Below, piece after piece: positions 1 to 64,000 of a DNA stretch of 64,000 nt. The DNA comes from an uncultured bacterium (GTDB taxonomy: Bacteria > Patescibacteriota > Minisyncoccia > Phycocordibacterales > UBA9973). Each line of letters opens with the position of its first letter. Position 1 is the first letter of the stretch. The translations under genes were made by a program, and so were the position numbers. Under the pieces are notes generated by a model. That model was not told the origin of the DNA. It did no database searches and saw only the letters and a program-made list of their open reading frames with translations. The stretch spans positions 34,269 to 98,268 of the forward strand of contig CAIQAL010000016.1 in NCBI GenBank assembly GCA_903869825.1, in the 5' to 3' direction.

Positions 1-71
1 GAGGTGATTGCCCCTTCAACGCCTACATATAGGATAGCTATATTGGGAGAAAATTGCAAGAAGGAAAATCT

Positions 72-1820
72 TTAGAAAACTTCTTGCTGATAGCATTTAT
101 CACAATAAAAAATAAAATTTTCACTTGGATTAAGGACTGTTTCAATTTCTTTATTGCATTTTACACAGACTGCTTTGTATTTTTTGCCAGTTTTAACAAG
201 ATTCAACCTCCTTCTCATTCGGAGGAGTGGATGGATATTCGGTAAAGGTAATCCGGTTCTTCGGTAAAATTCAAGTTCTGACTGAGTTATTCGAAAAGGT
301 TTTCCGCTTTTTTCACATAATATTGCTTTGCTAACGATATCATCAGTAATCTCATTAATTGTTTTTGGCAAATCCGAGTATTTTACTATTTCCGTGTTGC
401 CAACATTTGTCTCCGGATCTTTGGCGGTATAACCACCAATTTTCTTAACTTCCTCTTCGCTTAACGGATAGCCATTTTGAGCCAAAGAAACATTATAAGC
501 TTGGGCACAAAAATTCAGACCAACTCCATCGCTATACTCTCCTCTTCCAAGCATCTCGAGTTTTATTTCATCAAGCATTCTAAAATATTCATCTTTTTCA
601 TATTGTTTATTTAAAATACAATAGGATTTATTTTGAAGACCAAAACACATGAAACAATTTGTTAAATTTTTCGAATTAAAAACAAAATCACAATCAACAC
701 AATACTTAGAGGACGCGGAAAACCTTATATTACTCGATTGCGAACCAACATTGGTGGTCATGTAAAGTGAACTTGCATGCCCTCCAGAAAACAGAAAATC
801 CATTGAGTCTTTATGGTTAATTGCCGCATCCGCATGTCGAACATTTTCTGAACCATTCGCGTCAATCACATTATATAAATTCCTGGAATTTTTTATATTT
901 ACACCAGAAACATTAGTTGAGGCAATGTTCCTGGTTCCGTTCATGGGAAGACTTCTGACTAATTTCCAGAATTTTTCTTCATAAGTAACCAAGTCATCAT
1001 GCGAGAGCGGATAAATTGAAGCAATAAATTTTTCATAATCCTCTTTCGAATATTGTTCATTCCAAATACAATATTTTGAATTTCTTAAGTTTACACAACC
1101 AAAACAGTTCTGACAATTACGGCAATCAAAAAGAAACATACTCTCGAGACAATTATTGGAAAAAATAAAAAATGATGATTTATAAATGTGATTCGAAGAC
1201 GCCCCCTCATATATAAATTCTGAATCATCTAAAATCATAGAGTCCATAACATTACGTACCCTATGAAGCATGGCAGAGTACCAAACATCTTCAGCATTAT
1301 AGCAACCAAAAGCATAATAAACATTTTTTGTATTACGTCCGCCATTTGAATAATCACTATTTATAGAAGACGGGTCACGATTCAAAAATGACGGCATAGG
1401 AAATTTCTTACGAAGATCAAACAACGTTTCTAGTGGGCTATCTCCTTTTTTATATTCAATCCCAAAAGAAAGTGCATCAAATTCATCACCAATAAAATAC
1501 TTATAATCATAAACGGGAAATGGACACTCCTCTGGAAGAATTGAAATCATCATTTCATTGTGCCCTGGAACATCACACTTGATTTTAAAGAGGTGTGACA
1601 TTGCCATATAAGGCAACCTGCGCATCCTTCTGCAGGTTGGACAAAAGTTTGGCGGTGGCACACGAAGAATTTTTAATAGTTTAATGTCTGTTTCTTCAAG
1701 ATTAAATTCCCCTTCGCAATATTTATGTACTCCCTGCCATTTACATTTTCGGGCATGAGGAACAAGAGTTTCCAAAACCTTATTTAAGGCACTATCAAAT
1801 TTTGGAGTCTTGCTTGTCAT
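72..1820 (-). CDS. Cysteine-rich protein of unknown function (paralog A); carries repeated CxxC zinc-ribbon-like modules including C-x2-C-x2-C-x2-C (CRNCQNCFGC)
   Basis: 582-aa ORF with many CxxC pairs. Two internal about 40-aa modules end in YC(I/M)xN(E/K)QYxK(D/E)(D/E)Y(E/F)(K/R)(F/M). The C-terminus has FRITQSELEFYRRTGLPLP followed by a CxxC...CxxC ribbon. Clearly homologous along its length to the ORF at 33615..35171. No recognised family. Confidence 0.6.
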   Translation of the reverse strand: MTSKTPKFDSALNKVLETLVPHARKCKWQGVHKYCEGEFNLEETDIKLLKILRVPPPNFCPTCRRMRRLPYMAMSHLFKIKCDVPGHNEMMISILPEECPFPVYDYKYFIGDEFDALSFGIEYKKGDSPLETLFDLRKKFPMPSFLNRDPSSINSDYSNGGRNTKNVYYAFGCYNAEDVWYSAMLHRVRNVMDSMILDDSEFIYEGASSNHIYKSSFFIFSNNCLESMFLFDCRNCQNCFGCVNLRNSKYCIWNEQYSKEDYEKFIASIYPLSHDDLVTYEEKFWKLVRSLPMNGTRNIASTNVSGVNIKNSRNLYNVIDANGSENVRHADAAINHKDSMDFLFSGGHASSLYMTTNVGSQSSNIRFSASSKYCVDCDFVFNSKNLTNCFMCFGLQNKSYCILNKQYEKDEYFRMLDEIKLEMLGRGEYSDGVGLNFCAQAYNVSLAQNGYPLSEEEVKKIGGYTAKDPETNVGNTEIVKYSDLPKTINEITDDIVSKAILCEKSGKPFRITQSELEFYRRTGLPLPNIHPLLRMRRRLNLVKTGKKYKAVCVKCNKEIETVLNPSENFIFYCDKCYQQEVF

Positions 1821-1834
1821 TTTATAAATAAAGG

Positions 1835-3526
1835 TTACATTCTTTCTGGTGCCTCAATCCCTAGAAGCTTCAGCCCATTTTTTATTACAATAGAAAAAGC
1901 TTCGGTAAGAGCGATTTTATATCCCGAATCTAAATTATCTTTATCAACGATTTTTGTGCTGCCATAAAAAGCATTAAAGGCTCGAGCAATTTCAGTTAAA
2001 TAAACTGCTATATAGTGAGGTTCAAATTCTTCCGCACTGCGAGAAACTATTTCTGGAAAACGATAGATAATTTTCTCAACTTCAGTTGTTTGCCATTCTT
2101 TAGGAATTAAATTATTAGAAACAATTTTTTCTTCGAGGGCCTTTTCTAAAATAGATTTCGCTCGGGCATACGAATATTGCAAGTATGGACCTGAGTCTCC
2201 TTCAAAAGAAATTGATTTATCGAAATCATAAATAATGTCTCCACCGATGGCGTTTTTCAAAATAGAATATTTGAGGGCTGAGACCGCCACTTGATTTACA
2301 AATACAACTCCCATGTCTCCCCTATTTGTTTCTTTTATTTTTTCAAGCACCCTTTCTGAAATAAGGAAAAGCAATGATTCCGCGGTGACAACGTCCCCCG
2401 TGCGCGATGACATTTTTCCGGTCGGGAGTCGTAACATTCCGTGTGAAATATGTTTTGTTTTTTCTGCTAAGTCAGGGAAAACCTGCTCCATCGCTTCCAA
2501 GAGCACTCGAAAATAATCATTCACTTCGTTTCCCGTAATCACAATTGAATTGGTATATGGATATTCCCCGTATTTAATTTTGGCCAAGCCAAGCTCCTTT
2601 GCTTCATAAGTCGGCAACCCTTCTTTGTTTACAAACACTCTGGTGTGAAGACTTGGATGAAAATTCTCTCCCTTAAACACAATCGCTCCTTCACTTTTTT
2701 CAAAAACATCTCCAATATTTTTTTCAACAATATCTTTTCCGAGTATCCCTGTCTCGCTTTCAAAAAAATAAAAGTCGAACTTCGTGCCAAGCTTTTTGTA
2801 AATCGTTTCAAAATAGTCGAGAGAAACTTTTCTGCCAGGCAAATAAAATTTTTCGCAAATTTCTTGGTCATTTTGATATATTTTTTTGTTTACTTCTTCT
2901 ATTTCCTTTTTTTCTGTTTCACTTTCAAGATATGCTCTTGATCCTTTCGCATACATTTCTCCCAAATATGAAACGGTAAACCTGCCTTCCATTTTATTTT
3001 TCATCATTGCCCAAACGGTCTTTGCGACGTGAAGCCCTATATCGCCTTGATAACAAGCTCTTTTCACTTCCGCTCCACTCGCTTCAACAATTCTTGAAAT
3101 TGATTCCCCAATGGTATTACTCATCAAATGCCCAATGTGCAATTCTTTAAAAGGGTTCGGATCGGTGTATTCCACTATTACTTTTTTCCCCATCAACCAA
3201 TTATTTTTACCAAAATTTTCTTTCTTTTCTAAAATTTCTTCAACACTTTTTGCAAAGAATTCCGTAGATAAATAAAAGTTTATAAAGCCGTTCTTGGTTT
3301 CAATCCTGGAAATTTCTTTTGGAATACCATTATTCATTTTATCAACCAGATTTTCTGCTAATACTCTTGGGTTCTGTTTTTCTTTTTTAGCAAGAACCAT
3401 TGCAACATTGGTCGAGTAGTCTCCCATACTCAAATCTGCCGGGTGCTCAAGTAAAATTTCATTGGTTTCTATACCAAGTTCTTTCAGGCCTTCTTTAATT
3501 AAATTTTTTATTTTTTCTTCGATCAT
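1835..3526 (-). CDS. argS: Arginyl-tRNA synthetase
   Basis: 563 aa with the class I HIGH motif (HIGHLMS) and a KMSK-like motif (KMSSRTG). Length and overall layout are typical of ArgRS. Confidence 0.85.
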   Translation of the reverse strand: MIEEKIKNLIKEGLKELGIETNEILLEHPADLSMGDYSTNVAMVLAKKEKQNPRVLAENLVDKMNNGIPKEISRIETKNGFINFYLSTEFFAKSVEEILEKKENFGKNNWLMGKKVIVEYTDPNPFKELHIGHLMSNTIGESISRIVEASGAEVKRACYQGDIGLHVAKTVWAMMKNKMEGRFTVSYLGEMYAKGSRAYLESETEKKEIEEVNKKIYQNDQEICEKFYLPGRKVSLDYFETIYKKLGTKFDFYFFESETGILGKDIVEKNIGDVFEKSEGAIVFKGENFHPSLHTRVFVNKEGLPTYEAKELGLAKIKYGEYPYTNSIVITGNEVNDYFRVLLEAMEQVFPDLAEKTKHISHGMLRLPTGKMSSRTGDVVTAESLLFLISERVLEKIKETNRGDMGVVFVNQVAVSALKYSILKNAIGGDIIYDFDKSISFEGDSGPYLQYSYARAKSILEKALEEKIVSNNLIPKEWQTTEVEKIIYRFPEIVSRSAEEFEPHYIAVYLTEIARAFNAFYGSTKIVDKDNLDSGYKIALTEAFSIVIKNGLKLLGIEAPERM

Positions 3527-3948
3527 TATTTTTTCCCGGTGGAACCAAAGGCCCCTTCACCTCGAGCCGAATCCGAAAGCTCGGCTACTTCTTCCAAGTC
3601 TACTATTGCCACTGGATAAATTATGAGTTGGGAAACTTTGTCTCCCTCTTCTACAGTATAAGGTTTATCGGATAAATTTACCAAGTGGGTATTGTATTCC
3701 CCCCGATAGCCCGCATCAAAAACTCCCCCCATATGAATAAGACCACTCTTCGAGATACTTGATTTATCTGCAACGATGGCCGCATACCCGGCTGGAAACT
3801 CAAGTGCAAAGCCATGGAAAAATCTGTGGTGTGCCATCGGTGGTATCGTCACTTCTTCCATCGAATACAAATCCATCCCAACGTCACCAGGGTGATAGTA
3901 CTTCGGCAGTTGAGCATCTTCTTTTAATTTTTTAATTTTGATTCTCAT
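3526..3948 (-). CDS. dut: dUTP diphosphatase
   Basis: 140 aa. The N-terminus MRIKIKKL...LPKY..PGDVGMDLY and the later GLIHMGGVFDAGYRGE are canonical dUTPase motifs. Confidence 0.85.
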   Translation of the reverse strand: MRIKIKKLKEDAQLPKYYHPGDVGMDLYSMEEVTIPPMAHHRFFHGFALEFPAGYAAIVADKSSISKSGLIHMGGVFDAGYRGEYNTHLVNLSDKPYTVEEGDKVSQLIIYPVAIVDLEEVAELSDSARGEGAFGSTGKK

Positions 3949-4420
3949 GTTTTTTTAACTCCATAAACTTTTTAAAATCATTTAAAAAAATTTCTGGTTT
4001 CTCTTTCAATAATTCATTTATCTCTTTTTCTGAAAACCATTTTAATTGCCCAACTTCTTCGTTTTGTTTTTTATATTTATAGTCGCTTTCAACAGTCACA
4101 GTAAAAAAATATGCAAAACAATCATCTAATCTTATTTTGGGACCAGGTTTTATCTTCAATCCCCTTAGGCCGATTTCTTCTTCCGCTTCTCTTAGCATAC
4201 AAGTCTCTGGTGTTTCCCCTTCTTCAACAACGCCTCCTGCTGCCGGTCCCCATAAACCCGGGCCATATCTTCGATTCAGAGATCTCTGGGCCAAAAGAAC
4301 ATTGCCATCTTTGTCCGTAACCCATAGCCCAGTTGCCCGAACAAGCTCTTCAATATATCTATCTGTTCTTTCTTTGTGACCTATTATTTCATCTTGTTCA
4401 TTTACGATTGGAATCCTCAT
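3932..4420 (-). CDS. NUDIX hydrolase
   Basis: Nudix box GGVVEEGETPETCMLREAEEEIGL (GX5EX7REUXEEXGU). Overlaps dut by 17 nt, consistent with an operon. Confidence 0.8.
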   Translation of the reverse strand: MRIPIVNEQDEIIGHKERTDRYIEELVRATGLWVTDKDGNVLLAQRSLNRRYGPGLWGPAAGGVVEEGETPETCMLREAEEEIGLRGLKIKPGPKIRLDDCFAYFFTVTVESDYKYKKQNEEVGQLKWFSEKEINELLKEKPEIFLNDFKKFMELKKHENQN

Positions 4421-4423
4421 ATA

Positions 4424-5119
4424 CTATTTAACTATTTTTTTAACTTTTTTATAAATCATTTCATTAATTATTTCCCGGGAAAAAATTTCTCCGTCTTCTG
4501 AACAATTAATCTTTGCCCAATTCTTTTGAGTTTTTGCAAGCCAAAGCGCGCTTTTGATGGAATTTTCCAAGTGCTCACGGTCATTCTCGTGAACATCTTT
4601 GTTCTTTTTTAAATATTTTCTTTTCATTTGACTACTCTCTCTGTGTTTCAAAATTTTTAAAACAACCTCGATTGGTAGACTTAAATAAAAAGTTACATCC
4701 GGTCGTGGAATTCCAAAGACTTCGTACTCCATTTCATTCAACCATTTAATAAAACTATTCCTCTTCCTGGTATCGCTTATTTTCCCTCCTTGGTGAATCT
4801 GGTTTGCGCTTACGTAGCGGTTCGCAATCACTACATATCCATCTTTGAGCCAACTCTCCATTTTCTCTTTTGATTGCCAGCGGTCTGCCGCAAAAGGGAT
4901 TGAGGCAATCTTGGGATGAACTTTTAAAAAGTTATAGTATTGTTCGGAAAGACAGTGCCCAGTAAAAGCTCCAAAGAAATTCTCATAGTACCTTGGAAAA
5001 TCTATCACCTTTACCTTTCGGCCATCTTTTTTGAGACGTTTAATCAGAAGGTCTGTCTGGGTCGCTTTCCCACTGCCGTCCGTGCCGTCTATCACTATTA
5101 ATTTCCCTTTTTTTGTCAT
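4424..5119 (-). CDS. tmk: Thymidylate kinase-like protein
   Basis: P-loop LIVIDGTDGSGKATQ matches the dTMP kinase family. At 231 aa it carries a C-terminal extension. Confidence 0.7.
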   Translation of the reverse strand: MTKKGKLIVIDGTDGSGKATQTDLLIKRLKKDGRKVKVIDFPRYYENFFGAFTGHCLSEQYYNFLKVHPKIASIPFAADRWQSKEKMESWLKDGYVVIANRYVSANQIHQGGKISDTRKRNSFIKWLNEMEYEVFGIPRPDVTFYLSLPIEVVLKILKHRESSQMKRKYLKKNKDVHENDREHLENSIKSALWLAKTQKNWAKINCSEDGEIFSREIINEMIYKKVKKIVK

Positions 5120-5145
5120 ATAGACATAATAGCAAAAATCCTACT

Positions 5146-6051
5146 TTAGGAAAGCTTGTTTTTGTTAAGAAAAAATATTCCGCTAAATTTAACGTTCGTT
5201 AATAAAAATACTCCTATCACTAAAAGTGGGAGGGAAAGAAGTTGAGCAGGACTAGGAGAATCTCCAATTAAAAGCCATGCAAAAATTATGGTAAAAAGAG
5301 GAGACAAACCATTGATTGCGAGGGCTTTAGTGACAGACATCCGGTGGATTCCTTCAACCCAAAGAAGCTTGGACAAACCAAAGATAAGTACCCCGTTCAA
5401 AAGAAGCCACCAAAAGCTATTCCCAACTAACGGCTTGGTCAAAGAAGAGGTTCCGATAAAAAAAGTCAAAAGAAACAAAAAAGGCAAAGTAAGAATGCAT
5501 CTTATCAACATCATGGTTTCGCTCGAAGCAATGTTCCGAGCTTTTTGTTGATACCAGTTTCCCACAGGAGCCGAAAAGGTCGCTAACAAAATAAAAATGT
5601 CTCCACTGTGAAAATGTCCGAACTTGGGAATAAAAATAAGCAAAGCCCCGCAAGTGGCAAAAATAATTCCTAATATATATTTCCTTTGCATCACTTCTTT
5701 GTGAATAATTTGAAAAAATACATAGGAAGTTACAACTTCAAACAAAGCGACAATCGCTCCATTTGCAGAGACAGTTTTCGTTAAGCCATAAAAAAATAGT
5801 CCGTAAAAAATAACCCCAATAAAAATCGATGTCCCTAAAGAGTATTTCCAAATTTGTAAGTTTTTGAATTCGCTCCATTTATTTCTATAAATTATTATAG
5901 CCAAAAAAAATAAAGCAGAAAAAAATGTCGCCCAAAACAAACCGACGATACTTGAGGTCCCTTTTAAACCAAGGATTGTGACTATCGGGAACAAAGACCA
6001 AATCAACCCTTCGGAAATTATTAACGCATTCCCCTTTTGTCCTTCAGTCAT
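5146..6051 (-). CDS. Polytopic membrane protein, probably DMT/EamA-family permease
   Basis: 301 aa with about 10 hydrophobic segments and a duplicated-half architecture. Confidence 0.5.
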   Translation of the reverse strand: MTEGQKGNALIISEGLIWSLFPIVTILGLKGTSSIVGLFWATFFSALFFLAIIIYRNKWSEFKNLQIWKYSLGTSIFIGVIFYGLFFYGLTKTVSANGAIVALFEVVTSYVFFQIIHKEVMQRKYILGIIFATCGALLIFIPKFGHFHSGDIFILLATFSAPVGNWYQQKARNIASSETMMLIRCILTLPFLFLLTFFIGTSSLTKPLVGNSFWWLLLNGVLIFGLSKLLWVEGIHRMSVTKALAINGLSPLFTIIFAWLLIGDSPSPAQLLSLPLLVIGVFLLTNVKFSGIFFLNKNKLS

Positions 6052-6056
6052 AGGAT

Positions 6057-6605
6057 TTATTCTTCTTTCCCTTTAATTTTTTTATAAATTTCTGGCTTAA
6101 ATAGCCTTAAATATTCCATGCGCTTGGCCGGTAATTTTTTTAATTCAAGATTATATTCTTTTGCAAAATTTATAATTTTATTTTGCGCATTTTCTATTTC
6201 TTCTTCTTTTTCTACCATTAACTCAATTTCGCATAATCTGTAACCAAAATCCATTTCGTCAAAATCGATTTTGAACTCACCTTTTTTGTATTCTTTCCGC
6301 TTGTTTGTGTAGTCGGTAACCAGTATCAAATTTTTTTTAACAAATTCTTCCAAATCTTCGGCCTTTAAATATTTTTTTATTTCTTCTTCTTCTTCGATCT
6401 CTATGTGGGCACCGACTGTTTTTTTTATTTTCAATTCAAAAGAGTTGTTTCTTCTTCGAAATCTTGTTTGATTAGTAAAAAATCTAAAATCAGGATAATC
6501 ATAATATATGTCATGGATTATTTTTTCACCTAAAAATTCCGCCCCTTCCAAGAGTTTTTCTAGTTGTTCCTCGGTAGGCTGAAATTTTCTTTCAACTTCA
6601 ATCAT
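6057..6605 (-). CDS. CYTH-domain protein (triphosphate tunnel metalloenzyme)
   Basis: Carries the EVERKF (ExExK) CYTH signature near the N-terminus. The tracked ORF extends to 6647 and would overlap glyA; the internal Met at MIEVERKF (6605) avoids that overlap and is the likelier start. Confidence 0.7.
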   Translation of the reverse strand: MIEVERKFQPTEEQLEKLLEGAEFLGEKIIHDIYYDYPDFRFFTNQTRFRRRNNSFELKIKKTVGAHIEIEEEEEIKKYLKAEDLEEFVKKNLILVTDYTNKRKEYKKGEFKIDFDEMDFGYRLCEIELMVEKEEEIENAQNKIINFAKEYNLELKKLPAKRMEYLRLFKPEIYKKIKGKEE

Positions 6606-6609
6606 TTTT

Positions 6610-7854
6610 TTACACAAACCGCTTTGGTATTGGAAACTTTTTGGCAAGAGATTTGATTTCTTTGTGAGCTGCGTCTTTTATTTTCTTATTGTCTTTGTTT
6701 TTGAGAACTAGGAGCATTAGTTCCGCCACTCGTTTGCATTCTTTCTCTTTAAAACCTCGAGTCGTAATGGCCGGCGTTCCAAAGCGAATCCCTGAAGGAT
6801 CCATCGGTTTTCGGGTATCACCCGCAACCGAATTCATATTGAGAGTTATTCCTACTTCATCAAGCACAGTCTGTGCTTCTTTTCCAGTCACTCCGAGTGA
6901 ACCGAAAACATCAGCCAAAATAAGGTGGTTGTCGGTACCACCACCGATCATCCGGACATTATTTTTTTTGAAAACAGCCTCCATCGCTTTCGCATTTTTC
7001 AAAACCTGAGTCGCGTATTTTTTATATTTCGGTTTCATCGCTTCACCGAAAGCCACCGCTTTCGCAGCAATCGTGTGCATATGCGGACCCCCTTGAATTC
7101 CAGGGAAAACGGACTTATCGATTTTCTTTGCAATTTCTTCGTTGTCCCGAGTTAAAATTATTCCTCCGCGTGGTCCGCGAAGAGTTTTATGGGTAGTGGA
7201 AGTAATGATATCAAAACCATCCTGAAATGGATTCCTGAGTACCCCAGCAGCTATCAATCCGGCAATGTGCGCCATATCTGCCATCGTCACTGCTCCGACT
7301 TCGTGCGCAATCGCGACAAATTTTTTGTAATCCAAGTTACGAGAATAAGCGGAAAAACCGGCTAAAATAATTTTTGGTTTGGTTTCCAAGGCTACTCGGC
7401 GAAGATCTTCATAATCAATTTCGCCAGTTTCAATATTTTTCATTTTGTAACCGACAAATTTATAAATCTTTGCCGGCAGAGTGAGCGGATGCCCGTGAGT
7501 CAAATGTCCTCCGTGAGATAAATCCATTCCGAGAATTGTATCCCCGGGCGCAAGTAAGGCTGCATAGACCGCCAAGTTTGCCGGCGCACCGGAGTGCGGT
7601 TGCACATTCGCAAATTTACATTTAAATAATTTACAAACTCGTTCTATTGCGAGCCTTTCCACTTGGTCGGTAAAATCTTGTCCGCCATAATATCTGCGTC
7701 CCGGATATCCTTCGGAATATTTATTGGTAAAAATAGAACCGTTCGCTTTTAATACATCTTCGGAAACATAGTTTTCAGATGGAATGAGTTCCAGCCCCTC
7801 TGATTGCCTTTTCGCCTCCGCTTTTATAAGTTTTTCTATTTGTTTGTCTTGCAT
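6610..7854 (-). CDS. glyA: Serine hydroxymethyltransferase
   Basis: 414 aa with SHGGHLTHG and the PLP-lysine region TTHKTLRGPRGG. Confidence 0.9.
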   Translation of the reverse strand: MQDKQIEKLIKAEAKRQSEGLELIPSENYVSEDVLKANGSIFTNKYSEGYPGRRYYGGQDFTDQVERLAIERVCKLFKCKFANVQPHSGAPANLAVYAALLAPGDTILGMDLSHGGHLTHGHPLTLPAKIYKFVGYKMKNIETGEIDYEDLRRVALETKPKIILAGFSAYSRNLDYKKFVAIAHEVGAVTMADMAHIAGLIAAGVLRNPFQDGFDIITSTTHKTLRGPRGGIILTRDNEEIAKKIDKSVFPGIQGGPHMHTIAAKAVAFGEAMKPKYKKYATQVLKNAKAMEAVFKKNNVRMIGGGTDNHLILADVFGSLGVTGKEAQTVLDEVGITLNMNSVAGDTRKPMDPSGIRFGTPAITTRGFKEKECKRVAELMLLVLKNKDNKKIKDAAHKEIKSLAKKFPIPKRFV

Positions 7855-8126
7855 AATTCTATCTTATCACATTTTATTATGATTGTACCAAGCTGTTCCG
7901 TTCGGAGTATTTTCACCTTAAATTGGGTAAGTGAACTTAGAATTTCTTCAATCAAATGTCCATATTTATTATCTTCCCCGACCGAAATGAATATGGCCTT
8001 CGGAGAAACAGTCCTGAAAAATTCCGACGAAAATTTCCCCGGGCGAACTGGCATCGATAAGCACTTGCGTTCCGATCGATGGCTCGACAAAAAGCGCATC
8101 ACCTTTCCTTGTATCAGGCATGGCAA
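7836..8126 (-). pseudogene. Remnant of the ComEC/Rec2 C-terminal metallo-beta-lactamase domain
   Basis: 96-aa ORF ending FISVGEDNKYGHLIEEIL...KVKILRTEQLGTIIIK, which matches the extreme C-terminus of ComEC. There is no N-terminal competence or transmembrane portion. It overlaps the glyA start by 19 nt. Confidence 0.45.
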
Positions 8127-8292
8127 AAGTAAACTTACGATGGGAGCTTTACCAATCGAGATAAAGATAGGTTATCCCAATTAGAAGAAAAAAGTGAAAA
8201 CAAATAAATAAAAATTTTTTGCTTTCCCGAGCGTAGAATAATTCTAACACTAAATTCATCAATTCTTAATTGAGTTAGGGTATAATACATTA

Positions 8293-8889
8293 ATGGAAAA
8301 ATTTAAAGAACTAAAATTTAATATTGGGGAATTAAAAGGTCTCTCTGCTAAAAACATAGAAGAGCATCTGAAGCTTTATGCGGGTTATGTAAAAAACATT
8401 AACTCGATATTTGAAAAGTTGAGAGAATATATGATGGACCAGGAAAAAAATGCACAAGTGATAGGTGAGCTCCAACGCCGGATTGGTTTTGAGTTTAACG
8501 GCATGCGCAATCATGAATATTATTTCCGGTCTTTGGAAGGGGGACCAAAACTTCTGCCGGAGGGTTCTCATTTTAAGAAAGCACTCGAAGGTGTAGCTCC
8601 TTCTTTTGCTGCAGCTATCGCCGGATTTAAAACTTTGGCTATTACTAGGGGTATCGGCTGGGCAGTTCTTTGCTGGGACCACGAAACAAAACAGTTACTG
8701 CCAACTTGGATTGACGAGCAACATATGGGCCAATTAAATGGCCTCAAATGGATACTTTGTATTGATATGTGGGAACATGCATATGTCTATGATTATCCAA
8801 CTTCCGAAAAGAAAAAATACATTGATGCTTTTTTTGATAACCTCAATTGGGAGGTGATTGAGAAAAATTTTATAGAGGCTCAAAAGTAA
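8293..8889 (+). CDS. sodA: Fe/Mn superoxide dismutase
   Basis: 198 aa with the DMWEHAYVYDY (DxWEHAYY) motif. Metal ligands are present: His at EEHLKLY, His at NHEYYF, and the Asp/His pair in DMWEH. Confidence 0.8.
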   Translation: MEKFKELKFNIGELKGLSAKNIEEHLKLYAGYVKNINSIFEKLREYMMDQEKNAQVIGELQRRIGFEFNGMRNHEYYFRSLEGGPKLLPEGSHFKKALEGVAPSFAAAIAGFKTLAITRGIGWAVLCWDHETKQLLPTWIDEQHMGQLNGLKWILCIDMWEHAYVYDYPTSEKKKYIDAFFDNLNWEVIEKNFIEAQK

Positions 8890-9235
8890 AAACTTTTTGA
8901 TTTCTCGACCGAGGAGACTGTAGATAAAATACGCATACATAGCGAGAGTGATAAGGAGTGGAAAGTTCGGTATGGAGAATGAAGTAAATGAAAGATTGGA
9001 AAAGAAACTGATTACCGAAAGTTCGTAATGCAAAAATATACCAAAATAAACCGACGAACCCGGTGAGAAACCCGAGTAACATAGTAAACGGGATAAATCG
9101 CAAGGTCAAAACATTCGAGGGGAGAGCAACAAGCGACAGCAAAAGTACCCAAAAAATAAAACCAAAACATATTACATAAAAAGATTTTATCTTTTTATGT
9201 CCTTCAAAATTTAAAGTAATAATTTTAAGGACCAC
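8870..9235 (-). CDS. Hypothetical small membrane protein
   Basis: 121-aa ORF with 2-3 hydrophobic helices, downstream of and co-directional with rnhA. Supported only by its ORF and hydrophobicity. Confidence 0.3.
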   Translation of the reverse strand: MVLKIITLNFEGHKKIKSFYVICFGFIFWVLLLSLVALPSNVLTLRFIPFTMLLGFLTGFVGLFWYIFALRTFGNQFLFQSFIYFILHTELSTPYHSRYVCVFYLQSPRSRNQKVFTFEPL

Positions 9236-9969
9236 TCGGCAACCAAGTCACTTTCTTCTTCTTTTGAAAATACTTTCTTGTATTTGGCACCCGATTTACC
9301 CTTTACCCGCTTTTCACATTCCGCCCAGGTTTTATCCGAATGCACCTTCCCTTCAACTGCCGAAATATAAGCAAAAGCTACTTTCCCGGCATTTTTTGAT
9401 TTTGCTTTCTTGGCAACTCCCGACACTGTTCCAACAGCATGATTGGTAGGAATTTTTCCAAAAAGTTTTTCGTAATCTTTCAAGTTTCCTCTAAAGAGTA
9501 TTGTGGTGTTGTTCCCGGCAAAACTCGTGGCTATCACATCACACCTTTCATTCAAATGAACTCCGGAGTGTCCTGAAATTTTTTCCCAAAGAACTTCATA
9601 TTTTGTTTTCAAACTAAAATCAAGTTTAAAAAGTTCTTCCCAAAGATCTTTGTTTAAAACCGGCTCTTTCGTTTTCGTCAGCCAATTGTTTTTCTGCCAG
9701 GCATATACCCACACTGTAATGCCGTTCAAGAGGTATGATGAATCAGTGTGAAGAATAATTTTTCTTGCTGTTGATTTTCTTTTCGAAATTTCTTTTAATG
9801 CCTCAAGCGCCGCTGTCATTTCCATCCGATTGTTAGTGGATTCTTTTTCTCTTCCGCCAAGCTCAATAACTTTTTCGTCTGGAAACAATACTACACTTCC
9901 CCAGCCTCCCGGACCTGGATTCCCGAGAGATGAACCGTCAGTATAAATTATGACTTCATTCTTTTTCAT
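9211..9969 (-). CDS. rnhA: Ribonuclease HI with a C-terminal hybrid-binding (Cauli_VI-like) domain
   Basis: N-terminal RNase H fold (IYTDGSSLGNPGPGGWG...MEMTAALEAL...HTDSSY). The C-terminal 50 aa FAYISAVEGKVHSDKTWAECEKRVKGKSGAKYKKVFSKEE match the HBD consensus Y.V..G...GIY..W.EC...V.G..GAKYK.F..KEEA. Confidence 0.8.
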   Translation of the reverse strand: MKKNEVIIYTDGSSLGNPGPGGWGSVVLFPDEKVIELGGREKESTNNRMEMTAALEALKEISKRKSTARKIILHTDSSYLLNGITVWVYAWQKNNWLTKTKEPVLNKDLWEELFKLDFSLKTKYEVLWEKISGHSGVHLNERCDVIATSFAGNNTTILFRGNLKDYEKLFGKIPTNHAVGTVSGVAKKAKSKNAGKVAFAYISAVEGKVHSDKTWAECEKRVKGKSGAKYKKVFSKEEESDLVAEWSLKLLL

Positions 9970-9975
9970 AAGTTC

Positions 9976-11640
9976 TTATATTGTACTTGATATTTCAACA
10001 ATCCTCAAACGAAGTTCTTCCCGTCCTCGAAAGTGGGAGAGATCGAATGTTGCCATTAGATTTATCTTTTTTCCTTCGGCGATTACCGTGTTAAATGACT
10101 CACAAGTTGAGAAAAAAGAAACTGCTTTCGCTTTGTTATTCTTTTCGTCTGAAAAAGTAATCTCGAGATGTTCCTCGGAACCATTCTTCCCAAATTTTTT
10201 TATGTTCCCCACTTTAATTTGCGAGAACAGAAAAACAGGCTTCGGGTTACCGATACCAAACGGCGCCAACTTCTCTACTTCCCGGTAGTTTTTCATATTC
10301 ACAAAAGAAAGGTCGGCTACTTGAATGGAGCAAGCACTACTTCCAATTTTTTCTTTTTGCTTCAGCTTATTATAAAAATCAGAAAGCACTTCTTCAAGTT
10401 TGTGTATTTTTTCATCAAGCACTGTAAAACCTCCCGCTCCATCATGTCCACCGTATTCTTTAAAATGTTCCTTAGCCCCCGCCATTAGTTCAACCACCGA
10501 AATTAACCCATCGGAGCGACATGAACCTTTAATGGAATCATTCTCATCTCTGCCCCAAACAAAAACTGGTTTCTGGTACTCGTCGGCAATTTTTCCCGCT
10601 ACAAGCCCGAGCACTCCGACCCGCCACTTTGGATTACCAATAACAATCACTTCCCCCTGCTCTCTGCCTTCAAATTTTTTCTTCACTTCGCGCATCATTC
10701 CTGCCACAATTAATTTTCTTTCATCGTTTATTTTTGTTAAGTGAGCAGCCAAGGTTCCTGCCTCGACTTCGTCTTTGGTTACCAAAAGTTCATATGCCCG
10801 CATTGGATCATCCATCCGGGAGGCGGCATTTAATCTAGGCACTACCATAAACCCAATGTCGTCTTCAGTGATATATCTTTGGTCAATATTCATTTTGGCC
10901 AAAAGTTTTTGAAGTCCGGGACGAGGAGATTTTCTTAAAACCTTCATTCCAAAACTCGCGATTAATCTGTTCTCTCCCAACAGTGGCACCATATCTGAAA
11001 GTGTTGCGAGTCCTGCCATATCAAGTAACCACTTTTCCCAACCTTCGTTTATCTCAAAAAATTCTCCATATTTTTTTACAAAGGCTTGAGCAAGTTTGAA
11101 AACAACCCCGGCGCCACACAACATTTTCTCCGGATAGTTATCTACTTTGGGATTTAAGATTGCATATGCTCGAGGCAAGACCTCCGGTGGCACGTGATGG
11201 TCAGTAATTATTGTTTCAATTCCATCCACTTCCGCCTGGGCAACTTCCGCCACCGCCGTAATTCCAAGATCAATGGTAATCAATAATTTTATTCCTTTAC
11301 CTGCAAATTCTTTTATTGCATCCATGTTGAGTCCATAGCCTTCCGAATTTCTCATCGGAATGTAGACTTCAAAATTTTTATAACCAACTTTTTCAAATAA
11401 ATCCACCAAAATAACCGCCCCAGGAATCCCATCGCAATCATAATCGGAATAAATAATTATTTTTTCTTCTGCCTCCATTGCTTCATATATCCGAACACAG
11501 ACACGCTCCATGTCCCGCATTAAAAATGGGTCATTCATCTCCAAATCATAATTTGGGTTCAAAAATTTTTCAGCTTCGGCTCCATTTTCAATTCCTCGAT
11601 TTTTCAAAAGTGTTTGAAGTAGTTCGGAGTATTTTTCCAT
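9976..11640 (-). CDS. recJ: Single-stranded-DNA-specific exonuclease RecJ
   Basis: 554 aa with DHH family motifs (IIIYSDYDCDGI, ITDHH) and a DHHA1-like C-terminus. Confidence 0.85.
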   Translation of the reverse strand: MEKYSELLQTLLKNRGIENGAEAEKFLNPNYDLEMNDPFLMRDMERVCVRIYEAMEAEEKIIIYSDYDCDGIPGAVILVDLFEKVGYKNFEVYIPMRNSEGYGLNMDAIKEFAGKGIKLLITIDLGITAVAEVAQAEVDGIETIITDHHVPPEVLPRAYAILNPKVDNYPEKMLCGAGVVFKLAQAFVKKYGEFFEINEGWEKWLLDMAGLATLSDMVPLLGENRLIASFGMKVLRKSPRPGLQKLLAKMNIDQRYITEDDIGFMVVPRLNAASRMDDPMRAYELLVTKDEVEAGTLAAHLTKINDERKLIVAGMMREVKKKFEGREQGEVIVIGNPKWRVGVLGLVAGKIADEYQKPVFVWGRDENDSIKGSCRSDGLISVVELMAGAKEHFKEYGGHDGAGGFTVLDEKIHKLEEVLSDFYNKLKQKEKIGSSACSIQVADLSFVNMKNYREVEKLAPFGIGNPKPVFLFSQIKVGNIKKFGKNGSEEHLEITFSDEKNNKAKAVSFFSTCESFNTVIAEGKKINLMATFDLSHFRGREELRLRIVEISSTI

Positions 11641-11675
11641 AAAAAAAGTATAGCATACTTGAATTTATGTCTCCT

Positions 11676-11703
11676 TTGACATATGCAAGATATTTGGTAT
11701 AAT
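11676..11703 (+). promoter_or_regulatory. Sigma70-type promoter
   Basis: TTGACA (11676-81), a 16-nt spacer, then TATAAT (11698-703) with an upstream TG. It sits about 70 nt upstream of the 11773 ORF. Confidence 0.55.
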
Positions 11704-11746
11704 GAATTTGAAGTCAAAGTTTGTTCTTTGATTCGTTTATCCACAG

Positions 11747-11755
11747 AGTATTAAT
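11747..11755 (+). promoter_or_regulatory. DnaA box 9-mer TTATCCACA
   Basis: Exact consensus 9-mer in the leader of the 11773 ORF. Confidence 0.4.
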
Positions 11756-11772
11756 TTTTAAAAAAAACCAGT

Positions 11773-12123
11773 ATGAGTAAGCCTTTGGTTGATTCGGTTG
11801 ATTCAACAAAAAAACCTGCTGAAAAAGCAATCCTCGGGATTCATGTTCCTGCTACTCTGCCCGCAAATGGGCCACTCGAAAAAGGAATTCTTTACAGACT
11901 TCCAAGAAAAGAGTCAGTAAAGATAACCGTTACGCCCGCAAAGGGAAAATCATTTGAAAAAACTATTGAAGTAGAGGTGGCCAGGGTACAAAGAATAATT
12001 CCTGGAGGATATCTACTTTGTGGACCAAAAGCAGGAGATGGAAAATGCAACAAAAGGCATTCGTTCACTCTCACCAGGAGGGAAGTGCAAGAACTCCAGG
12101 CACTTGTGTCTTCTGAAAACTGA
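11773..12123 (+). CDS. Hypothetical protein (116 aa)
   Basis: ORF bracketed by a strong promoter and a canonical terminator. No recognisable motif. Confidence 0.5.
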   Translation: MSKPLVDSVDSTKKPAEKAILGIHVPATLPANGPLEKGILYRLPRKESVKITVTPAKGKSFEKTIEVEVARVQRIIPGGYLLCGPKAGDGKCNKRHSFTLTRREVQELQALVSSEN

Positions 12124-12154
12124 TAATAATAAATATAATTTTAATAATGACATG

Positions 12155-12182
12155 AGGATGTAAGGACATCCTCTTTTTTTAT
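12155..12182 (+). terminator. Rho-independent terminator
   Basis: Stem AGGATGT / ACATCCT with loop AAGG, followed by CTTTTTTTTATT. Confidence 0.7.
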
Positions 12183-12208
12183 TCCCAAATTTTTGCTATA
12201 TTTGAGAT

Positions 12209-12601
12209 ATGGAAAACTGTATTTTTTGTAAAATCGCGAGCGGTGAAATTCCTTCAAGTAAAATTTATGAAGATAAAGATTTTTTTGTATTTCTCGATAT
12301 TCACCCGGTTTCCGACGGACACCTTTTGATAATTCCTAAAAAACATTCTGTCTGGATGTGGGAAACTGATGATACGACTGTTGCCAATATTTTTGTCTTG
12401 GCAAAAAAAATTATGTTAGCTTTAAAAAAGGGGTTACCTTGCGACTATGTTCAACTCTCTGTTGTCGGCAATGAAGTTCCTCACTTTCACGTGCATTTGA
12501 TTCCGAGACATGAAGGAGATAATTTTAAAAATTTCCCAACCAAAGAATACCAAGAAGGCCAAACAACCGAACTAATAGAAAAAATTACTCGAGCGCTTTA
12601 A
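12209..12601 (+). CDS. HIT-family (histidine triad) hydrolase
   Basis: 130 aa with the HFHVHLIP histidine triad. Confidence 0.8.
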   Translation: MENCIFCKIASGEIPSSKIYEDKDFFVFLDIHPVSDGHLLIIPKKHSVWMWETDDTTVANIFVLAKKIMLALKKGLPCDYVQLSVVGNEVPHFHVHLIPRHEGDNFKNFPTKEYQEGQTTELIEKITRAL

Positions 12602-13799
12602 GAGCGGGTAATTCTTTCCCAGCTAAAAACTCAAGAGTAGCTCCTCCGGCCAAACTAATATGAGAATAATTTTCTAAATTTCCATTTTTTCGAAAAGTAT
12701 CTATCGTATCTCCTCCAGCAATAATTGTTTCTCCAACAACCTCTTTCATTGCATCAATTACTGTTTGGGAACCTGGTAAAAATCTTGAGTCTCCAGCTTT
12801 GCCCATCGGGCCATTTATAAAAACTGTTTTCGACTTCAAAATAATATCGTAGAATTTTTTTCTTGTTTCCGGACCAATATCAAGAGCCATCCATTCGCTT
12901 GGTACTCCCTCCTTCGTAATATCAATTATTTTTGTTTCCTTCCCATCAGAAATAACTACATCAGTAGGAATAATCACTTCTTTACCAAGGGATTCCGCCA
13001 ACGACAGAATGGACTTGGCTTCCTCTACCCAATCTTTTTTTTCGCGTTTTACTTTGTCGACAAAAACATCTTCAACAAAAGAACTTCCAAGTTCTCTACC
13101 TTGTGCTTTCAAAAAAACATTCGCCACTGCTCCCCCAACCAAAATCGTGTCCGCCATTTTTAGCAAATTACGAATTGCTTCAACCTTATCGGAAATTTTT
13201 GCCCCCCCAATTATCACCGTAAATGGCCTCCCGGGATTTTCCAACAAACCCGAGAGCATCGCCACTTCTTTTTCCAAATATAGTCCTGCGACTGCCGGCA
13301 GATGTCTTTCAATTCCTGTAGTTGAAGAATGCATCCGGTGTGCTTGGGGAAAACCATCAAAAACAATCAAATCTTTTCCTTCGCAAAGTTCTTTCGAGAA
13401 AGCATCGTCATCCGTCATTTCTTCGGCATGAAACCGCACGTTTTCAAGCATTAAAATATCACCCGACTTCATTTCTGAAATCTTCTCAGCAATTACAGAG
13501 CCAATACAATCATCAACTTTTTCTACCGGCTTGTTTAACAATTCAGAAAGTCTCTTTGCGTGAGGATTGGTTTTAAATTTTTCCACTATTTTCCCGTCAG
13601 GCCGACCCACATAAAATAAGATTACGATTTTACAATTTTCTTTTAATAAATATTCCAAGGTTGGTAAAGTCGCCCGGATACGCATATCATCGGAAACTTC
13701 CAAGACCCCATTTTTTTCTATCACATCAATATCATAAGGAGCACGGTAAAGAATCGTTTTTTCTGTAACCTCCATCTCCTTTAAATTTCTTAATTTCAT
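12585..13799 (-). CDS. pgk: Phosphoglycerate kinase
   Basis: 404 aa. The N-terminal substrate-binding region (RIRATLPTLEYL, YVGRPDG) and the Gly-rich nucleotide loop are typical of PGK. Confidence 0.85.
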   Translation of the reverse strand: MKLRNLKEMEVTEKTILYRAPYDIDVIEKNGVLEVSDDMRIRATLPTLEYLLKENCKIVILFYVGRPDGKIVEKFKTNPHAKRLSELLNKPVEKVDDCIGSVIAEKISEMKSGDILMLENVRFHAEEMTDDDAFSKELCEGKDLIVFDGFPQAHRMHSSTTGIERHLPAVAGLYLEKEVAMLSGLLENPGRPFTVIIGGAKISDKVEAIRNLLKMADTILVGGAVANVFLKAQGRELGSSFVEDVFVDKVKREKKDWVEEAKSILSLAESLGKEVIIPTDVVISDGKETKIIDITKEGVPSEWMALDIGPETRKKFYDIILKSKTVFINGPMGKAGDSRFLPGSQTVIDAMKEVVGETIIAGGDTIDTFRKNGNLENYSHISLAGGATLEFLAGKELPALKALE

Positions 13800-13802
13800 A
13801 TA

Positions 13803-14558
13803 TTACAAACTTTCCGCTATTTTAATAATTTCTGAAAACTTCTCAGGGTTCAAGCTCGCCGCACCGGTTAATACCCCCTCCGCTCCCCCGTCCTTCAGGA
13901 ATCCTAAAACACTTTTTTCATTTACGGAACCACCGTAAATAATTCTAGGCATTTTTGTTTTGACACCAAACTTATCAGATAAAATCTTTTTGATAAAAAT
14001 CACCATTTCGTGCGAATCAGCCGGAGTTGCATCTCTTCGTTCTAGGGTAGTAGAGAGGGCCCACACTGGCTCATAAGCAATCACCAATTTTCCAAGCGAC
14101 TCTTTATTTATCCCGTTCAAGCATTCTTTAACCTGTGTTTTCACCACTTCAAAATACTCGTGGTTTTCATCCCGCTCCGTTTCTCCCACGCAGACTATTG
14201 GCTTCAGCCCAAAAAAGAGTGCTGCTTTAATTTTTTTATTTATCTCAGCATTTGTTTCCCCAAGCTTCCGTCTTTCCGAGTGTCCAATAATCACATACTC
14301 TGCTTTGAGATTGACCAACATTGGGGCGGAAATTTCTCCAGTAAAAGCCCCTCGCTCTTCATAAAAAACATCTTGAGCACCGAGTTTAAATTTCTTAGAA
14401 ATTTTATTCAATTTCTCCAAGTACAAAAAAGGCGGGCAAACTACTACTTCGATTTTTTTGAAATTACTTTTATTTGCAACCTTGGTGAGTAGTGCTTCCG
14501 CTTCTTTGAGAGATACCGGATTCATTTTCCAATTAGCAACAATAATTTTTTTAGACAT
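13803..14558 (-). CDS. tpiA: Triosephosphate isomerase
   Basis: 251 aa with IVANWKMN, IIGHSERR and AYEPVWA motifs. Confidence 0.9.
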   Translation of the reverse strand: MSKKIIVANWKMNPVSLKEAEALLTKVANKSNFKKIEVVVCPPFLYLEKLNKISKKFKLGAQDVFYEERGAFTGEISAPMLVNLKAEYVIIGHSERRKLGETNAEINKKIKAALFFGLKPIVCVGETERDENHEYFEVVKTQVKECLNGINKESLGKLVIAYEPVWALSTTLERRDATPADSHEMVIFIKKILSDKFGVKTKMPRIIYGGSVNEKSVLGFLKDGGAEGVLTGAASLNPEKFSEIIKIAESL

Positions 14559-14577
14559 ATTTATATCTTAGCATATC

Positions 14578-15903
14578 CTAATTTGTTTCTTTCCAGCCTG
14601 CCAAACCCCAGCCACCTGATGGACCACTTTGGAATTCCGGGCTCGCCAATCCTTGGTCATAACTTACCGTACTTCCCCCTGTTACCGAGATAGTTTTCCC
14701 GGTCGCAGAATTTATTGTGATTCCTCCGCTTAGGGCAACCTTTCCTGATTGAGCACACACTGCGATTGCTCCAGATCCTGCAGTAACAGTTAGCGCATTA
14801 TTGTTGCTACCAGACAAACCACAACCTGAACTACTTCCAGAACAAGTATTCGTGGTGACCACAAAAAGATAACTCCCTGGTGCTCCGGAACCAGTGTAAC
14901 TGCCTCCACTTAAGACAACTTGGCCATCAGTAACAATGGTTGCGCTGTATTGGTTAAAATTTGATGGCAATTTGATTGAGCCTCCTCCTGAAACCGTTAT
15001 CGTCCCCATTACATAGATAGTCCCCGTCAAAGTAAGAGTTCCCCCACCGTCAACAACCAGGTTCCCGGTTATTTTACCTGGACCGAAAGTGGCATTCGCC
15101 CAATCAACGTGACAATTACCACCACTGTATCCGCCGTGACAATTTGTAGCACCAGTAATTATCCCACCGGCTGTTCCTTCCGCTTTCCATTCATTAATAT
15201 TTTCATCAGTAAAAGGCATATCAATCGCTGGTGGAATTCCTTTCGAGGTATTACAAACTTTATTTGTGTTAGCTTTTACTTGGCAATACAAATTACCAGC
15301 CACATTTGCCCCGACCACTTTGTATGCCCAGGCATCACCCACCCCCGATGTCCCAATCGTTACCGGATCATTTGGATTCGCATTATCTCCGATAAAGGAA
15401 GCGCCTCCGGCAGCAATCGCCGTGCCGGTTATTTTGTTGTTAGCTTGAATGTTCCCGTTTGAATAGACATTTCCAATAATTTTAGATCCTCCGTCAAGAA
15501 TAAACCCACCATTCCCGGATTGAATTCCGTAATTGAATCCAACCCCGGCTCCTTCTTGGAGAATCATATCTACCTTTCTTTGAAAATTTTTAACACTTCC
15601 GAGAGAAATTATTTCTTTCTGATTAACGGTAGTAGTAATGTTAGTGGTAGTAGTATTTGAATCAAGCGTAATCGTTTCACTAGTTCCAATATTTTTACCA
15701 GCTAAAATACGATACATCGCATCTTCCGCCCCAGACTCAGACAAAAAGTACGATTTTTTTGAATTTAAATTTTCTGCAACAGATTGTACTTCTCGTACTG
15801 AAGGAGAGACTAATCCTGAAATAATTGCCAAAGAAATGAAAAGAAAAAAGACTACCATTATCAACATCGCTGCCCCGCCATTTGTTTTTATTTTTTGTTT
15901 CAT
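14578..15903 (-). CDS. Gly/Thr-rich secreted protein with an N-terminal transmembrane anchor, associated with the pilus operon
   Basis: 441 aa. The N-terminal hydrophobic segment KTNGGAAMLIMVVFFLF resembles a degenerate prepilin leader lacking Glu at +5. The remainder is Gly/Thr/Asn-rich (beta-rich, adhesin-like). It is the last gene of the pilB-pilC-pilin array. Confidence 0.5.
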   Translation of the reverse strand: MKQKIKTNGGAAMLIMVVFFLFISLAIISGLVSPSVREVQSVAENLNSKKSYFLSESGAEDAMYRILAGKNIGTSETITLDSNTTTTNITTTVNQKEIISLGSVKNFQRKVDMILQEGAGVGFNYGIQSGNGGFILDGGSKIIGNVYSNGNIQANNKITGTAIAAGGASFIGDNANPNDPVTIGTSGVGDAWAYKVVGANVAGNLYCQVKANTNKVCNTSKGIPPAIDMPFTDENINEWKAEGTAGGIITGATNCHGGYSGGNCHVDWANATFGPGKITGNLVVDGGGTLTLTGTIYVMGTITVSGGGSIKLPSNFNQYSATIVTDGQVVLSGGSYTGSGAPGSYLFVVTTNTCSGSSSGCGLSGSNNNALTVTAGSGAIAVCAQSGKVALSGGITINSATGKTISVTGGSTVSYDQGLASPEFQSGPSGGWGLAGWKETN

Positions 15904-15912
15904 TTTTTTTAA

Positions 15913-16419
15913 TTAATAACTTCCCCGTAAAACAACAGTATCATAAAAATCAAAATTCCTCGTCTGAACGTCATCTGCCGCCTGAATAGTAAGAACAATC
16001 TTCAATGCTTGCCCGTTTGGGTCCGTCAATTGAGTAAAGGTAAGACTTTGCACTTTTATGTTCGGGCCATTCAAATTACCGGCAACGGTACTATTTTCAA
16101 GTAGACTGATGTTATTTCCCGTGAAGTTAAACTCAACGGTTTTATTTGCTCCAGCATCATCTTTTGTGTCGAGCTTCAAATAGTTCGTGCCCGTAAGAGT
16201 CTCAATATGGTATGCCCCTCTTATTTCACGGGAAATTCTTTCCAATATTTCTGAGGCCTGTGCAATTTCTCTTTGCACTTTTGTTTCTTTAAAAGATTTA
16301 GTCATCACAATCATCGCATTAATTACCGCAATCGAAACTATGACAAAAATAACAACATAAAAAAGAGTTTCAATAATCGAGGCTCCCTTATTCAATTGTT
16401 TATTTTTTTTACTAGTCAT
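15913..16419 (-). CDS. Type IV minor pilin / pseudopilin
   Basis: Prepilin leader ...KG|ASIIETLFYVVIFVIV with Glu at +5. Confidence 0.7.
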   Translation of the reverse strand: MTSKKNKQLNKGASIIETLFYVVIFVIVSIAVINAMIVMTKSFKETKVQREIAQASEILERISREIRGAYHIETLTGTNYLKLDTKDDAGANKTVEFNFTGNNISLLENSTVAGNLNGPNIKVQSLTFTQLTDPNGQALKIVLTIQAADDVQTRNFDFYDTVVLRGSY

Positions 16420-16898
16420 TAAAAAATATTTAATATGTAAAACTTCAAGTATTTAGACATCGTTTGGCCACCTTCGACCCAAGAAACAGTCACCGTTATA
16501 AGTTTTGTCCCTGGGTCATCTGTACCACTCCCTGAAATATCATCAGTCCCAGCGACTCGATTCACTGCTGCAATATTTATTTTCCTTGTAAAAATACCAA
16601 CCTGCGAACTGGTCGTGGGTAAAGTCCAAGCCCCAGCGGAATAAGTTGGATAATAGGAAGTAGCCGTATTTAAGCTTGAAATATTTGTCCAGTTTGTATC
16701 TCGAATAATTCTAACTGCTTCCGCTCCTTCCTCTAAAAGAAAATTCGCTTGAGTCATATGGAGCGCTTGTTTAGACACGCTGATTGCTCGGTTTGAAACC
16801 GCCATGCAAGCAAAAATGGATGTGGTAATAATCGCAATCGCTACTACCACTTCGACCATCATAAATCCATTATTCTTTTTTTTAAATAAATTTTTCAC
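16419..16898 (-). CDS. Type IV minor pilin / pseudopilin
   Basis: Prepilin leader ...NG|FMMVEVVVAIAII with Glu at +5. Confidence 0.7.
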   Translation of the reverse strand: MKNLFKKKNNGFMMVEVVVAIAIITTSIFACMAVSNRAISVSKQALHMTQANFLLEEGAEAVRIIRDTNWTNISSLNTATSYYPTYSAGAWTLPTTSSQVGIFTRKINIAAVNRVAGTDDISGSGTDDPGTKLITVTVSWVEGGQTMSKYLKFYILNIF

Positions 16899-16900
16899 TT

Positions 16901-17368
16901 TTAATTTACACTAAGCGACCCGGTAGCTGAAATAGTAATCGTCTTTGTTAAATTGGAATCTCCGGCAATCGAAACCACTACTGAGCCATTTTTATTGGGC
17001 GTGCCACTTTGCCGATTAAAGTAAAAATCAGTGCCCCCTCCTGATAAGCTTATGGTTGAAATACTTGCAGGAGAAATAATGTCTATTATTTCATTATTTG
17101 CATCATTAGACACATAAGAAGTCCCTCTAAAAATTATAATCTTATCAACCTGAAAATGAATACCGTAATTGTATGAATCAAGCGAAGCCAGAGTTTCAGA
17201 CTTCGCTTTATTTGAAGCAGAGATAATATCTTCTGAAGCATTTTTTAAAACTTGAGTTTGTTTTATCTTGACCAGCTGCGGGTACACAACCCTTGCCAGA
17301 ATTCCAACGACTGCGATTACAATTATAATTTCCAAAATCGTTATTCCTTTTTTGTAAAAATTTTTCAT
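16901..17368 (-). CDS. Type IV pilin (probable major pilin)
   Basis: Prepilin leader MKNFYKKG|ITILEIIIVIAVVGILA. It is the first pilin after pilC. Confidence 0.7.
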   Translation of the reverse strand: MKNFYKKGITILEIIIVIAVVGILARVVYPQLVKIKQTQVLKNASEDIISASNKAKSETLASLDSYNYGIHFQVDKIIIFRGTSYVSNDANNEIIDIISPASISTISLSGGGTDFYFNRQSGTPNKNGSVVVSIAGDSNLTKTITISATGSLSVN

Positions 17369-18585
17369 TATTTTATATTATTCATCACCGAGTAAAGCGG
17401 AGTAATTATAGAAAGTGCAAAAAAGCCAACCGCACTTCCAATTATAATCATCAAAAATGGTTCAATAATTGTCGAAAGATTTTTGGTTCTACTCTCGATT
17501 TCTTCTTCATAAAACAATGCAACTTGCAGAAGCATGTCTGAAAGCTTTCCTGTTTCTTCTCCTACCTGTACCATCTCCGCCATCATTACCGGGTACAATT
17601 TAGGGCTAGAAATAAAAACTTCGGAAAAAGGAGCCCCTTTCTCAATCGCGGTTTTTGCTTCCTTCAAAACATTTTTGTAGTAAACATTCTGAACCACATT
17701 TTCGGTAATTTCAATTGATCTGACAATCGGAACTCCAGATAAAAGAAGTGAAGAAATCGTGCGAGCAGTCCTGGCAGTGTTCAATTCTTTTGCCATATTG
17801 CCGATTGCCGGAATTTGAAGAACGATATAGTCAACATACTTCGCCAAAAAACTAGCTCTTGCCAAACACCACATTCCCCCAACAAATATGATAATGAAAG
17901 TTAGTGCCAAGATTAAATGATGAGAAAAAAAATCTCCTAAAAAAATAATAAATTTTGTCGAAGCAGGCAAAGCGGCTCCCACGTCTTTAAATGTCTTGGC
18001 AAGCGTCGGCACCACGAATGCAAGCATCAATATTCCAATCAATACCATGGCCGAAAGAATGACCGCTGGATAAATCAGCGCTCCTTTTACTTTTTTTGTT
18101 AAAGCATGGGATTTTTCCAAGTTTGCCCCTACTTCCGATAGCGCTCCAGCTAAATTTCCTGATTCTTCTCCTGCTTGAACCATCGATACGAATAATTTTG
18201 AAAAAATATTTGGATATTTTGCCAGTCCCGACGACAACGTTCCTCCAGAATTTATTTCATCCCCAAAAGCAGTTAAGACTTCGTTAAATTTTTGATTTTT
18301 TGTTTGTTTTTTTAAAACGGATATTGCTCTAGAGAGAGAAAGACCGGCTTTTATCATTCCGCTTAAATTTTTTGTGAAAATAATTTGGTCTTGCACCCCA
18401 ACTTTTCCAAAAATTTTCTGAAACACTTTGTCTACACTAAAAATATTTTCCTTTTGTTCCCAAATATGAGTAGGAACACTCCCTCGTGAACGAAGTTCCC
18501 GAGAAAGGGCAAACTTATCGACTGATTCGAGAACTCCTTCAATTACTTTCCCTTCCTTTGTTTTTGCTTTGTAAAAAAAATTCAT
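17368..18585 (-). CDS. pilC: Type IV pilus assembly platform protein PilC (GspF family)
   Basis: 405 aa with two GspF-type repeats and three transmembrane segments. Sits between pilB and the pilins. Confidence 0.8.
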   Translation of the reverse strand: MNFFYKAKTKEGKVIEGVLESVDKFALSRELRSRGSVPTHIWEQKENIFSVDKVFQKIFGKVGVQDQIIFTKNLSGMIKAGLSLSRAISVLKKQTKNQKFNEVLTAFGDEINSGGTLSSGLAKYPNIFSKLFVSMVQAGEESGNLAGALSEVGANLEKSHALTKKVKGALIYPAVILSAMVLIGILMLAFVVPTLAKTFKDVGAALPASTKFIIFLGDFFSHHLILALTFIIIFVGGMWCLARASFLAKYVDYIVLQIPAIGNMAKELNTARTARTISSLLLSGVPIVRSIEITENVVQNVYYKNVLKEAKTAIEKGAPFSEVFISSPKLYPVMMAEMVQVGEETGKLSDMLLQVALFYEEEIESRTKNLSTIIEPFLMIIIGSAVGFFALSIITPLYSVMNNIK

Positions 18586-18599
18586 ATTTTTTAAAACCT

Positions 18600-20348
18600 T
18601 TACTCCGAAACTACTCGCAATACTTCTTCCAAGGAAGTATATCCTTCCACCGCTTTTAGGATACCATCTTCGAGCATTGTAGACATTCCTTCTTTCTTTG
18701 CTTGTTCTTCTATTTGGTCTTGAGAACTACCCCGAATAATTAACTCTTTAATACTGGAAGTCACCTTTAGTACTTCATGAATTCCAATGCGACCCGAATA
18801 TCCCAAATTATTGTCACTCCCTTTAACCGGCTTATAAAAAGGAACTTCTGCCCAAGTATCTTTTGGACCAATTGCTTTTTCAGTTTTAAGGAGAGCTAGC
18901 ACTCTTTCTAGATTAACAATTTTCTCCAAATTTTTTAACTCCGCATCGATTAAAAAATATTTTTCTTTCTCAGCAGTAAGTTTTCGAACAAGTCTCTGAG
19001 CGATAATAGTTTTGACGGTTGAAATTAATAAAAATGGTTCCACTTTCATATCAATCAATCTTGGGATAGCCCCAGCGGCCGAGTTCGTATGAATGGTCGA
19101 AAGTACCAAGTGCCCGGTTAGTGATGCATTCACCGCGAGGGCTGCTGTTTCGGTATCCCGGATTTCTCCAACCATTATTATATCGGGGTCTTGTCGAAGA
19201 AGAGTACGTAAGCCGTTGGCAAAAGTCATCCCGATTTCTGAGCGAACCTGAGTTTGATTTACTCTTGGCATCTGATACTCGATTGGGTCTTCAATGGTTG
19301 AAATATTTACTTCCGGACGATTTAAAATATCAAGCATCGTATATAGCGTAGTGGTTTTACCTGAACCAGTTGGACCAGTTGCTAAAATCATACCAATTTT
19401 TTGTTTCAAAGATTCATGAATTCTTTCCAAACCTTCACCGTGAAAACCAATCGTTTCAAGAGAAAGGCCATGAGAATTTTCTTTCAAAATTCTTATAACC
19501 GTTTTTTCTCCATAATAAGTCGGTAAGGTTGAAACACGAAAAGAAATTTTTTCACCATTCTGCTCTATTTTAAATCTTCCGTCCTGGGGCAATCTTTTTT
19601 CGTCCAATTTTAAATTTGAAAGAACTTTGATACGGGCAGTGATCCCTGGCGCAGCATTCTTATCCAAAATCATCGCGTCGTGCAATATTCCATCGATTCG
19701 ATACCGAACAGTCAATTCTGTTTCTCCCGGTTCGATATGAATATCGGAAGCATTTTGCAAAATTGCATGGAAGACAAGTGAGTCAACAATCTTCACCACC
19801 GGCAAATCTTCCGCCATTTCTTTTAACTCTTCTTCCGATTTTTCTCCTTCATCTTTTGAAACTGTTTTTATTGAAGAAGTCTCTTTTTGGATAATGTTAT
19901 CGAACTCCGCTTGTAAGCTTTTCCTATATAGCACCAGGGCTGACTTGATAGAATTTGAGTCAGTAAGGCGTGGTAAAATTTTTAAACCGGATCTTTTTTT
20001 AATAAAATCAGTTACTGCAATATCATCTACGTCGAGCATTGCAACTTCAAGTCCTGTATCACTTTTTTTATATGCAATAATATTATGATTTCGTGCAATT
20101 GGTTCCGGTATTAGCGAAAGAATCGCAATATCTATTTTTTGATTGGCTAAGTTTACAAAAGGAATCCCAAGAACGAATGCTTCCATTCTCCTTAAGTCTG
20201 CTTCGGAAATTTTTCCACTCGAAAGCAAGACGTCTCCGAACTTTTGTTTTTTTTCTTTGGCTATTTTTACCGCTTCTTCCAAATCATCCCGAGAAATAAG
20301 TTTTGACTCAAGGATAAATTTTTTTAATTGATCTTCGTCAATTTCCAT
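18600..20348 (-). CDS. pilB: Type IV pilus assembly ATPase PilB (GspE family)
   Basis: 582 aa with Walker A LATGPTGSGKTTTLY, Asp/His boxes and an N-terminal GSPII-type domain. Confidence 0.85.
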   Translation of the reverse strand: MEIDEDQLKKFILESKLISRDDLEEAVKIAKEKKQKFGDVLLSSGKISEADLRRMEAFVLGIPFVNLANQKIDIAILSLIPEPIARNHNIIAYKKSDTGLEVAMLDVDDIAVTDFIKKRSGLKILPRLTDSNSIKSALVLYRKSLQAEFDNIIQKETSSIKTVSKDEGEKSEEELKEMAEDLPVVKIVDSLVFHAILQNASDIHIEPGETELTVRYRIDGILHDAMILDKNAAPGITARIKVLSNLKLDEKRLPQDGRFKIEQNGEKISFRVSTLPTYYGEKTVIRILKENSHGLSLETIGFHGEGLERIHESLKQKIGMILATGPTGSGKTTTLYTMLDILNRPEVNISTIEDPIEYQMPRVNQTQVRSEIGMTFANGLRTLLRQDPDIIMVGEIRDTETAALAVNASLTGHLVLSTIHTNSAAGAIPRLIDMKVEPFLLISTVKTIIAQRLVRKLTAEKEKYFLIDAELKNLEKIVNLERVLALLKTEKAIGPKDTWAEVPFYKPVKGSDNNLGYSGRIGIHEVLKVTSSIKELIIRGSSQDQIEEQAKKEGMSTMLEDGILKAVEGYTSLEEVLRVVSE

Positions 20349-20413
20349 ATATACAGTATACCAAAAAATTCCCTAGTTAGGGAATTTTTTGGTACGTAAA
20401 TTATAAATAATTT

Positions 20414-23400
20414 TTATCTTTCAAACCATTTTATAACTTTTTTGTAGATGCAAGGAGCTGGTTCCCCGTTGTTCGTCGCTTTCGGGTCAATACAGTTTCC
20501 TCCGCCATCAACATTGCACTGTGGCGGATTAACGGCACCATTTATACATTGATCACAAGTTGGGTAAGGAGTTAGGCCGGCTGGGCAGTGCCCTCCCAAA
20601 CCAGGTTGGGTACCAGGTTGGGTACATGATGCATTTGACCCGGTAGGTGAACCAAGACATTCCCAAGTCCAGCCATTTGTTGAATCTCCTGTTCCCTTCG
20701 CGCTATTTCCTTTTACGCAACCATAGTGACCTTGAGCACATTCGGCATTAACCTTTTTATCAGTACAAATCCTTTCATCCCAGAAAGTTTTATTCTCACA
20801 ACTTGAAGTTATAGTCTTTAAATCAAGTGTCACATTATTGTTGAGAAGTCTAAACGTCGAAGTATCATGCGGAATAGTTAATTTCCCTTGTCCTGGATTT
20901 CCCGTTCCGACTACCCCTACCATTTCTTGGACAACTTCCGTGGTAGCTCCTTGTGGATTAATTACACTCCAGACAAAATGCATCAAGCAATCGCTTCCAT
21001 TGAGGGGGATAATGCAAGACAGTGCATCAGGAGTCAAAATTCCGGTCATTCCTCCGATTACATTAAACGATGCCCAGTTACTACAGTTATTTGTTTCATT
21101 TGACTCAGGAACCATCGCCGGTGGAATAGTATTTCGATTAGTTTTGTCAGCACAGACCCGACCATAGTACGTTCCTGGCACGCTAAAGGTATAAGTTGTT
21201 GACATGGTATCACTTCCGCCGGCAGCAAGAGCCAGCATCGAGACTGCTGGAAGGTCCACTAGTCTCCCTGTTCCGTTTACTCCAGTTGAAAATTGAGCAA
21301 AGTTTTTAAAGATTGTTCCAGCTGCTCCAGTTCCCACCGGCCCGAGGTTGGTGATGGTTGAGACAAAAGAAGTAGGGCTATTGATAGCAATAGGAAGTTT
21401 TTTTGCTGATGGAACGCTTGCAATAAGATCGGGTAGTTTCGTTGGAGCGGTTACCGTTATCGGGGTCCAAGGACTAGCACAATTGTTTCCTTCGTTTGAT
21501 TCTGTTACTTCTGCTGGAAGGACAGTACTCGGGCTAGTTTTGTCAGCACAAGCCCGTGCATAGTAAGTTCCTGGAGAAGTGAAGGTACATAGGTAACTTA
21601 GAGTACCACTCGCGCCTGCCGCAAGAGTAATCATTGATGTCCCCGGAAAAGTCGCGTAACAAGATGGAAGGCTTCCTCCTCCTGTTCCACCAGAAGCAAT
21701 CGCTTCTCCCGGGAAGAAAATGGTAGCCAGCATTTTTTTATACTTTTCCAAGAAACCTGTATTTCCATTCCCATTTCCAGGATTGTAATTTAGAACTTGA
21801 ATAAAATTATGAAATGAATTACCAGTCGTATTATTCCCGATATTTGTGATTTGAGCGGCAAGAGTAACCGAATCGTTGGCCGCAACTGTAGTTGGAGTTA
21901 CTTGGCCTGCTACTAAGTCTGGTTTCGGCCCAGAAGGAGTGACAGTAACGGTTGTCCAGTCGCCACAGTTATTTCCCTCGTTTGTTAATTCATTTACTTC
22001 GTCTGGTGGAGTGGAAACGTGACTGGTATTACGATTGTATTTATCGGCACAAGCTCGTACCCACCACATTCCAGCTGTCGTAAATGTATATTTTGGATAA
22101 GTTATGCTGATAGTTTCTCCAGCCGCAAGTGCTGACGTAACGGGAATAGCAGGAGAAAGATCCTGGATTCCTGTTAAGGCATACGCCTTATTAAATATTT
22201 TATCAAAAATATTTTTTGGAGAATTGTAACCAAGTAGTGGAGGAGTTGGGTCAGTGTCGGTAACTTGGAAAAAGTTATGGAACCCGTTTCCAGTTGGCAG
22301 AGTTCCAACATTTCTGATCGTTGCAATCAGATCAGTCTTGACACCAAATATTACTGAACTCGGAGTGGACGGATCAGCCGTCAAGTCCGGGGCGTTCGGA
22401 ACGGTCACAGCAACAGTCGCATGATCAGTACCACTCCCTACGGGATTTGAATCAGTAGCGGTAAAAGTAAAGTTTCCAGCGCTTTGGAAAGGGCCAGCGA
22501 CAAATATAAAAGGATTTTGTGATTGACAATTTAGGGTGGAAAACCCTGGAAAACTAGAAACCACTTGGCAAGTATCACTATCGGGGTGCTCTACAGAAAA
22601 TTGAAGTGTCATGCCAGTCTTAATGTTATTATTTTGGGGTGTGATAATAACTGTCGGCGGATAGATATCATTAAAATTAATGTTAATTGTCCCATACGAC
22701 CACAATTCAGTAACCTGACTGGCTTGTGCTCCATTAGTCAAAGAAGAAATAAATTGCCCCAACCTACCAAAAAGACCATCCGACTTTGCAAGGTTATTTT
22801 TTTTGGGCAAAGCACTGAGATACTTAACACATGCTGCATTGTATGTGTGTATTCCTGCCTGTGAGGAGTTCTCATATTGAATTGCGACAGAACCCGAAGC
22901 TGTCCCATCTGACAAAATTGTATTTCCTTCTTTAATAGTACAGTTATCTGCTGTCAGATTTGTATCCCAGCTTATATTTGTCGTCTGGTTCAGAGAAACA
23001 GGATTTAAGTCCGCTGACATACTCACTATTGGAGGATTTGCCCCATTTCCCCCGCCACCGCCACCGCCACCGCCACAACCTGCCCCTACTGTGTAAGGAA
23101 TAGTAAGTGAACCATCATAACCTCCGTAGTCTGGTGACCACTTAAAATAGACGGTCATATTATAGCAGCCATCAATCGATGGAGCCAAAAAATTAGAATC
23201 TGTTGTTGTTGTCCAGGCTACATCACAACCACCAGAATTACACGCTGTATTATATTCTCCTTCTAGTCCGTTAAATGTGACTTTCACAGGAGGACCAATT
23301 ATTCCAAGGTAACCACTCGCGGTTTGTCGCAATCTTACATCCATTTGCTCTCCTGCAGTATAATTACTCTTATTCATTAAGACATAACCGGAACAATGAG

Positions 23401-23620
23401 CTACAGTGTACCCTTGGGATGCAAAATAGCCACATTCAGCGTCAGTGTAATTAGTTTGAGATGCTTTGGCTAAATTGATTGGAACACCAAACCCAAATAA
23501 AGCGAGAAAGAAAACGACGGAGAAAATTTTTATTAAAAAAAGAGCACCATTTGAATTTGAATTTTTTGTTTCAGATTCTTTTTTTAAAACAGTACCAAAA
23601 AAGATTGATAGTTTCTTCAT
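20414..23620 (-). CDS. Giant secreted surface protein with three CARDB-like domains, a poly-Gly linker and a Cys-rich C-terminal module
   Basis: 1068 aa with an N-terminal signal/transmembrane segment. Three repeats end ...ACADKTNRNT..P.EV.ESNEGNNC, matching the CARDB C-terminal EsnEtNN signature. Contains GGGGGGGGGNG. The C-terminal 100 aa are Cys-rich. Confidence 0.65.
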   Translation of the reverse strand: MKKLSIFFGTVLKKESETKNSNSNGALFLIKIFSVVFFLALFGFGVPINLAKASQTNYTDAECGYFASQGYTVAHCSGYVLMNKSNYTAGEQMDVRLRQTASGYLGIIGPPVKVTFNGLEGEYNTACNSGGCDVAWTTTTDSNFLAPSIDGCYNMTVYFKWSPDYGGYDGSLTIPYTVGAGCGGGGGGGGGNGANPPIVSMSADLNPVSLNQTTNISWDTNLTADNCTIKEGNTILSDGTASGSVAIQYENSSQAGIHTYNAACVKYLSALPKKNNLAKSDGLFGRLGQFISSLTNGAQASQVTELWSYGTININFNDIYPPTVIITPQNNNIKTGMTLQFSVEHPDSDTCQVVSSFPGFSTLNCQSQNPFIFVAGPFQSAGNFTFTATDSNPVGSGTDHATVAVTVPNAPDLTADPSTPSSVIFGVKTDLIATIRNVGTLPTGNGFHNFFQVTDTDPTPPLLGYNSPKNIFDKIFNKAYALTGIQDLSPAIPVTSALAAGETISITYPKYTFTTAGMWWVRACADKYNRNTSHVSTPPDEVNELTNEGNNCGDWTTVTVTPSGPKPDLVAGQVTPTTVAANDSVTLAAQITNIGNNTTGNSFHNFIQVLNYNPGNGNGNTGFLEKYKKMLATIFFPGEAIASGGTGGGSLPSCYATFPGTSMITLAAGASGTLSYLCTFTSPGTYYARACADKTSPSTVLPAEVTESNEGNNCASPWTPITVTAPTKLPDLIASVPSAKKLPIAINSPTSFVSTITNLGPVGTGAAGTIFKNFAQFSTGVNGTGRLVDLPAVSMLALAAGGSDTMSTTYTFSVPGTYYGRVCADKTNRNTIPPAMVPESNETNNCSNWASFNVIGGMTGILTPDALSCIIPLNGSDCLMHFVWSVINPQGATTEVVQEMVGVVGTGNPGQGKLTIPHDTSTFRLLNNNVTLDLKTITSSCENKTFWDERICTDKKVNAECAQGHYGCVKGNSAKGTGDSTNGWTWECLGSPTGSNASCTQPGTQPGLGGHCPAGLTPYPTCDQCINGAVNPPQCNVDGGGNCIDPKATNNGEPAPCIYKKVIKWFER

Positions 23621-23770
23621 AAGAGATAAATTAATAAATATTAATAATAATGTTTTTAAAACACACTCCTTTAAATAATAACATATTCTATCGAAGTTGA
23701 TAAAGAAGTGTTAATAACTAAATAAAAAAATAGGCCTCTTCTGTAAAAGAAGGGCCTAGATATTTTAGAA

Positions 23771-24790
23771 TCACTTTTTAAGATTAAGAACGGCTGGTCC
23801 GAAGGTCATTTTAATGTAACCTAGGTTACCAGGACATCCAAATGAAGGGCAGAGTAACTTCAACATCATAGATGCGGAGTTCATTACCATAATTCGGTAC
23901 ACTCCTCCTCCCCAATCAATGGTATCACCATTGATAGTGTAATTGCCCCAATTTGTGTGAACACCGTATCGGTAAGAGTCAAATGTTCCATTAGAATTGA
24001 ATACCGTTTTGGTATCCAGGTCTTTTTGCTGAACAGTCGTAGGTGTCCAATAACCACCTTCGTCTCCAGAACAACTGGAAACAGCACTGGTTTCGCTCCA
24101 TGGATGGCTGTGAATGGTGTCGTTATAGTTAGATGGCGGCGGTGGAACAACAGTCACCTTCGTGCTATCTTCATCAGTACCAACACTGTTTCCTGCAAAA
24201 ACATGGAAGGTGGTGGTCTGATTGACAGATCTTTGGTATTGTCCGGGCTTGTTTACGTCGGAAATTTCAGGTGATGAGACAAAAGTATAGTCTCCTTCAA
24301 CAAGGATTATCACTGTAACGGTGTTACCAGAATCAGTGCGATCCGGAGTTACCGTTATTGTAACTTTTGGTTTAACCATATCAATAATGTCGGCATGCTT
24401 TGCAATAATGCTGGCTGTCTTTTTAAGATTTTCATTACCTTTTTTAATAAAGGTAAGAGAAATATCAGTGTTGGCAGCAATCGGCATGGAAACGAAATTA
24501 CCGCTCCCTGTCTTCTTGAAGGTTTCTGACCCAATAATCAGAAGAAGGGTGTCCGCATTTGAATTCCATTTCAAATGGAAAGATGTTCCAACTTTCATTG
24601 TGTCAATCATGTTTTCAGTGAAAGTCTTTCCATTGAGAGTTACCGAACTAACGGTAAGTGGGTCGACCACGGATGGTCCAATCGGGTCTTCTTTCTTGCA
24701 TCCGAAAAAAATCATCAGGACGCAAAGGGCAAGATACTTACTCAGGTCACGCCTGAGCGTTTCTTTCCTGTGCAACTTCTTGCTATTCAT
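23771..24790 (-). CDS. Putative lipoprotein
   Basis: 339 aa. Signal peptide with lipobox ...LMIFFGC|KKED. Predicted beta-rich. Sits directly upstream of and co-directional with the CARDB protein gene. Confidence 0.5.
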   Translation of the reverse strand: MNSKKLHRKETLRRDLSKYLALCVLMIFFGCKKEDPIGPSVVDPLTVSSVTLNGKTFTENMIDTMKVGTSFHLKWNSNADTLLLIIGSETFKKTGSGNFVSMPIAANTDISLTFIKKGNENLKKTASIIAKHADIIDMVKPKVTITVTPDRTDSGNTVTVIILVEGDYTFVSSPEISDVNKPGQYQRSVNQTTTFHVFAGNSVGTDEDSTKVTVVPPPPSNYNDTIHSHPWSETSAVSSCSGDEGGYWTPTTVQQKDLDTKTVFNSNGTFDSYRYGVHTNWGNYTINGDTIDWGGGVYRIMVMNSASMMLKLLCPSFGCPGNLGYIKMTFGPAVLNLKK

Positions 24791-24949
24791 ATTTTTTCAG
24801 TTTATTTGGTTTTTCAAAAAGGTTAATTGCTTTATTTAACAGCCTTTAATAGCTAAGGTAACCAAATAAAGCAATTCACCTTGACAAGACACACTATTCG
24901 TATTGAATTATAGGACTTTATACAATTATTGTCAATAAAGTTATCCCCT

Positions 24950-24958
24950 TTATCCACA
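24950..24958 (+). promoter_or_regulatory. DnaA box TTATCCACA, preceded by near-box TTATCCCC
   Basis: Exact 9-mer about 45 nt upstream of the putative nusA -35 element. Confidence 0.4.
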
Positions 24959-24996
24959 GAACAAAGGATATTGTTAAATAAGGCCATTTTTTGCTC

Positions 24997-25025
24997 TTGC
25001 CTTCCAAATAATCTAGTGCTATACT
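24997..25025 (+). promoter_or_regulatory. Sigma70-type promoter for nusA
   Basis: TTGCCT, a 17-nt spacer, then TATACT. Confidence 0.45.
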
Positions 25026-25080
25026 TTATTCATATTAGTCCTGTCGCAACAGGGCTTTAATTTTTGCCAAATGACCGGAA

Positions 25081-26379
25081 ATGGAGTTGGTAAGAAAAAA
25101 TTTAATAGTTTTAACAATTAAATATATGTTGGACATAAAAACATTCAAATCAGCATTGGAGCAGTTGGAAGAAGAAAGAAAAATTCCAAAAGAAAAAATC
25201 TTGGACGCAATCGAACAAGCGATGGCGGCCGCTTATAAAAAAGATTATGGGAAAAAAGGACAAATCATCCGAGCGAAGTTTGATTTGGAAACAGGCAAGA
25301 CGGATTTTTTCCAAATTAAAATCGTAGTTGATGAATCAATCGTAAAACTAGAAGAAAACAATGAAGGAGAAAAAGAATATTCGGTAAAAACCGATGGAGA
25401 TGAACGAACTCACTTCAATCCGGAGCATCACATAATGATTGAAGATGCAAAAATAATAAAAAAAGACGTGGCCTTAAACGACGAGGTGGTTTTTCCGCTT
25501 GAAGCAAAAGATGATTACGGACGCATCGCCGCCCAAACCGCCAAGCAAGTAATCGTGCAACGTATCCGAGAAGCGGAACGAACATCGATTATTGACGAGT
25601 ACGGAACCAAGGAAGGAGAAATAATCGGGGGCATCGTGCAAAAAATCGAGCGTGGAAATGTTTACATCGATTTTAACCGAGCAACCGGAGTCCTCCCGGC
25701 CGAAGAACAAATCCCGGGAGAATATTTGCAACGGGGTCAACGAATCCGAGCTTACTTGTATTCGGTAGAAGATTCACCACGCGGTATCAACCTGCGTCTT
25801 TCTCGTACTCATCCTAAATTTATTGAAAAACTTTTTTCAATTGAGGCACCGGAAATTCAAAGCGGCGTAGTTGAAATAAAATCAATCGCCCGAGAAGCTG
25901 GCGCTCGCTCAAAAATAGCTGTCGCTTCAAACGACGAACACATTGACCCAGTTGGTTCTTGTGTCGGACAAAAAGGAACGAGAGTAAACACAATCACGAG
26001 TGAACTCGGCGGAGAAAAGATCGATATTATCCCTTGGTCCGAAGATCCGAAAATCTTTGTGGCAAACTCTCTTTCCCCGGCCAAAGTTCTTTCAATCGTT
26101 GTTGATGAAAAAGAACACAAATCCGTCGTAGAAGTTTCCGATGACCAATTATCTCTTGCTATCGGCAAGGGTGGACAAAATGTCCGTTTGGCCGCAAAGC
26201 TTACCGGTTGGAGAATCGATATTAAAGGAAACGGCGGAAATGAAGTTACCTCCACTGACGGAGATAAAATAGAAATAAAAGAAGAAGTTGAAGAGAAAAA
26301 ATCCGAAGGCCCTGAGCTTGTCGAAGGGAAAGAGACTGAAGAAAAAAAAGTAACTAAAAAAACAAAAAAAACAAAATAA
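25081..26379 (+). CDS. nusA: Transcription termination/antitermination factor NusA
   Basis: NusA N-terminal domain, S1 domain, and two KH domains (GSCVGQKGTRVNTI and AIGKGGQNVRLAAKLTGWRIDI). The true start may be the Met at 25126 (MLDIKTF...). Confidence 0.85.
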   Translation: MELVRKNLIVLTIKYMLDIKTFKSALEQLEEERKIPKEKILDAIEQAMAAAYKKDYGKKGQIIRAKFDLETGKTDFFQIKIVVDESIVKLEENNEGEKEYSVKTDGDERTHFNPEHHIMIEDAKIIKKDVALNDEVVFPLEAKDDYGRIAAQTAKQVIVQRIREAERTSIIDEYGTKEGEIIGGIVQKIERGNVYIDFNRATGVLPAEEQIPGEYLQRGQRIRAYLYSVEDSPRGINLRLSRTHPKFIEKLFSIEAPEIQSGVVEIKSIAREAGARSKIAVASNDEHIDPVGSCVGQKGTRVNTITSELGGEKIDIIPWSEDPKIFVANSLSPAKVLSIVVDEKEHKSVVEVSDDQLSLAIGKGGQNVRLAAKLTGWRIDIKGNGGNEVTSTDGDKIEIKEEVEEKKSEGPELVEGKETEEKKVTKKTKKTK

Positions 26380-26404
26380 ATATTATTAATTAACAAAATT
26401 TAAC

Positions 26405-28405
26405 ATGAGTATATATTTATTGTTTGCTATTATTAGTGCATTAGTCGCAATCGTCTATGGTTTGTTTTTGGCAAAAAATATTTTAAATAAAAGTGCCGGA
26501 AACGAAAAAATGCAAAATATTGCTTCCGCTATTGCCGAGGGGGCAAAAGCATACTTAAACAGACAATACAAAACGATAGGAATCATCGCAGTAGTATTAT
26601 TTTTTATTTTGTGGTACGGGCTTGGAATAAAGTCCGCCATTGGTTTTATTGTCGGCGCTTTACTTTCAGCCTTGGCTGGATACATCGGGATGAATGTTTC
26701 GGTTCGAGCAAATGTTCGAACTACCGAAGCCGCTCGAGGAGGACTTTCTCAAGCACTCTCGGTTGCTTTTAAGGGAGGTACTGTCACCGGGTTACTAGTT
26801 GTCGGTCTCGCCCTTCTTGGAGTCTCGGGACTTTACGCGATTACTGGAGATGTGAAAGCTCTCATCGGTCTTGGTTTTGGCGCCTCACTCATTTCTGTTT
26901 TTGCCAGACTCGGCGGTGGAATTTTTACCAAAGCAGCAGATGTCGGTGCAGACCTAGTTGGAAAAATCGAAGCGGGAATTCCGGAAGACGATCCAAGGAA
27001 CCCGGCGGTTATTGCGGATAACGTCGGAGATAATGTCGGCGACTGCGCTGGAATGGCGGCAGATCTTTTTGAGACCTATGCCGTTACCTCAGTTGCTACG
27101 ATGCTTCTCGGTTCTCTTCTTTTTTTGAATTTTAAAGGAGCAATTTTATACCCTCTCGCAATCGGCGGAGTTGCAATTATTTGTTCCATCATCGGAACTT
27201 GGTTTGTAAAACTAGGAAAAGGGAATAATATCATGGGCGCTCTTTACAAAGGATTGATTGCCGCAGGTATTTTGGCTGCTATCGCCTTTTATCCAATCAC
27301 AAAACTTTTAATGAGCAATAACCCAGGAGGATATTCCGTGATGGATTTGTTTATCTGCGCAATCACTGGACTCCTTGTCACAGGAGCACTGGTTGTTATT
27401 ACCGAATATTTTACTTCAACCAAATATGCCCCAGTCCAATCAATCGCAAAGGCTTCAGTTTCAGGACACGGAACAAATGTCATTCAAGGATTAGCAATCT
27501 CAATGAAATCAACCGCTCTACCCCTTCTCGCAATCGTGCTTGGAATTTTAGTTACTTATAATTTTGGCGGACTTTATGGAATCGCAGTTGCTGCTATGGC
27601 CATGCTTTCAATGACAGGAATTATTGTGGCTATCGACGCCTATGGACCAATCACTGATAACGCCGGAGGAATTGCCGAAATGGCAGAACTTCCGGAGAGT
27701 GTTCGAGCAGTTACTGACCCTCTGGATGCCGTTGGAAACACTACCAAAGCAGTTACCAAGGGTTACGCCATCGGCTCAGCTGGACTCGCCGCTCTCGTTT
27801 TGTTCTCTGCTTACACCGAAGAAATTCACGCTATCACGGGGAAAATTATGGCTTTTGATCTAAGTAATCCAAAAGTTATTGTCGGATTATTTATTGGAGG
27901 ACTTTTGCCATATTACTTCGGAGCTCTGTGTATGGAAGCCGTCGGAAAAACTGCCGGAAAAGTTGTTGAAGAAGTTCGCCGACAATTTCGAGATATCAAA
28001 GGAATTATGGATGGCTCCGGAAAACCGGAGTACGGTAAGTGTGTAGACATCGTAACCACAAGCGCCATTAAACAAATGATTGTGCCTGCTCTTATTCCCG
28101 TATTTACTCCAATCATCGTAGGATTTATTCTCGGACCCGAAGCCCTCGGAGGACTTCTGGTTGGGGCAATCGTTACCGGACTCTTCGTCGCAATCTCAAT
28201 GACGAGCGGTGGAGGTGCTTGGGACAATGCCAAGAAATATATTGAAAGTGGAAACTTCGGTGGAAAAGGTGGCGAAGCTCACAAAGCTGCCGTCACTGGT
28301 GACACTGTTGGAGACCCATACAAAGATACTGCCGGGCCAGCGATTAACCCAATGATTAAGATTTTAAACATTGTGGCTCTTCTAATTATCGCTTTTATTT
28401 TGTAA
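26405..28405 (+). CDS. hppA: Membrane-bound proton/sodium-translocating pyrophosphatase
   Basis: 666 aa with 15-16 transmembrane segments and the signature [18 protein letters not shown]. Confidence 0.9.
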
Positions 28406-28424
28406 AAGTATTTACCAAAAAAAA

Positions 28425-28452
28425 CACCAAGCAGTGCTTGGTGTTTTTTTTA
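28425..28452 (+). terminator. Rho-independent terminator
   Basis: Stem CACCAAGC / GCTTGGTG with loop AGT, then T8. An A-run upstream makes it bidirectionally plausible. Confidence 0.75.
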
Positions 28453-28534
28453 TTCTTGTTCCATAGAATATTTTGTGATACGATTAAAAGATAGTTTTCG
28501 AGTATTATTAAATATAATTTATTGATCCATTAAT

Positions 28535-29200
28535 ATGAAAAAATATTTAACATCGTTATCCATTAGTATCTTGGCTCTTCTCTCTTTTGCTTATATTGTC
28601 CAAGCACAAAATCCCCTTCCGCCGGGAGATGAAAATTCGTCTCAGGCAACAACAAATTTTAATTCTCAAAAACAAGATCTAGAAAATACCAAGGAAACAA
28701 CAGAGAATCAAAAAATTCAGCTGATTGCAGAAATAGACAAAACAAGAAGCGAAGCAAAACAGAAAATAGAAAGTCTAAAGGCGAACGTCGGAAAAATTAA
28801 AAATAAAGCGAAAGCGGTAACTGCTCAAGCTAGAATTTTAGGCAGAGAAGATGCGTTACAAAGATTTGACTTGGCTATCGCCAAAGTAACAGATTTGTCT
28901 GAAAAAATATCTGCTCAAACCTCCAAAATGGAAGCCAAAGGACAAAACGTGGTAACTGCTAAAGATCAAATTGCTTCCGCTCAAGAAAAAATTCTAACAG
29001 CCCAAGAAAAAATAGCCGCTGCCAGCAGTCTCCTTGCTCAATCAACCGACGAACTTACAAAAGACACTAAAGAACAGCTAAAACAATTGACCGAAGATGC
29101 TCAGAGTTCAATAAAGGACGCCCACCAAACGCTCTCTCTTACTGTTCAATATTTAAAGACATTGAATATCGCTCAGGTTGACCCAGAAGTGAAGGATTAA
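28535..29200 (+). CDS. Secreted coiled-coil protein
   Basis: 221 aa with signal peptide MKKYLTSLSISILALLSFAYIVQA. The rest is Q/K/E-rich heptad-like sequence. Confidence 0.5.
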   Translation: MKKYLTSLSISILALLSFAYIVQAQNPLPPGDENSSQATTNFNSQKQDLENTKETTENQKIQLIAEIDKTRSEAKQKIESLKANVGKIKNKAKAVTAQARILGREDALQRFDLAIAKVTDLSEKISAQTSKMEAKGQNVVTAKDQIASAQEKILTAQEKIAAASSLLAQSTDELTKDTKEQLKQLTEDAQSSIKDAHQTLSLTVQYLKTLNIAQVDPEVKD

Positions 29201-29230
29201 ATTATTATTAACTTCGATAAAAATCAAAAA

Positions 29231-29473
29231 ATGGAACCAGAAAAAAAATCACATGGTGCGCTTATCGGGTCAATAATAATAATCATTATTTTGATTATTG
29301 GTGGCATCTACGTCTGGCAAAGCAAAATTAAAGAGATCCAACTCGAGAGAAAAAATGTGGAAATGCAAGCGACTGCAATGCAAGCGGCTAGCGATCTAGA
29401 ATTAAAAGCATTGGAAGCGGAGTTAAACTCGACCGACACTACAGTAAATGTAAATGTTGATAATCTAAAATAA
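29231..29473 (+). CDS. Small single-pass membrane protein
   Basis: 80 aa. One transmembrane segment (IGSIIIIIILIIGGIYVW). Followed by a terminator. Confidence 0.4.
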   Translation: MEPEKKSHGALIGSIIIIIILIIGGIYVWQSKIKEIQLERKNVEMQATAMQAASDLELKALEAELNSTDTTVNVNVDNLK

Positions 29474-29485
29474 TAAAACCTAGCC

Positions 29486-29515
29486 AAAAATCCCCGACCT
29501 TGGGGATTTTTGGTA
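29486..29515 (+). terminator. Rho-independent terminator
   Basis: Stem AAAAATCCCC / GGGGATTTTT with loop GACCTT. Confidence 0.7.
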
Positions 29516-29557
29516 ATATTTGAAAATAAATCTTATTTAGTATAAGATACCAATACT

Positions 29558-30637
29558 ATGAAAATAACCACAAAAAAATTACCAAAAAGTGAAATGGAAA
29601 TCGAAGGAGAACTTGAAGCGGAAGTTTTTGAAACATATTACGGAAAGGCCCTTAAGAAAATCGGAGAAAATGTTGAAATCGATGGTTTCCGAAAAGGCAA
29701 AATACCAGAAAATATTTTGACCACCAAAGTCCCGGAAATCCATGTTTTAGAGGAGATGGCAGAAATGGCCTTGTCCGAACTTTATCCAAAAATTATCGAA
29801 GATGAAAAAATAGAAGCAATTTCCCGACCTGACATTTCTATCACAAAACTTGCCCGAAACAATCCCCTCGGATTTAAAATCAAAACAGCTATTCTGCCAG
29901 AAACAAAATTACCAGATTACAAAGAAATCTCAAAAAAAATAATTACAGGGTTAACCGAAGAGGAAAAAAGTACTGAAGTCACCGAAAAAGAAGTTGAAGA
30001 TACCATAATGGATATCAGGAAATCCCGAGCTCCAAAAGTTCATATGGCTGAACCAATTGAACCACACGTCCACAAAGAAGGAGAAGAACACTCTCACGAA
30101 GAAGAAATTCCGGCCGAATTACCGGAACTAAATGATGAATTCGTACAAGCCCTTGGCCCATTTAAAGATGTCGCTGACTTCAAAGAAAAATTGAAAGAAA
30201 ACATCAAACTCGAAAAAGGCAACCAAGCAAAAGAAAAGACCAGACTAAAAATCGTTGAAGGCATAATCGAAAAAACCGAAACTGAGATGCCAGAAATTTT
30301 AATCGAAGTTGAACTGGACAAAATACTTTACCGGATGGAGTCCGACATTACCGCGATGGGCCTCAAATTCGAAGATTATTTGAAACACTTAAACAAAACA
30401 GTGGTGGATATCAGAAAAGAGTTCCGAAACGATGCTAAAAAGAAAGCGAAACTTGGACTTGTAATAAATAAGATAGCTCAAACGGAAAAAATTACTGCTG
30501 ACCCAGAACAAGTTGCAAGCGAAGTTGCGATGATCTTGGAACAGTACAAAGAGGCTGACCCAGAGCGCGCCCAAATGCATGCCGAAAACGTCCTAACGAA
30601 CGAAAAAGTTTTTCAATTCCTGGAGAATCAGCAGTAG
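29558..30637 (+). CDS. tig: Trigger factor lacking the central PPIase domain
   Basis: N-terminal ribosome-binding domain with GFRKGKIP, and a C-terminal chaperone domain (DEFVQALG...). The approximately 100-aa FKBP segment is replaced by a short His/Glu-rich linker. Classic position upstream of clpP. Confidence 0.75.
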   Translation: MKITTKKLPKSEMEIEGELEAEVFETYYGKALKKIGENVEIDGFRKGKIPENILTTKVPEIHVLEEMAEMALSELYPKIIEDEKIEAISRPDISITKLARNNPLGFKIKTAILPETKLPDYKEISKKIITGLTEEEKSTEVTEKEVEDTIMDIRKSRAPKVHMAEPIEPHVHKEGEEHSHEEEIPAELPELNDEFVQALGPFKDVADFKEKLKENIKLEKGNQAKEKTRLKIVEGIIEKTETEMPEILIEVELDKILYRMESDITAMGLKFEDYLKHLNKTVVDIRKEFRNDAKKKAKLGLVINKIAQTEKITADPEQVASEVAMILEQYKEADPERAQMHAENVLTNEKVFQFLENQQ

Positions 30638-30714
30638 TGTTATAATTAATTATAGAATTTTTTTACCAAAAACTTCATCAAAGGTTAATATTATTAGTTT
30701 AATATATAAACATT

Positions 30715-31308
30715 ATGTTAATACCAACCGTTATTGAAAAATCACAATTTGGGGAAAGAGCTTATGATATTTATTCTCGTCTCTTGCGTGAGCGAATAGT
30801 TTTTTTAGCCGGACCGATTGATGACAATGTGGCAAACATCGTTATCGCCCAACTTCTTTTCTTGGAGTCAGAGGATCCAAAGAAAGATATTTTCTTTTAT
30901 ATCAATTCTCCAGGAGGATCGGTTACTTCAACTATGGCCATCGTTGATACGATGAACCACATTCGACCAGACGTTTCCACTTTTTGCGTCGGCCTGGCTG
31001 CTTCTGGTGCTGCCATTATTTTGTCCGCCGGGAAAAAAGGAAAGAGGTATGTTTTGCCAAATGCCGAAATTATGATTCACCAACCACTCGGTGGCGTTGA
31101 AGGCCAAGCAACCGATATTGCAATAACCGCAAAACATATTTTGAAAACAAAAGATAACCTAAACAAACTATTGGCAAAAAATACCGGAAAGCCGCTCTCC
31201 CAAATAGAAAAGGACGCTGAACGCGATTTCTTTATGGATGCTGACGAAGCTCAAAAATACGGCATCGTTGACGAAATTGTAACCAAGTCAAAAGCAATAG
31301 TTAAATAA
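30715..31308 (+). CDS. clpP: ATP-dependent Clp protease proteolytic subunit
   Basis: 197 aa with ClpP core motifs ([10 protein letters not shown], catalytic Ser in GLAASGAA, His in MIHQP). Confidence 0.9.
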
Positions 31309-31317
31309 TCGTTAAAA

Positions 31318-31345
31318 AGAGGACGAATCGTCCTCTTTTTTGATT
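31318..31345 (+). terminator. Rho-independent terminator
   Basis: Stem AGAGGACGA / TCGTCCTCT followed by TTTTTTG. Confidence 0.7.
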
Positions 31346-31530
31346 CCCTAGACAAAACTGATAGCTTTTGGTATATTGAGTAAGTCAGATTTAAAAATTT
31401 ATTTAAATTGGTTTATAGGAATATTCCATATATGAGAAGCATCTTTAACGGAAATTTTCACATCTTTAAGAATAAGAAGAAAATCGAACCGCAAATATAG
31501 TGGCGTGTTTTTGTAGGCCAAAATAGGCTT

Positions 31531-33063
31531 ATGAGTACAACATTAACGATACTACTAATCGGAGCGATCGCGCTCCTCTTGGGCGTTCTAATAGGATATT
31601 ATTTGAGAGTAATTGTTGCCTTGGGGAAAAGGCGCTCTATCGAAATCGACATCAAACAAATGATGGTCGGAGCGAAAGAAGAATCCCAGAGAATTTTGGA
31701 CGAGGCAAAAAGCAAGTCAGAAAAAACACTCGCTGAATTAAAGGGTGAAGAAAAAAAGAAAGAAATCGAGTTCAAAGACACCGAAAAGAGACTCATTAAG
31801 AAAGATGAGCTTTTGGACGCACGCCAGGCTGAGATGAACAAAGAGGTAGAAGGAATCAAACTCAAGGTCGAAGAAGTAAAAAAAATTCAAGAACGGGTCT
31901 CAAAGATTGAGGAAGACAAGCGGCTCGAACTTGAAAGGGTAGCTCGTCTTTCCGAAAAAGACGCAAAAGAAGAACTTTTGAAAGATATTGAAAAAAGATA
32001 TGAGGAAGATATCCTAGCAAAAATCCAAAAATTAGAAAACAACAACGAAGAGAAGCTCGAAGAAAGAGCAAAAGAAATTTTGGCTACTTCTATTCAACGT
32101 TTGGCTGTTTCAACTGCATCAGACTTGATGACCACGACCGTGGCTATCCCAAATAATGAAATTAAAGGGAAAATCATTGGAAAAGAAGGTAGAAATATCC
32201 GCGCTTTTGAACGAGTAGCCGGTGTTGAATTGATTGTGGATGATACCCCGGGCTCGATTGTTATTTCTTCGTTTGACCCGGTTCGAAGACAAGTAGCAAG
32301 AGTCGCCCTTGAGAATTTAATCTTGGACGGACGTATCCAGCCGGCTAAAATTGAAGAAATCGTAGATAAAGCTAAAGAAGAAATCAATAAAATCATCAAA
32401 GAAAAAGGAGAACAAGCAGTATACGAGTGCGGAATCTTTAATTTTGACCCTCGAATTGTTGCAATCATTGGGCGTTTGTATTTCCGAACTAGTTACGGGC
32501 AAAATGTTCTGCAACACTCGATTGAAATGTCTCACATTGCCGGAATGTTGGCAGAAGAACTGCATGCTGATGTCGCTATCGCTAAAGCGGGAGCCCTTGT
32601 ACACGATATCGGGAAAGCACTCGACCATGAAGTCCAAGGAACTCATATTGATATTGGAATGAGAATTCTGCAGAAGTTTGGGGCTGATGAGCGCATCATT
32701 ACTGCAATGAAATCCCATCACGAAGACTATCCTTATGAAACCATTGAAGCGATTATCGTCCAAACAGCGGACGCCATATCAGGCGGACGACCTGGCGCAA
32801 GACGAGATTCGGTAGAAAACTACTTGAAACGCTTACAAGAACTTGAAGCTTTGGTAAATGGCTTCCCGGCAGTTGAAAAATCCTATGCTCTCCAAGCAGG
32901 CCGTGAAATAAGGATATTTGTGACCCCAGAAAAAATTTCAGACGCCGAAGCAAAACTAATGGCCCGAGATATTGCCACCAAAATCGAACAAGAACTAAAA
33001 TACCCTGGTGAAATCAAGGTGACAATGATCCGTGAAACCAGAATCATCGAATACGCAAGATAG
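31531..33063 (+). CDS. rny: Ribonuclease Y
   Basis: N-terminal transmembrane helix, coiled coil, a KH domain, and an HD domain (HSIEMSHIAG...HDIGK). Confidence 0.85.
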   Translation: MSTTLTILLIGAIALLLGVLIGYYLRVIVALGKRRSIEIDIKQMMVGAKEESQRILDEAKSKSEKTLAELKGEEKKKEIEFKDTEKRLIKKDELLDARQAEMNKEVEGIKLKVEEVKKIQERVSKIEEDKRLELERVARLSEKDAKEELLKDIEKRYEEDILAKIQKLENNNEEKLEERAKEILATSIQRLAVSTASDLMTTTVAIPNNEIKGKIIGKEGRNIRAFERVAGVELIVDDTPGSIVISSFDPVRRQVARVALENLILDGRIQPAKIEEIVDKAKEEINKIIKEKGEQAVYECGIFNFDPRIVAIIGRLYFRTSYGQNVLQHSIEMSHIAGMLAEELHADVAIAKAGALVHDIGKALDHEVQGTHIDIGMRILQKFGADERIITAMKSHHEDYPYETIEAIIVQTADAISGGRPGARRDSVENYLKRLQELEALVNGFPAVEKSYALQAGREIRIFVTPEKISDAEAKLMARDIATKIEQELKYPGEIKVTMIRETRIIEYAR

Positions 33064-33074
33064 ATTTTTTGCGC

Positions 33075-33102
33075 TTGCGTCAAAAAACCCTTAGTATATA
33101 AT
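33075..33102 (+). promoter_or_regulatory. Sigma70-type promoter for hup
   Basis: TTGCGT, a 16-nt spacer, then TATAAT. Confidence 0.45.
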
Positions 33103-33183
33103 ATATAAGTAGTAATTGTTTGCTAATTGGCTACGAATATAAGTAGCCGGTCGAGAAATTATAAGAAAAAAACTTAAAATATT

Positions 33184-33456
33184 ATGAATAAACAAGGATT
33201 AGTAGAATGGGTACACGGAAAGTTAGGTGGCACCAAAGTACAGGCAGAAGAAATCGTTGATGGATTGTTTGATACGATCATCTCCACCATGAAAAAGGGA
33301 GACGAAGTATCAGTCGCTGGCTTCGGAATCTTCTCAACCAAAGCACGTGCTGCAAGAATGGCTCGTAATCCAAAAACTGGAGAACAAGTTAAAGTAGCTG
33401 CAACCACTGTTCCAAAATTCAGAGCGGCAAAGGCTTTGAAGGACGCTGTAAAATAA
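33184..33456 (+). CDS. hup: DNA-binding protein HU
   Basis: 90 aa of the HU/IHF family (GFGIFSTKARAARMARNPKTGE). Confidence 0.9.
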   Translation: MNKQGLVEWVHGKLGGTKVQAEEIVDGLFDTIISTMKKGDEVSVAGFGIFSTKARAARMARNPKTGEQVKVAATTVPKFRAAKALKDAVK

Positions 33457-33480
33457 TTTTATCTCGAGATAAAAACAAAA

Positions 33481-33515
33481 GCACCCTGAGATTGTCGAAG
33501 GGTGTTTTTGTTTTT
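33481..33515. terminator. Bidirectional rho-independent terminator between convergent hup and Cys-rich gene B
   Basis: Stem GCACCCT / AGGGTGT flanked by A-run and T-run. Confidence 0.6.
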
Positions 33516-33614
33516 AAAATTAATATATCTCTTGATTATAACAATAATCACAATATACAATTTCTAGTCTGTCTGGAGCATAAGCTGTTTCAAATTCATT
33601 CGGACAACCTTCTT

Positions 33615-35171
33615 TCATGCATTTTCGGTGCCAGAGCTTACGAGGATTTCGTTTTGCCATTCTCTCTCCTTATGTCGACATTCAAAATCTTTATGGGGCA
33701 GAGGCAAATTCATTCTCTTATAAAATGACAACTCTGCTTGGGTAATTCGAAAGTTTTTCTTGCACTCCTCACAAACAAATATTTCTTTCAAAATATCTTC
33801 GGAAATATCAAAAATACTACTTGGTATCTCTTTTAAGGTTTCCAACCCGTATGTTCCAGTTGTTTTCTCTTGCCAACGAAAGCCTCTTTTCAATGATTCT
33901 TCTTTTGTTAAAGGAAAATAATCGTGAGCTAGAGTTTCATTATAGCAAAAAGGTGCAAGATTAGCAGGAAAATATTGTCCAAAGACACTGTTTTGTTTTA
34001 ACTCTACCTCAATTTTTTCTTTTAGTTTAAAATATTCTTCTTTGGAATATGTCTTATTAAGAATCATACACTCACCTTTTCGAATGGCATTACACCCGAG
34101 CCCATTTACTAGATGATGGCAGTTTTCACAATATTCAACCCCACTACAATAGAAAACGAAAGCGGAATTTTTTAACTGGCTACCTTCCAAAGCTCCCATA
34201 ATGTTATACCCAAACTGGGACTTGTAATAATAATTGTTACAATCCCAACTATCAATTGGACTTTCTGTGTCTGTCATATAAGAACAATTTTTGGCATCAT
34301 AAGTGTCATAGAGTAGTACTCCTTGGTGACAATTGTACAAATAATCTCCAGTGACGTTGTTACATTTGTTTTGAGAAGCGAATTTTCGGATAGTTTTTTC
34401 TTTTAATCGTTCGAATTCTTTTTTAGCTTTTTCAATACTTTCGTAATTTTTTAGAATTTCGGCTTTTTTCTTTTCATATTCTTCTTTCTCGTATTTCACA
34501 TTGAAAATGGCATTGGTTAAGTGCCTGCCATTGGTGCAAAAGATACAATTACTCGAATCACGCATGTTATAGCAAAACAAAAGATCGCTGGAAGATTGGC
34601 ACTGCTCACAGAACATGCATTTGAAACATTTTCGGGAATCTAGACACTCGTAACAAAGTTCCGATTCGTGTAGAAATGCACAGTCGACACAAAATTTATC
34701 CCGTTGCAAAAGTCTGCTATACATACAATCCTCATTGTAGTCAGCCGCAAAAATCATGTAGCAATCCTTGTTTTCGGCTGAGCCATTTGTGTAATCACTT
34801 CGAACATTATTTACAGCAGCCATGCTTTGTCTTGGCACTTTCTTTTGCAATTCTTTGTATTGTTCAAAAAATGTTTTAGTTCGGTCATAATCCACGCCAA
34901 AACTTTTTGGGTCCCAGCCGTCACTCCACCAACAATCATGACAGTAAACTTGGAAATCCGACTCTGGAGAATAAACCGTTATTATGTCTTTTCTACAGAG
35001 ATCACATTGTCTTTTGTAAAGAGTCCGTTCATTTCGAAAAACTAAACGTCTAGCCATCCGACAATCGGAACAGTAAAGTGGAGGAGCAGTTTTCATCTGC
35101 TCGTAAAAAATCATATCCGCGTCCCGGATTTCAAACTCTTGATTACATGTCTTACAAATTTCTTTTGTCAT
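33615..35171 (-). CDS. Cysteine-rich protein of unknown function (paralog B); carries repeated CxxC zinc-ribbon-like modules including C-x2-C-x2-C-x2-C (CFKCMFCEQC)
   Basis: 518 aa. Colinear with ORF 72..1820: it shares the N-terminal ribbon C..CR..RRL, two internal modules ending YSKEEYFKLK, and the C-terminal FRITQAELSFYKRMNLPLP. Confidence 0.6.
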   Translation of the reverse strand: MTKEICKTCNQEFEIRDADMIFYEQMKTAPPLYCSDCRMARRLVFRNERTLYKRQCDLCRKDIITVYSPESDFQVYCHDCWWSDGWDPKSFGVDYDRTKTFFEQYKELQKKVPRQSMAAVNNVRSDYTNGSAENKDCYMIFAADYNEDCMYSRLLQRDKFCVDCAFLHESELCYECLDSRKCFKCMFCEQCQSSSDLLFCYNMRDSSNCIFCTNGRHLTNAIFNVKYEKEEYEKKKAEILKNYESIEKAKKEFERLKEKTIRKFASQNKCNNVTGDYLYNCHQGVLLYDTYDAKNCSYMTDTESPIDSWDCNNYYYKSQFGYNIMGALEGSQLKNSAFVFYCSGVEYCENCHHLVNGLGCNAIRKGECMILNKTYSKEEYFKLKEKIEVELKQNSVFGQYFPANLAPFCYNETLAHDYFPLTKEESLKRGFRWQEKTTGTYGLETLKEIPSSIFDISEDILKEIFVCEECKKNFRITQAELSFYKRMNLPLPHKDFECRHKEREWQNEILVSSGTENA

Positions 35172-35226
35172 TTGTTATTAGAATACAAAGTAATCAACTA
35201 TTTGTCAAAAATTTATTAGTTTCACA

Positions 35227-35754
35227 TTAAACTTCAAGTGTAGTAACTCCTTTAAGGTGCTCGGAGATGAAGTATCCTTGGAATTTTTCAAGGGAGGGAA
35301 GCTCAATTTTTGGCAGAGGAGAAAAAAAGATTTTTGTATTAAAAGGTTCAGTTAAAATTTTATCTTTTATAACACATTTATTAAAATCTCCCGATAGAAT
35401 GAATTTTTCTTTCTTTAATACTGCTTGAATTACTTCTTCAGAGAAAAGTTCAATATTTTTTAGTAATATTATTCGATTATCTAGTCCATGGCTCAAATTA
35501 TCTAAAAACTTTTTTTCATTTTCCTTGGTAAAAAAAGTAGCATCGCCTTTTGTCTCACCAATTTGATTTTTGAATTGTTCCTCAGCCATCGGGTAACCGC
35601 AAAGAACAATGATTTTATTCCCTTCCAAAAACAAATTACCAATGGTTGAAATTGTATAAAAAGAGGCTCCCGCATGATCTTCTCCGTGAATTAGTGCTGG
35701 AAAATCTGCTTGGGTAAATTTAAATTCCTTTTGATTAACAAATATTTTTTTCAT
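35227..35754 (-). CDS. Hypothetical protein (175 aa)
   Basis: ORF co-directional with and downstream of lexA. No recognisable motif. Confidence 0.4.
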   Translation of the reverse strand: MKKIFVNQKEFKFTQADFPALIHGEDHAGASFYTISTIGNLFLEGNKIIVLCGYPMAEEQFKNQIGETKGDATFFTKENEKKFLDNLSHGLDNRIILLKNIELFSEEVIQAVLKKEKFILSGDFNKCVIKDKILTEPFNTKIFFSPLPKIELPSLEKFQGYFISEHLKGVTTLEV

Positions 35755-35894
35755 TCTTAAATAATAACACAGGAGTTTTTATTATTGTTCTAATTTTTTT
35801 TTATTCTTTTCAAAGTCTATTTGATATTCAGGGATGCCGAGAGCAAGCCATATTTAGTAACTTCAGCGTATTCTTTTTTACTAGCTCTATCTAT

Positions 35895-36143
35895 TTAAAA
35901 AATTTTATCTCTATAAATAACAAAATGGATCTGTTCATTTTTATAATCTGCATACCATCCGTGGAGATGATTGCCGTTTTGTGATTTACTAATCTGCTCT
36001 GTTACTTCTGAGGATAGGCTTGGCTCAACCTCAACTTTGTGCAAGGTCCATATTTTTACCCATAGTGTCTGGTATCTGTCCGTTACTTCTTCCACTTTAG
36101 TAGAAATAATTTTTACTCTACTTAATACAGATTTGTCTCCCAA
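35895..36143 (-). CDS. Hypothetical small protein (82 aa)
   Basis: ORF between lexA and the 175-aa ORF on the same strand. ORF-level support only. Confidence 0.25.
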   Translation of the reverse strand: MGDKSVLSRVKIISTKVEEVTDRYQTLWVKIWTLHKVEVEPSLSSEVTEQISKSQNGNHLHGWYADYKNEQIHFVIYRDKIF

Positions 36144-36195
36144 ACTTTCTTCAATTATTTTGCCTTTAAATGCTTCTATGATTTATACTTTTATA

Positions 36196-36762
36196 CTAAT
36201 ATTTTCGGATAACTGCTTTTACTACGGCGGCGATGTTGAAACTGTGCTTCGGGTAAATTGGTTTTAAATTTTTATTGGCCGGTTCGAGCCAGACTTTCGC
36301 TCCAGACTGTCTAAAATATTTCAAAGTAAACTCGCCATCAACTTCGGCAATGACAATTTCTCTGTCTTTTGCCTGATTCGTTTTTTCTACAAGAATGCTA
36401 TCCCCTTTTTCAATATGCGCGTCAATCATCGAATCCCCGTCTACTTCAAGCATATAAGTAAGTGCTTTATTCTTGATTAAAAAATCATCCAGATTAATAG
36501 TGGTATCCGGAATTTCATCCACTTCGGATGGGAAACCAGCTTTGACAAGCCCTAGTTTTGGAATTTCACCAAATGTTTCTGATGGAATAAGTCTTCCTAA
36601 ATGATCTTTTGCCACTAAACCAGCTTCCATTAGTTTTTCAACGATTCGGAAAACAGCATTTTTTGATTTGAAGCTAAAAAGTTTCATCATCTCCGAATAG
36701 GTAGGCATTCTTTTGTTCCCCTGGTAGAAAGATTCAATTTTTGTTTGATAAATATTTTTCAT
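36196..36762 (-). CDS. lexA: LexA repressor
   Basis: N-terminal winged HTH. Ala-Gly cleavage site (LVKAGFP). S24 peptidase Ser (GDSM) and Lys (EFTLKYF). Confidence 0.85.
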   Translation of the reverse strand: MKNIYQTKIESFYQGNKRMPTYSEMMKLFSFKSKNAVFRIVEKLMEAGLVAKDHLGRLIPSETFGEIPKLGLVKAGFPSEVDEIPDTTINLDDFLIKNKALTYMLEVDGDSMIDAHIEKGDSILVEKTNQAKDREIVIAEVDGEFTLKYFRQSGAKVWLEPANKNLKPIYPKHSFNIAAVVKAVIRKY

Positions 36763-36783
36763 TTCCTTAATCCAAAATTACTC

Positions 36784-36975
36784 TTAGAATTGAAATATCG
36801 GAAAAAGTTTCCGAAAAATATTTTGCCTGGTGAGATAGCGCATTCTTCGAAGCATCAGCTTGTGATCTCGAGCTTCTTTTTTGTATTCTTCCCCTCGCAT
36901 AATTTTGATATCAATGGCCTTGTTTACCTTTTGAATCTCTTTTTCTAGCATTTTTAAATATTGTTTTTGTGACAT
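36784..36975 (-). CDS. Small basic coiled-coil protein, first gene of the lexA operon
   Basis: 63-aa ORF between the LexA box and lexA. A GC hairpin (36984-36999) overlaps its putative SD. Confidence 0.35.
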   Translation of the reverse strand: MSQKQYLKMLEKEIQKVNKAIDIKIMRGEEYKKEARDHKLMLRRMRYLTRQNIFRKLFPIFQF

Positions 36976-37048
36976 ATTACTTGTCCCGCAGCGGCGGGAT
37001 TAAATTTTATTTGTTAAAACGACCTATTTATTTATATAAATAGTATAT

Positions 37049-37064
37049 GTGAACGCTCGTTCAC
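37049..37064 (-). promoter_or_regulatory. LexA operator (GAAC-N4-GTTC, Cheo-box type)
   Basis: gtGAACgctcGTTCac is a perfect palindrome. It lies about 75 nt upstream of the small ORF and lexA. Confidence 0.65.
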
Positions 37065-37078
37065 TGTCAACAAACTCC

Positions 37079-37087
37079 TGTGGATAA
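37079..37087 (-). promoter_or_regulatory. DnaA box (TGTGGATAA, reverse complement of TTATCCACA)
   Basis: Exact 9-mer, 15 nt from the LexA box. Confidence 0.4.
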
Positions 37088-37089
37088 CT

Positions 37090-37112
37090 AAAAAAACCCC
37101 AGTGCCTTGGGG
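37090..37112 (-). terminator. Rho-independent terminator for the DksA/TraR-like gene
   Basis: On the minus strand: stem CCCCA / TGGGG followed by T7. Confidence 0.55.
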
Positions 37113-37255
37113 CATTTTAGGTATTTACTTTCGGCCGATACTGGATTACCTCCAGGATATGATCCTTCTATTTCGATTGTGACGATTGTTCCCGAAAGTA
37201 GGTTTACTTGTGCCGAATAAACTCTTTCAAACGCTATTCTGCTTTAATTAAATTA

Positions 37256-37621
37256 CTAATTACCTCCGTTCATGTGCTTTTTGCACGTTCGGGCAGATGG
37301 ATTCGCTTCCATTCTGGCAAGTTCAATATCTTTTTTACAAACTTCACATTTCCCAAAAGACTCTTTTCCGATTCCCTTCAAGGCCAAAAGTACGTGAGAA
37401 AGTTTTGATTCCAAAACTCTTAGCATGGAACTTTTTGCTTCAAAATCTTCAAACCGGTCGGCCATATCATTTTGGTCAGTGGCAACAGAGTTCATTTCTT
37501 CCGGAGTCGCTTCCCACTCACTTGTTTGTGGATTAAATTTCCCCATTCCTTTTAATCCTTCAACTAGGGTATCCCTTTCTTTTTCTAATTTTTCTTTGAT
37601 TTTATTTTTATCTAATGGCAT
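37256..37621 (-). CDS. DksA/TraR-family zinc-finger protein (YteA-like)
   Basis: 121 aa. Coiled-coil N-terminus. C-terminal CEVCKKDIELARMEANPSARTCKKH zinc finger, typical of DksA/TraR. Confidence 0.65.
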   Translation of the reverse strand: MPLDKNKIKEKLEKERDTLVEGLKGMGKFNPQTSEWEATPEEMNSVATDQNDMADRFEDFEAKSSMLRVLESKLSHVLLALKGIGKESFGKCEVCKKDIELARMEANPSARTCKKHMNGGN

Positions 37622-37655
37622 AGGCAGATAATAGCATTAAATTTCTAAATTGCAA

Positions 37656-38516
37656 CTACTTTTGGACTTGAGCCGAGGCTAATCTGAGGATTATTTCTGT
37701 GGCGGCTGTCTCACTATCTGTAATAATGAGCGAACTATTTTCAGCATAGATATACATCATCACGATTTTCCCATTATTATCCCTGAGGATTCGGGCATTT
37801 CTGTTTTGGATGATTCCATCCTCGAAATTTTTTTCTAGCAGATAATTTGTATCTGTATTTAGTTCAATCCCAAAATACCCATGCAGGTCGTAAAACATTT
37901 TCTTTTCCCAACCTCTCATTGCGTCAAATATATCTGCTGCTGATCGCATTTGAATCAAAAAAAACAGGTTTTTGGTGGGCTCGGCAGACTCTTCTTCGTT
38001 CACTGCCCCAAGTAGAAAATTATCACTGATAAACTCGATTTTTGATTGGTCTAATTTTGCTTCAATTAATTTGAAAAAATCTCGAAGCCCTATTATTTTT
38101 TTATCTTTGGTTAGATAGATTCCTTCCACTCCTCCCTGTTTAACTTCCACCGTCTTTGCCTCACTTGAAATTGTTTGAGCAACCTCTTCTTTAGTTAACC
38201 CAGAGAGTTCATTAAAGATGGTTTTATCGGTGAAGATTATCGGAACATAAGCCGGTTTCACTTCCACACTAAAAATCTGTTGACGAAAAATAAAGACAAG
38301 TGATACTAAGAGAAAAGTGAGCAAAACTAGGGCAATTCCTGCATAGAGGAATATTTTATTCCACTTGTGTTCGGGAGATTTTTTCTCTACTTCCGCGTCG
38401 TGTTCTTCTTGCTCTTGAATTATTTTTTTTATTACTCCGTTCTTGTTGTCCCCGATGATTTTTGCCATATCGTCAGCATAGGTTTCAACTTCTATGTTTT
38501 TCTTTGGTTCTTCCAT
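37656..38516 (-). CDS. Hypothetical membrane-anchored protein
   Basis: 286 aa. Acidic N-terminus, one transmembrane segment (FLYAGIALVLLTFLLVSLVFIF), and a C-terminal extracytoplasmic domain. Confidence 0.45.
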   Translation of the reverse strand: MEEPKKNIEVETYADDMAKIIGDNKNGVIKKIIQEQEEHDAEVEKKSPEHKWNKIFLYAGIALVLLTFLLVSLVFIFRQQIFSVEVKPAYVPIIFTDKTIFNELSGLTKEEVAQTISSEAKTVEVKQGGVEGIYLTKDKKIIGLRDFFKLIEAKLDQSKIEFISDNFLLGAVNEEESAEPTKNLFFLIQMRSAADIFDAMRGWEKKMFYDLHGYFGIELNTDTNYLLEKNFEDGIIQNRNARILRDNNGKIVMMYIYAENSSLIITDSETAATEIILRLASAQVQK

Positions 38517-38568
38517 TTGCTATATCATAACACAACGACAGAATATACGAAAAACAGGGAATAATTTT

Positions 38569-40683
38569 TTAGCTTTTTGGTTTAAAGAAATCTTTATCTG
38601 CAGCTTTAATGGAAAGCGAGATTTTACCACTTTCCATATCAACTTTGAGTACTCGGACAGGCACAATCATCCCTTCTTTTACTACGTCTCGAACATCGTT
38701 CACTCGAAATGGTGCAAGTTCTGAAACATGCACCAACCCATCGGTAAAAGGATTCAGTCGGACAAAGGCTCCAAAGTCAGCGATTTTTACTACTTCACCT
38801 TGAAGAGTTTCACCAGGTTTATATTCGTGAGTCATTTCTTCCACCATTTTCTTGGCAATGCCGGCTGACTCTCCTACTCCGGTAAAGTAAACAGTTCCAT
38901 CATCTTCGACGGTAATTTCCGCTCCCGATTGAGCTTTAATGTCTTTAATTGTCTTTCCACCGGAACCGATCACCATTCCGATTTGATCCGGTTTGATTTT
39001 AATAATTAATATTTTTGGTGCATTCGGTGAGATGTCGGCACGAGGTTTGGCAATTTCTTTTTCAATTCTGTCCAAAATTGCAGTCCGAGCTTTGATGGAT
39101 TGAACCATCGCTTCGCCTAATATTTTTATTGGCACTCCTTCCACTTTTACGTCGAGCTGGATTGCAGTTATCCCTTCCCTCGTTCCGGCTACTTTGAAAT
39201 CCATATCTCCGTGATGATCTTCAGGTCCTTGAATGTCGGTTAGTATTTTATATTTTGCTTCACTCTCATACATTAGCCCCATCGCAATTCCGGCCACTGG
39301 TGCTTTAATAGGCACACCCGCGTCCATAAGAGCAAGCGAACTTGCACAGATAGATGCTTGAGAAGTGGAACCGTTCGATGCCATCGATTCAGAAACAATT
39401 CGGATAGTATACGGAAAATCTGCAATTTTTGGTAAGACCATCGCGAGTGCTTTTTCCGCCAAGGCCCCATGTCCAACTTCTCTCCGATTTGTAAATCCGG
39501 AACGTCCGGTTTCCCCGGCTGAGTATGGAGGGAAATTGTAATGGTGCATAAATCTTTTTTCAACTTTTAATTGAAGTCCATCCACCAAGTTTCTGTCTTC
39601 AGGTCCTCCGAGAGTTAGAACGGAAAGTACGTGAGTTCCTCCACGATAAAAAATTCCGGAACCATGCAAGATGCTGGAAATTCCTCCTGCTTGAGCAAAC
39701 AAATCACGCAAGCCATCCATCGCTCGGCCGTCGGCTCTTTTATTTTCATTGATTGCTTTTTCGTGCAACATTTTATTTTCAGTTCCGTCGAATAAATCAT
39801 CTTCGAGAGCAAAGTCTTCCCGGTCCGGATAGGTATCCTCCACCAATTTATTCCAAACATTATGAAGCTCATCGATTTTCTTTTTTCCAACACCAGCAAA
39901 AATAGCTGCTTCCATTTTTGGCAATATTTGTTCGTTAAAAAGTTTCACTGAATCAGCAGAAACTGTATCGATCTCTATCACTCTTTTTTCTTTCCCAATT
40001 TCTTTCGCAATTGCTTTTTGGAAATTTTCAAATTTTGTGATTTCTTCACTTGCTCGTTTTAAAGCTTCTTCTATTTCCTCTTCTTTTGTTTCATGGGCAG
40101 AAGCTTCAATCATATTAATGTTTCCGTCTTTCCCGCAAACCGTCAGGTCAAATTTATATTGCTCGTCCATTTCACGCAATTTCTGGGATGGATTGATTGT
40201 CAAATTGTCGGCGTCGTATTTTCCGATTCGAACACATCCGATTGGTCCCGCCCAAGGAATATTTGAAACCATAAGAGCGAGAGAGGCAGCGTTTACCGCC
40301 AAGATTGTCGGGTCATTATCATCGACTGAAATTACCGTTACAATTATCTGTACCGCGTGGCGCATTTTTTGGTCAAAAAGTGGACGCAAGGTTCGGTCAA
40401 TAACTCGACTAGCTAGAATCGCTGTCTCAGAAGGTCTTCCTTCTCGGCGAACAAAACGAGAACCCAAAATTTTTCCGGCAGCATAAAACTTCTCGGCATA
40501 GTCAACGGTCAAGTTGAAAAAGCCAAGTCCTTTTTGTTTGTCGTGAGACATGCAAGCCGTCGCCAACACTATCGTCTCCCCATATTTTAACATCACCGAT
40601 CCTTGAGCTTGTTCCGCCAAGTCAGTGAACATCGCGGTCAAAGTTTTGCCGCCGATTTCTACACTATATTCTTTTTTTTCCAT
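38569..40683 (-). CDS. pnp: Polynucleotide phosphorylase
   Basis: 704 aa with two RNase PH domains, a KH domain (GSGGKTIKDI) and an S1 domain (GEVVKIADFGAFVRL). Confidence 0.9.
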   Translation of the reverse strand: MEKKEYSVEIGGKTLTAMFTDLAEQAQGSVMLKYGETIVLATACMSHDKQKGLGFFNLTVDYAEKFYAAGKILGSRFVRREGRPSETAILASRVIDRTLRPLFDQKMRHAVQIIVTVISVDDNDPTILAVNAASLALMVSNIPWAGPIGCVRIGKYDADNLTINPSQKLREMDEQYKFDLTVCGKDGNINMIEASAHETKEEEIEEALKRASEEITKFENFQKAIAKEIGKEKRVIEIDTVSADSVKLFNEQILPKMEAAIFAGVGKKKIDELHNVWNKLVEDTYPDREDFALEDDLFDGTENKMLHEKAINENKRADGRAMDGLRDLFAQAGGISSILHGSGIFYRGGTHVLSVLTLGGPEDRNLVDGLQLKVEKRFMHHYNFPPYSAGETGRSGFTNRREVGHGALAEKALAMVLPKIADFPYTIRIVSESMASNGSTSQASICASSLALMDAGVPIKAPVAGIAMGLMYESEAKYKILTDIQGPEDHHGDMDFKVAGTREGITAIQLDVKVEGVPIKILGEAMVQSIKARTAILDRIEKEIAKPRADISPNAPKILIIKIKPDQIGMVIGSGGKTIKDIKAQSGAEITVEDDGTVYFTGVGESAGIAKKMVEEMTHEYKPGETLQGEVVKIADFGAFVRLNPFTDGLVHVSELAPFRVNDVRDVVKEGMIVPVRVLKVDMESGKISLSIKAADKDFFKPKS

Positions 40684-40874
40684 AATTTTTTACTCCGAGT
40701 GTAGTCGGGTTTTACCGAACACAATCGTGAGGGTTAGTTCATATTCAGACTGTAATATTGTTCCTGTCTTTATTGATTAACACTGTTAATCTGCATATAA
40801 AGATGAACACTACTATCTGTCTGAACACGAACAGATTAACTAATAAATTACTTGATAATATTAGCACTTTTAGG

Positions 40875-40915
40875 GGATAAGTAAAGCCGAAAGTTTTTTC
40901 CAACTTTACTTATCC
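40875..40915 (-). promoter_or_regulatory. 12-bp perfect stem-loop in the pnp upstream region (candidate RNase III / autoregulatory hairpin)
   Basis: GGATAAGTAAAG ... CTTTACTTATCC with a 17-nt loop. No flanking U-tract on either strand. Confidence 0.4.
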
Positions 40916-40935
40916 GTTAACCAAAATCAGACTAA

Positions 40936-41460
40936 CTATGTCCTTGGAGTAACTGCTGGAACTCCGATTAAAAACTTTCTTGGGTTTTCACAGAGGTCGA
41001 TAAAATCATCGGCAGCTTCACGCAGTTTTGAAGAAGTAGACTTCCCGAAAGAAATAACTTCGACTTGAGTCATTGTCTGCAAATATTGAACGAGCGGAAC
41101 AAAGTCCCCATCCCCAGAAACAATTACAATCGTATCGAGTCGCGGTGCGGTTTTAATCGCATCCACGGCAAGTCCTACATCCCAGTCCCCTTTTTTGGTT
41201 CCGGTATGAAAGATTTGCAAGTCTTTAGTTTTGGTTTCTATTCCAAGTTTTGTAAGTGCTTCAAAAAAATGTTTTTCATCGCCTGCTTCGGTCGTGATAA
41301 CGTACGCCACAGCGTGAACTAATTTTCTTCCGGCCACCGCTTCTTTAAGCACGGCGCCAAAATTTACTCTTGCTTTGTATAAATTACGAGCGGAGTGATA
41401 TAGATTTTGAGTATCAATAAAAACTCCGACTCTTTGTTCTTTATGTTTAATTACTGTCAT
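40936..41460 (-). CDS. NYN-domain (LabA/PIN-like) protein
   Basis: 174 aa with VGVFIDTQNLY ... DVGLAVDAI ... IVIVSGDGDFVPLV, matching the NYN/LabA family. Confidence 0.7.
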   Translation of the reverse strand: MTVIKHKEQRVGVFIDTQNLYHSARNLYKARVNFGAVLKEAVAGRKLVHAVAYVITTEAGDEKHFFEALTKLGIETKTKDLQIFHTGTKKGDWDVGLAVDAIKTAPRLDTIVIVSGDGDFVPLVQYLQTMTQVEVISFGKSTSSKLREAADDFIDLCENPRKFLIGVPAVTPRT

Positions 41461-41553
41461 AAAAATAAAAATATTAAGTTAATAAAATCGACCAATGCTA
41501 ATTATAGCATGCGGTTCTTTGGAATGTTTTACTAAGAGATAAGTCAAAAAATC

Positions 41554-41817
41554 TTAATCAAGATTCATTTTCTTCATGAGGGCATTGTAGCGAGCTTTGT
41601 CTTTTCGTTCCAAATATTTCAAGTGAGTCCTTCTGTCGGCCACCATCTTGATGAGCCCTCGACGGGAATGATTGTCTTTTTTGTGTTTCTTTAAGTGTTT
41701 GGTAAGTTCTGTAATCTGGACGGACAAAACTGCCACCTGAACCTCGGTCGAGCCTGTGTCTTTGTCGTGAACCTGATTTTTCTTGATAATTACCTGTTTT
41801 TTCTTAGTAGCTAACAT
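41554..41817 (-). CDS. rpsO: 30S ribosomal protein S15
   Basis: 87 aa with [13 protein letters not shown]...[18 protein letters not shown]. Confidence 0.9.
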
Positions 41818-41912
41818 ATTTATATCTTAGCATAAACCCATTAAAATTGCAAGCTGCCCACTTTCGGACCTATGTCGCACAATATTTTAATTAATTATGT
41901 TAAAATTAAAAA

Positions 41913-42842
41913 ATGGCAACCGAGATAGACACCTTAAAAAGAGAATTTTTGGAATACTTGGAAATCGAAAAAGGTTCAAGTTTAAATACTGTCGAAAATT
42001 ACGAAAGGTATCTTACTCGTTTTTTTGAATTTGCCCAAGAAAAAAATCAGCTAAAAAACGCAGACGGAATTACTGATTCTCTTGTCCGAGAATTTCGACT
42101 CTACTTAAATCGTCAATCAGCCGGCAACAACCGGGCAACTGGAAAAACCTTATCAAAAAAAACCCAAAACTATTACTTGATTGCCCTTCGGATGTTTTTA
42201 AAATATTTGACCAAACGAAATATCAAATCCATGCACGCTGATCAGATCGACCTGGCAAAAGTTTCCGAACGCTCGCTTGACCTCATTACCGGAATGGAAC
42301 TCTCGAAACTTTTGAAGGCACCCGATGGCTCAGATATTAAATCTGTCCGCGACAAAGCAATCCTAGAACTTTTATTCTCAACTGGTTTGCGAGTGTCAGA
42401 ACTTTGCTCCCTTACGAATGATTTAGATTTGTCCGCAGATGAATTTTCAATCCGCGGAAAAGGTGGAAAGGTCCGAGTTGTTTTTATGTCAGAAGAAGCT
42501 CGCAGTGCAATAAAAAAATATCTGGTTCTCCGAAAAGATATGGCTGATGCTCTTTTTGTTCAAGTCGGAAACGAAGTATTAAAAAAAGAAAGCAAGCCTC
42601 TAACTCGAAGATCAATTGAGAGAATTGTGAAACAATATGCCATCAAGGCTGGAATTTCAAAAAAAGTTACCCCGCACATTATCCGACACTGTTTTGCCAC
42701 TGACTTACTTTCAAATGGCGCCGACATCCGAAGCGTCCAAATGATGCTCGGCCACTCTAACATCGCCACCACCCAGATTTATACCCACGTGACAGACAAG
42801 CAATTATTAGATGTCCACAAAAAGTTTCACTCAAAAAAATAG
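41913..42842 (+). CDS. Tyrosine recombinase, XerC/XerD family
   Basis: 309 aa. N-terminal core-binding domain (FLEYLEIEKGSSLNTVENYERYL). C-terminal catalytic R..HxxR..Y (HIIRHCFAT...LGHSNIATTQIYTHV). Confidence 0.75.
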   Translation: MATEIDTLKREFLEYLEIEKGSSLNTVENYERYLTRFFEFAQEKNQLKNADGITDSLVREFRLYLNRQSAGNNRATGKTLSKKTQNYYLIALRMFLKYLTKRNIKSMHADQIDLAKVSERSLDLITGMELSKLLKAPDGSDIKSVRDKAILELLFSTGLRVSELCSLTNDLDLSADEFSIRGKGGKVRVVFMSEEARSAIKKYLVLRKDMADALFVQVGNEVLKKESKPLTRRSIERIVKQYAIKAGISKKVTPHIIRHCFATDLLSNGADIRSVQMMLGHSNIATTQIYTHVTDKQLLDVHKKFHSKK

Positions 42843-42848
42843 CCATGT

Positions 42849-44528
42849 TTAATAGTTGGGAAGATTAATGTCTTTTCCACCAACAGAAAGACTGTAGGCT
42901 AATGGCTCACCTCCAGACTTTATTTGGTCAGTTTTACTGAAACCGAAACTTATTTGTTCGGTATCGTCTACGTGAATTTTTTTTACATCCACTTCTTCGT
43001 TGTTGATATCGTCATATCTTTGGACGTAGGCCTTTGAACTTGCTGCCAATTTTTCAAATTTTTTCTTTAATGAATAAAATGCTCCACCATCTTTTGTAAA
43101 GTTTTTTACCAAACCATCTAAGCTAAGTTCCGCTACGCCGGTTTTTCCATTTTCACCGTGGTAGTAAAGTAAGAAAACTACATCTACCCCTTTTGTTTTA
43201 GAGAGTTCTTTCATTTCCACCAACTTGTTATAGGAAACATCGTGCAAAGATTCATCTGTATTTACCAATATGAGTCTTTTGTCATCCGGGCTCTTCTGGG
43301 AATTATATTTTTTTAAAACTTCAATAGTGCAACTGATTGGTTTTTCTCTATTGCCACCGTTGTTAGGTATTTTTTGAAGGCTAACCGCTCCTTTTTTCAT
43401 ATCTTCCGCCTTACTGTAATGACTGACTTGGTCAGAGTATGCGGCACTTGAAACTATTGTCCCCTCTGAATAACGATCTATCATATTTTTTGCCATTTCT
43501 TGTTTTGCCACTGCCATAGAAGGACTATTGTCCATTAAAATAAAAATATCTTTATATTTTTCGAATACTGGTATATTACTTTTCTCAATGATTATAGGCG
43601 GTGTCCCGGGAATAAGCACGACTGGTTTGCTTGGAACTGGTTTTATGTCTTCCTCTTCCGCCATAAGATTAACTTTTACATATCGACAACTTTCAAGCAA
43701 CTTAAGGTATTTTTCTGAATCTTCTTTTTTCATTTTTTCTATTTCTGATTCGGTATAGTTTTCTCCGGTCGTAGGATTTTTTAAATCCGTTAGGTAGGTC
43801 ACCCCTTTCTCCGAACCATTTTTACTCTCCGCAATAATATGTTTAAAATTTTTATTTTTTAGGGTCTTTATTTGTTCTTCGGTAAGTCCTGAATGGGAAA
43901 AATCATGTTCACTAATTTCCTGTTTTATTATTTTTTCGCCCATTTCAACTCTGGCATTACTCAATTCATAATTTCCTCCCGACCATTTATTGGTCAGTCT
44001 TTCATCGCTAGAAGCATATATTTCCCAAGGATGCTGCATTAAATCATCAAAGTTTACTGGATTGATGTGACTAAGAAAATCACTTACCATTTGCTTAATC
44101 CCTTCCGCGTGGGCATCAGAAATATCAGCTTTGTCAGTTTCATAGCTGTTGCTCAAGTCCAACTTGGCGATATTAGCCATTTGTTCCGGACTAGCCTCCG
44201 CCGGATTATATGGCTCTAGATTGAAAGTTTTTTCATCACCCCCCTTCAACTTTTTTTCGATACCCACTTCCGTATTAAATTTTTTTGTATCCGAAACAGG
44301 CTTACTTGGTCCAGCGGCCTGAGCTTGTGACGCAAATTTTAAAAACAATATCACAGCAACAAATATTACCCTCCCTTTTTTGCTCCGAACCCAATTTATA
44401 TACCGGTTATTGCTTCTATAGCTTGCTGCTTCTTTCTCCCCCAAAAATCCGTCAATGGTATCGTTAAACTCCTTAATTTCCTGTGGAGAATTCTCTATAT
44501 CTTCTACATTATTTGAATAAAATTCCAT
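42849..44528 (-). CDS. Membrane-anchored protein with a C-terminal von Willebrand factor A-like domain
   Basis: 559 aa. N-terminal transmembrane segment. MIDAS-like DNSPSM (DxSxS) followed by ...LILVNTDES. Confidence 0.45.
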   Translation of the reverse strand: MEFYSNNVEDIENSPQEIKEFNDTIDGFLGEKEAASYRSNNRYINWVRSKKGRVIFVAVILFLKFASQAQAAGPSKPVSDTKKFNTEVGIEKKLKGGDEKTFNLEPYNPAEASPEQMANIAKLDLSNSYETDKADISDAHAEGIKQMVSDFLSHINPVNFDDLMQHPWEIYASSDERLTNKWSGGNYELSNARVEMGEKIIKQEISEHDFSHSGLTEEQIKTLKNKNFKHIIAESKNGSEKGVTYLTDLKNPTTGENYTESEIEKMKKEDSEKYLKLLESCRYVKVNLMAEEEDIKPVPSKPVVLIPGTPPIIIEKSNIPVFEKYKDIFILMDNSPSMAVAKQEMAKNMIDRYSEGTIVSSAAYSDQVSHYSKAEDMKKGAVSLQKIPNNGGNREKPISCTIEVLKKYNSQKSPDDKRLILVNTDESLHDVSYNKLVEMKELSKTKGVDVVFLLYYHGENGKTGVAELSLDGLVKNFTKDGGAFYSLKKKFEKLAASSKAYVQRYDDINNEEVDVKKIHVDDTEQISFGFSKTDQIKSGGEPLAYSLSVGGKDINLPNY

Positions 44529-44599
44529 CTATTTATTATACCACCCATTAGAATAAGTATTAAAATGGTTGTTTAAGGACATTGTGATATTATTATTAT

Positions 44600-45364
44600 A
44601 TGAAAATCATTTCTTGGAACGTAAATGGCCTAAGGGCAGTAGTCAAAAGAGGAGACTTTTTACCTTTATTCAAAGGTAGTCCTGATATTGTCTGCCTACA
44701 AGAAACCAAAGCCGAACCGGAACAATTGCCTGAAGATGTTCGAAACTTGCCTGGCTACTATTGTTATTTTTCGCATCCAAAAATCAAGAAAGGTTACAGC
44801 GGTGTAGCGATTTATTCAAAAGAAAAACCCAAAGAAATCCTCTATGGGATGGGAGTGAAAAAACTAGACGACGAAGGAAGGCTCTTAGTTGTTAAATTTA
44901 AAAACTTTACTTTAATAAACGGCTATTACCCGAACGGCGGACAAGGACCGGAGCGTTTGAAATATAAATTGGAATTCTATGAGGCATTCTTAAAATTTAT
45001 TAAAAAACTTCGCAAGAATGGCGAACACGTTATCTTTTGCGGTGACATAAATACAGCTCACACAGAAATAGACCTTGCCCGACCAAAAGAAAATGCAGAA
45101 AACACTGGTTTCCTGCCGATTGAACGTGCTTGGCTTGATAAAGTAGTCAAAAATGATTTCGTGGATACTTTTCGAAAATTTTATCCAGAGAAAGTTGATG
45201 CTTATACTTATTGGGACCAAAAATCCCGTGCCCGAGACCGAAACGTCGGCTGGCGTATTGATTATTTTTTTGTAAGTAAAGAAATAATCCCAAAAATTAA
45301 AAACACCGGAATACTCTCCGACTATTACGGGAGCGACCATTGCCCTATTTGGTTGGAAATGTAG
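44600..45364 (+). CDS. xth: Exodeoxyribonuclease III (AP endonuclease)
   Basis: 254 aa. Begins [13 protein letters not shown]. Carries EEP-family motifs (GDINTAH, SDHCP). Confidence 0.85.
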
Positions 45365-45375
45365 AATAGGAGGAT

Positions 45376-45457
45376 GCCGTGGTGGCGGAATTGGTATACG
45401 CGTACGCTTCAGGAGCGTATGGAGTAATCCTTGGGAGTTCAAGTCTCCCCCACGGCA
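45376..45457 (+). tRNA. tRNA-Leu (anticodon CAG)
   Basis: Manual fold: acceptor GCCGTGG/CCACGGC, 3-bp D stem, anticodon stem TACGC/GCGTA with loop TTCAGGA, 13-nt variable arm, T arm GGGAG-TTCAAGT-CTCCC, discriminator A. No encoded CCA. Confidence 0.75.
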
Positions 45458-45485
45458 CAAAAAAAGTTCGTGTTATACTACTTAG

Positions 45486-46160
45486 ATGAATATCAAAAAA
45501 AGTAAAGCGATATTTTTTATCATTATTCTAATTTTTATTATTGTTGGTCTCGGGAAAAATATTTTTGCCGCTGCACTTCCAAATATCTATCCTCCATATA
45601 ACAACAACAGTAACTATTACCCTAGCAGTTATCCTTTGGTTATAACCCAAAATGCGCTAACTGTATTGAAAACTGGGGCCACCTTGGTGGCTTCAATAAA
45701 TCCAAACAACTCTTACACTATCGGATGGTTTGAGTACAGCACTTCCCCAAATTTTTACCCGACAATTCGAACAGATGACACTTCTGCTGGTGCGACAAAT
45801 TATTATTCAACTATTTCTCAAAGCCTAAACAATCTATTATCAAATACCACTTATTACTTTCGGGCGGTAGCCCGAAATAATTCGGGCACAGCCAGAGGAA
45901 ATATCTATTCCTTTACAACGCAAAAACAAGATACCTTAACAACGACCACTCCGACAACCACAAATCTTCCCACAGTGGAACCTCAAACTACAACAAAACA
46001 ACCTGAAGCAGTTAAGCCAGCGACCACAAAAAAACCAACCCCAAGCCTAAATATTCCCAAAATAAATATTTCTAAAAATACTCTTCTTGTTTTTTTGGGA
46101 ATAATAGTATTTATTATTCTAATCGGCTACCTTTTTGCCAAAAATCGAGGAAGGCATTAA
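45486..46160 (+). CDS. Cell-surface protein with an FN3-like domain, Thr-rich stalk and C-terminal transmembrane anchor
   Basis: 224 aa. Signal/transmembrane N-terminus. Beta-sandwich signature ...TTYYFRAVARNNSGTARGNIYSFTT. A TTTPTTT linker. Terminal hydrophobic helix plus KNRGRH. Confidence 0.5.
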   Translation: MNIKKSKAIFFIIILIFIIVGLGKNIFAAALPNIYPPYNNNSNYYPSSYPLVITQNALTVLKTGATLVASINPNNSYTIGWFEYSTSPNFYPTIRTDDTSAGATNYYSTISQSLNNLLSNTTYYFRAVARNNSGTARGNIYSFTTQKQDTLTTTTPTTTNLPTVEPQTTTKQPEAVKPATTKKPTPSLNIPKINISKNTLLVFLGIIVFIILIGYLFAKNRGRH

Positions 46161-46166
46161 AATAAT

Positions 46167-46934
46167 TTATTTTTGAAATTGTCTGGCGCCAAGCCAGGCA
46201 AGCTCAAAGACTTTTTTTTGTGCGTCGGCAATTTCTTTACTCTCCACGAGTACCGCAAACTTTTCTTTCCAGGAAACAATCAAAACTTTGTCGTTATATA
46301 TATTCGTCTCAGTGGTAAAATAAAATTTATCTCTCGGAACTACGTAAGATTCTCGTAATTCTTCTCTATCACGAGCCGTAACCTTTAAAGTGTCAGGATC
46401 ATCTGGGGCAATCACCCGCACTTTGATATTTTTTGCCACACGCCTTTTAAAATAATCTCTCAAATATTCCTCCCCCACCGCAGTAAAAGCATCTGCCCCA
46501 ACCGCGTAGCCCACAATTTCTATTTTGGCAGAGAGCGTATCATTAAATGCCTCCTTTACTCTTTCAACTCCCTCAAAAAATTTTATTTTTGGTTTTTCTT
46601 TTTCATTAAATACTGAAAAAAGCTCTGGCAAAAGATCATATGCTTTTTTTAATTTCTCCTTGCCTTGTTTTATTTTATTTTCCAAAAAAACTATCACTTT
46701 GTCCGGGTTTTCAGCTACATATTTTTGTATTTTTGCGTCTCCGAGTGGATTTACTAGCCCATCATTTACCAAAGACTCCAAAATGTCATACCCGGTTGTA
46801 CGATTTATTTTTGCCACCCGTGAAATCTCAGAGGTAGTAGCAGGTCCAAGCTCAAGCAAGGCCAAATACACACTCGCCTCTTTGTCACTAAAACCTAATT
46901 CAGTTAATTGATTTTTCGCTATGATATACCCCAA
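46167..46934 (-). CDS. TrmB-family transcriptional regulator
   Basis: 255 aa. N-terminal TrmB winged HTH (LGFSDKEASVYLALLELGPATTSEISRVAKINRTTGYDILESLVNDGLV). Confidence 0.65.
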   Translation of the reverse strand: MGYIIAKNQLTELGFSDKEASVYLALLELGPATTSEISRVAKINRTTGYDILESLVNDGLVNPLGDAKIQKYVAENPDKVIVFLENKIKQGKEKLKKAYDLLPELFSVFNEKEKPKIKFFEGVERVKEAFNDTLSAKIEIVGYAVGADAFTAVGEEYLRDYFKRRVAKNIKVRVIAPDDPDTLKVTARDREELRESYVVPRDKFYFTTETNIYNDKVLIVSWKEKFAVLVESKEIADAQKKVFELAWLGARQFQK

Positions 46935-47053
46935 TTATACTCTTTTTTGTGTTTGTGTCAATCTTTTTCCACATTTTTTATCCAAAATATATTTATATAT
47001 TAAGGCCTGCATTTGAAATAGCAAGATTTATAAGTATTTTTTGTGGAACTAAA

Positions 47054-47082
47054 TTGACAAGCCCTTTACATTTTGCTATAAT
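47054..47082 (+). promoter_or_regulatory. Consensus sigma70 promoter for the radical SAM gene
   Basis: TTGACA, an exact 17-nt spacer, then TATAAT. Confidence 0.6.
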
Positions 47083-47125
47083 GTTGTCAGATAAATAAAG
47101 TTATTCACAACCAAACAAAAGAAAT

Positions 47126-47971
47126 ATGGAAACCATGCAATTAGTCAGTTCGATGTACCCGTGTCAAGATGTACCGGTCTTGGTGTTTCGACAAAGATGC
47201 ACTCACCCATGTTTATATTGCGGACTTTATAAATATCAATTCCCCGAGGATAAAATCATTACTTCAGGAAGAGATAACATCGTCCGTGAGATGAGCAAAT
47301 ACAAAGGAGCATACTTTTCTCCTGTAACTGATTGTTTCTTGCCAGAAAATTGTGAACTCACACATTATCTCTTGGAAGAAACATGGAAAATGAGTCCCAG
47401 ATGGGTCCCCTTGGTTAATACAAAGCAGATGATTCCTGAAAAAACAATCGAGTTGTTTGCACGTAAAAGTCACGAATTGGTTTTGCAAATCTCAATTCCA
47501 TCTTCTGATGAAGAACTTGTTTCTATCTTGGAGCCTGGATCTGCATTTGTTTCTAAAAGATTGGGAATGATAAAGGAACTAACGACAGCAGGAATCCCTG
47601 TAATTGTAACCATCATGCCTTGGTTTGATTTTGGCAAACCAGAAGAGCTAGCAAAAAAATTATCCAATGCTGGAGTAAAAAGAACACTCATCTTGAATGG
47701 AATTCTCACTGAAACACAACGGAAGAGGATGATTAATTCAGTTAATATGCAGATAAAATCTGTCGCTGAATCTGTCTGTTTTGTAAAAGAGGCAACCGAA
47801 AACGGATACGTACTGTCCAGGGAAAGAAGAATCAAGTCTCTAACACAATTAATTGACACCCTTACCCGATTTGGGATACTTGCCAGGGTTTGCATTTGCG
47901 ACAATCATGACTTGGGTGATACTAAATTACCATTATGCGGAAAATTCAAACATCATAACTTTGAAAACTAA
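47126..47971 (+). CDS. Radical SAM protein, SplB/DNA-photolyase-like family (tentative)
   Basis: 281 aa. CTHPCLYCGLY equals the C-x3-C-x-Y-C cluster, resembling the CTHxCxYCY motif of spore-photoproduct-lyase-like proteins. Confidence 0.5.
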   Translation: METMQLVSSMYPCQDVPVLVFRQRCTHPCLYCGLYKYQFPEDKIITSGRDNIVREMSKYKGAYFSPVTDCFLPENCELTHYLLEETWKMSPRWVPLVNTKQMIPEKTIELFARKSHELVLQISIPSSDEELVSILEPGSAFVSKRLGMIKELTTAGIPVIVTIMPWFDFGKPEELAKKLSNAGVKRTLILNGILTETQRKRMINSVNMQIKSVAESVCFVKEATENGYVLSRERRIKSLTQLIDTLTRFGILARVCICDNHDLGDTKLPLCGKFKHHNFEN

Positions 47972-47976
47972 AACTT

Positions 47977-48303
47977 ATGGCAACATTTTTTATTTTTTAC
48001 GGATTAATTGAAGCAGCAAACTCTTGGTACATTTATGTTTGCAGAAAGAAAAATATGTACAATCTTTATGTAACATTTATTTGGGGCATGAGCTTCGTAT
48101 TGGTTGGCTTAATCGAGATACATCACTTACACCGACCTTGGAACATTCTGGCTTATACATTGTTTGGACTAACTTGGTTCCCAATGATGTTTACTCCTTG
48201 TGGGGTATCAATCTTTCGGATAGACAAAACAACAATGTTTATCCGAAAAATTATATTCCTTATTATCGGAGTTTCTCAATTTCTTTATGTTTATTTTATG
48301 TAA
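47977..48303 (+). CDS. Small hypothetical membrane protein
   Basis: 108 aa with 3 transmembrane segments. Immediately follows the radical SAM gene. Confidence 0.4.
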   Translation: MATFFIFYGLIEAANSWYIYVCRKKNMYNLYVTFIWGMSFVLVGLIEIHHLHRPWNILAYTLFGLTWFPMMFTPCGVSIFRIDKTTMFIRKIIFLIIGVSQFLYVYFM

Positions 48304-48310
48304 TTCAAAA

Positions 48311-48345
48311 AGAGAAGATCCCGTAAGATCTCTTCTCTTTTTTTA
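48311..48345. terminator. Bidirectional terminator between convergent genes
   Basis: Imperfect stem AGAAGATC ... GATCTCTTCT followed by T7. Confidence 0.5.
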
Positions 48346-48349
48346 TTTC

Positions 48350-49165
48350 CTATAGTTTCACCAATTCTGGTCTCACGTCTCTGCCGAACCACTGACTCGT
48401 GAGCTTTTCTACGTTTTTGGTTATGTCCGTGACTAAAATTCTTGCCATTTTATTTTTCGCTAATTTTTTAGTAATTTCTGGATGTCTTTCAAAATATTCT
48501 TTCAACTTTTTCGGCACGATTTCATCTTGAGAAATAATTTTTACTTTTTTCCCAACAATTTTTCTTATTTCACTCTTGAAAAAGGGATAATGAGTGCACC
48601 CAAGGGCGATTGCATCTGGTTTTTGAGCCAAAAGTGGTTTCAGATATTTCACTAAAAACGGTTTCGCGAGAAGCTTCTCACCTTCTTCGGCAAGTGGAAC
48701 AAGTATTGGAGCCGAATTTTGAGAAATTTTTATTTTACTATTTAATTTTTTTATTTCAACCGAAAAGGTATTTGATAAAATCGTTCCAGTGGTGCCGATT
48801 ATTCCAACTTTTTTATATTTCGCACATTCTTCGGCTGTTGGAATCAAAACTCCTAAAACATTTCTGTCTGGCTCGTCCCGTCCTTGGCGGGGGAAATTAT
48901 TTGGCAAATACTTCTGTTGAATCTCTCGCAAAGCACGGGCAGATGCAGTATTACAAGCAATAATCACAATCGCGCAATTTTCTTTTTTAAATAAATAATC
49001 CACCCCTTCCTTGGTAAATTCGTAAACAGTCTCGTGGGATCGGTTGCCATAAGGCACTCTTTTGGTATCCCCAAGATAGACATAATCATATTTCGGCATA
49101 GCCCTCCTAATTGTTTTTGCGATAAGAAGTCCACCTACTCCCGAATCAAAAATTCCAATCTTCAT
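48350..49165 (-). CDS. murI: Glutamate racemase
   Basis: 271 aa. Begins MKIGIFDSGVGGL. Both catalytic Cys regions are present (IACNTAS, LGCTHYP). Confidence 0.9.
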   Translation of the reverse strand: MKIGIFDSGVGGLLIAKTIRRAMPKYDYVYLGDTKRVPYGNRSHETVYEFTKEGVDYLFKKENCAIVIIACNTASARALREIQQKYLPNNFPRQGRDEPDRNVLGVLIPTAEECAKYKKVGIIGTTGTILSNTFSVEIKKLNSKIKISQNSAPILVPLAEEGEKLLAKPFLVKYLKPLLAQKPDAIALGCTHYPFFKSEIRKIVGKKVKIISQDEIVPKKLKEYFERHPEITKKLAKNKMARILVTDITKNVEKLTSQWFGRDVRPELVKL

Positions 49166-49275
49166 ATAAATTTATCTTAGCATGGTTTTCTTCTCCTTTT
49201 CCCGTTGCATTTTTTTTGAATATGTGCTATAATAGAGGCATTATTTACTAGTATAATTATGTTTAAATTATTTTC

Positions 49276-49572
49276 ATGATTAAACGAATTGAGTGCTCGG
49301 TTTCAGCCGAAAGAGTCGGATACAACTACCTACTTTGGATTTCCAAATTAGCCATAAATTTAGGCATAAAAGGAAATGCCTGTATCCGCAACGATGGAAG
49401 CATCGGAATTATCGCGGAAGCTGATGATGAAGTTTTGGCTAGTTTTATCGAAAAAGTTAAACGAGGTCACCCTATTTTTCATATGTTTGTAACCATTGAC
49501 AATTTTTTCGTAAAATGGCACGAGCCAAAAAACGACTACACTGATTTTTCAGTCACATTAAAAGAAGCTTAA
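49276..49572 (+). CDS. Acylphosphatase-like protein (divergent)
   Basis: 98 aa. The pattern V.....G..Y.......A...G..G...N..DGS..I.AE fits the acylphosphatase fold, but the canonical VxGxVQGVxFR motif is degenerate. Confidence 0.4.
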   Translation: MIKRIECSVSAERVGYNYLLWISKLAINLGIKGNACIRNDGSIGIIAEADDEVLASFIEKVKRGHPIFHMFVTIDNFFVKWHEPKNDYTDFSVTLKEA

Positions 49573-49576
49573 ATTC

Positions 49577-50209
49577 CTATTTCAAAATTTTGACACTAGT
49601 TTGATTGTTGTCACAAACTTTTCTCTTTTTAAACATTGCCCAAAAAATTGGGACCAAGGTTATCAAGAAAAGAAATCCAGTCACTGGCATTACGTATTTA
49701 TGTATCGTTGGAAATTGACTACCAAAAAAGTATCCAACAGACATTACGACACTAGGCCACAAAATCGCTCCTAAAATATTAAATCTCAAGAAAGGACTCC
49801 ATTTCATATTTCCCACACCTGCAAGTATTGGCACAAAAGTTCGAACTACTGGGACAAAGCGACCAAAGGCCACCGCCCAAGCGCCATATTTTTTATAAAA
49901 TTTTTTTGTCCGTTCCAAATTACTCGGGTCAAATAAAAACGAACCCTCTTTAAAGAAAATCTTCTCTCCGACTTTTTTGCCAAACAAATACCCGACAAGT
50001 CCACCCAAAAATGTCGCAATGACAAGCACTGGCCACGCTATCCCGATACTCAAAATCCGAGCAGAGGCTAAAAAACCAACAGTAAAAATCAAAGTATCTC
50101 CCGGTAAAAAAAACGCAAAGAAAAATCCCGACTCTAAAAAAATAACCGAAAAAATTCCGAGATACCCAAAACTATTTATCAAAAATTCAGGATTTAAAAT
50201 ATTATGCAT
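49577..50209 (-). CDS. DedA/TVP38-family membrane protein
   Basis: 210 aa with FLESGFFFAFFLPGDTLIF and RFVPVVRTFVPILAGV motifs. Confidence 0.75.
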   Translation of the reverse strand: MHNILNPEFLINSFGYLGIFSVIFLESGFFFAFFLPGDTLIFTVGFLASARILSIGIAWPVLVIATFLGGLVGYLFGKKVGEKIFFKEGSFLFDPSNLERTKKFYKKYGAWAVAFGRFVPVVRTFVPILAGVGNMKWSPFLRFNILGAILWPSVVMSVGYFFGSQFPTIHKYVMPVTGFLFLITLVPIFWAMFKKRKVCDNNQTSVKILK

Positions 50210-50259
50210 TCGTTATCTTTTCAACTATAGAAAAACCTTAAAATTAAGCTAAGCTTGAA

Positions 50260-50997
50260 TTATCTGAAAAAACTTTCGTAAAGACGGAATGACATGGGGA
50301 GAACAATCTGAAGAACTAAATAAGCCAACAAGAGCCAGACCCAAATACTTAATCTTTTTTCCTTTCCTTCTGGGATCTGAACCTGGAGAGGATTTTCTAT
50401 TTCAGGATGTTTGTTGCTGAACAATCTGTAAAAGATGGCAGTTAAAACACTTAATGTTCCATTAATTATTGCTATCGCCCCTAATACTCTGTAAAACATT
50501 TCTCCAAAATATTCTTTTAAATTGTCTAAGTAAATTATTGGCATTAACATTAAGGCAACTAAGATTATAAAAATATAATTTGCGTAAATAACCATGTCCA
50601 TATATTTTTCTTTTCCTGAAGCCTTAGACAAAATGTTTCCATGAAGAGAAGCAAATGCTATGACAAAATATGTTTGATATAAATGCCAGACCATGTCTCC
50701 AGGAATAACTTTCCAAATACCAAAGAGCGAAGTAAGAAAACTGACAACAATAAGAGCAAATACCACATTTATAAAAAAAGAAAGTCTTTCAAAAATATTT
50801 TCTCTTTGGTCATTCCAGACAAAGCCCAGACTAACCAAAGAATGAATTACGACCATAAAAAGGGTCGCGAAAACCCTAGCAGTAACCTCGTTAAACTCAC
50901 CAACTAAAACGGTTACAACTGCGACCAACGCTGACACTATTAAGCTCCCAATCAAACTGACAATAAAAAACTTTTTAAAACTTGCAAAGTTTGTCAT
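50260..50997 (-). CDS. Hypothetical polytopic membrane protein
   Basis: 245 aa with about 7 hydrophobic segments. Confidence 0.4.
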   Translation of the reverse strand: MTNFASFKKFFIVSLIGSLIVSALVAVVTVLVGEFNEVTARVFATLFMVVIHSLVSLGFVWNDQRENIFERLSFFINVVFALIVVSFLTSLFGIWKVIPGDMVWHLYQTYFVIAFASLHGNILSKASGKEKYMDMVIYANYIFIILVALMLMPIIYLDNLKEYFGEMFYRVLGAIAIINGTLSVLTAIFYRLFSNKHPEIENPLQVQIPEGKEKRLSIWVWLLLAYLVLQIVLPMSFRLYESFFR

Positions 50998-51070
50998 AAA
51001 ATGATTTTTACTTTATTAATAATAATTATTACAATACGGCTATCATAACATCTTCCTTCCCAAAATGTTT

Positions 51071-52618
51071 TTACTTTTTCACTCCGTGCTTCTTGTGCAA
51101 CTTCATTACTTCCTCTTCTTCCCTTTCTTCTTTTTTTTCTTTGCCTCTTTCTCCCAATGTCCTTAAGGTATTGTCCGGCAAAATGTTCAAGGACTTTGCT
51201 AGTTCGATTAGGTGCTCTTCTTTGTTTTTGCTCGGGTCATCAAGGACTTCTTCCAATAATGCATTTAAAATCCAGCCTATTCTAGGTCCGGGATTTATCC
51301 CAATGTCCTTTATTAAAATATTCCCATCAATCCTCAATTGGGCAACCGAAATCGGATCACGCAGAGCTTCCTCTATCATAGCAAAATATTTACGCAGACG
51401 ATACGGTGCCTCTTTTTTCTTCATTCCAACTCTGTCACATTCTCTCACCTTCATTAAATCCCAAATATTTTCTTTTCCAACTCTTGCAACAATTCTTCGA
51501 ACAGCGGATAAAGTTATCTGTTCCGTGTCGGAAAAAAACATGTGGGTGTGGATAAGTTTTTCCACCATTTCAATATTTTTTTTTGGAAATTTTAATCGCT
51601 CCAAAATTATTTTTGTCATCCGTGCACCGACAACTTCATGACCATAGAAAGTATATTTCTTTTTCCCCGGGGTAACAGAAAGACGTCGGGACCTTGGTTT
51701 CCCGATATCGTGCATTAGGGCTGCGAGCCTTATCTCTAAAGACCAATCCTTGTCAGCCGCATGTTGTAGGGCGTGCAACAAATGATTCCAAACATCAAAG
51801 AGATGAGCCCCTCCTTGCTCGCACCCTATCCCCTCTTCGAGTTCCGGAATAATATTTTTTAATAAATTAAATTTTTGCAGCAACAAAATTCCAGCACTTG
51901 AATTTTCGGACATAATTATTTTTACAAATTCATCACGTATTCTTTCTTCCGATATTTTTTTTATCAACAAAGAATTTTTTAAAATACTTTCTGTGGTTTC
52001 GTGAGAAATTGAAAAACCAAGTTGCACAGAAAATCGTACTGCTCGTAACATCCTTAGCGCGTCTTCCCGAAATCGGTCGTCGGGTTTCCCTACTGTCCTT
52101 AAAACTTTATTTTCAATGTCCTTTAGCCCATCAAACATGTCCGTTAGACTGTACATGTCCTTTATCTTTCTAACTGCCATGGCATTAACGGTAAAATCCC
52201 GTCTCTTAAGGTCATCCTCAAGCTTGTCACTGAATTTGACCTCATCTGGATGCCTAAAATCACTATATTTTTCCTCAGTTCGGTATGGAGTGACTTCAAT
52301 GATGTTATATTCGGGCTGCCCCTGCCTGTCGGCAGGTACGTCGCGAATAACATCACCCGCTGACGTTTCACGAATAACACACACTCCAACCGTTCCAAAG
52401 TTATTTTCATAGACAGTCTTTTCAAAAAGTTTGATGATTTGTTCCGGCCTAGCATTAGTTGTGACATCCCAATCCTTCGGTTCTCTATTAAGAATTAGAT
52501 CCCTGACACAGCCACCGACCAGGTAAGCTTCAAAACCGGCGCGCTCAAGAGTGTCGGTTACATGTGAAACTTCTTTAGGAATTTTGTGCAGAAAATTTTT
52601 GTTGTTAATCGAGTTCAC
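51071..52618 (-). CDS. cca: CCA-adding tRNA nucleotidyltransferase with HD domain
   Basis: 515 aa. PolyA_pol head (YLVGGCVRDLIL...DWDVTT) plus an HD domain (LMHDIGK). The stop is 9 nt from a tRNA gene. Confidence 0.8.
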   Translation of the reverse strand: MNSINNKNFLHKIPKEVSHVTDTLERAGFEAYLVGGCVRDLILNREPKDWDVTTNARPEQIIKLFEKTVYENNFGTVGVCVIRETSAGDVIRDVPADRQGQPEYNIIEVTPYRTEEKYSDFRHPDEVKFSDKLEDDLKRRDFTVNAMAVRKIKDMYSLTDMFDGLKDIENKVLRTVGKPDDRFREDALRMLRAVRFSVQLGFSISHETTESILKNSLLIKKISEERIRDEFVKIIMSENSSAGILLLQKFNLLKNIIPELEEGIGCEQGGAHLFDVWNHLLHALQHAADKDWSLEIRLAALMHDIGKPRSRRLSVTPGKKKYTFYGHEVVGARMTKIILERLKFPKKNIEMVEKLIHTHMFFSDTEQITLSAVRRIVARVGKENIWDLMKVRECDRVGMKKKEAPYRLRKYFAMIEEALRDPISVAQLRIDGNILIKDIGINPGPRIGWILNALLEEVLDDPSKNKEEHLIELAKSLNILPDNTLRTLGERGKEKKEEREEEEVMKLHKKHGVKK

Positions 52619-52626
52619 TTACGTTG

Positions 52627-52697
52627 TGCGGCTAGGGAGAATCGAACTCCCGTCTCATCCTTGGCAAGGACGTGTTCTACCACTAAACCATAACCGC
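52627..52697 (-). tRNA. tRNA-Gly (anticodon GCC)
   Basis: Manual fold of the reverse complement: GCGGTTA acceptor, D stem GTTT/GAAC, anticodon loop TTGCCAA, T arm GGGAG-TTCGATT-CTCCC. 71 nt. No encoded CCA. Confidence 0.8.
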
Positions 52698-52824
52698 AGG
52701 TTACTTTTTAATGCATTTATTATATTATTATTTATGACATATTGCAATTGATAAAAATATCCGTGAGACTAAAGGCTAAATCTGTAATATACAAGTTTTC
52801 TCAATTATAGTATAATAGTTTTAC

Positions 52825-52896
52825 GCACCCGTAGTGAAATGGATATCATGCCTGCCTTCGAAGCAGTTGTTGGGGGTTCGAATCCCTCCGGGTGCA
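52825..52896 (+). tRNA. tRNA-Arg (anticodon TCG)
   Basis: Manual fold: acceptor GCACCCG/CGGGTGC, anticodon loop CTTCGAA, T arm GGGGG-TTCGAAT-CCCTC. 72 nt. No CCA. Confidence 0.7.
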
Positions 52897-53104
52897 CAAA
52901 CGAAAAGACAAACTTTATAAAAATTCTTGTCCTTTAATTTTTCAAAACGTTATCAATTATACCTATTTTTGACTCAATCTGGGGATAACTATGTTAGTAA
53001 TGTTTATAAAGGACACCTATTATTTTTGTCTTTTAAATCATTTTTTGTTATTATACATTGTTAAATATAGATATTTTGTAAAAGACAGATAATTTATCAA
53101 TTTA

Positions 53105-53118
53105 GTTTCACGTGAAAC
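53105..53118. promoter_or_regulatory. Perfect 14-bp palindrome GTTTCACGTGAAAC (one of three related sites)
   Basis: Related sites are AAACGTGAAACGT at 53136-53148 and GTGTTTCACGAGAAACAC at 53294-53311. Confidence 0.35.
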
Positions 53119-53316
53119 GTGAGTGATGATGGTTAAACGTGAAACGTAACTATTTATGCCTTGAGTTTTACTTCTAGGACTCAACAAATAGGAGAAATAG
53201 GTAAAAACATATTAGAACAAAATCACACAAAAAACGGGAAGAGCTAAATATTAACCGAAAAAACTAGTAGAATTTATTTTGTTTAAGTAAAGAGTGTTTC
53301 ACGAGAAACACTGAAT

Positions 53317-53526
53317 TTGGTTTCTTGTGTAACAAACAACGAATACCATCCCGAGGAAAATATTCACCCTTCAAAGATGAAAAGGATGTCACGGACAATT
53401 CAAACCTATCTTTTGTCCAAGAAAATTACTGACGAGAACGAATGGAAAGTAGATCTCCTTGTCATATATTTAGGTTTAAAGAATAAAAAAGCGCGAATAA
53501 AAGTTGTGGAAGATCTAATTTTATAA
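53317..53526 (+). CDS. Hypothetical small protein (69 aa)
   Basis: ORF only. It starts immediately after the third palindromic site. Confidence 0.2.
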   Translation: MVSCVTNNEYHPEENIHPSKMKRMSRTIQTYLLSKKITDENEWKVDLLVIYLGLKNKKARIKVVEDLIL

Positions 53527-53581
53527 TATACTAAAAATGCTTAAGTTAAACGGGCTTGCCCGCCGAAGCTTTTAAGCATCA

Positions 53582-53652
53582 CGGGCTGTAGTATACCGGT
53601 AGTACAAGCGCTTTGGGAGCGTTTAGACTGGGTTCGATTCCCAGCAGCCCGA
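53582..53652 (+). tRNA. tRNA-Pro (anticodon TGG)
   Basis: Manual fold: acceptor CGGGCTG/CAGCCCG, D stem GTAT/GTAC, anticodon loop TTTGGGA, T arm CTGGG-TTCGATT-CCCAG. 71 nt. No CCA. Confidence 0.75.
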
Positions 53653-53656
53653 CATT

Positions 53657-53727
53657 GCGGGATTAGTTTAATGGTAAAACGTCAGTTTTCCAAACTGAGG
53701 TTGGGAGTTCGATTCTCCCATCCCGCA
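53657..53727 (+). tRNA. tRNA-Gly (anticodon TCC)
   Basis: Manual fold: acceptor GCGGGAT/ATCCCGC, anticodon stem TCAGT/ACTGA with loop TTTCCAA, T arm GGGAG-TTCGATT-CTCCC. 71 nt. No CCA. Only 4 nt after tRNA-Pro. Confidence 0.8.
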
Positions 53728-53773
53728 CATAAAGTTTTGTATATATCTCCTTTTTTCCTGTATAATAGTCCTT

Positions 53774-54517
53774 ATGATATACATCATATTAATAAGTTTT
53801 GGGGCGTTAGTGGCAACTTTTTTAGGTGGCATTTTTGCTTTACAATTTAAAGACAAACTTCACCTAATTTTAGGTTTTTCAGCTGGAGCAGTTATCGGCG
53901 TAGCATTTTTTGATTTACTTCCGGAAGCACTAAGCTTAGCAAGTAAAACTTATAGTATTCCATTTATTACTTCCATTACCGCTCTCGGATTTATTGTTTA
54001 TGTTGTGCTCGACCGATTTGTATTTTTTCATTCTCACGGCCACCACGAAGGAGAAGATAATGCTCGAGAGCAAAAAAATATTGAGCGAGGAATCCTTGGG
54101 GCGGGGAGCCTTTCTATTCATAGTTTCCTTGATGGAATGGCAATCGGGCTTGCATTTCAAGTCTCTGTGGCGGTTGGCGTTATCGTGGCAGTAGCTGTAC
54201 TTGTCCATGATTTTTCTGATGGAATAAACACAGTCAATATGATTTTAAAAAACAATGGCTCTCGGGTGCTTGCTTTTAAATGGCTCCTGGCTGATGCAAT
54301 TGCACCGGTATTTGGAATAATTTCCACTTTATTTTTCTCAGTAAAAGAGTCAACTTTGGGAATTATTTTGGCTATTTTTTCTGGGTTTTTTCTATATATC
54401 GGTGCCTCTGATTTGTTGCCAGAAAGTCATCATAATCACCCAACTATTTGGACCACCGCTTTAACCGTTCTTGGTTTTGGAATTTTATTCGGAGCTATTA
54501 AACTTGCTGGGATATAA
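53774..54517 (+). CDS. zupT: ZIP-family zinc transporter
   Basis: 247 aa with 8 transmembrane segments. Has a His-rich loop (HSHGHHEGEDNA) and the motifs HSFLDGMAIG and HDFSDG. Confidence 0.8.
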   Translation: MIYIILISFGALVATFLGGIFALQFKDKLHLILGFSAGAVIGVAFFDLLPEALSLASKTYSIPFITSITALGFIVYVVLDRFVFFHSHGHHEGEDNAREQKNIERGILGAGSLSIHSFLDGMAIGLAFQVSVAVGVIVAVAVLVHDFSDGINTVNMILKNNGSRVLAFKWLLADAIAPVFGIISTLFFSVKESTLGIILAIFSGFFLYIGASDLLPESHHNHPTIWTTALTVLGFGILFGAIKLAGI

Positions 54518-54539
54518 ATCTAAACAAATATTTGAAATT

Positions 54540-54567
54540 AAAAAAACCCCTAATTCGGGGGTTTTTA
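54540..54567. terminator. Bidirectional terminator
   Basis: A7, then CCCC-TAATTC-GGGGG, then T5, between convergent genes. Confidence 0.6.
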
Positions 54568-54581
54568 ATATTTAAAAGTAT

Positions 54582-55646
54582 TTATTTCCAGTTAGCACTA
54601 ATTATTGAGCCAATTTGAAGGAACGCCCCTGGATTTTGGGCTCCGGTTACTTTGAAATGTAAATGTGGTCCAGTGGAGTGTCCAGTTGATCCTTCATATC
54701 CTATTACATCTCCCTGAGAAACCCTCGCTCCAACGGTAGTGGCAATTTTTGACTGATGGCCGTATAAAGTTTGAGTGCCGTTTGAATGAGAAATTACAAC
54801 CATGTTTCCGTAACCACCATTAGAACCATTGCGGGCAAAGATTACTGTACCATCGGCGGCAGCCAAGATTGGTGTCCCTTGGGAAGCAGCGAGATCAATC
54901 CCTCCTCGATCATGTAATCCTTGAGTCAACCGGGCTCCCGGCATCGGATTCATAAAATAACCAGAAATACTTGCAATCTTGTGAGTGTCATAATAGTTAC
55001 TTTTCTTGGTATTCGAACTTTTAACAGGTTTATCTCCTCCTTCGTCAGTCATAGTGCCATCAGGAATAATGAGCTCGTCGCCAATTACCAACTTGGCATC
55101 AGAAGTAAGACTATTAAAGTCCGCAATATCACTAGGGTCTACTTTATATTTTAGTCCTAAGCTTTTTAAAGTTTGCCCCTTGGTTACTGTTACTTTAACT
55201 CCAGAAACCGGCAAAATGATCAAAACCGTGTCTTTCACGAGTTTGTCTCCCTTTTTTAAATCATTCGCCCAAAGAATCGTATTGGCAGAAACATCATACA
55301 TATCAGCAATTTTTGCTACCGTATCACCATCTCTTACAACATAGATACTAATATCTTCGGAGGATGCGTCGATATTGTCTGTCCCATCTGAAACTCCAGC
55401 CGGCCCCGTAACAGCCGCAAGAACATTCCCAGACAGGGTGTTAGAGTCTAGACTGTCAATGACACTGATATCTTTAGTTTTTCTTTTTTTGTCTGCGATA
55501 ATAGATGCAAAAGAAACATTTGGCTGCTGAAGCTCCATGCTTTGTGAATTAAAAGCTTCATCAGGTTGTTTTCCTGTATTGGTATTGGCCGAAGCGTTGT
55601 TGCCAAACAAATCTCCAAAAAAGTCTGCTTTTGAGTCCCGGGGCAC
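54582..55646 (-). CDS. LysM-domain M23 family peptidase
   Basis: LysM motif (YVVRDGDTVAKIADMYDVSANTILWANDL). M23 motifs (HDRGGIDLAA, GSTGHSTGPHLHFKV). The annotated start is GTG. The reading frame stays open another 105 nt upstream and encodes a hydrophobic signal-like segment, so the true start is probably a non-ATG codon upstream. Confidence 0.75.
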   Translation of the reverse strand: MPRDSKADFFGDLFGNNASANTNTGKQPDEAFNSQSMELQQPNVSFASIIADKKRKTKDISVIDSLDSNTLSGNVLAAVTGPAGVSDGTDNIDASSEDISIYVVRDGDTVAKIADMYDVSANTILWANDLKKGDKLVKDTVLIILPVSGVKVTVTKGQTLKSLGLKYKVDPSDIADFNSLTSDAKLVIGDELIIPDGTMTDEGGDKPVKSSNTKKSNYYDTHKIASISGYFMNPMPGARLTQGLHDRGGIDLAASQGTPILAAADGTVIFARNGSNGGYGNMVVISHSNGTQTLYGHQSKIATTVGARVSQGDVIGYEGSTGHSTGPHLHFKVTGAQNPGAFLQIGSIISANWK

Positions 55647-55903
55647 AAAAACTCCTCCGAGAACTAGGGAAGTGACCAGTAAAAAGTTAAATATTTTAAA
55701 TTGAGGTTTAATAAATAAAACAAAATATCGCGGGAATTCCTTTTTTGCCTATATGATATAAGGCAAAATACAGGACGACCAAAAAGTACTGCACAAATAG
55801 GTTCCTACGATGGTTAATATCCTTCAGTTCTTCGGTCAACTAAATCTTGCTCCTGTTGCTGATACTTATATGGTAGCAAACTAGTGGGGGGAGTCAACCG
55901 AAC

Positions 55904-55912
55904 TGTGGATAA
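55904..55912 (-). promoter_or_regulatory. DnaA box (TGTGGATAA)
   Basis: Exact 9-mer in the divergent intergenic region. Confidence 0.35.
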
Positions 55913-55985
55913 TCTCCAAAAAACCTAGTAATTTGGACTATTTTTGATGTTTATGAAAGAAATTATTAAATTGTCAATACGAGGC

Positions 55986-56014
55986 TTGACTTTTTATCTT
56001 GAATATGCTAATAT
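55986..56014 (+). promoter_or_regulatory. Sigma70 promoter with extended -10
   Basis: TTGACT, a 17-nt spacer, then TGcTAATAT. Confidence 0.55.
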
Positions 56015-56072
56015 GTAAGAGAATTTTATGCACTTTGAAATCTGGATTTGGTAGTAAATGGATAAATTTTTG

Positions 56073-56116
56073 ATCGGTTATTTTAGTTTCCTTTTCAGGG
56101 GATTGGAATAACCGAT
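56073..56116 (+). promoter_or_regulatory. 10-bp perfect stem-loop in the 5-prime leader of the LysM membrane protein gene
   Basis: ATCGGTTATT ... AATAACCGAT enclosing a 24-nt loop. Lies about 50 nt upstream of the start codon. Confidence 0.4.
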
Positions 56117-56164
56117 TAAATAATTTTCTTAATTCAAATTTTTACTAACCCTAAATCCTTAAAA

Positions 56165-57223
56165 ATGAAAAAAACAATTCTTGCAGTACTGTTGGCTGTT
56201 GTAATGACGGCCTTTGGTCAAATCAAGGAACCTGTTGTTCCTCAAATCCATGTTGCAAAACATGGGGAAAGTGCCTGGAAAATTTCCCGTCTTTATTATG
56301 GGAAAGGAACCTTCTGGCGTGATAGCGTTTTCGCTCAGAATGAATTCCTCCAACAAAGAGGGATCCAATCTGGAACTCACCCAGGATGGGATTATGTAAA
56401 CATCAAGACCGGTGAGTTAGTGCAGGTGGGGGTGGGGGCAATAAAAAAACGGGTAGCTCCTATTCAAAACAACCAAGGAGGCATGGGGGAACCTGCAAAC
56501 AGTGATCTATGGTGGGGTCTTGACCCCTGGACATGGTTATTCATGATTATGGCTTTAATATTTTTCATTCTTTTTATTATCTCTTCGCTAAAAAGAGAAA
56601 GATTGAAAGATAATGAAAAAGAAAAAGACATCCTCTTTTCAAGGGAAAAGGCATCCCTCAAAAAGGAGCTGGAAGAAACAAAAAACAAGCTCCCCATTGA
56701 AGCCCCCGTGTTGGCAGATGCAGAATGGTTAGGAAGTCACTCTCCGGTAGGTGCCCCAATCCCACAAGATGACCCCGTCGCAGCATCTGATGCAATTGCA
56801 AAAGTATATGGAAAAAAACCAGACCTGATAGCTCAGGCTAAGGTTTCAACCGTAGAAAATGCAACCAAGATGAAATTTTCTCATGAACGTACCGCAACTA
56901 CCGGGTTAGACAATGTTAATGTTTACCTTGGTTGGGATTGGAGTACTAAAAAAAGAAGATGGGTTCAGGTTGGTATGTGGGCTGGTGCATGCACAAACGG
57001 ATTTGAAAGCAACCCGGACAAAGTCAAGAAGAATCAGGTTTTTTCAAAAATCGAACCAATTGACAAAAACCATCACCCAATTATCTCAACAGGGAAAAAT
57101 GTTCCCGCAGGGGTACAATACCCAATGATTGTAAAGTCCTTGGTGTTTAAGTACCACAAGGACAACATCGTCGACCTAAAAAAAATCGGCGTGCTGGTAG
57201 AAATACCTCAAAATCTCAATTAA
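56165..57223 (+). CDS. LysM-like domain membrane protein
   Basis: 352 aa. Signal peptide, LysM-like segment (IHVAKHGESAWKISRLYYGKGTFWRDSVFAQNEF), a transmembrane helix, coiled coil, and a C-terminal globular domain. Confidence 0.5.
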   Translation: MKKTILAVLLAVVMTAFGQIKEPVVPQIHVAKHGESAWKISRLYYGKGTFWRDSVFAQNEFLQQRGIQSGTHPGWDYVNIKTGELVQVGVGAIKKRVAPIQNNQGGMGEPANSDLWWGLDPWTWLFMIMALIFFILFIISSLKRERLKDNEKEKDILFSREKASLKKELEETKNKLPIEAPVLADAEWLGSHSPVGAPIPQDDPVAASDAIAKVYGKKPDLIAQAKVSTVENATKMKFSHERTATTGLDNVNVYLGWDWSTKKRRWVQVGMWAGACTNGFESNPDKVKKNQVFSKIEPIDKNHHPIISTGKNVPAGVQYPMIVKSLVFKYHKDNIVDLKKIGVLVEIPQNLN

Positions 57224-57248
57224 TGTGGCAAGTCGTCACTGAATGTTT

Positions 57249-57283
57249 ACAGGCTATCGCAAATCGATAGCCTGTTTTTTTTA
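57249..57283 (+). terminator. Rho-independent terminator
   Basis: Stem CAGGCTATCG / CGATAGCCTG with loop CAAAT, then T8. Confidence 0.8.
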
Positions 57284-57354
57284 TTTTAAAATTAGTCATA
57301 AACATCGGTCTGAAAATACTTGATAATAAAGACAAACAGACTTTTAATAAAAAA

Positions 57355-57382
57355 TTGACAAATTTATAAATAGTGATATAAT
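57355..57382 (+). promoter_or_regulatory. Sigma70 promoter
   Basis: TTGACA, a 16-nt spacer, then TATAAT. Confidence 0.55.
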
Positions 57383-57456
57383 ATAAAAGTTAATCCTACA
57401 TTTTTTTTCACAAAAAATGGACAGTGTTATTAATATAAGATAAAATATATTTAATT

Positions 57457-60348
57457 ATGAAAATAGAACAAACTAATAATTTTGAAGGGAAAAAAGGGTT
57501 TGAAGATTTTTCTGGTCTATTAGAAGATGAAAACAAGGGATTTTTTAGTAAGATGTCCGGAGGAGCTAAGAGTATTTTTAATAAAGCATATGAGGGCATT
57601 AAAAAAGTTCCTGTCGCCGAAAGAATGATTGGGAAAATGGGAATCGCTTATAATCAGCATTGGATAGATTCGCATGAAAAAGTTGCCACAAAAAAACAAG
57701 TGGCCCTTGAAAATACTGAAACTGAGATTAATACCCTTTCTTCGGTAAGGTCAGAAATGGTTGATGCCATCCAAACCCTAGAGCAAGAAGGGGTTTCTAC
57801 CACTCCGCTTCAGAGAGGCTTGAAAAATATTGACAAAAAGACTCTGAAAAAAATGGGTGAGAGTGACAAGCATCAAAGCAAACTTGAAGCTAGAGTTGAC
57901 CTGATGACAATCTATACAAACAAAAGAGACCATATCGCCGATCAAGCGATAAGTAAATATGACCAAAAAATAGAACCATTGAATTTAGAAATGCAAAGAC
58001 TCGCTCTTCTGCGAGAAAAAGTAAAAATGGTAATTGAGGAAACAAAGAGAAAAAACGAAGCACAAAGGAAAGTGTTAAGTCAATTGTTAGACAAAAAATT
58101 AAGAATCGAAGAAGCTTACCGAAAAGGCGGAATTAAAGACGGCGCTGGAGGGATCACTGGAGGAAGAATATCAAAGATTTCTGCCGTAAAAGAACTTCAA
58201 AAAGTCATAGAACAAGGGTATGACAAGTTGCACAATGAGGAAGATAAACTTTTTTCAAAAAAATTAGAAATTGATATAAAAATAGCAAAACTTGAAAGGA
58301 AGGCAAACCCCTATCGGGACAGAAGAGAAAATCTTATTCGAGTGAAAGAGAATAGACCAATCGAATTTGGTATCGCCCAAAGAGAAAGAAGTGAAAACCG
58401 TGATTACGAACTAGATACCGTAGCCCACTTAAAAAATAATTTGGAAAATTTGTACAATAAAGATTCAGAAGACACAAGTGAGCCCGAAAATATGCCAGAT
58501 GAATTAGACACTCAGAAACCTGAAAACGGACCAAGGTTTTTGTCTGAAGAGGAAAAGGGGATGATGTCAGGATTCTCGGAACAGGATATCGGTAAAAAAT
58601 TTGGAGAAAATATAAAATGGAACGAGTCAGGAGATTTTGGAGTAAATATCTATAAAGAGGGAAAACTATTTTGGAAAAAATATCATGTAAAAATGTATAA
58701 TAGGCAAGGAGAGGATGGATATGAATATGTTGACTATAAGATTTTAAATAAGGAAATAATAAAAAAAGAAAAAGAGGCCATCCTGGAAGCAAATCGCGCA
58801 ATGTCAATCCTTTCGGACAAAGAAAATGATTCATTTGAATTAGTAATAAATGAAAAAGAAGGGAAAGTATACGAGATAAATTCAGTACCGAAAGCAGAAG
58901 AACTACCTGCAGAATCACCTGAATTGCCTGCAGCCTCAATTCCAGAAGTTCCAGCACCAAGCACCAGTGAAGCATCAAATGTGGCTACGGTCGAAAAAAA
59001 GAAAAAATCGCTCAGAGAAAGAATAAGTAGTTGGTTCAGCTCAAAGAAGAAGGAAACGAAATCGCCAGAAACAAAAATTGACAATAAAGATGAAGCTGCC
59101 GCTCAAGAGAAAATTTCTCTCGAAGAACAAGAAAAAAAAGAAGCGGAACGTAAATTAAGAGAAGAGCAAGAAAAATCAGGTGCTTTACGGGCTTCAGAAA
59201 TGGATGCAGAATATAAATTAAAGAAAGAACAAGAAGAATCGGATGCTTTACGGGCTTCATTAATGGACGTAGAAAAATTAAATTTAAAATATCCATTTGA
59301 GTGGAAAATTTACAAATCAACAGACGACGATGGTACTCCTTTTAATTCCCGAGAAGGGACATTTAATTTAGAAACCATAACAGGAAAAGTGGAAATAATC
59401 ATACTAGAAGAGCAAACTGAGTGGAAAAAATCAAAATCAGCAGGATTAAAAAAAGTGTTAACGCTAGGATTAAAAGATTTTGGTAAATTTTTAGTGAAAG
59501 AAAAACCAACATGGAAAGTTTCCATTGAAACAAATGGTAAAGACTCATATCCTCACGAATTTGCCACAATAGAAGAAGCGGCTGCCTATGCAGAAAAAAT
59601 TATTGACGACGAAACTAAGATTAAAGATGAAGCTGCCGCTCAAGAGAAAATTTCTCTCGAAGAACAAGAAAAAAAAGAAGCGGAACGTAAATTAAGAGAA
59701 GAGCAAGAAAAATCAGGTGCTTTACGGGCTTCAGAAATGGATGCAGAAGATAAATTAAGAGAAGAACAAGAAAGATCTGGTTCAATTCGGGCCAAAAAAA
59801 TGGAAAAAGAATTAAGAAAAAATGCACCTAAAAAATCCTTTAGTGAAAGATTTCCTAGAATAGCAGAAATCTTCATGCAAAGAGAATTAACAGAAGAAGA
59901 ATCTAGGGCTAAAGATGAAAAGGATCTGAATATTATTATTGAAAAAGAAATCAAGAATGATAATTCCGAACGAGGAAAAATTGCAACAGAACTAAGTCCT
60001 AAGACACTAAGATCATTTATTGACATAAGAAGAGACCAAACAGCTGAAGAAATTGACTTAAATCTTAAATTTCTATCTAAAAAAACTGCTAGGCAAATTG
60101 CAAAATCATATGAGGCTTCCTTCCGTTTTAACAACCCTAGCTTGAAATTCTCAGAAGAAGCGGCAAAAGAACTTATAAAGGGCAATGTAAATATTGTTTT
60201 TGGAGGTCATGCAAATGAAGAGGTGATACTTCCTGATGAGATTATAAAAATACTTGCTAAAAGTAAGGGTAAAATCGAGTTTTCTTCTGACTCGTGTCAA
60301 CATAAACTTGATAACTTTAGAGAGGAACTTACTAAAAGTACTGATTAA
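57457..60348 (+). CDS. Large (963 aa) highly charged coiled-coil protein with an internal 45-aa duplication
   Basis: Lys/Glu-rich heptad sequence throughout. The segment KDEAAAQEKISLEEQEKKEAERKLREEQEKSGALRASEMDAE occurs twice; 135 nt are identical at the DNA level. Confidence 0.55.
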   Translation: MKIEQTNNFEGKKGFEDFSGLLEDENKGFFSKMSGGAKSIFNKAYEGIKKVPVAERMIGKMGIAYNQHWIDSHEKVATKKQVALENTETEINTLSSVRSEMVDAIQTLEQEGVSTTPLQRGLKNIDKKTLKKMGESDKHQSKLEARVDLMTIYTNKRDHIADQAISKYDQKIEPLNLEMQRLALLREKVKMVIEETKRKNEAQRKVLSQLLDKKLRIEEAYRKGGIKDGAGGITGGRISKISAVKELQKVIEQGYDKLHNEEDKLFSKKLEIDIKIAKLERKANPYRDRRENLIRVKENRPIEFGIAQRERSENRDYELDTVAHLKNNLENLYNKDSEDTSEPENMPDELDTQKPENGPRFLSEEEKGMMSGFSEQDIGKKFGENIKWNESGDFGVNIYKEGKLFWKKYHVKMYNRQGEDGYEYVDYKILNKEIIKKEKEAILEANRAMSILSDKENDSFELVINEKEGKVYEINSVPKAEELPAESPELPAASIPEVPAPSTSEASNVATVEKKKKSLRERISSWFSSKKKETKSPETKIDNKDEAAAQEKISLEEQEKKEAERKLREEQEKSGALRASEMDAEYKLKKEQEESDALRASLMDVEKLNLKYPFEWKIYKSTDDDGTPFNSREGTFNLETITGKVEIIILEEQTEWKKSKSAGLKKVLTLGLKDFGKFLVKEKPTWKVSIETNGKDSYPHEFATIEEAAAYAEKIIDDETKIKDEAAAQEKISLEEQEKKEAERKLREEQEKSGALRASEMDAEDKLREEQERSGSIRAKKMEKELRKNAPKKSFSERFPRIAEIFMQRELTEEESRAKDEKDLNIIIEKEIKNDNSERGKIATELSPKTLRSFIDIRRDQTAEEIDLNLKFLSKKTARQIAKSYEASFRFNNPSLKFSEEAAKELIKGNVNIVFGGHANEEVILPDEIIKILAKSKGKIEFSSDSCQHKLDNFREELTKSTD
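59086..59240 (+). repeat. Direct repeat copy 1 (135 bp identical, then degenerate)
   Basis: Matches 59623..59777. Lies inside the 963-aa ORF. Confidence 0.8.
59623..59777 (+). repeat. Direct repeat copy 2
   Basis: Matches 59086..59240. Confidence 0.8.
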
Positions 60349-60377
60349 TAAAATCTAAACCTAAAATAAATAAATTT

Positions 60378-60665
60378 ATGAAAACAGATCAAAACACACA
60401 AACTAGTGAAGAAAAAGATTTATCAAAAGAACTAGACGGACTTTTAAAGGAAGCCGGGGATATAAATAAAACAATAGATGAAACAAACGCAGATTCAACA
60501 GAAAAAATGAATGAAATTGAAAAGAAAGTTGATGAATCAGAAAAAAAAATTAATGCCGTATGTTCTGATATGGATATAATTGAAAAAGAAGCAGGAAAAG
60601 ACATAGAAAGACTTATGATGGAAGAAGCAGAATTATTGGCAGAAGAAGACAAAAAAGAACAATAA
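60378..60665 (+). CDS. Small acidic coiled-coil protein
   Basis: 95 aa, E/K/D-rich. Sits 30 nt after the 963-aa gene, on the same strand. Confidence 0.4.
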   Translation: MKTDQNTQTSEEKDLSKELDGLLKEAGDINKTIDETNADSTEKMNEIEKKVDESEKKINAVCSDMDIIEKEAGKDIERLMMEEAELLAEEDKKEQ

Positions 60666-60702
60666 TAAAATTTTCAACCTATTCTATGCTATATTAATCT
60701 GC

Positions 60703-62640
60703 ATGGAAGACCACTTAAAAGGCTTAAATCCAGCTCAAAAAGAAGCGGCAGAACATATGGATGGTCCAATTTTAATTGTGGCCGGAGCCGGAGCCGGAAA
60801 AACAAAGACAATCACTCACCGAATAGTAAATTTGATAAAAAAAGGGGTAGCGCCGGAGAAAATCCTGGCGGTAACTTTTACCAACAAAGCCGCAAAAGAA
60901 ATGCGGGAGAGAATCGTGGCTGAAATAGAAAAAAATGCCAAAGGTCAAAATACTTTGCCTTTTGTTTCTACTTTTCACTCGCTTGGAGTTTACATAATTA
61001 AAGAAAATGCCCGAATTTTAGGCCTGACAAAATATTTTACAATCTTGGACGAAAGCGATACAACGAATTTGGTAAAAGATGCCATCAAAGAACTTGGACT
61101 TGATCCAAAACAATATGACCCAAGAAGAATAAAAAATATTATCAGCCGAGAAAAAGGAAAATTCACTAACTTGTCGGATTACGAGGAAAAAGAATCAAGC
61201 GCGCTTGGAAGAATCGTTGGGGCTGTGTGGAATATTTATGAAAAGAAAAAAAGCAAAGAAAACTCACTCGACTTTGATGACTTACTTTTAAAAGCGGTAA
61301 AACTTTTGAAAGAAAATGAAATGATAAGAAAAATTTACCAGGAACGCTGGGAGTATATTCACATCGATGAGTATCAGGATACAAACGAAGTACAATATCT
61401 AATGACCCGGATTCTTTCGGAAAAGAATAAAAACATCTGCGTAGTAGGGGATGCGGACCAAAACATTTACTCCTGGCGCGGAGCAAACTTGAAAAACATT
61501 TTGTCTTTCGAAAAAGATTATCCAAACGCAAAAATAATTTTACTGGAAGAAAACTATCGATCGACCAAAAACATTTTGGAAGCGGCAAACGAAATAATTA
61601 AAAAAAATATTTACCGCCCGGACAAAAACTTATTTACCAAAAATGAAACCGGGGAAAAAATTTCTCTCTACGAAGCCATCGATGAAGGAGACGAAGCCGA
61701 ACACGTCGCAACAAAAATTTTAACCCTGCTCGACAAAGAATCGACTACCTTCCCCGAAGTCGCAGTTCTTTACCGTGCAAACTTTCAGTCGCGCGCCATG
61801 GAAGAAGCGATGCTCAGGTACAATATTCCGTATCAAGTGTTAGGAGTAAAATTTTTTGAAAGGAAAGAAATCAAAGATACCCTCGCTTACTTGCGAGCGG
61901 CACTGAACCCAGAAAGTCTTTCGGATATAAAAAGAATTATCAATTTCCCGGCACGCGGAATCGGCAAAACAACTTTGCTAAAACTTTTTTCTGGAGAGAA
62001 AGAAAGTTTGCCGATAAAAATGAAACTAAAAATCGATAATTTTTATGCCGCGCTCGGAGAAATAAGCGAAAAAATTAAAACAGAAAAAGCATCAGAGGTG
62101 GTAAAGTTTACCGTAAAGAAATCTGGCATTGAACTTGAGTTGCAATCGGGAGTGGAGGAAGACCTAGAAAGGCTTGAAAACATTAAAGAATTAGCGACCT
62201 TAGCTGTTAAGTACGACAACCTAAAAGAGGGCGGTGGAATAGAAAAACTTTTGGAAGATGCCTCACTTGCAAGCGACCAAGATTCGATAATGCATCGAGA
62301 AGAAAAAAAAGAAAATAAAAACGCAATTAAACTAATGACTGTTCACGCTTCAAAGGGTCTCGAATTCGAATATGTTTTTATTACCGGGCTCGAAGACGGT
62401 CTCTTCCCACATCAAAAACAAGGAGAGAGGGAAACAGCCGAAGACCGGGAAGAAGAACGCAGACTATTTTACGTAGCGCTAACTAGAGCAAAGAGAAAAT
62501 TATTTCTATCATATGCTGACTTCCGAACAATTTTCGGATCTCGCCAGATAAATGCTCCTTCGGAATTTTTGGCCGACATCCCGAAAGATTTAATCGAGAA
62601 AGGGGATGAAGACCCTGGAATCAAAACCATCTATATATGA
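60703..62640 (+). CDS. uvrD: ATP-dependent DNA helicase, UvrD/PcrA/Rep family
   Basis: 645 aa. Begins NPAQKEAAEH...LIVAGAGAGKTKTITHR. Has the DEYQDTN motif and helicase motifs through to the C-terminal TVHASKGLEF. Confidence 0.85.
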   Translation: MEDHLKGLNPAQKEAAEHMDGPILIVAGAGAGKTKTITHRIVNLIKKGVAPEKILAVTFTNKAAKEMRERIVAEIEKNAKGQNTLPFVSTFHSLGVYIIKENARILGLTKYFTILDESDTTNLVKDAIKELGLDPKQYDPRRIKNIISREKGKFTNLSDYEEKESSALGRIVGAVWNIYEKKKSKENSLDFDDLLLKAVKLLKENEMIRKIYQERWEYIHIDEYQDTNEVQYLMTRILSEKNKNICVVGDADQNIYSWRGANLKNILSFEKDYPNAKIILLEENYRSTKNILEAANEIIKKNIYRPDKNLFTKNETGEKISLYEAIDEGDEAEHVATKILTLLDKESTTFPEVAVLYRANFQSRAMEEAMLRYNIPYQVLGVKFFERKEIKDTLAYLRAALNPESLSDIKRIINFPARGIGKTTLLKLFSGEKESLPIKMKLKIDNFYAALGEISEKIKTEKASEVVKFTVKKSGIELELQSGVEEDLERLENIKELATLAVKYDNLKEGGGIEKLLEDASLASDQDSIMHREEKKENKNAIKLMTVHASKGLEFEYVFITGLEDGLFPHQKQGERETAEDREEERRLFYVALTRAKRKLFLSYADFRTIFGSRQINAPSEFLADIPKDLIEKGDEDPGIKTIYI

Positions 62641-63398
62641 AACACATCCCAAAAAAATCATTAGGCCAAAACTTTTTAAAGTCCAAAATCGCTTTGGATA
62701 AAATTGTTGCAGCTGGCGAAATTTTTCCTGAAGATACTATTTTGGAAATCGGGCCCGGAAAAGGAGCGCTGACTGAAAAACTTTTAGCAGTGGCTGGAAA
62801 GGTATTGGCGGTAGAAAAAGATAGAAACCTTTTTATTTTTTTGCAAGAAAAATTTGCAAAAGAAATCTCTTCTGGAAAATTAATTCTAACTGAAGATGAT
62901 ATTTTAAATTTTTCAATCAAAGGTGATTACAAAATCATTGCAAATATTCCCTACAACATCACCGGGGCAATACTGAAAAAATTTCTAGGGGGAGAGAGCC
63001 AGCCCAAGATGATGGTTCTGATGGTACAGCACGAAGTTGCCAAAAGGATTATGGCTCGAGACGGAAAAGAAAGTATCCTTTCAATTTCGGTCAAAGCCTA
63101 CGGAGCACCAAAACTAGAAATGAAAGTCCCAGCCCGTTACTTTGCTCCATCTCCAAAAGTTGATTCTGCGGTAATTTCAATAAAAAATATCTCAAGAAAA
63201 TTTTTTCAAGAAAACAATATTAGTGAAATAGCTTTTTGGAAAATAGTCCACGCTGGATTTGCTCATAAAAGAAAAAAATTGTCGGGGAACCTTCAAAACG
63301 TCGTTTCACAAGAAAAAATTTCTGCCTCGGGGGTAGAAAACAAAAGAGCAGAAGATTTAACCTTGTCCGATTGGACCAAGATAATCCACAATTTTTGA
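62637..63398 (+). CDS. rsmA: 16S rRNA (adenine1518/1519-N6)-dimethyltransferase
   Basis: 253 aa. Begins KKSLGQNFL. SAM motif EIGPGKGALT. Overlaps the helicase stop by 4 nt. Confidence 0.85.
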   Translation: MKHIPKKSLGQNFLKSKIALDKIVAAGEIFPEDTILEIGPGKGALTEKLLAVAGKVLAVEKDRNLFIFLQEKFAKEISSGKLILTEDDILNFSIKGDYKIIANIPYNITGAILKKFLGGESQPKMMVLMVQHEVAKRIMARDGKESILSISVKAYGAPKLEMKVPARYFAPSPKVDSAVISIKNISRKFFQENNISEIAFWKIVHAGFAHKRKKLSGNLQNVVSQEKISASGVENKRAEDLTLSDWTKIIHNF

Positions 63399-63441
63399 TT
63401 TATCTTTAGTTTTAAAAATTGGAATGTGATATAATCATAGA

Positions 63442-63927
63442 ATGAGGAAAAGTTTTTCTGCTTTAGGAATAATTTTGCTAGCTGTTTTTTTGTTACCAAA
63501 AACATCTTTTGCTTTGAGTATGGGTTTTGGGGGAAAAATAATGGCCACGACAATTTCAGGAGTCACTTGCACCGGAGGTGGAACCTTGGTAATTCTTGAC
63601 ACTAACGCATCTGGGGCTGTAAGTGCCGTATCCTCTGCTGCTTCTAAAGGAAGTACTACTTCAAAAGTATACGGAACAATAAGTAGTATTTATAAAATGA
63701 TTCCTTTTTACGCAACCGATTTAAGTAAAAAACCTCAAAAAGGTGGTCACATTATTGGAAAAGCGGACTCAATCATCGACACTGGAACTTGTAAATATAA
63801 ATCAGGAGACAGTTATGTCCCAGTCCCGGTACGAAAAACAAGCAAATATGCTATTTCTCCCGATTTGTCAAAATCTACTTCTAATTATGGAACAACTTCG
63901 TCGGCAGGAATATATAATTACGAATAA
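63442..63927 (+). CDS. Secreted hypothetical protein
   Basis: 161 aa with signal peptide MRKSFSALGIILLAVFLLPKTSFA. Gly/Ser/Thr-rich. Confidence 0.45.
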   Translation: MRKSFSALGIILLAVFLLPKTSFALSMGFGGKIMATTISGVTCTGGGTLVILDTNASGAVSAVSSAASKGSTTSKVYGTISSIYKMIPFYATDLSKKPQKGGHIIGKADSIIDTGTCKYKSGDSYVPVPVRKTSKYAISPDLSKSTSNYGTTSSAGIYNYE

Positions 63928-63933
63928 AATATT

Positions 63934-64000
63934 ATGAAAAAATATCTACCAAGCAAAAAATTCATCTATCTTATCGTCTCATTTATTGTAGTGGGAGGAA
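63934..64000 (+). CDS. Partial ORF (N-terminus only) of a membrane or secreted protein
   Basis: Encodes MKKYLPSKKFIYLIVSFIVVGG... and runs off the window end. Confidence 0.25.
   Translation, partial: MKKYLPSKKFIYLIVSFIVVGG

What the first reader, a model, noticed from the sequence alone, without database searches (positions are those of the whole stretch)
52897..53316. 565-bp ORF-free AT-rich stretch inside the tRNA cluster carrying three related palindromic sites (TTTCACGTGAAA)
Between tRNA-Arg and the next ORF there is no ORF of 60 aa or longer. The stretch contains a perfect 14-bp palindrome GTTTCACGTGAAAC (53105..53118), a half-site repeat AAACGTGAAACGT (53136..53148) and a near-palindrome GTGTTTCACGAGAAACAC (53294..53311). 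These look like operator sites for a dimeric regulator. Alternatively this is the scar of a degraded mobile element that targeted the tRNA cluster, or it encodes an unrecognised small RNA. I could not recognise tmRNA, SRP RNA or RNase P signatures by eye.
Basis: seen in the sequence. Interest (0 to 1): 0.55.

Follow-up and report, generated by a model that had tools for sequence, protein, structure and literature searches.

The report
Chromosome centromere (parS) sites, decayed gene
The palindromes are copies of the well-known bacterial centromere sequence parS, clustered beside a conserved DnaA-box region that may be the replication origin, and the stretch has no ORF only because a small nuclease gene there has decayed.

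Summary

The motif is the pan-bacterial parS centromere, TGTTNCACGTGAAACA, which the partition protein ParB binds. It is not a private operator, a mobile-element scar or an RNA.

In 44 syntenic Paceibacterota/Nomurabacteria relatives, a median of 5 parS-like sites (3 or fewer mismatches) lie in about 2 kb here. Only 17 such sites occur in the other 359 kb of the same loci. The sites sit in the 5' leader of a yraN/UPF0102 nuclease gene, in-frame inside that gene, and inside the neighbouring CCA-adding enzyme gene.

The stretch is ORF-free because the window's yraN-like gene (53155..53526) is a pseudogene. Relatives keep it intact.

The roughly 230 nt upstream is non-coding and more conserved than the gene. 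It holds a DnaA box with two weaker tandem boxes and an unexplained 9-mer, TGTCYTTTA, in alternating orientation. Third-codon GC skew flips sign across the locus whichever strand the genes are on. This suggests the locus is at or very near oriC, far from dnaA.

ParB itself could not be checked. Overall this is a new member of a known kind, of modest interest.

The parts
53104..53119 (.). parS-1, AGTTTCACGTGAAACG. The 14-bp core is perfect and only the two outermost positions differ from the 16-bp consensus TGTTTCACGTGAAACA. It lies in the 5' leader of the yraN-like gene.
   Evidence: The orthologous site is invariant in relatives. It is a 16/16 match in 16 relatives and an exact 14-mer in 42 of 80 loci. 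The consensus comes from PMC7022226.
53131..53146 (.). parS-2, a degenerate site (GGTTAAACGTGAAACG, 4 mismatches). It keeps one consensus half-site, GTGAAAC, and starts 27 bp after parS-1.
   Evidence: Relatives carry a second, variable palindrome 16-27 bp after the first, for example GTTTCTTATGAAAC or GTTACACATGTAAC. ParB binding to half-sites is reported in PMC7022226.
53295..53310 (.). parS-3, TGTTTCACGAGAAACA (15 of 16). It lies inside the yraN-like reading frame, where it spells S-V-S-R-E-T.
   Evidence: The orthologous in-frame site has 1-2 mismatches in most relatives. It is retained in the window although the gene is dead.
53319..53334 (.). parS-4, a degenerate site (GGTTTCTTGTGTAACA, 4 mismatches), 24 bp after parS-3. 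It spells L-V-S-C-V-T.
   Evidence: Relatives have V-x-(R/H)-E-T codons with parS-like DNA at this position.
52364..52379 (.). Weak parS-like site inside the CCA-adding enzyme gene (CGTTTCACGAATAACA, 4 mismatches).
   Evidence: At this position relatives carry 1-3 sites with 1-3 mismatches, spaced 27 bp apart.
52556..52571 (.). Weak parS-like site near the 5' end of the CCA-adding enzyme gene (GGTTACATGTGAAACT, 4 mismatches).
   Evidence: The site TGTTACATGTGAAAC(T/C) is conserved at the same place in most relatives.
52925..53103 (.). Conserved AT-rich non-coding block upstream of the parS pair. Together with the sites it is about 230 aligned columns. It is more conserved than the neighbouring coding sequence and is a candidate oriC or DnaA-binding region.
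   Evidence: blastn gives 75-80% identity in 47 loci. No consensus RNA fold.
52980..53009 (-). Three tandem DnaA-box-like 9-mers: TGGGGATAA (52980-52988, 8/9), TGTTAGTAA (52992-53000, 6/9) and TGTTTATAA (53001-53009, 7/9). Each reads as TTATCCACA-like on the minus strand.
   Evidence: In most relatives the first is a perfect TGTGGATAA, followed by TGTTGGTAA and TGTTTATAA, all strongly conserved.
52928..52936 (+). 9-mer TGTCCTTTA, copy 1 of an unexplained conserved motif TGTCYTTTA.
   Evidence: The motif occurs at 2.94 per kb in the spacers and 0.44 per kb outside them.
53007..53015 (-). 9-mer copy 2 (TAAAGGACA on the plus strand). It overlaps the third DnaA-like box and forms an inverted repeat with copy 3 across an 11-nt gap.
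53027..53035 (+). 9-mer copy 3 (TGTCTTTTA). It doubles as the -35 region of a promoter-like site, TTGTCT-17-TATTAT, at 53026-53054.
53079..53087 (-). 9-mer copy 4 (TAAAAGACA on the plus strand).
53155..53526 (+). yraN/UPF0102-like PD-(D/E)xK nuclease pseudogene. The ATG is followed by TGA at codon 3 and a 1-nt deletion. A net 13-codon deletion is present. In-frame stops replace the catalytic Asp and Glu positions. The 3' half survives as the 69-codon ORF 53317-53526.
   Evidence: tblastn with a relative's protein gives E = 2e-42, 58% identity, two in-frame stops and a 13-residue gap. Relatives have intact 131-163 aa ORFs that match PF02021 at 60-66 bits against a cut-off of 23.6. The window relic scores 17.6 bits.
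52825..52897 (+). tRNA-Arg(TCG), the left boundary of the spacer.
53582..53728 (+). tRNA-Pro(TGG) and tRNA-Gly(TCC), the right boundary of the spacer.

Best explanation
**What it is.** The palindromes are chromosomal parS sites, the centromere-like sequences at which ParB (Spo0J) dimers load.

**Inferred mechanism, from the established ParABS pathway.**
- ParB dimers recognise the 16-bp palindrome through their helix-turn-helix domains.
- They close as CTP-dependent clamps and slide or spread onto flanking DNA.
- The resulting partition complex is moved by ParA and recruits SMC. This organises and segregates the origin-proximal part of the chromosome.

**Arrangement in this lineage.** In this Paceibacterota/Nomurabacteria-like lineage the sites form an unusually tight array, typically 3-5 good sites plus weaker ones in about 2 kb. 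The array is laid over three places:
- the leader of a small yraN/UPF0102 nuclease gene;
- loop-coding parts of that gene;
- the neighbouring CCA-adding enzyme gene.

**The upstream block.** Directly upstream lies a conserved AT-rich non-coding block with one strong and two weak tandem DnaA boxes. Third-codon-position GC skew changes sign across the locus. The array therefore most likely sits at, or within a few kb of, the replication origin.

**Why the window looks ORF-free.** Its yraN-like gene has decayed into a pseudogene, while the two best parS sites and the upstream block have been kept.

**Shown versus inferred.**
- Shown: motif identity, conservation, clustering, the pseudogene, absence of RNA structure, the skew flip.
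- Inferred: ParB binding, and the oriC function of the block.
For: **Motif identity**
- The window has AGTTTCACGTGAAACG (14/14 core) and TGTTTCACGAGAAACA (15/16).
- The published parS consensus is TGTTNCACGTGAAACA or TGTTTCACGTGAAACA in Firmicutes and Proteobacteria (PMC7022226 Table 1).
- The full 16-mer is matched 16/16 in 16 relatives.

**Conservation**
- The upstream site is nearly invariant across 44 aligned relatives whose flanking CCA enzyme is only 57-77% identical.
- The exact 14-mer occurs once, at the orthologous position, in 42 of 80 loci.

**Clustering**
- There is a median of 3 sites (2 or fewer mismatches) and 5 sites (3 or fewer mismatches) per genome in the spacer plus 1.3 kb.
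- This compares with 3 and 17 sites in the remaining 359 kb of the same loci.
- Only one other hit with 3 mismatches occurs in the 64-kb window.

**Independence from coding**
- Sites occur in the 5' leader and in-frame in two unrelated genes.
- They survive in the window's dead gene.

**Origin proximity**
- Across about 44 relatives, GC3 skew on the window-plus strand was measured separately for plus-strand and minus-strand genes.
- Left of the locus it is -0.124 and -0.184. Right of the locus it is +0.015 and +0.098.
- In the window the best single breakpoint is 52-55 kb, and the cumulative GC-skew minimum is at 52-53 kb.
- Chromosomal parS sites are characteristically within the ori domain.

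**Conserved DnaA boxes** are in the block.

**Not RNA**.
Against: - **No ParB found.** No ParB, ParA or DnaA gene lies in the 64-kb window. None lies within 5 kb of the locus in 80 relatives by motif search. The cognate protein is therefore assumed, not shown.
- **No literature.** No report of parS or ParB in Patescibacteria was found.
- **Weak sites.** Four of the six window sites have 4 mismatches and may not bind.
- **The oriC part is weaker.**
  - In the window the main box has a mismatch.
  - Four other perfect DnaA boxes lie in other intergenic regions of the window.
  - No convincing DnaA-trio or BUS arrangement was recognisable against the rules in PMC8287927.
  - Gene orientation does not flip at the locus in relatives.
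  - The skew test uses orthologous genes that are not independent, and only about 3.5 kb of right flank.
Confidence: 0.8

Rival explanations
1. The palindromes are operators of a dimeric transcription factor that controls the yraN-like gene or the tRNA cluster. The factor might be the YraN-like protein itself, acting as an autoregulator.
For: - The two upstream sites lie between a promoter-like element (TTGTCT-17-TATTAT, 53026-53054) and the start codon in every relative. That is a classic operator position.
- The sites are always tied to the yraN-like gene.
Against: - The sequence equals the universal parS consensus rather than a private motif.
- No regulator gene is adjacent.
- Equivalent sites lie deep inside two coding regions, including the unrelated CCA enzyme gene.
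- In the window the gene is dead but the sites are kept.
- YraN/UPF0102 is a PD-(D/E)xK nuclease fold with no known sequence-specific repressor role. That last point is my own knowledge.
Confidence: 0.08
2. The conserved spacer encodes a structured non-coding RNA, and the palindromes are its hairpins or terminators.
For: - The spacer is conserved at 63-80% identity over about 600 nt next to tRNA genes.
- AGTGTTTCACGAGAAACACT scores as a terminator-like hairpin.
Against: - Rfam finds nothing but tRNAs, even at E of 10 or less.
- About two thirds of the conservation is explained by an intact protein gene in relatives.
- RNAalifold on the remaining block gives -1.5 kcal/mol on the plus strand and 0 on the minus strand, with no covariation.
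- The repeated 9-mers vary without compensating changes.
Confidence: 0.03
3. The stretch is the scar of a mobile element that inserted into the tRNA cluster, and the palindromes are leftover terminal or target repeats.
For: - tRNA clusters are common integration targets.
- The window copy does contain a degraded gene.
- Some relatives carry extra unrelated ORFs inserted after the yraN-like gene.
Against: - The same gene order (CCA enzyme, tRNA pair, block, yraN-like gene, tRNA-Pro/Gly) holds in more than 45 species-level genomes.
- There is no integrase, transposase or flanking direct repeats.
- The degraded gene is a resident housekeeping-type gene that is intact elsewhere.
Confidence: 0.02
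4. The sites are true parS, but the conserved upstream block is only a DnaA-regulated promoter or leader region, not oriC. The origin lies elsewhere, for example next to dnaA outside the window.
For: - Perfect DnaA boxes occur in four other intergenic regions of the window, so DnaA boxes are used widely.
- The block contains promoter-like elements.
- No clear DnaA-trio array is present (one search rules against the sequence).
- parS sites need only lie within the ori domain, about 20% of the chromosome.
Against: - GC3 skew flips sign at this locus on both gene strands in relatives.
- The window's best breakpoint is 52-55 kb.
- The block is more conserved than the coding DNA around it.
- It carries three tandem boxes plus an enriched 9-mer.
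Confidence: 0.4

Closest known systems
Chromosomal parS sites of the ParABS partition system (B. subtilis Spo0J sites; Lin and Grossman 1998; Livny et al. 2007)
   Same: - The 16-bp palindrome is the same, TGTTNCACGTGAAACA.
- There are several copies per chromosome.
- Some copies lie inside coding genes.
- The location is origin-proximal.
- Degenerate and half-sites accompany the good ones.
   Different: - The array is much tighter than the examples in the review table. It has up to 9 sites (3 or fewer mismatches) in about 2 kb. B. subtilis has 10 sites, 8 of them in the ori domain.
- Sites recur as pairs 16, 24 or 27 bp apart, written in-frame into protein loops such as V-S-R-E-T, F-L-V-K-H and V-S-H-V-T.
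- No parAB operon is nearby. This lineage's ParB was not seen.
Bacterial oriC (DnaA-box cluster plus unwinding element; BUS model of Pelliciari et al. 2021, PMC8287927)
   Same: - It is a conserved AT-rich non-coding block with a consensus DnaA box and adjacent weaker tandem boxes.
- An origin-type GC-skew sign change occurs at the locus.
- parS sites are next door.
   Different: - It is not next to dnaA or dnaN. It sits between tRNA genes.
- Only one strong box is present.
- No recognisable DnaA-trio array or GC-rich spacer is present.
- An extra 9-mer of unknown role, TGTCYTTTA, appears in alternating orientation.
UPF0102 / YraN family (Pfam PF02021), predicted PD-(D/E)xK endonucleases
   Same: Relatives' proteins match PF02021 at 60-66 bits and carry the G-E-I-D ... 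E-V-K motif.
   Different: - The window copy is a pseudogene.
- This lineage has a variable loop after E-V-K whose codons spell parS-like DNA.

Membership tests
Chromosomal parS (ParABS centromere) | 16-bp inverted repeat matching TGTTNCACGTGAAACA | tested here: met
   - The window has sites at 53104 (2 mismatches, both at the outer positions) and 53295 (1 mismatch).
- There are 16/16 matches in 16 relatives.
Chromosomal parS (ParABS centromere) | Site conserved at orthologous positions and over-represented relative to background | tested here: met
   - The exact 14-mer occurs once per locus in 42 of 80 loci.
- Density is about 180 times higher than in the rest of the loci.
Chromosomal parS (ParABS centromere) | Location in the origin-proximal domain | tested here: inconclusive
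   - GC3 skew flips sign across the locus, and the cumulative skew minimum is at 52-53 kb.
- Only 64 kb of this genome and about 10 kb per relative were available.
Chromosomal parS (ParABS centromere) | Genome encodes a cognate ParB (HTH and CTPase domains), usually with ParA | not testable with these tools
   - None lies in the 64-kb window.
- None lies within 5 kb in 80 loci.
- The rest of the genomes could not be read.
Chromosomal parS (ParABS centromere) | ParB binds and spreads from the site | not testable with these tools
   This needs ChIP-seq or EMSA.
oriC | Cluster of DnaA boxes in a conserved non-coding region | tested here: inconclusive
   - There is one box (9/9 in most relatives, 8/9 in the window) plus two tandem 6-7/9 boxes.
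- By box density the region is not the best in the window.
oriC | DNA-unwinding element or DnaA-trios next to the boxes | tested here: inconclusive
   - An AT-rich conserved stretch is present.
- No clear (NAN)n trio array with the spacing described in PMC8287927 was recognisable.
oriC | Strand-composition (GC skew) switch from negative to positive | tested here: met
   - The side coefficient for GC3 skew is +0.10 in relatives, independent of gene strand.
- It is +0.09 in the window, with the best breakpoint at 52-55 kb.
- The effect is modest, and the genes are not phylogenetically independent.
UPF0102 / YraN nuclease | Match to PF02021 above the gathering score, with an intact ORF and the D...E-x-K motif | tested here: not met
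   - The window relic scores 17.6 bits against 23.6, with stops at the catalytic positions.
- Relatives meet the criterion at 60-66 bits.
- The window copy is therefore a pseudogene of this family.
Transcription-factor operator | Private palindrome next to its regulator gene, confined to promoter regions | tested here: not met
   - No regulator is adjacent.
- The motif equals parS.
- Copies lie inside coding regions.
Structured non-coding RNA | Match to a known family, or a conserved fold with covariation | tested here: not met
   - Rfam finds none.
- RNAalifold gives -1.5 and 0 kcal/mol.

The most novel reading that the evidence does not exclude
The conserved block plus its parS array may be a compact combined origin-and-centromere module of Paceibacterota. 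On this reading:
- oriC sits between tRNA genes, tens of kb or more from dnaA and parAB;
- it has one strong and two weak DnaA boxes;
- a lineage-specific 9-mer, TGTCYTTTA, in alternating orientation is bound by an unknown factor;
- a dense parS array has been written in-frame into the loops of the two flanking genes, so selection for centromere sites has shaped protein sequence.
Probability: 0.4. Interest if true: 0.5.

Novelty: new member of a known kind. Interest (0 to 1): 0.35.

Why it matters
**What it gives**
- It provides a concrete, testable centromere, and a candidate replication origin, for a large uncultivated lineage (Paceibacterota / Candidate Phyla Radiation).
- I found no description of parS or oriC for this lineage in the searchable literature.

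**Practical uses**
- The locus could anchor replication-rate (peak-to-trough) estimates.
- It could help orient MAG assemblies.

**Evolutionary point**
- It shows centromere sites being maintained inside coding sequence and inside a dead gene. This is a clean example of DNA-level selection overriding protein-level constraint.

**Limits**
- In kind it is ordinary, because parS near the origin is textbook.

Tried and rejected
- **Rfam.** I scanned the whole window at gathering threshold and 52500-53900 at E of 10 or less. Only tRNAs were found.
- **RNAalifold.** The conserved block has no fold on either strand.
- **Exact-protein look-up.** The neighbouring ZIP protein is not on record.
- **Pfam.** I annotated 50 window ORFs looking for ParB, ParA and DnaA. 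None was found.
- **Motif search.** I searched the six-frame translations of the window and all 80 loci for ParB box II, the ParA Walker motif and the DnaA Walker motif. There were no hits.
- **Unannotated ORFs.** Two candidates (56165-57223 and 37656-38516) were read by eye and are not ParB-like.
- **Extra ORFs.** Those in relatives with long spacers are not ParB-like by eye either; they were not run against a family library.
- **Literature.** Searches for parS, ParB or oriC in Patescibacteria, Parcubacteria or RAAC4 returned nothing usable.
- **BUS architecture.** I compared the block with the DnaA-box / spacer / trio architecture. There was no convincing match.
- **Raw GC skew.** Profiles binned in 500-bp steps around the locus were dominated by gene strand and uninformative. 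Gene orientation shows no clean flip in relatives. Only the third-position analysis was informative.
- **UPF0102 hit.** I first took the weak hit of the 69-aa ORF (E = 0.005) for chance. Relatives showed it is the real remnant of the gene.
- **ParB search not run.** I ran no further search on ParB. The results carry no taxonomy and could not be tied to this lineage.

Full report
**Setting**

The window is AT-rich (about 37% G+C). Its CCA-adding enzyme gene pulls out 80 loci from MAGs named Candidatus Nomurabacteria, Paceibacterota or Patescibacteria, at 57-77% protein identity.

The finding lies in a 684-bp spacer (52898-53581). On the left is tRNA-Arg(TCG). On the right are tRNA-Pro(TGG) and tRNA-Gly(TCC). 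tRNA-Gly(GCC) and the CCA-adding enzyme gene (51071-52618, minus strand) lie further left. A ZIP transporter gene lies further right.

**The observation**

The palindromes are real:
- GTTTCACGTGAAAC at 53105;
- GTTAAACGTGAAAC at 53132;
- GTTTCACGAGAAAC at 53296;

No ORF of 60 aa or more lies between 52897 and 53317. Inside the window alone the enrichment is only suggestive.

**The spacer is not drifting intergenic DNA**

blastn of the spacer against the 80 loci finds 63-80% identity over up to about 600 nt in dozens of genomes. tRNA mapping shows the same arrangement almost everywhere.

Two things explain the conservation.

1. *A gene that is intact in relatives.* Relatives carry an intact ORF of about 131-163 aa on the window's plus strand. 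It matches Pfam UPF0102/YraN at 60-66 bits against a cut-off of 23.6. It has the PD-(D/E)xK signature G-E-I-D ... E-V-K.

   The window's copy (53155-53526) is a pseudogene:
   - the ATG is followed by TGA at codon 3 and a 1-nt deletion;
   - deletions of 36, 1 and 2 nt remove a net 13 codons;
   - in-frame stops replace the catalytic Asp and Glu positions;
   - tblastn gives E = 2e-42 and 58% identity.

   The weak UPF0102 hit of the 69-aa ORF is its surviving 3' half. This is why the stretch looks ORF-free.

2. *A highly conserved non-coding block.* The roughly 230 nt upstream of the gene is non-coding, yet it is more conserved than the gene itself.

**What the palindromes are**

With one flanking base on each side, the motif is TGTTTCACGTGAAACA. 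This is the chromosomal parS site bound by ParB/Spo0J. Published consensus forms include B. subtilis TGTTNCACGTGAAACA and Hyphomonas TGTTTCACGTGAAACA (PMC7022226 Table 1).

Window sites:
- 53104-53119, with 2 mismatches, both at the outermost positions;
- 53295-53310, with 1 mismatch;
- 53131 and 53319, each keeping one half-site.

Evidence from relatives:
- The upstream site is almost invariant.
- It is a 16/16 match in 16 genomes.
- The exact 14-mer occurs once per locus, at the orthologous position, in 42 of 80 loci.

The sites form a dense array. Per genome there is a median of 3 sites with 2 or fewer mismatches, and 5 sites with 3 or fewer mismatches (up to 9), within the spacer plus the first 1.3 kb towards and into the CCA gene. 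Only 3 and 17 such sites occur in the other 359 kb of the same loci.

The sites occupy fixed places:
- a pair in the leader of the yraN-like gene;
- one over the codons K-F-L-V-K-H;
- one or two over S-V-S-R-E-T and V-x-R/H-E-T in a variable loop after the E-V-K motif;
- two to four inside the CCA enzyme gene.

Neighbouring sites are typically 16, 24 or 27 bp apart.

Three facts argue that the DNA motif, not the protein or a promoter, is what selection maintains:
- sites occur in a leader and in two unrelated reading frames;
- they are symmetrical variants of one sequence;
- the two best sites persist in the window's dead gene.

A private operator is unlikely, because no regulator gene is adjacent. 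An RNA is unlikely for two reasons:
- Rfam finds nothing;
- the block has no consensus fold.

A mobile-element scar is contradicted by synteny across more than 45 genomes.

**The upstream block and the origin question**

The alignment shows, in order:
- TGTCCTTTA;
- an AT-rich stretch;
- three tandem DnaA-box-like 9-mers: TGTGGATAA (TGGGGATAA in the window, 52980), CTA, TGTTGGTAA, TGTTTATAA;
- TAAAGGACA, an 11-nt gap, then TGTCTTTTA;
- about 45 nt of very AT-rich conserved sequence with promoter-like spacing;
- TAAAAGACA;
- the parS pair.

The 9-mer TGTCYTTTA is seven times denser in the spacers than outside them. It does not covary as RNA pairs would. I cannot assign it.

Evidence that the locus is at or near the origin:
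- The cumulative GC skew of the window is lowest at 52-53 kb.
- With gene strand regressed out, the best single breakpoint for third-position skew in the window is 52-55 kb.
- Across about 44 relatives, GC3 skew on the window-plus strand is -0.124 for plus-strand genes and -0.184 for minus-strand genes on the left.
- On the right it is +0.015 and +0.098 respectively.
- This is the origin-type sign change, and it is independent of gene strand.
- parS sites are characteristically origin-proximal.

Evidence against equating the block with oriC:
- No dnaA lies in the window.
- Four other perfect DnaA boxes sit in other intergenic regions of the window.
- I could not recognise a DnaA-trio array by the published rules.
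- Gene orientation does not flip at the locus in relatives.
- The skew test rests on short flanks and non-independent orthologues.

I therefore give the parS identification about 0.8-0.85. I give 'this block is oriC' about 0.4-0.5.

**Mechanism**

This is inferred from the established ParABS pathway. Nothing was tested here.
- ParB dimers load at the good sites as CTP-dependent clamps and spread over the neighbourhood.
- ParA moves the complex, and SMC is recruited.
- Together these organise and segregate the origin region.
- The weaker and half-sites may add avidity. ParB binding to GTTTCAC half-sites is reported in PMC7022226.

**What is missing**

The cognate ParB was not seen. It is not in the 64-kb window. 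It was not found within 5 kb of the locus in 80 relatives. The tools could not read the rest of those genomes. The literature library holds nothing on parS or oriC in this group.

**Verdict**

It is wrong on identity.
- The feature is a parS centromere array beside a candidate origin, overlying a decayed yraN-like gene.
- It is a new member of a known kind.
- Points of moderate interest are the tight, coding-embedded array, its distance from dnaA and parAB, and the unexplained 9-mer.

Noticed in passing
window 52928-53087, also 51304, 52117, 52156; spacers of L001-L079: The 9-mer TGTCYTTTA and its complement TAAARGACA occur 4 times in alternating orientation in the conserved block, and 3 more times (all plus strand) inside the CCA gene. 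Density is 2.94 per kb in relatives' spacers against 0.44 per kb outside. There are no compensatory changes, so it is a DNA-level motif. The binding factor is unknown.
   Followed up: partly
window 51071-52618 (CCA-adding enzyme gene); L001-L080 around locus positions 5220-5300: Relatives carry one to three parS-like sites, often 27 bp apart, in-frame about 220-300 nt into the CCA enzyme gene, plus another near its 5' end. In the window these codons read C-V-I-R-E-T-S and E-V-S-H-V-T, and the sites are degraded to 4 mismatches.
   Followed up: partly
L001-L080, window 52626-52897 and 53582-53728: The divergent tRNA pair Gly(GCC)/Arg(TCG) occurs in both orders among relatives, and the Pro(TGG)/Gly(TCC) pair occurs in both orientations. 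Each pair has therefore been inverted as a unit around the conserved block. The two tRNA-Gly genes share a 27-nt inverted repeat, 89% complementary (I1), which could mediate such inversions.
   Followed up: no
window 55668-55841: A roughly 150-170 nt stretch just upstream of the M23/LysM peptidase ORF, in a 518-bp intergenic region, is conserved at 73-78% in 20 relatives. A perfect DnaA box follows at 55904. Rfam finds nothing credible there. It could be an unannotated N-terminal extension, a leader or a small RNA.
   Followed up: partly
window 11737, 24950, 37079, 55904 (and 51547 inside the CCA gene): There are five perfect DnaA boxes (TTATCCACA) in 64 kb, and four of them are in intergenic regions. 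Boxes with 1 or fewer mismatches number 28 against 17.5 expected, and no shuffle out of 100 reaches that count. This suggests wide use of DnaA boxes as regulatory sites in this genome.
   Followed up: partly
L029, L036, L037, L039, L049, L062, L061, L042 spacers: In some relatives the spacer is 1.7-3.2 kb long and holds an extra ORF of 315-730 aa between the yraN-like gene and tRNA-Pro. At least two unrelated protein types occur. None looks like ParB by eye. The spot seems to tolerate insertions.
   Followed up: partly
window 53537-53580: An imperfect hairpin, ATGCTTAAG...CTTTTAAGCAT, encloses a small GGGC/GCCC stem. It lies directly between the pseudogene stop and tRNA-Pro. It may be a terminator or a tRNA-processing element. 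I did not examine it in relatives.
   Followed up: no
window 20414-24790 and 33615-41460: Minus-strand genes in these two stretches have third-position GC skew near zero or positive, unlike the rest of the left arm. The cause could be local compositional islands, past inversions or horizontally acquired genes. One of them is a 1068-aa CARDB-domain protein.
   Followed up: no
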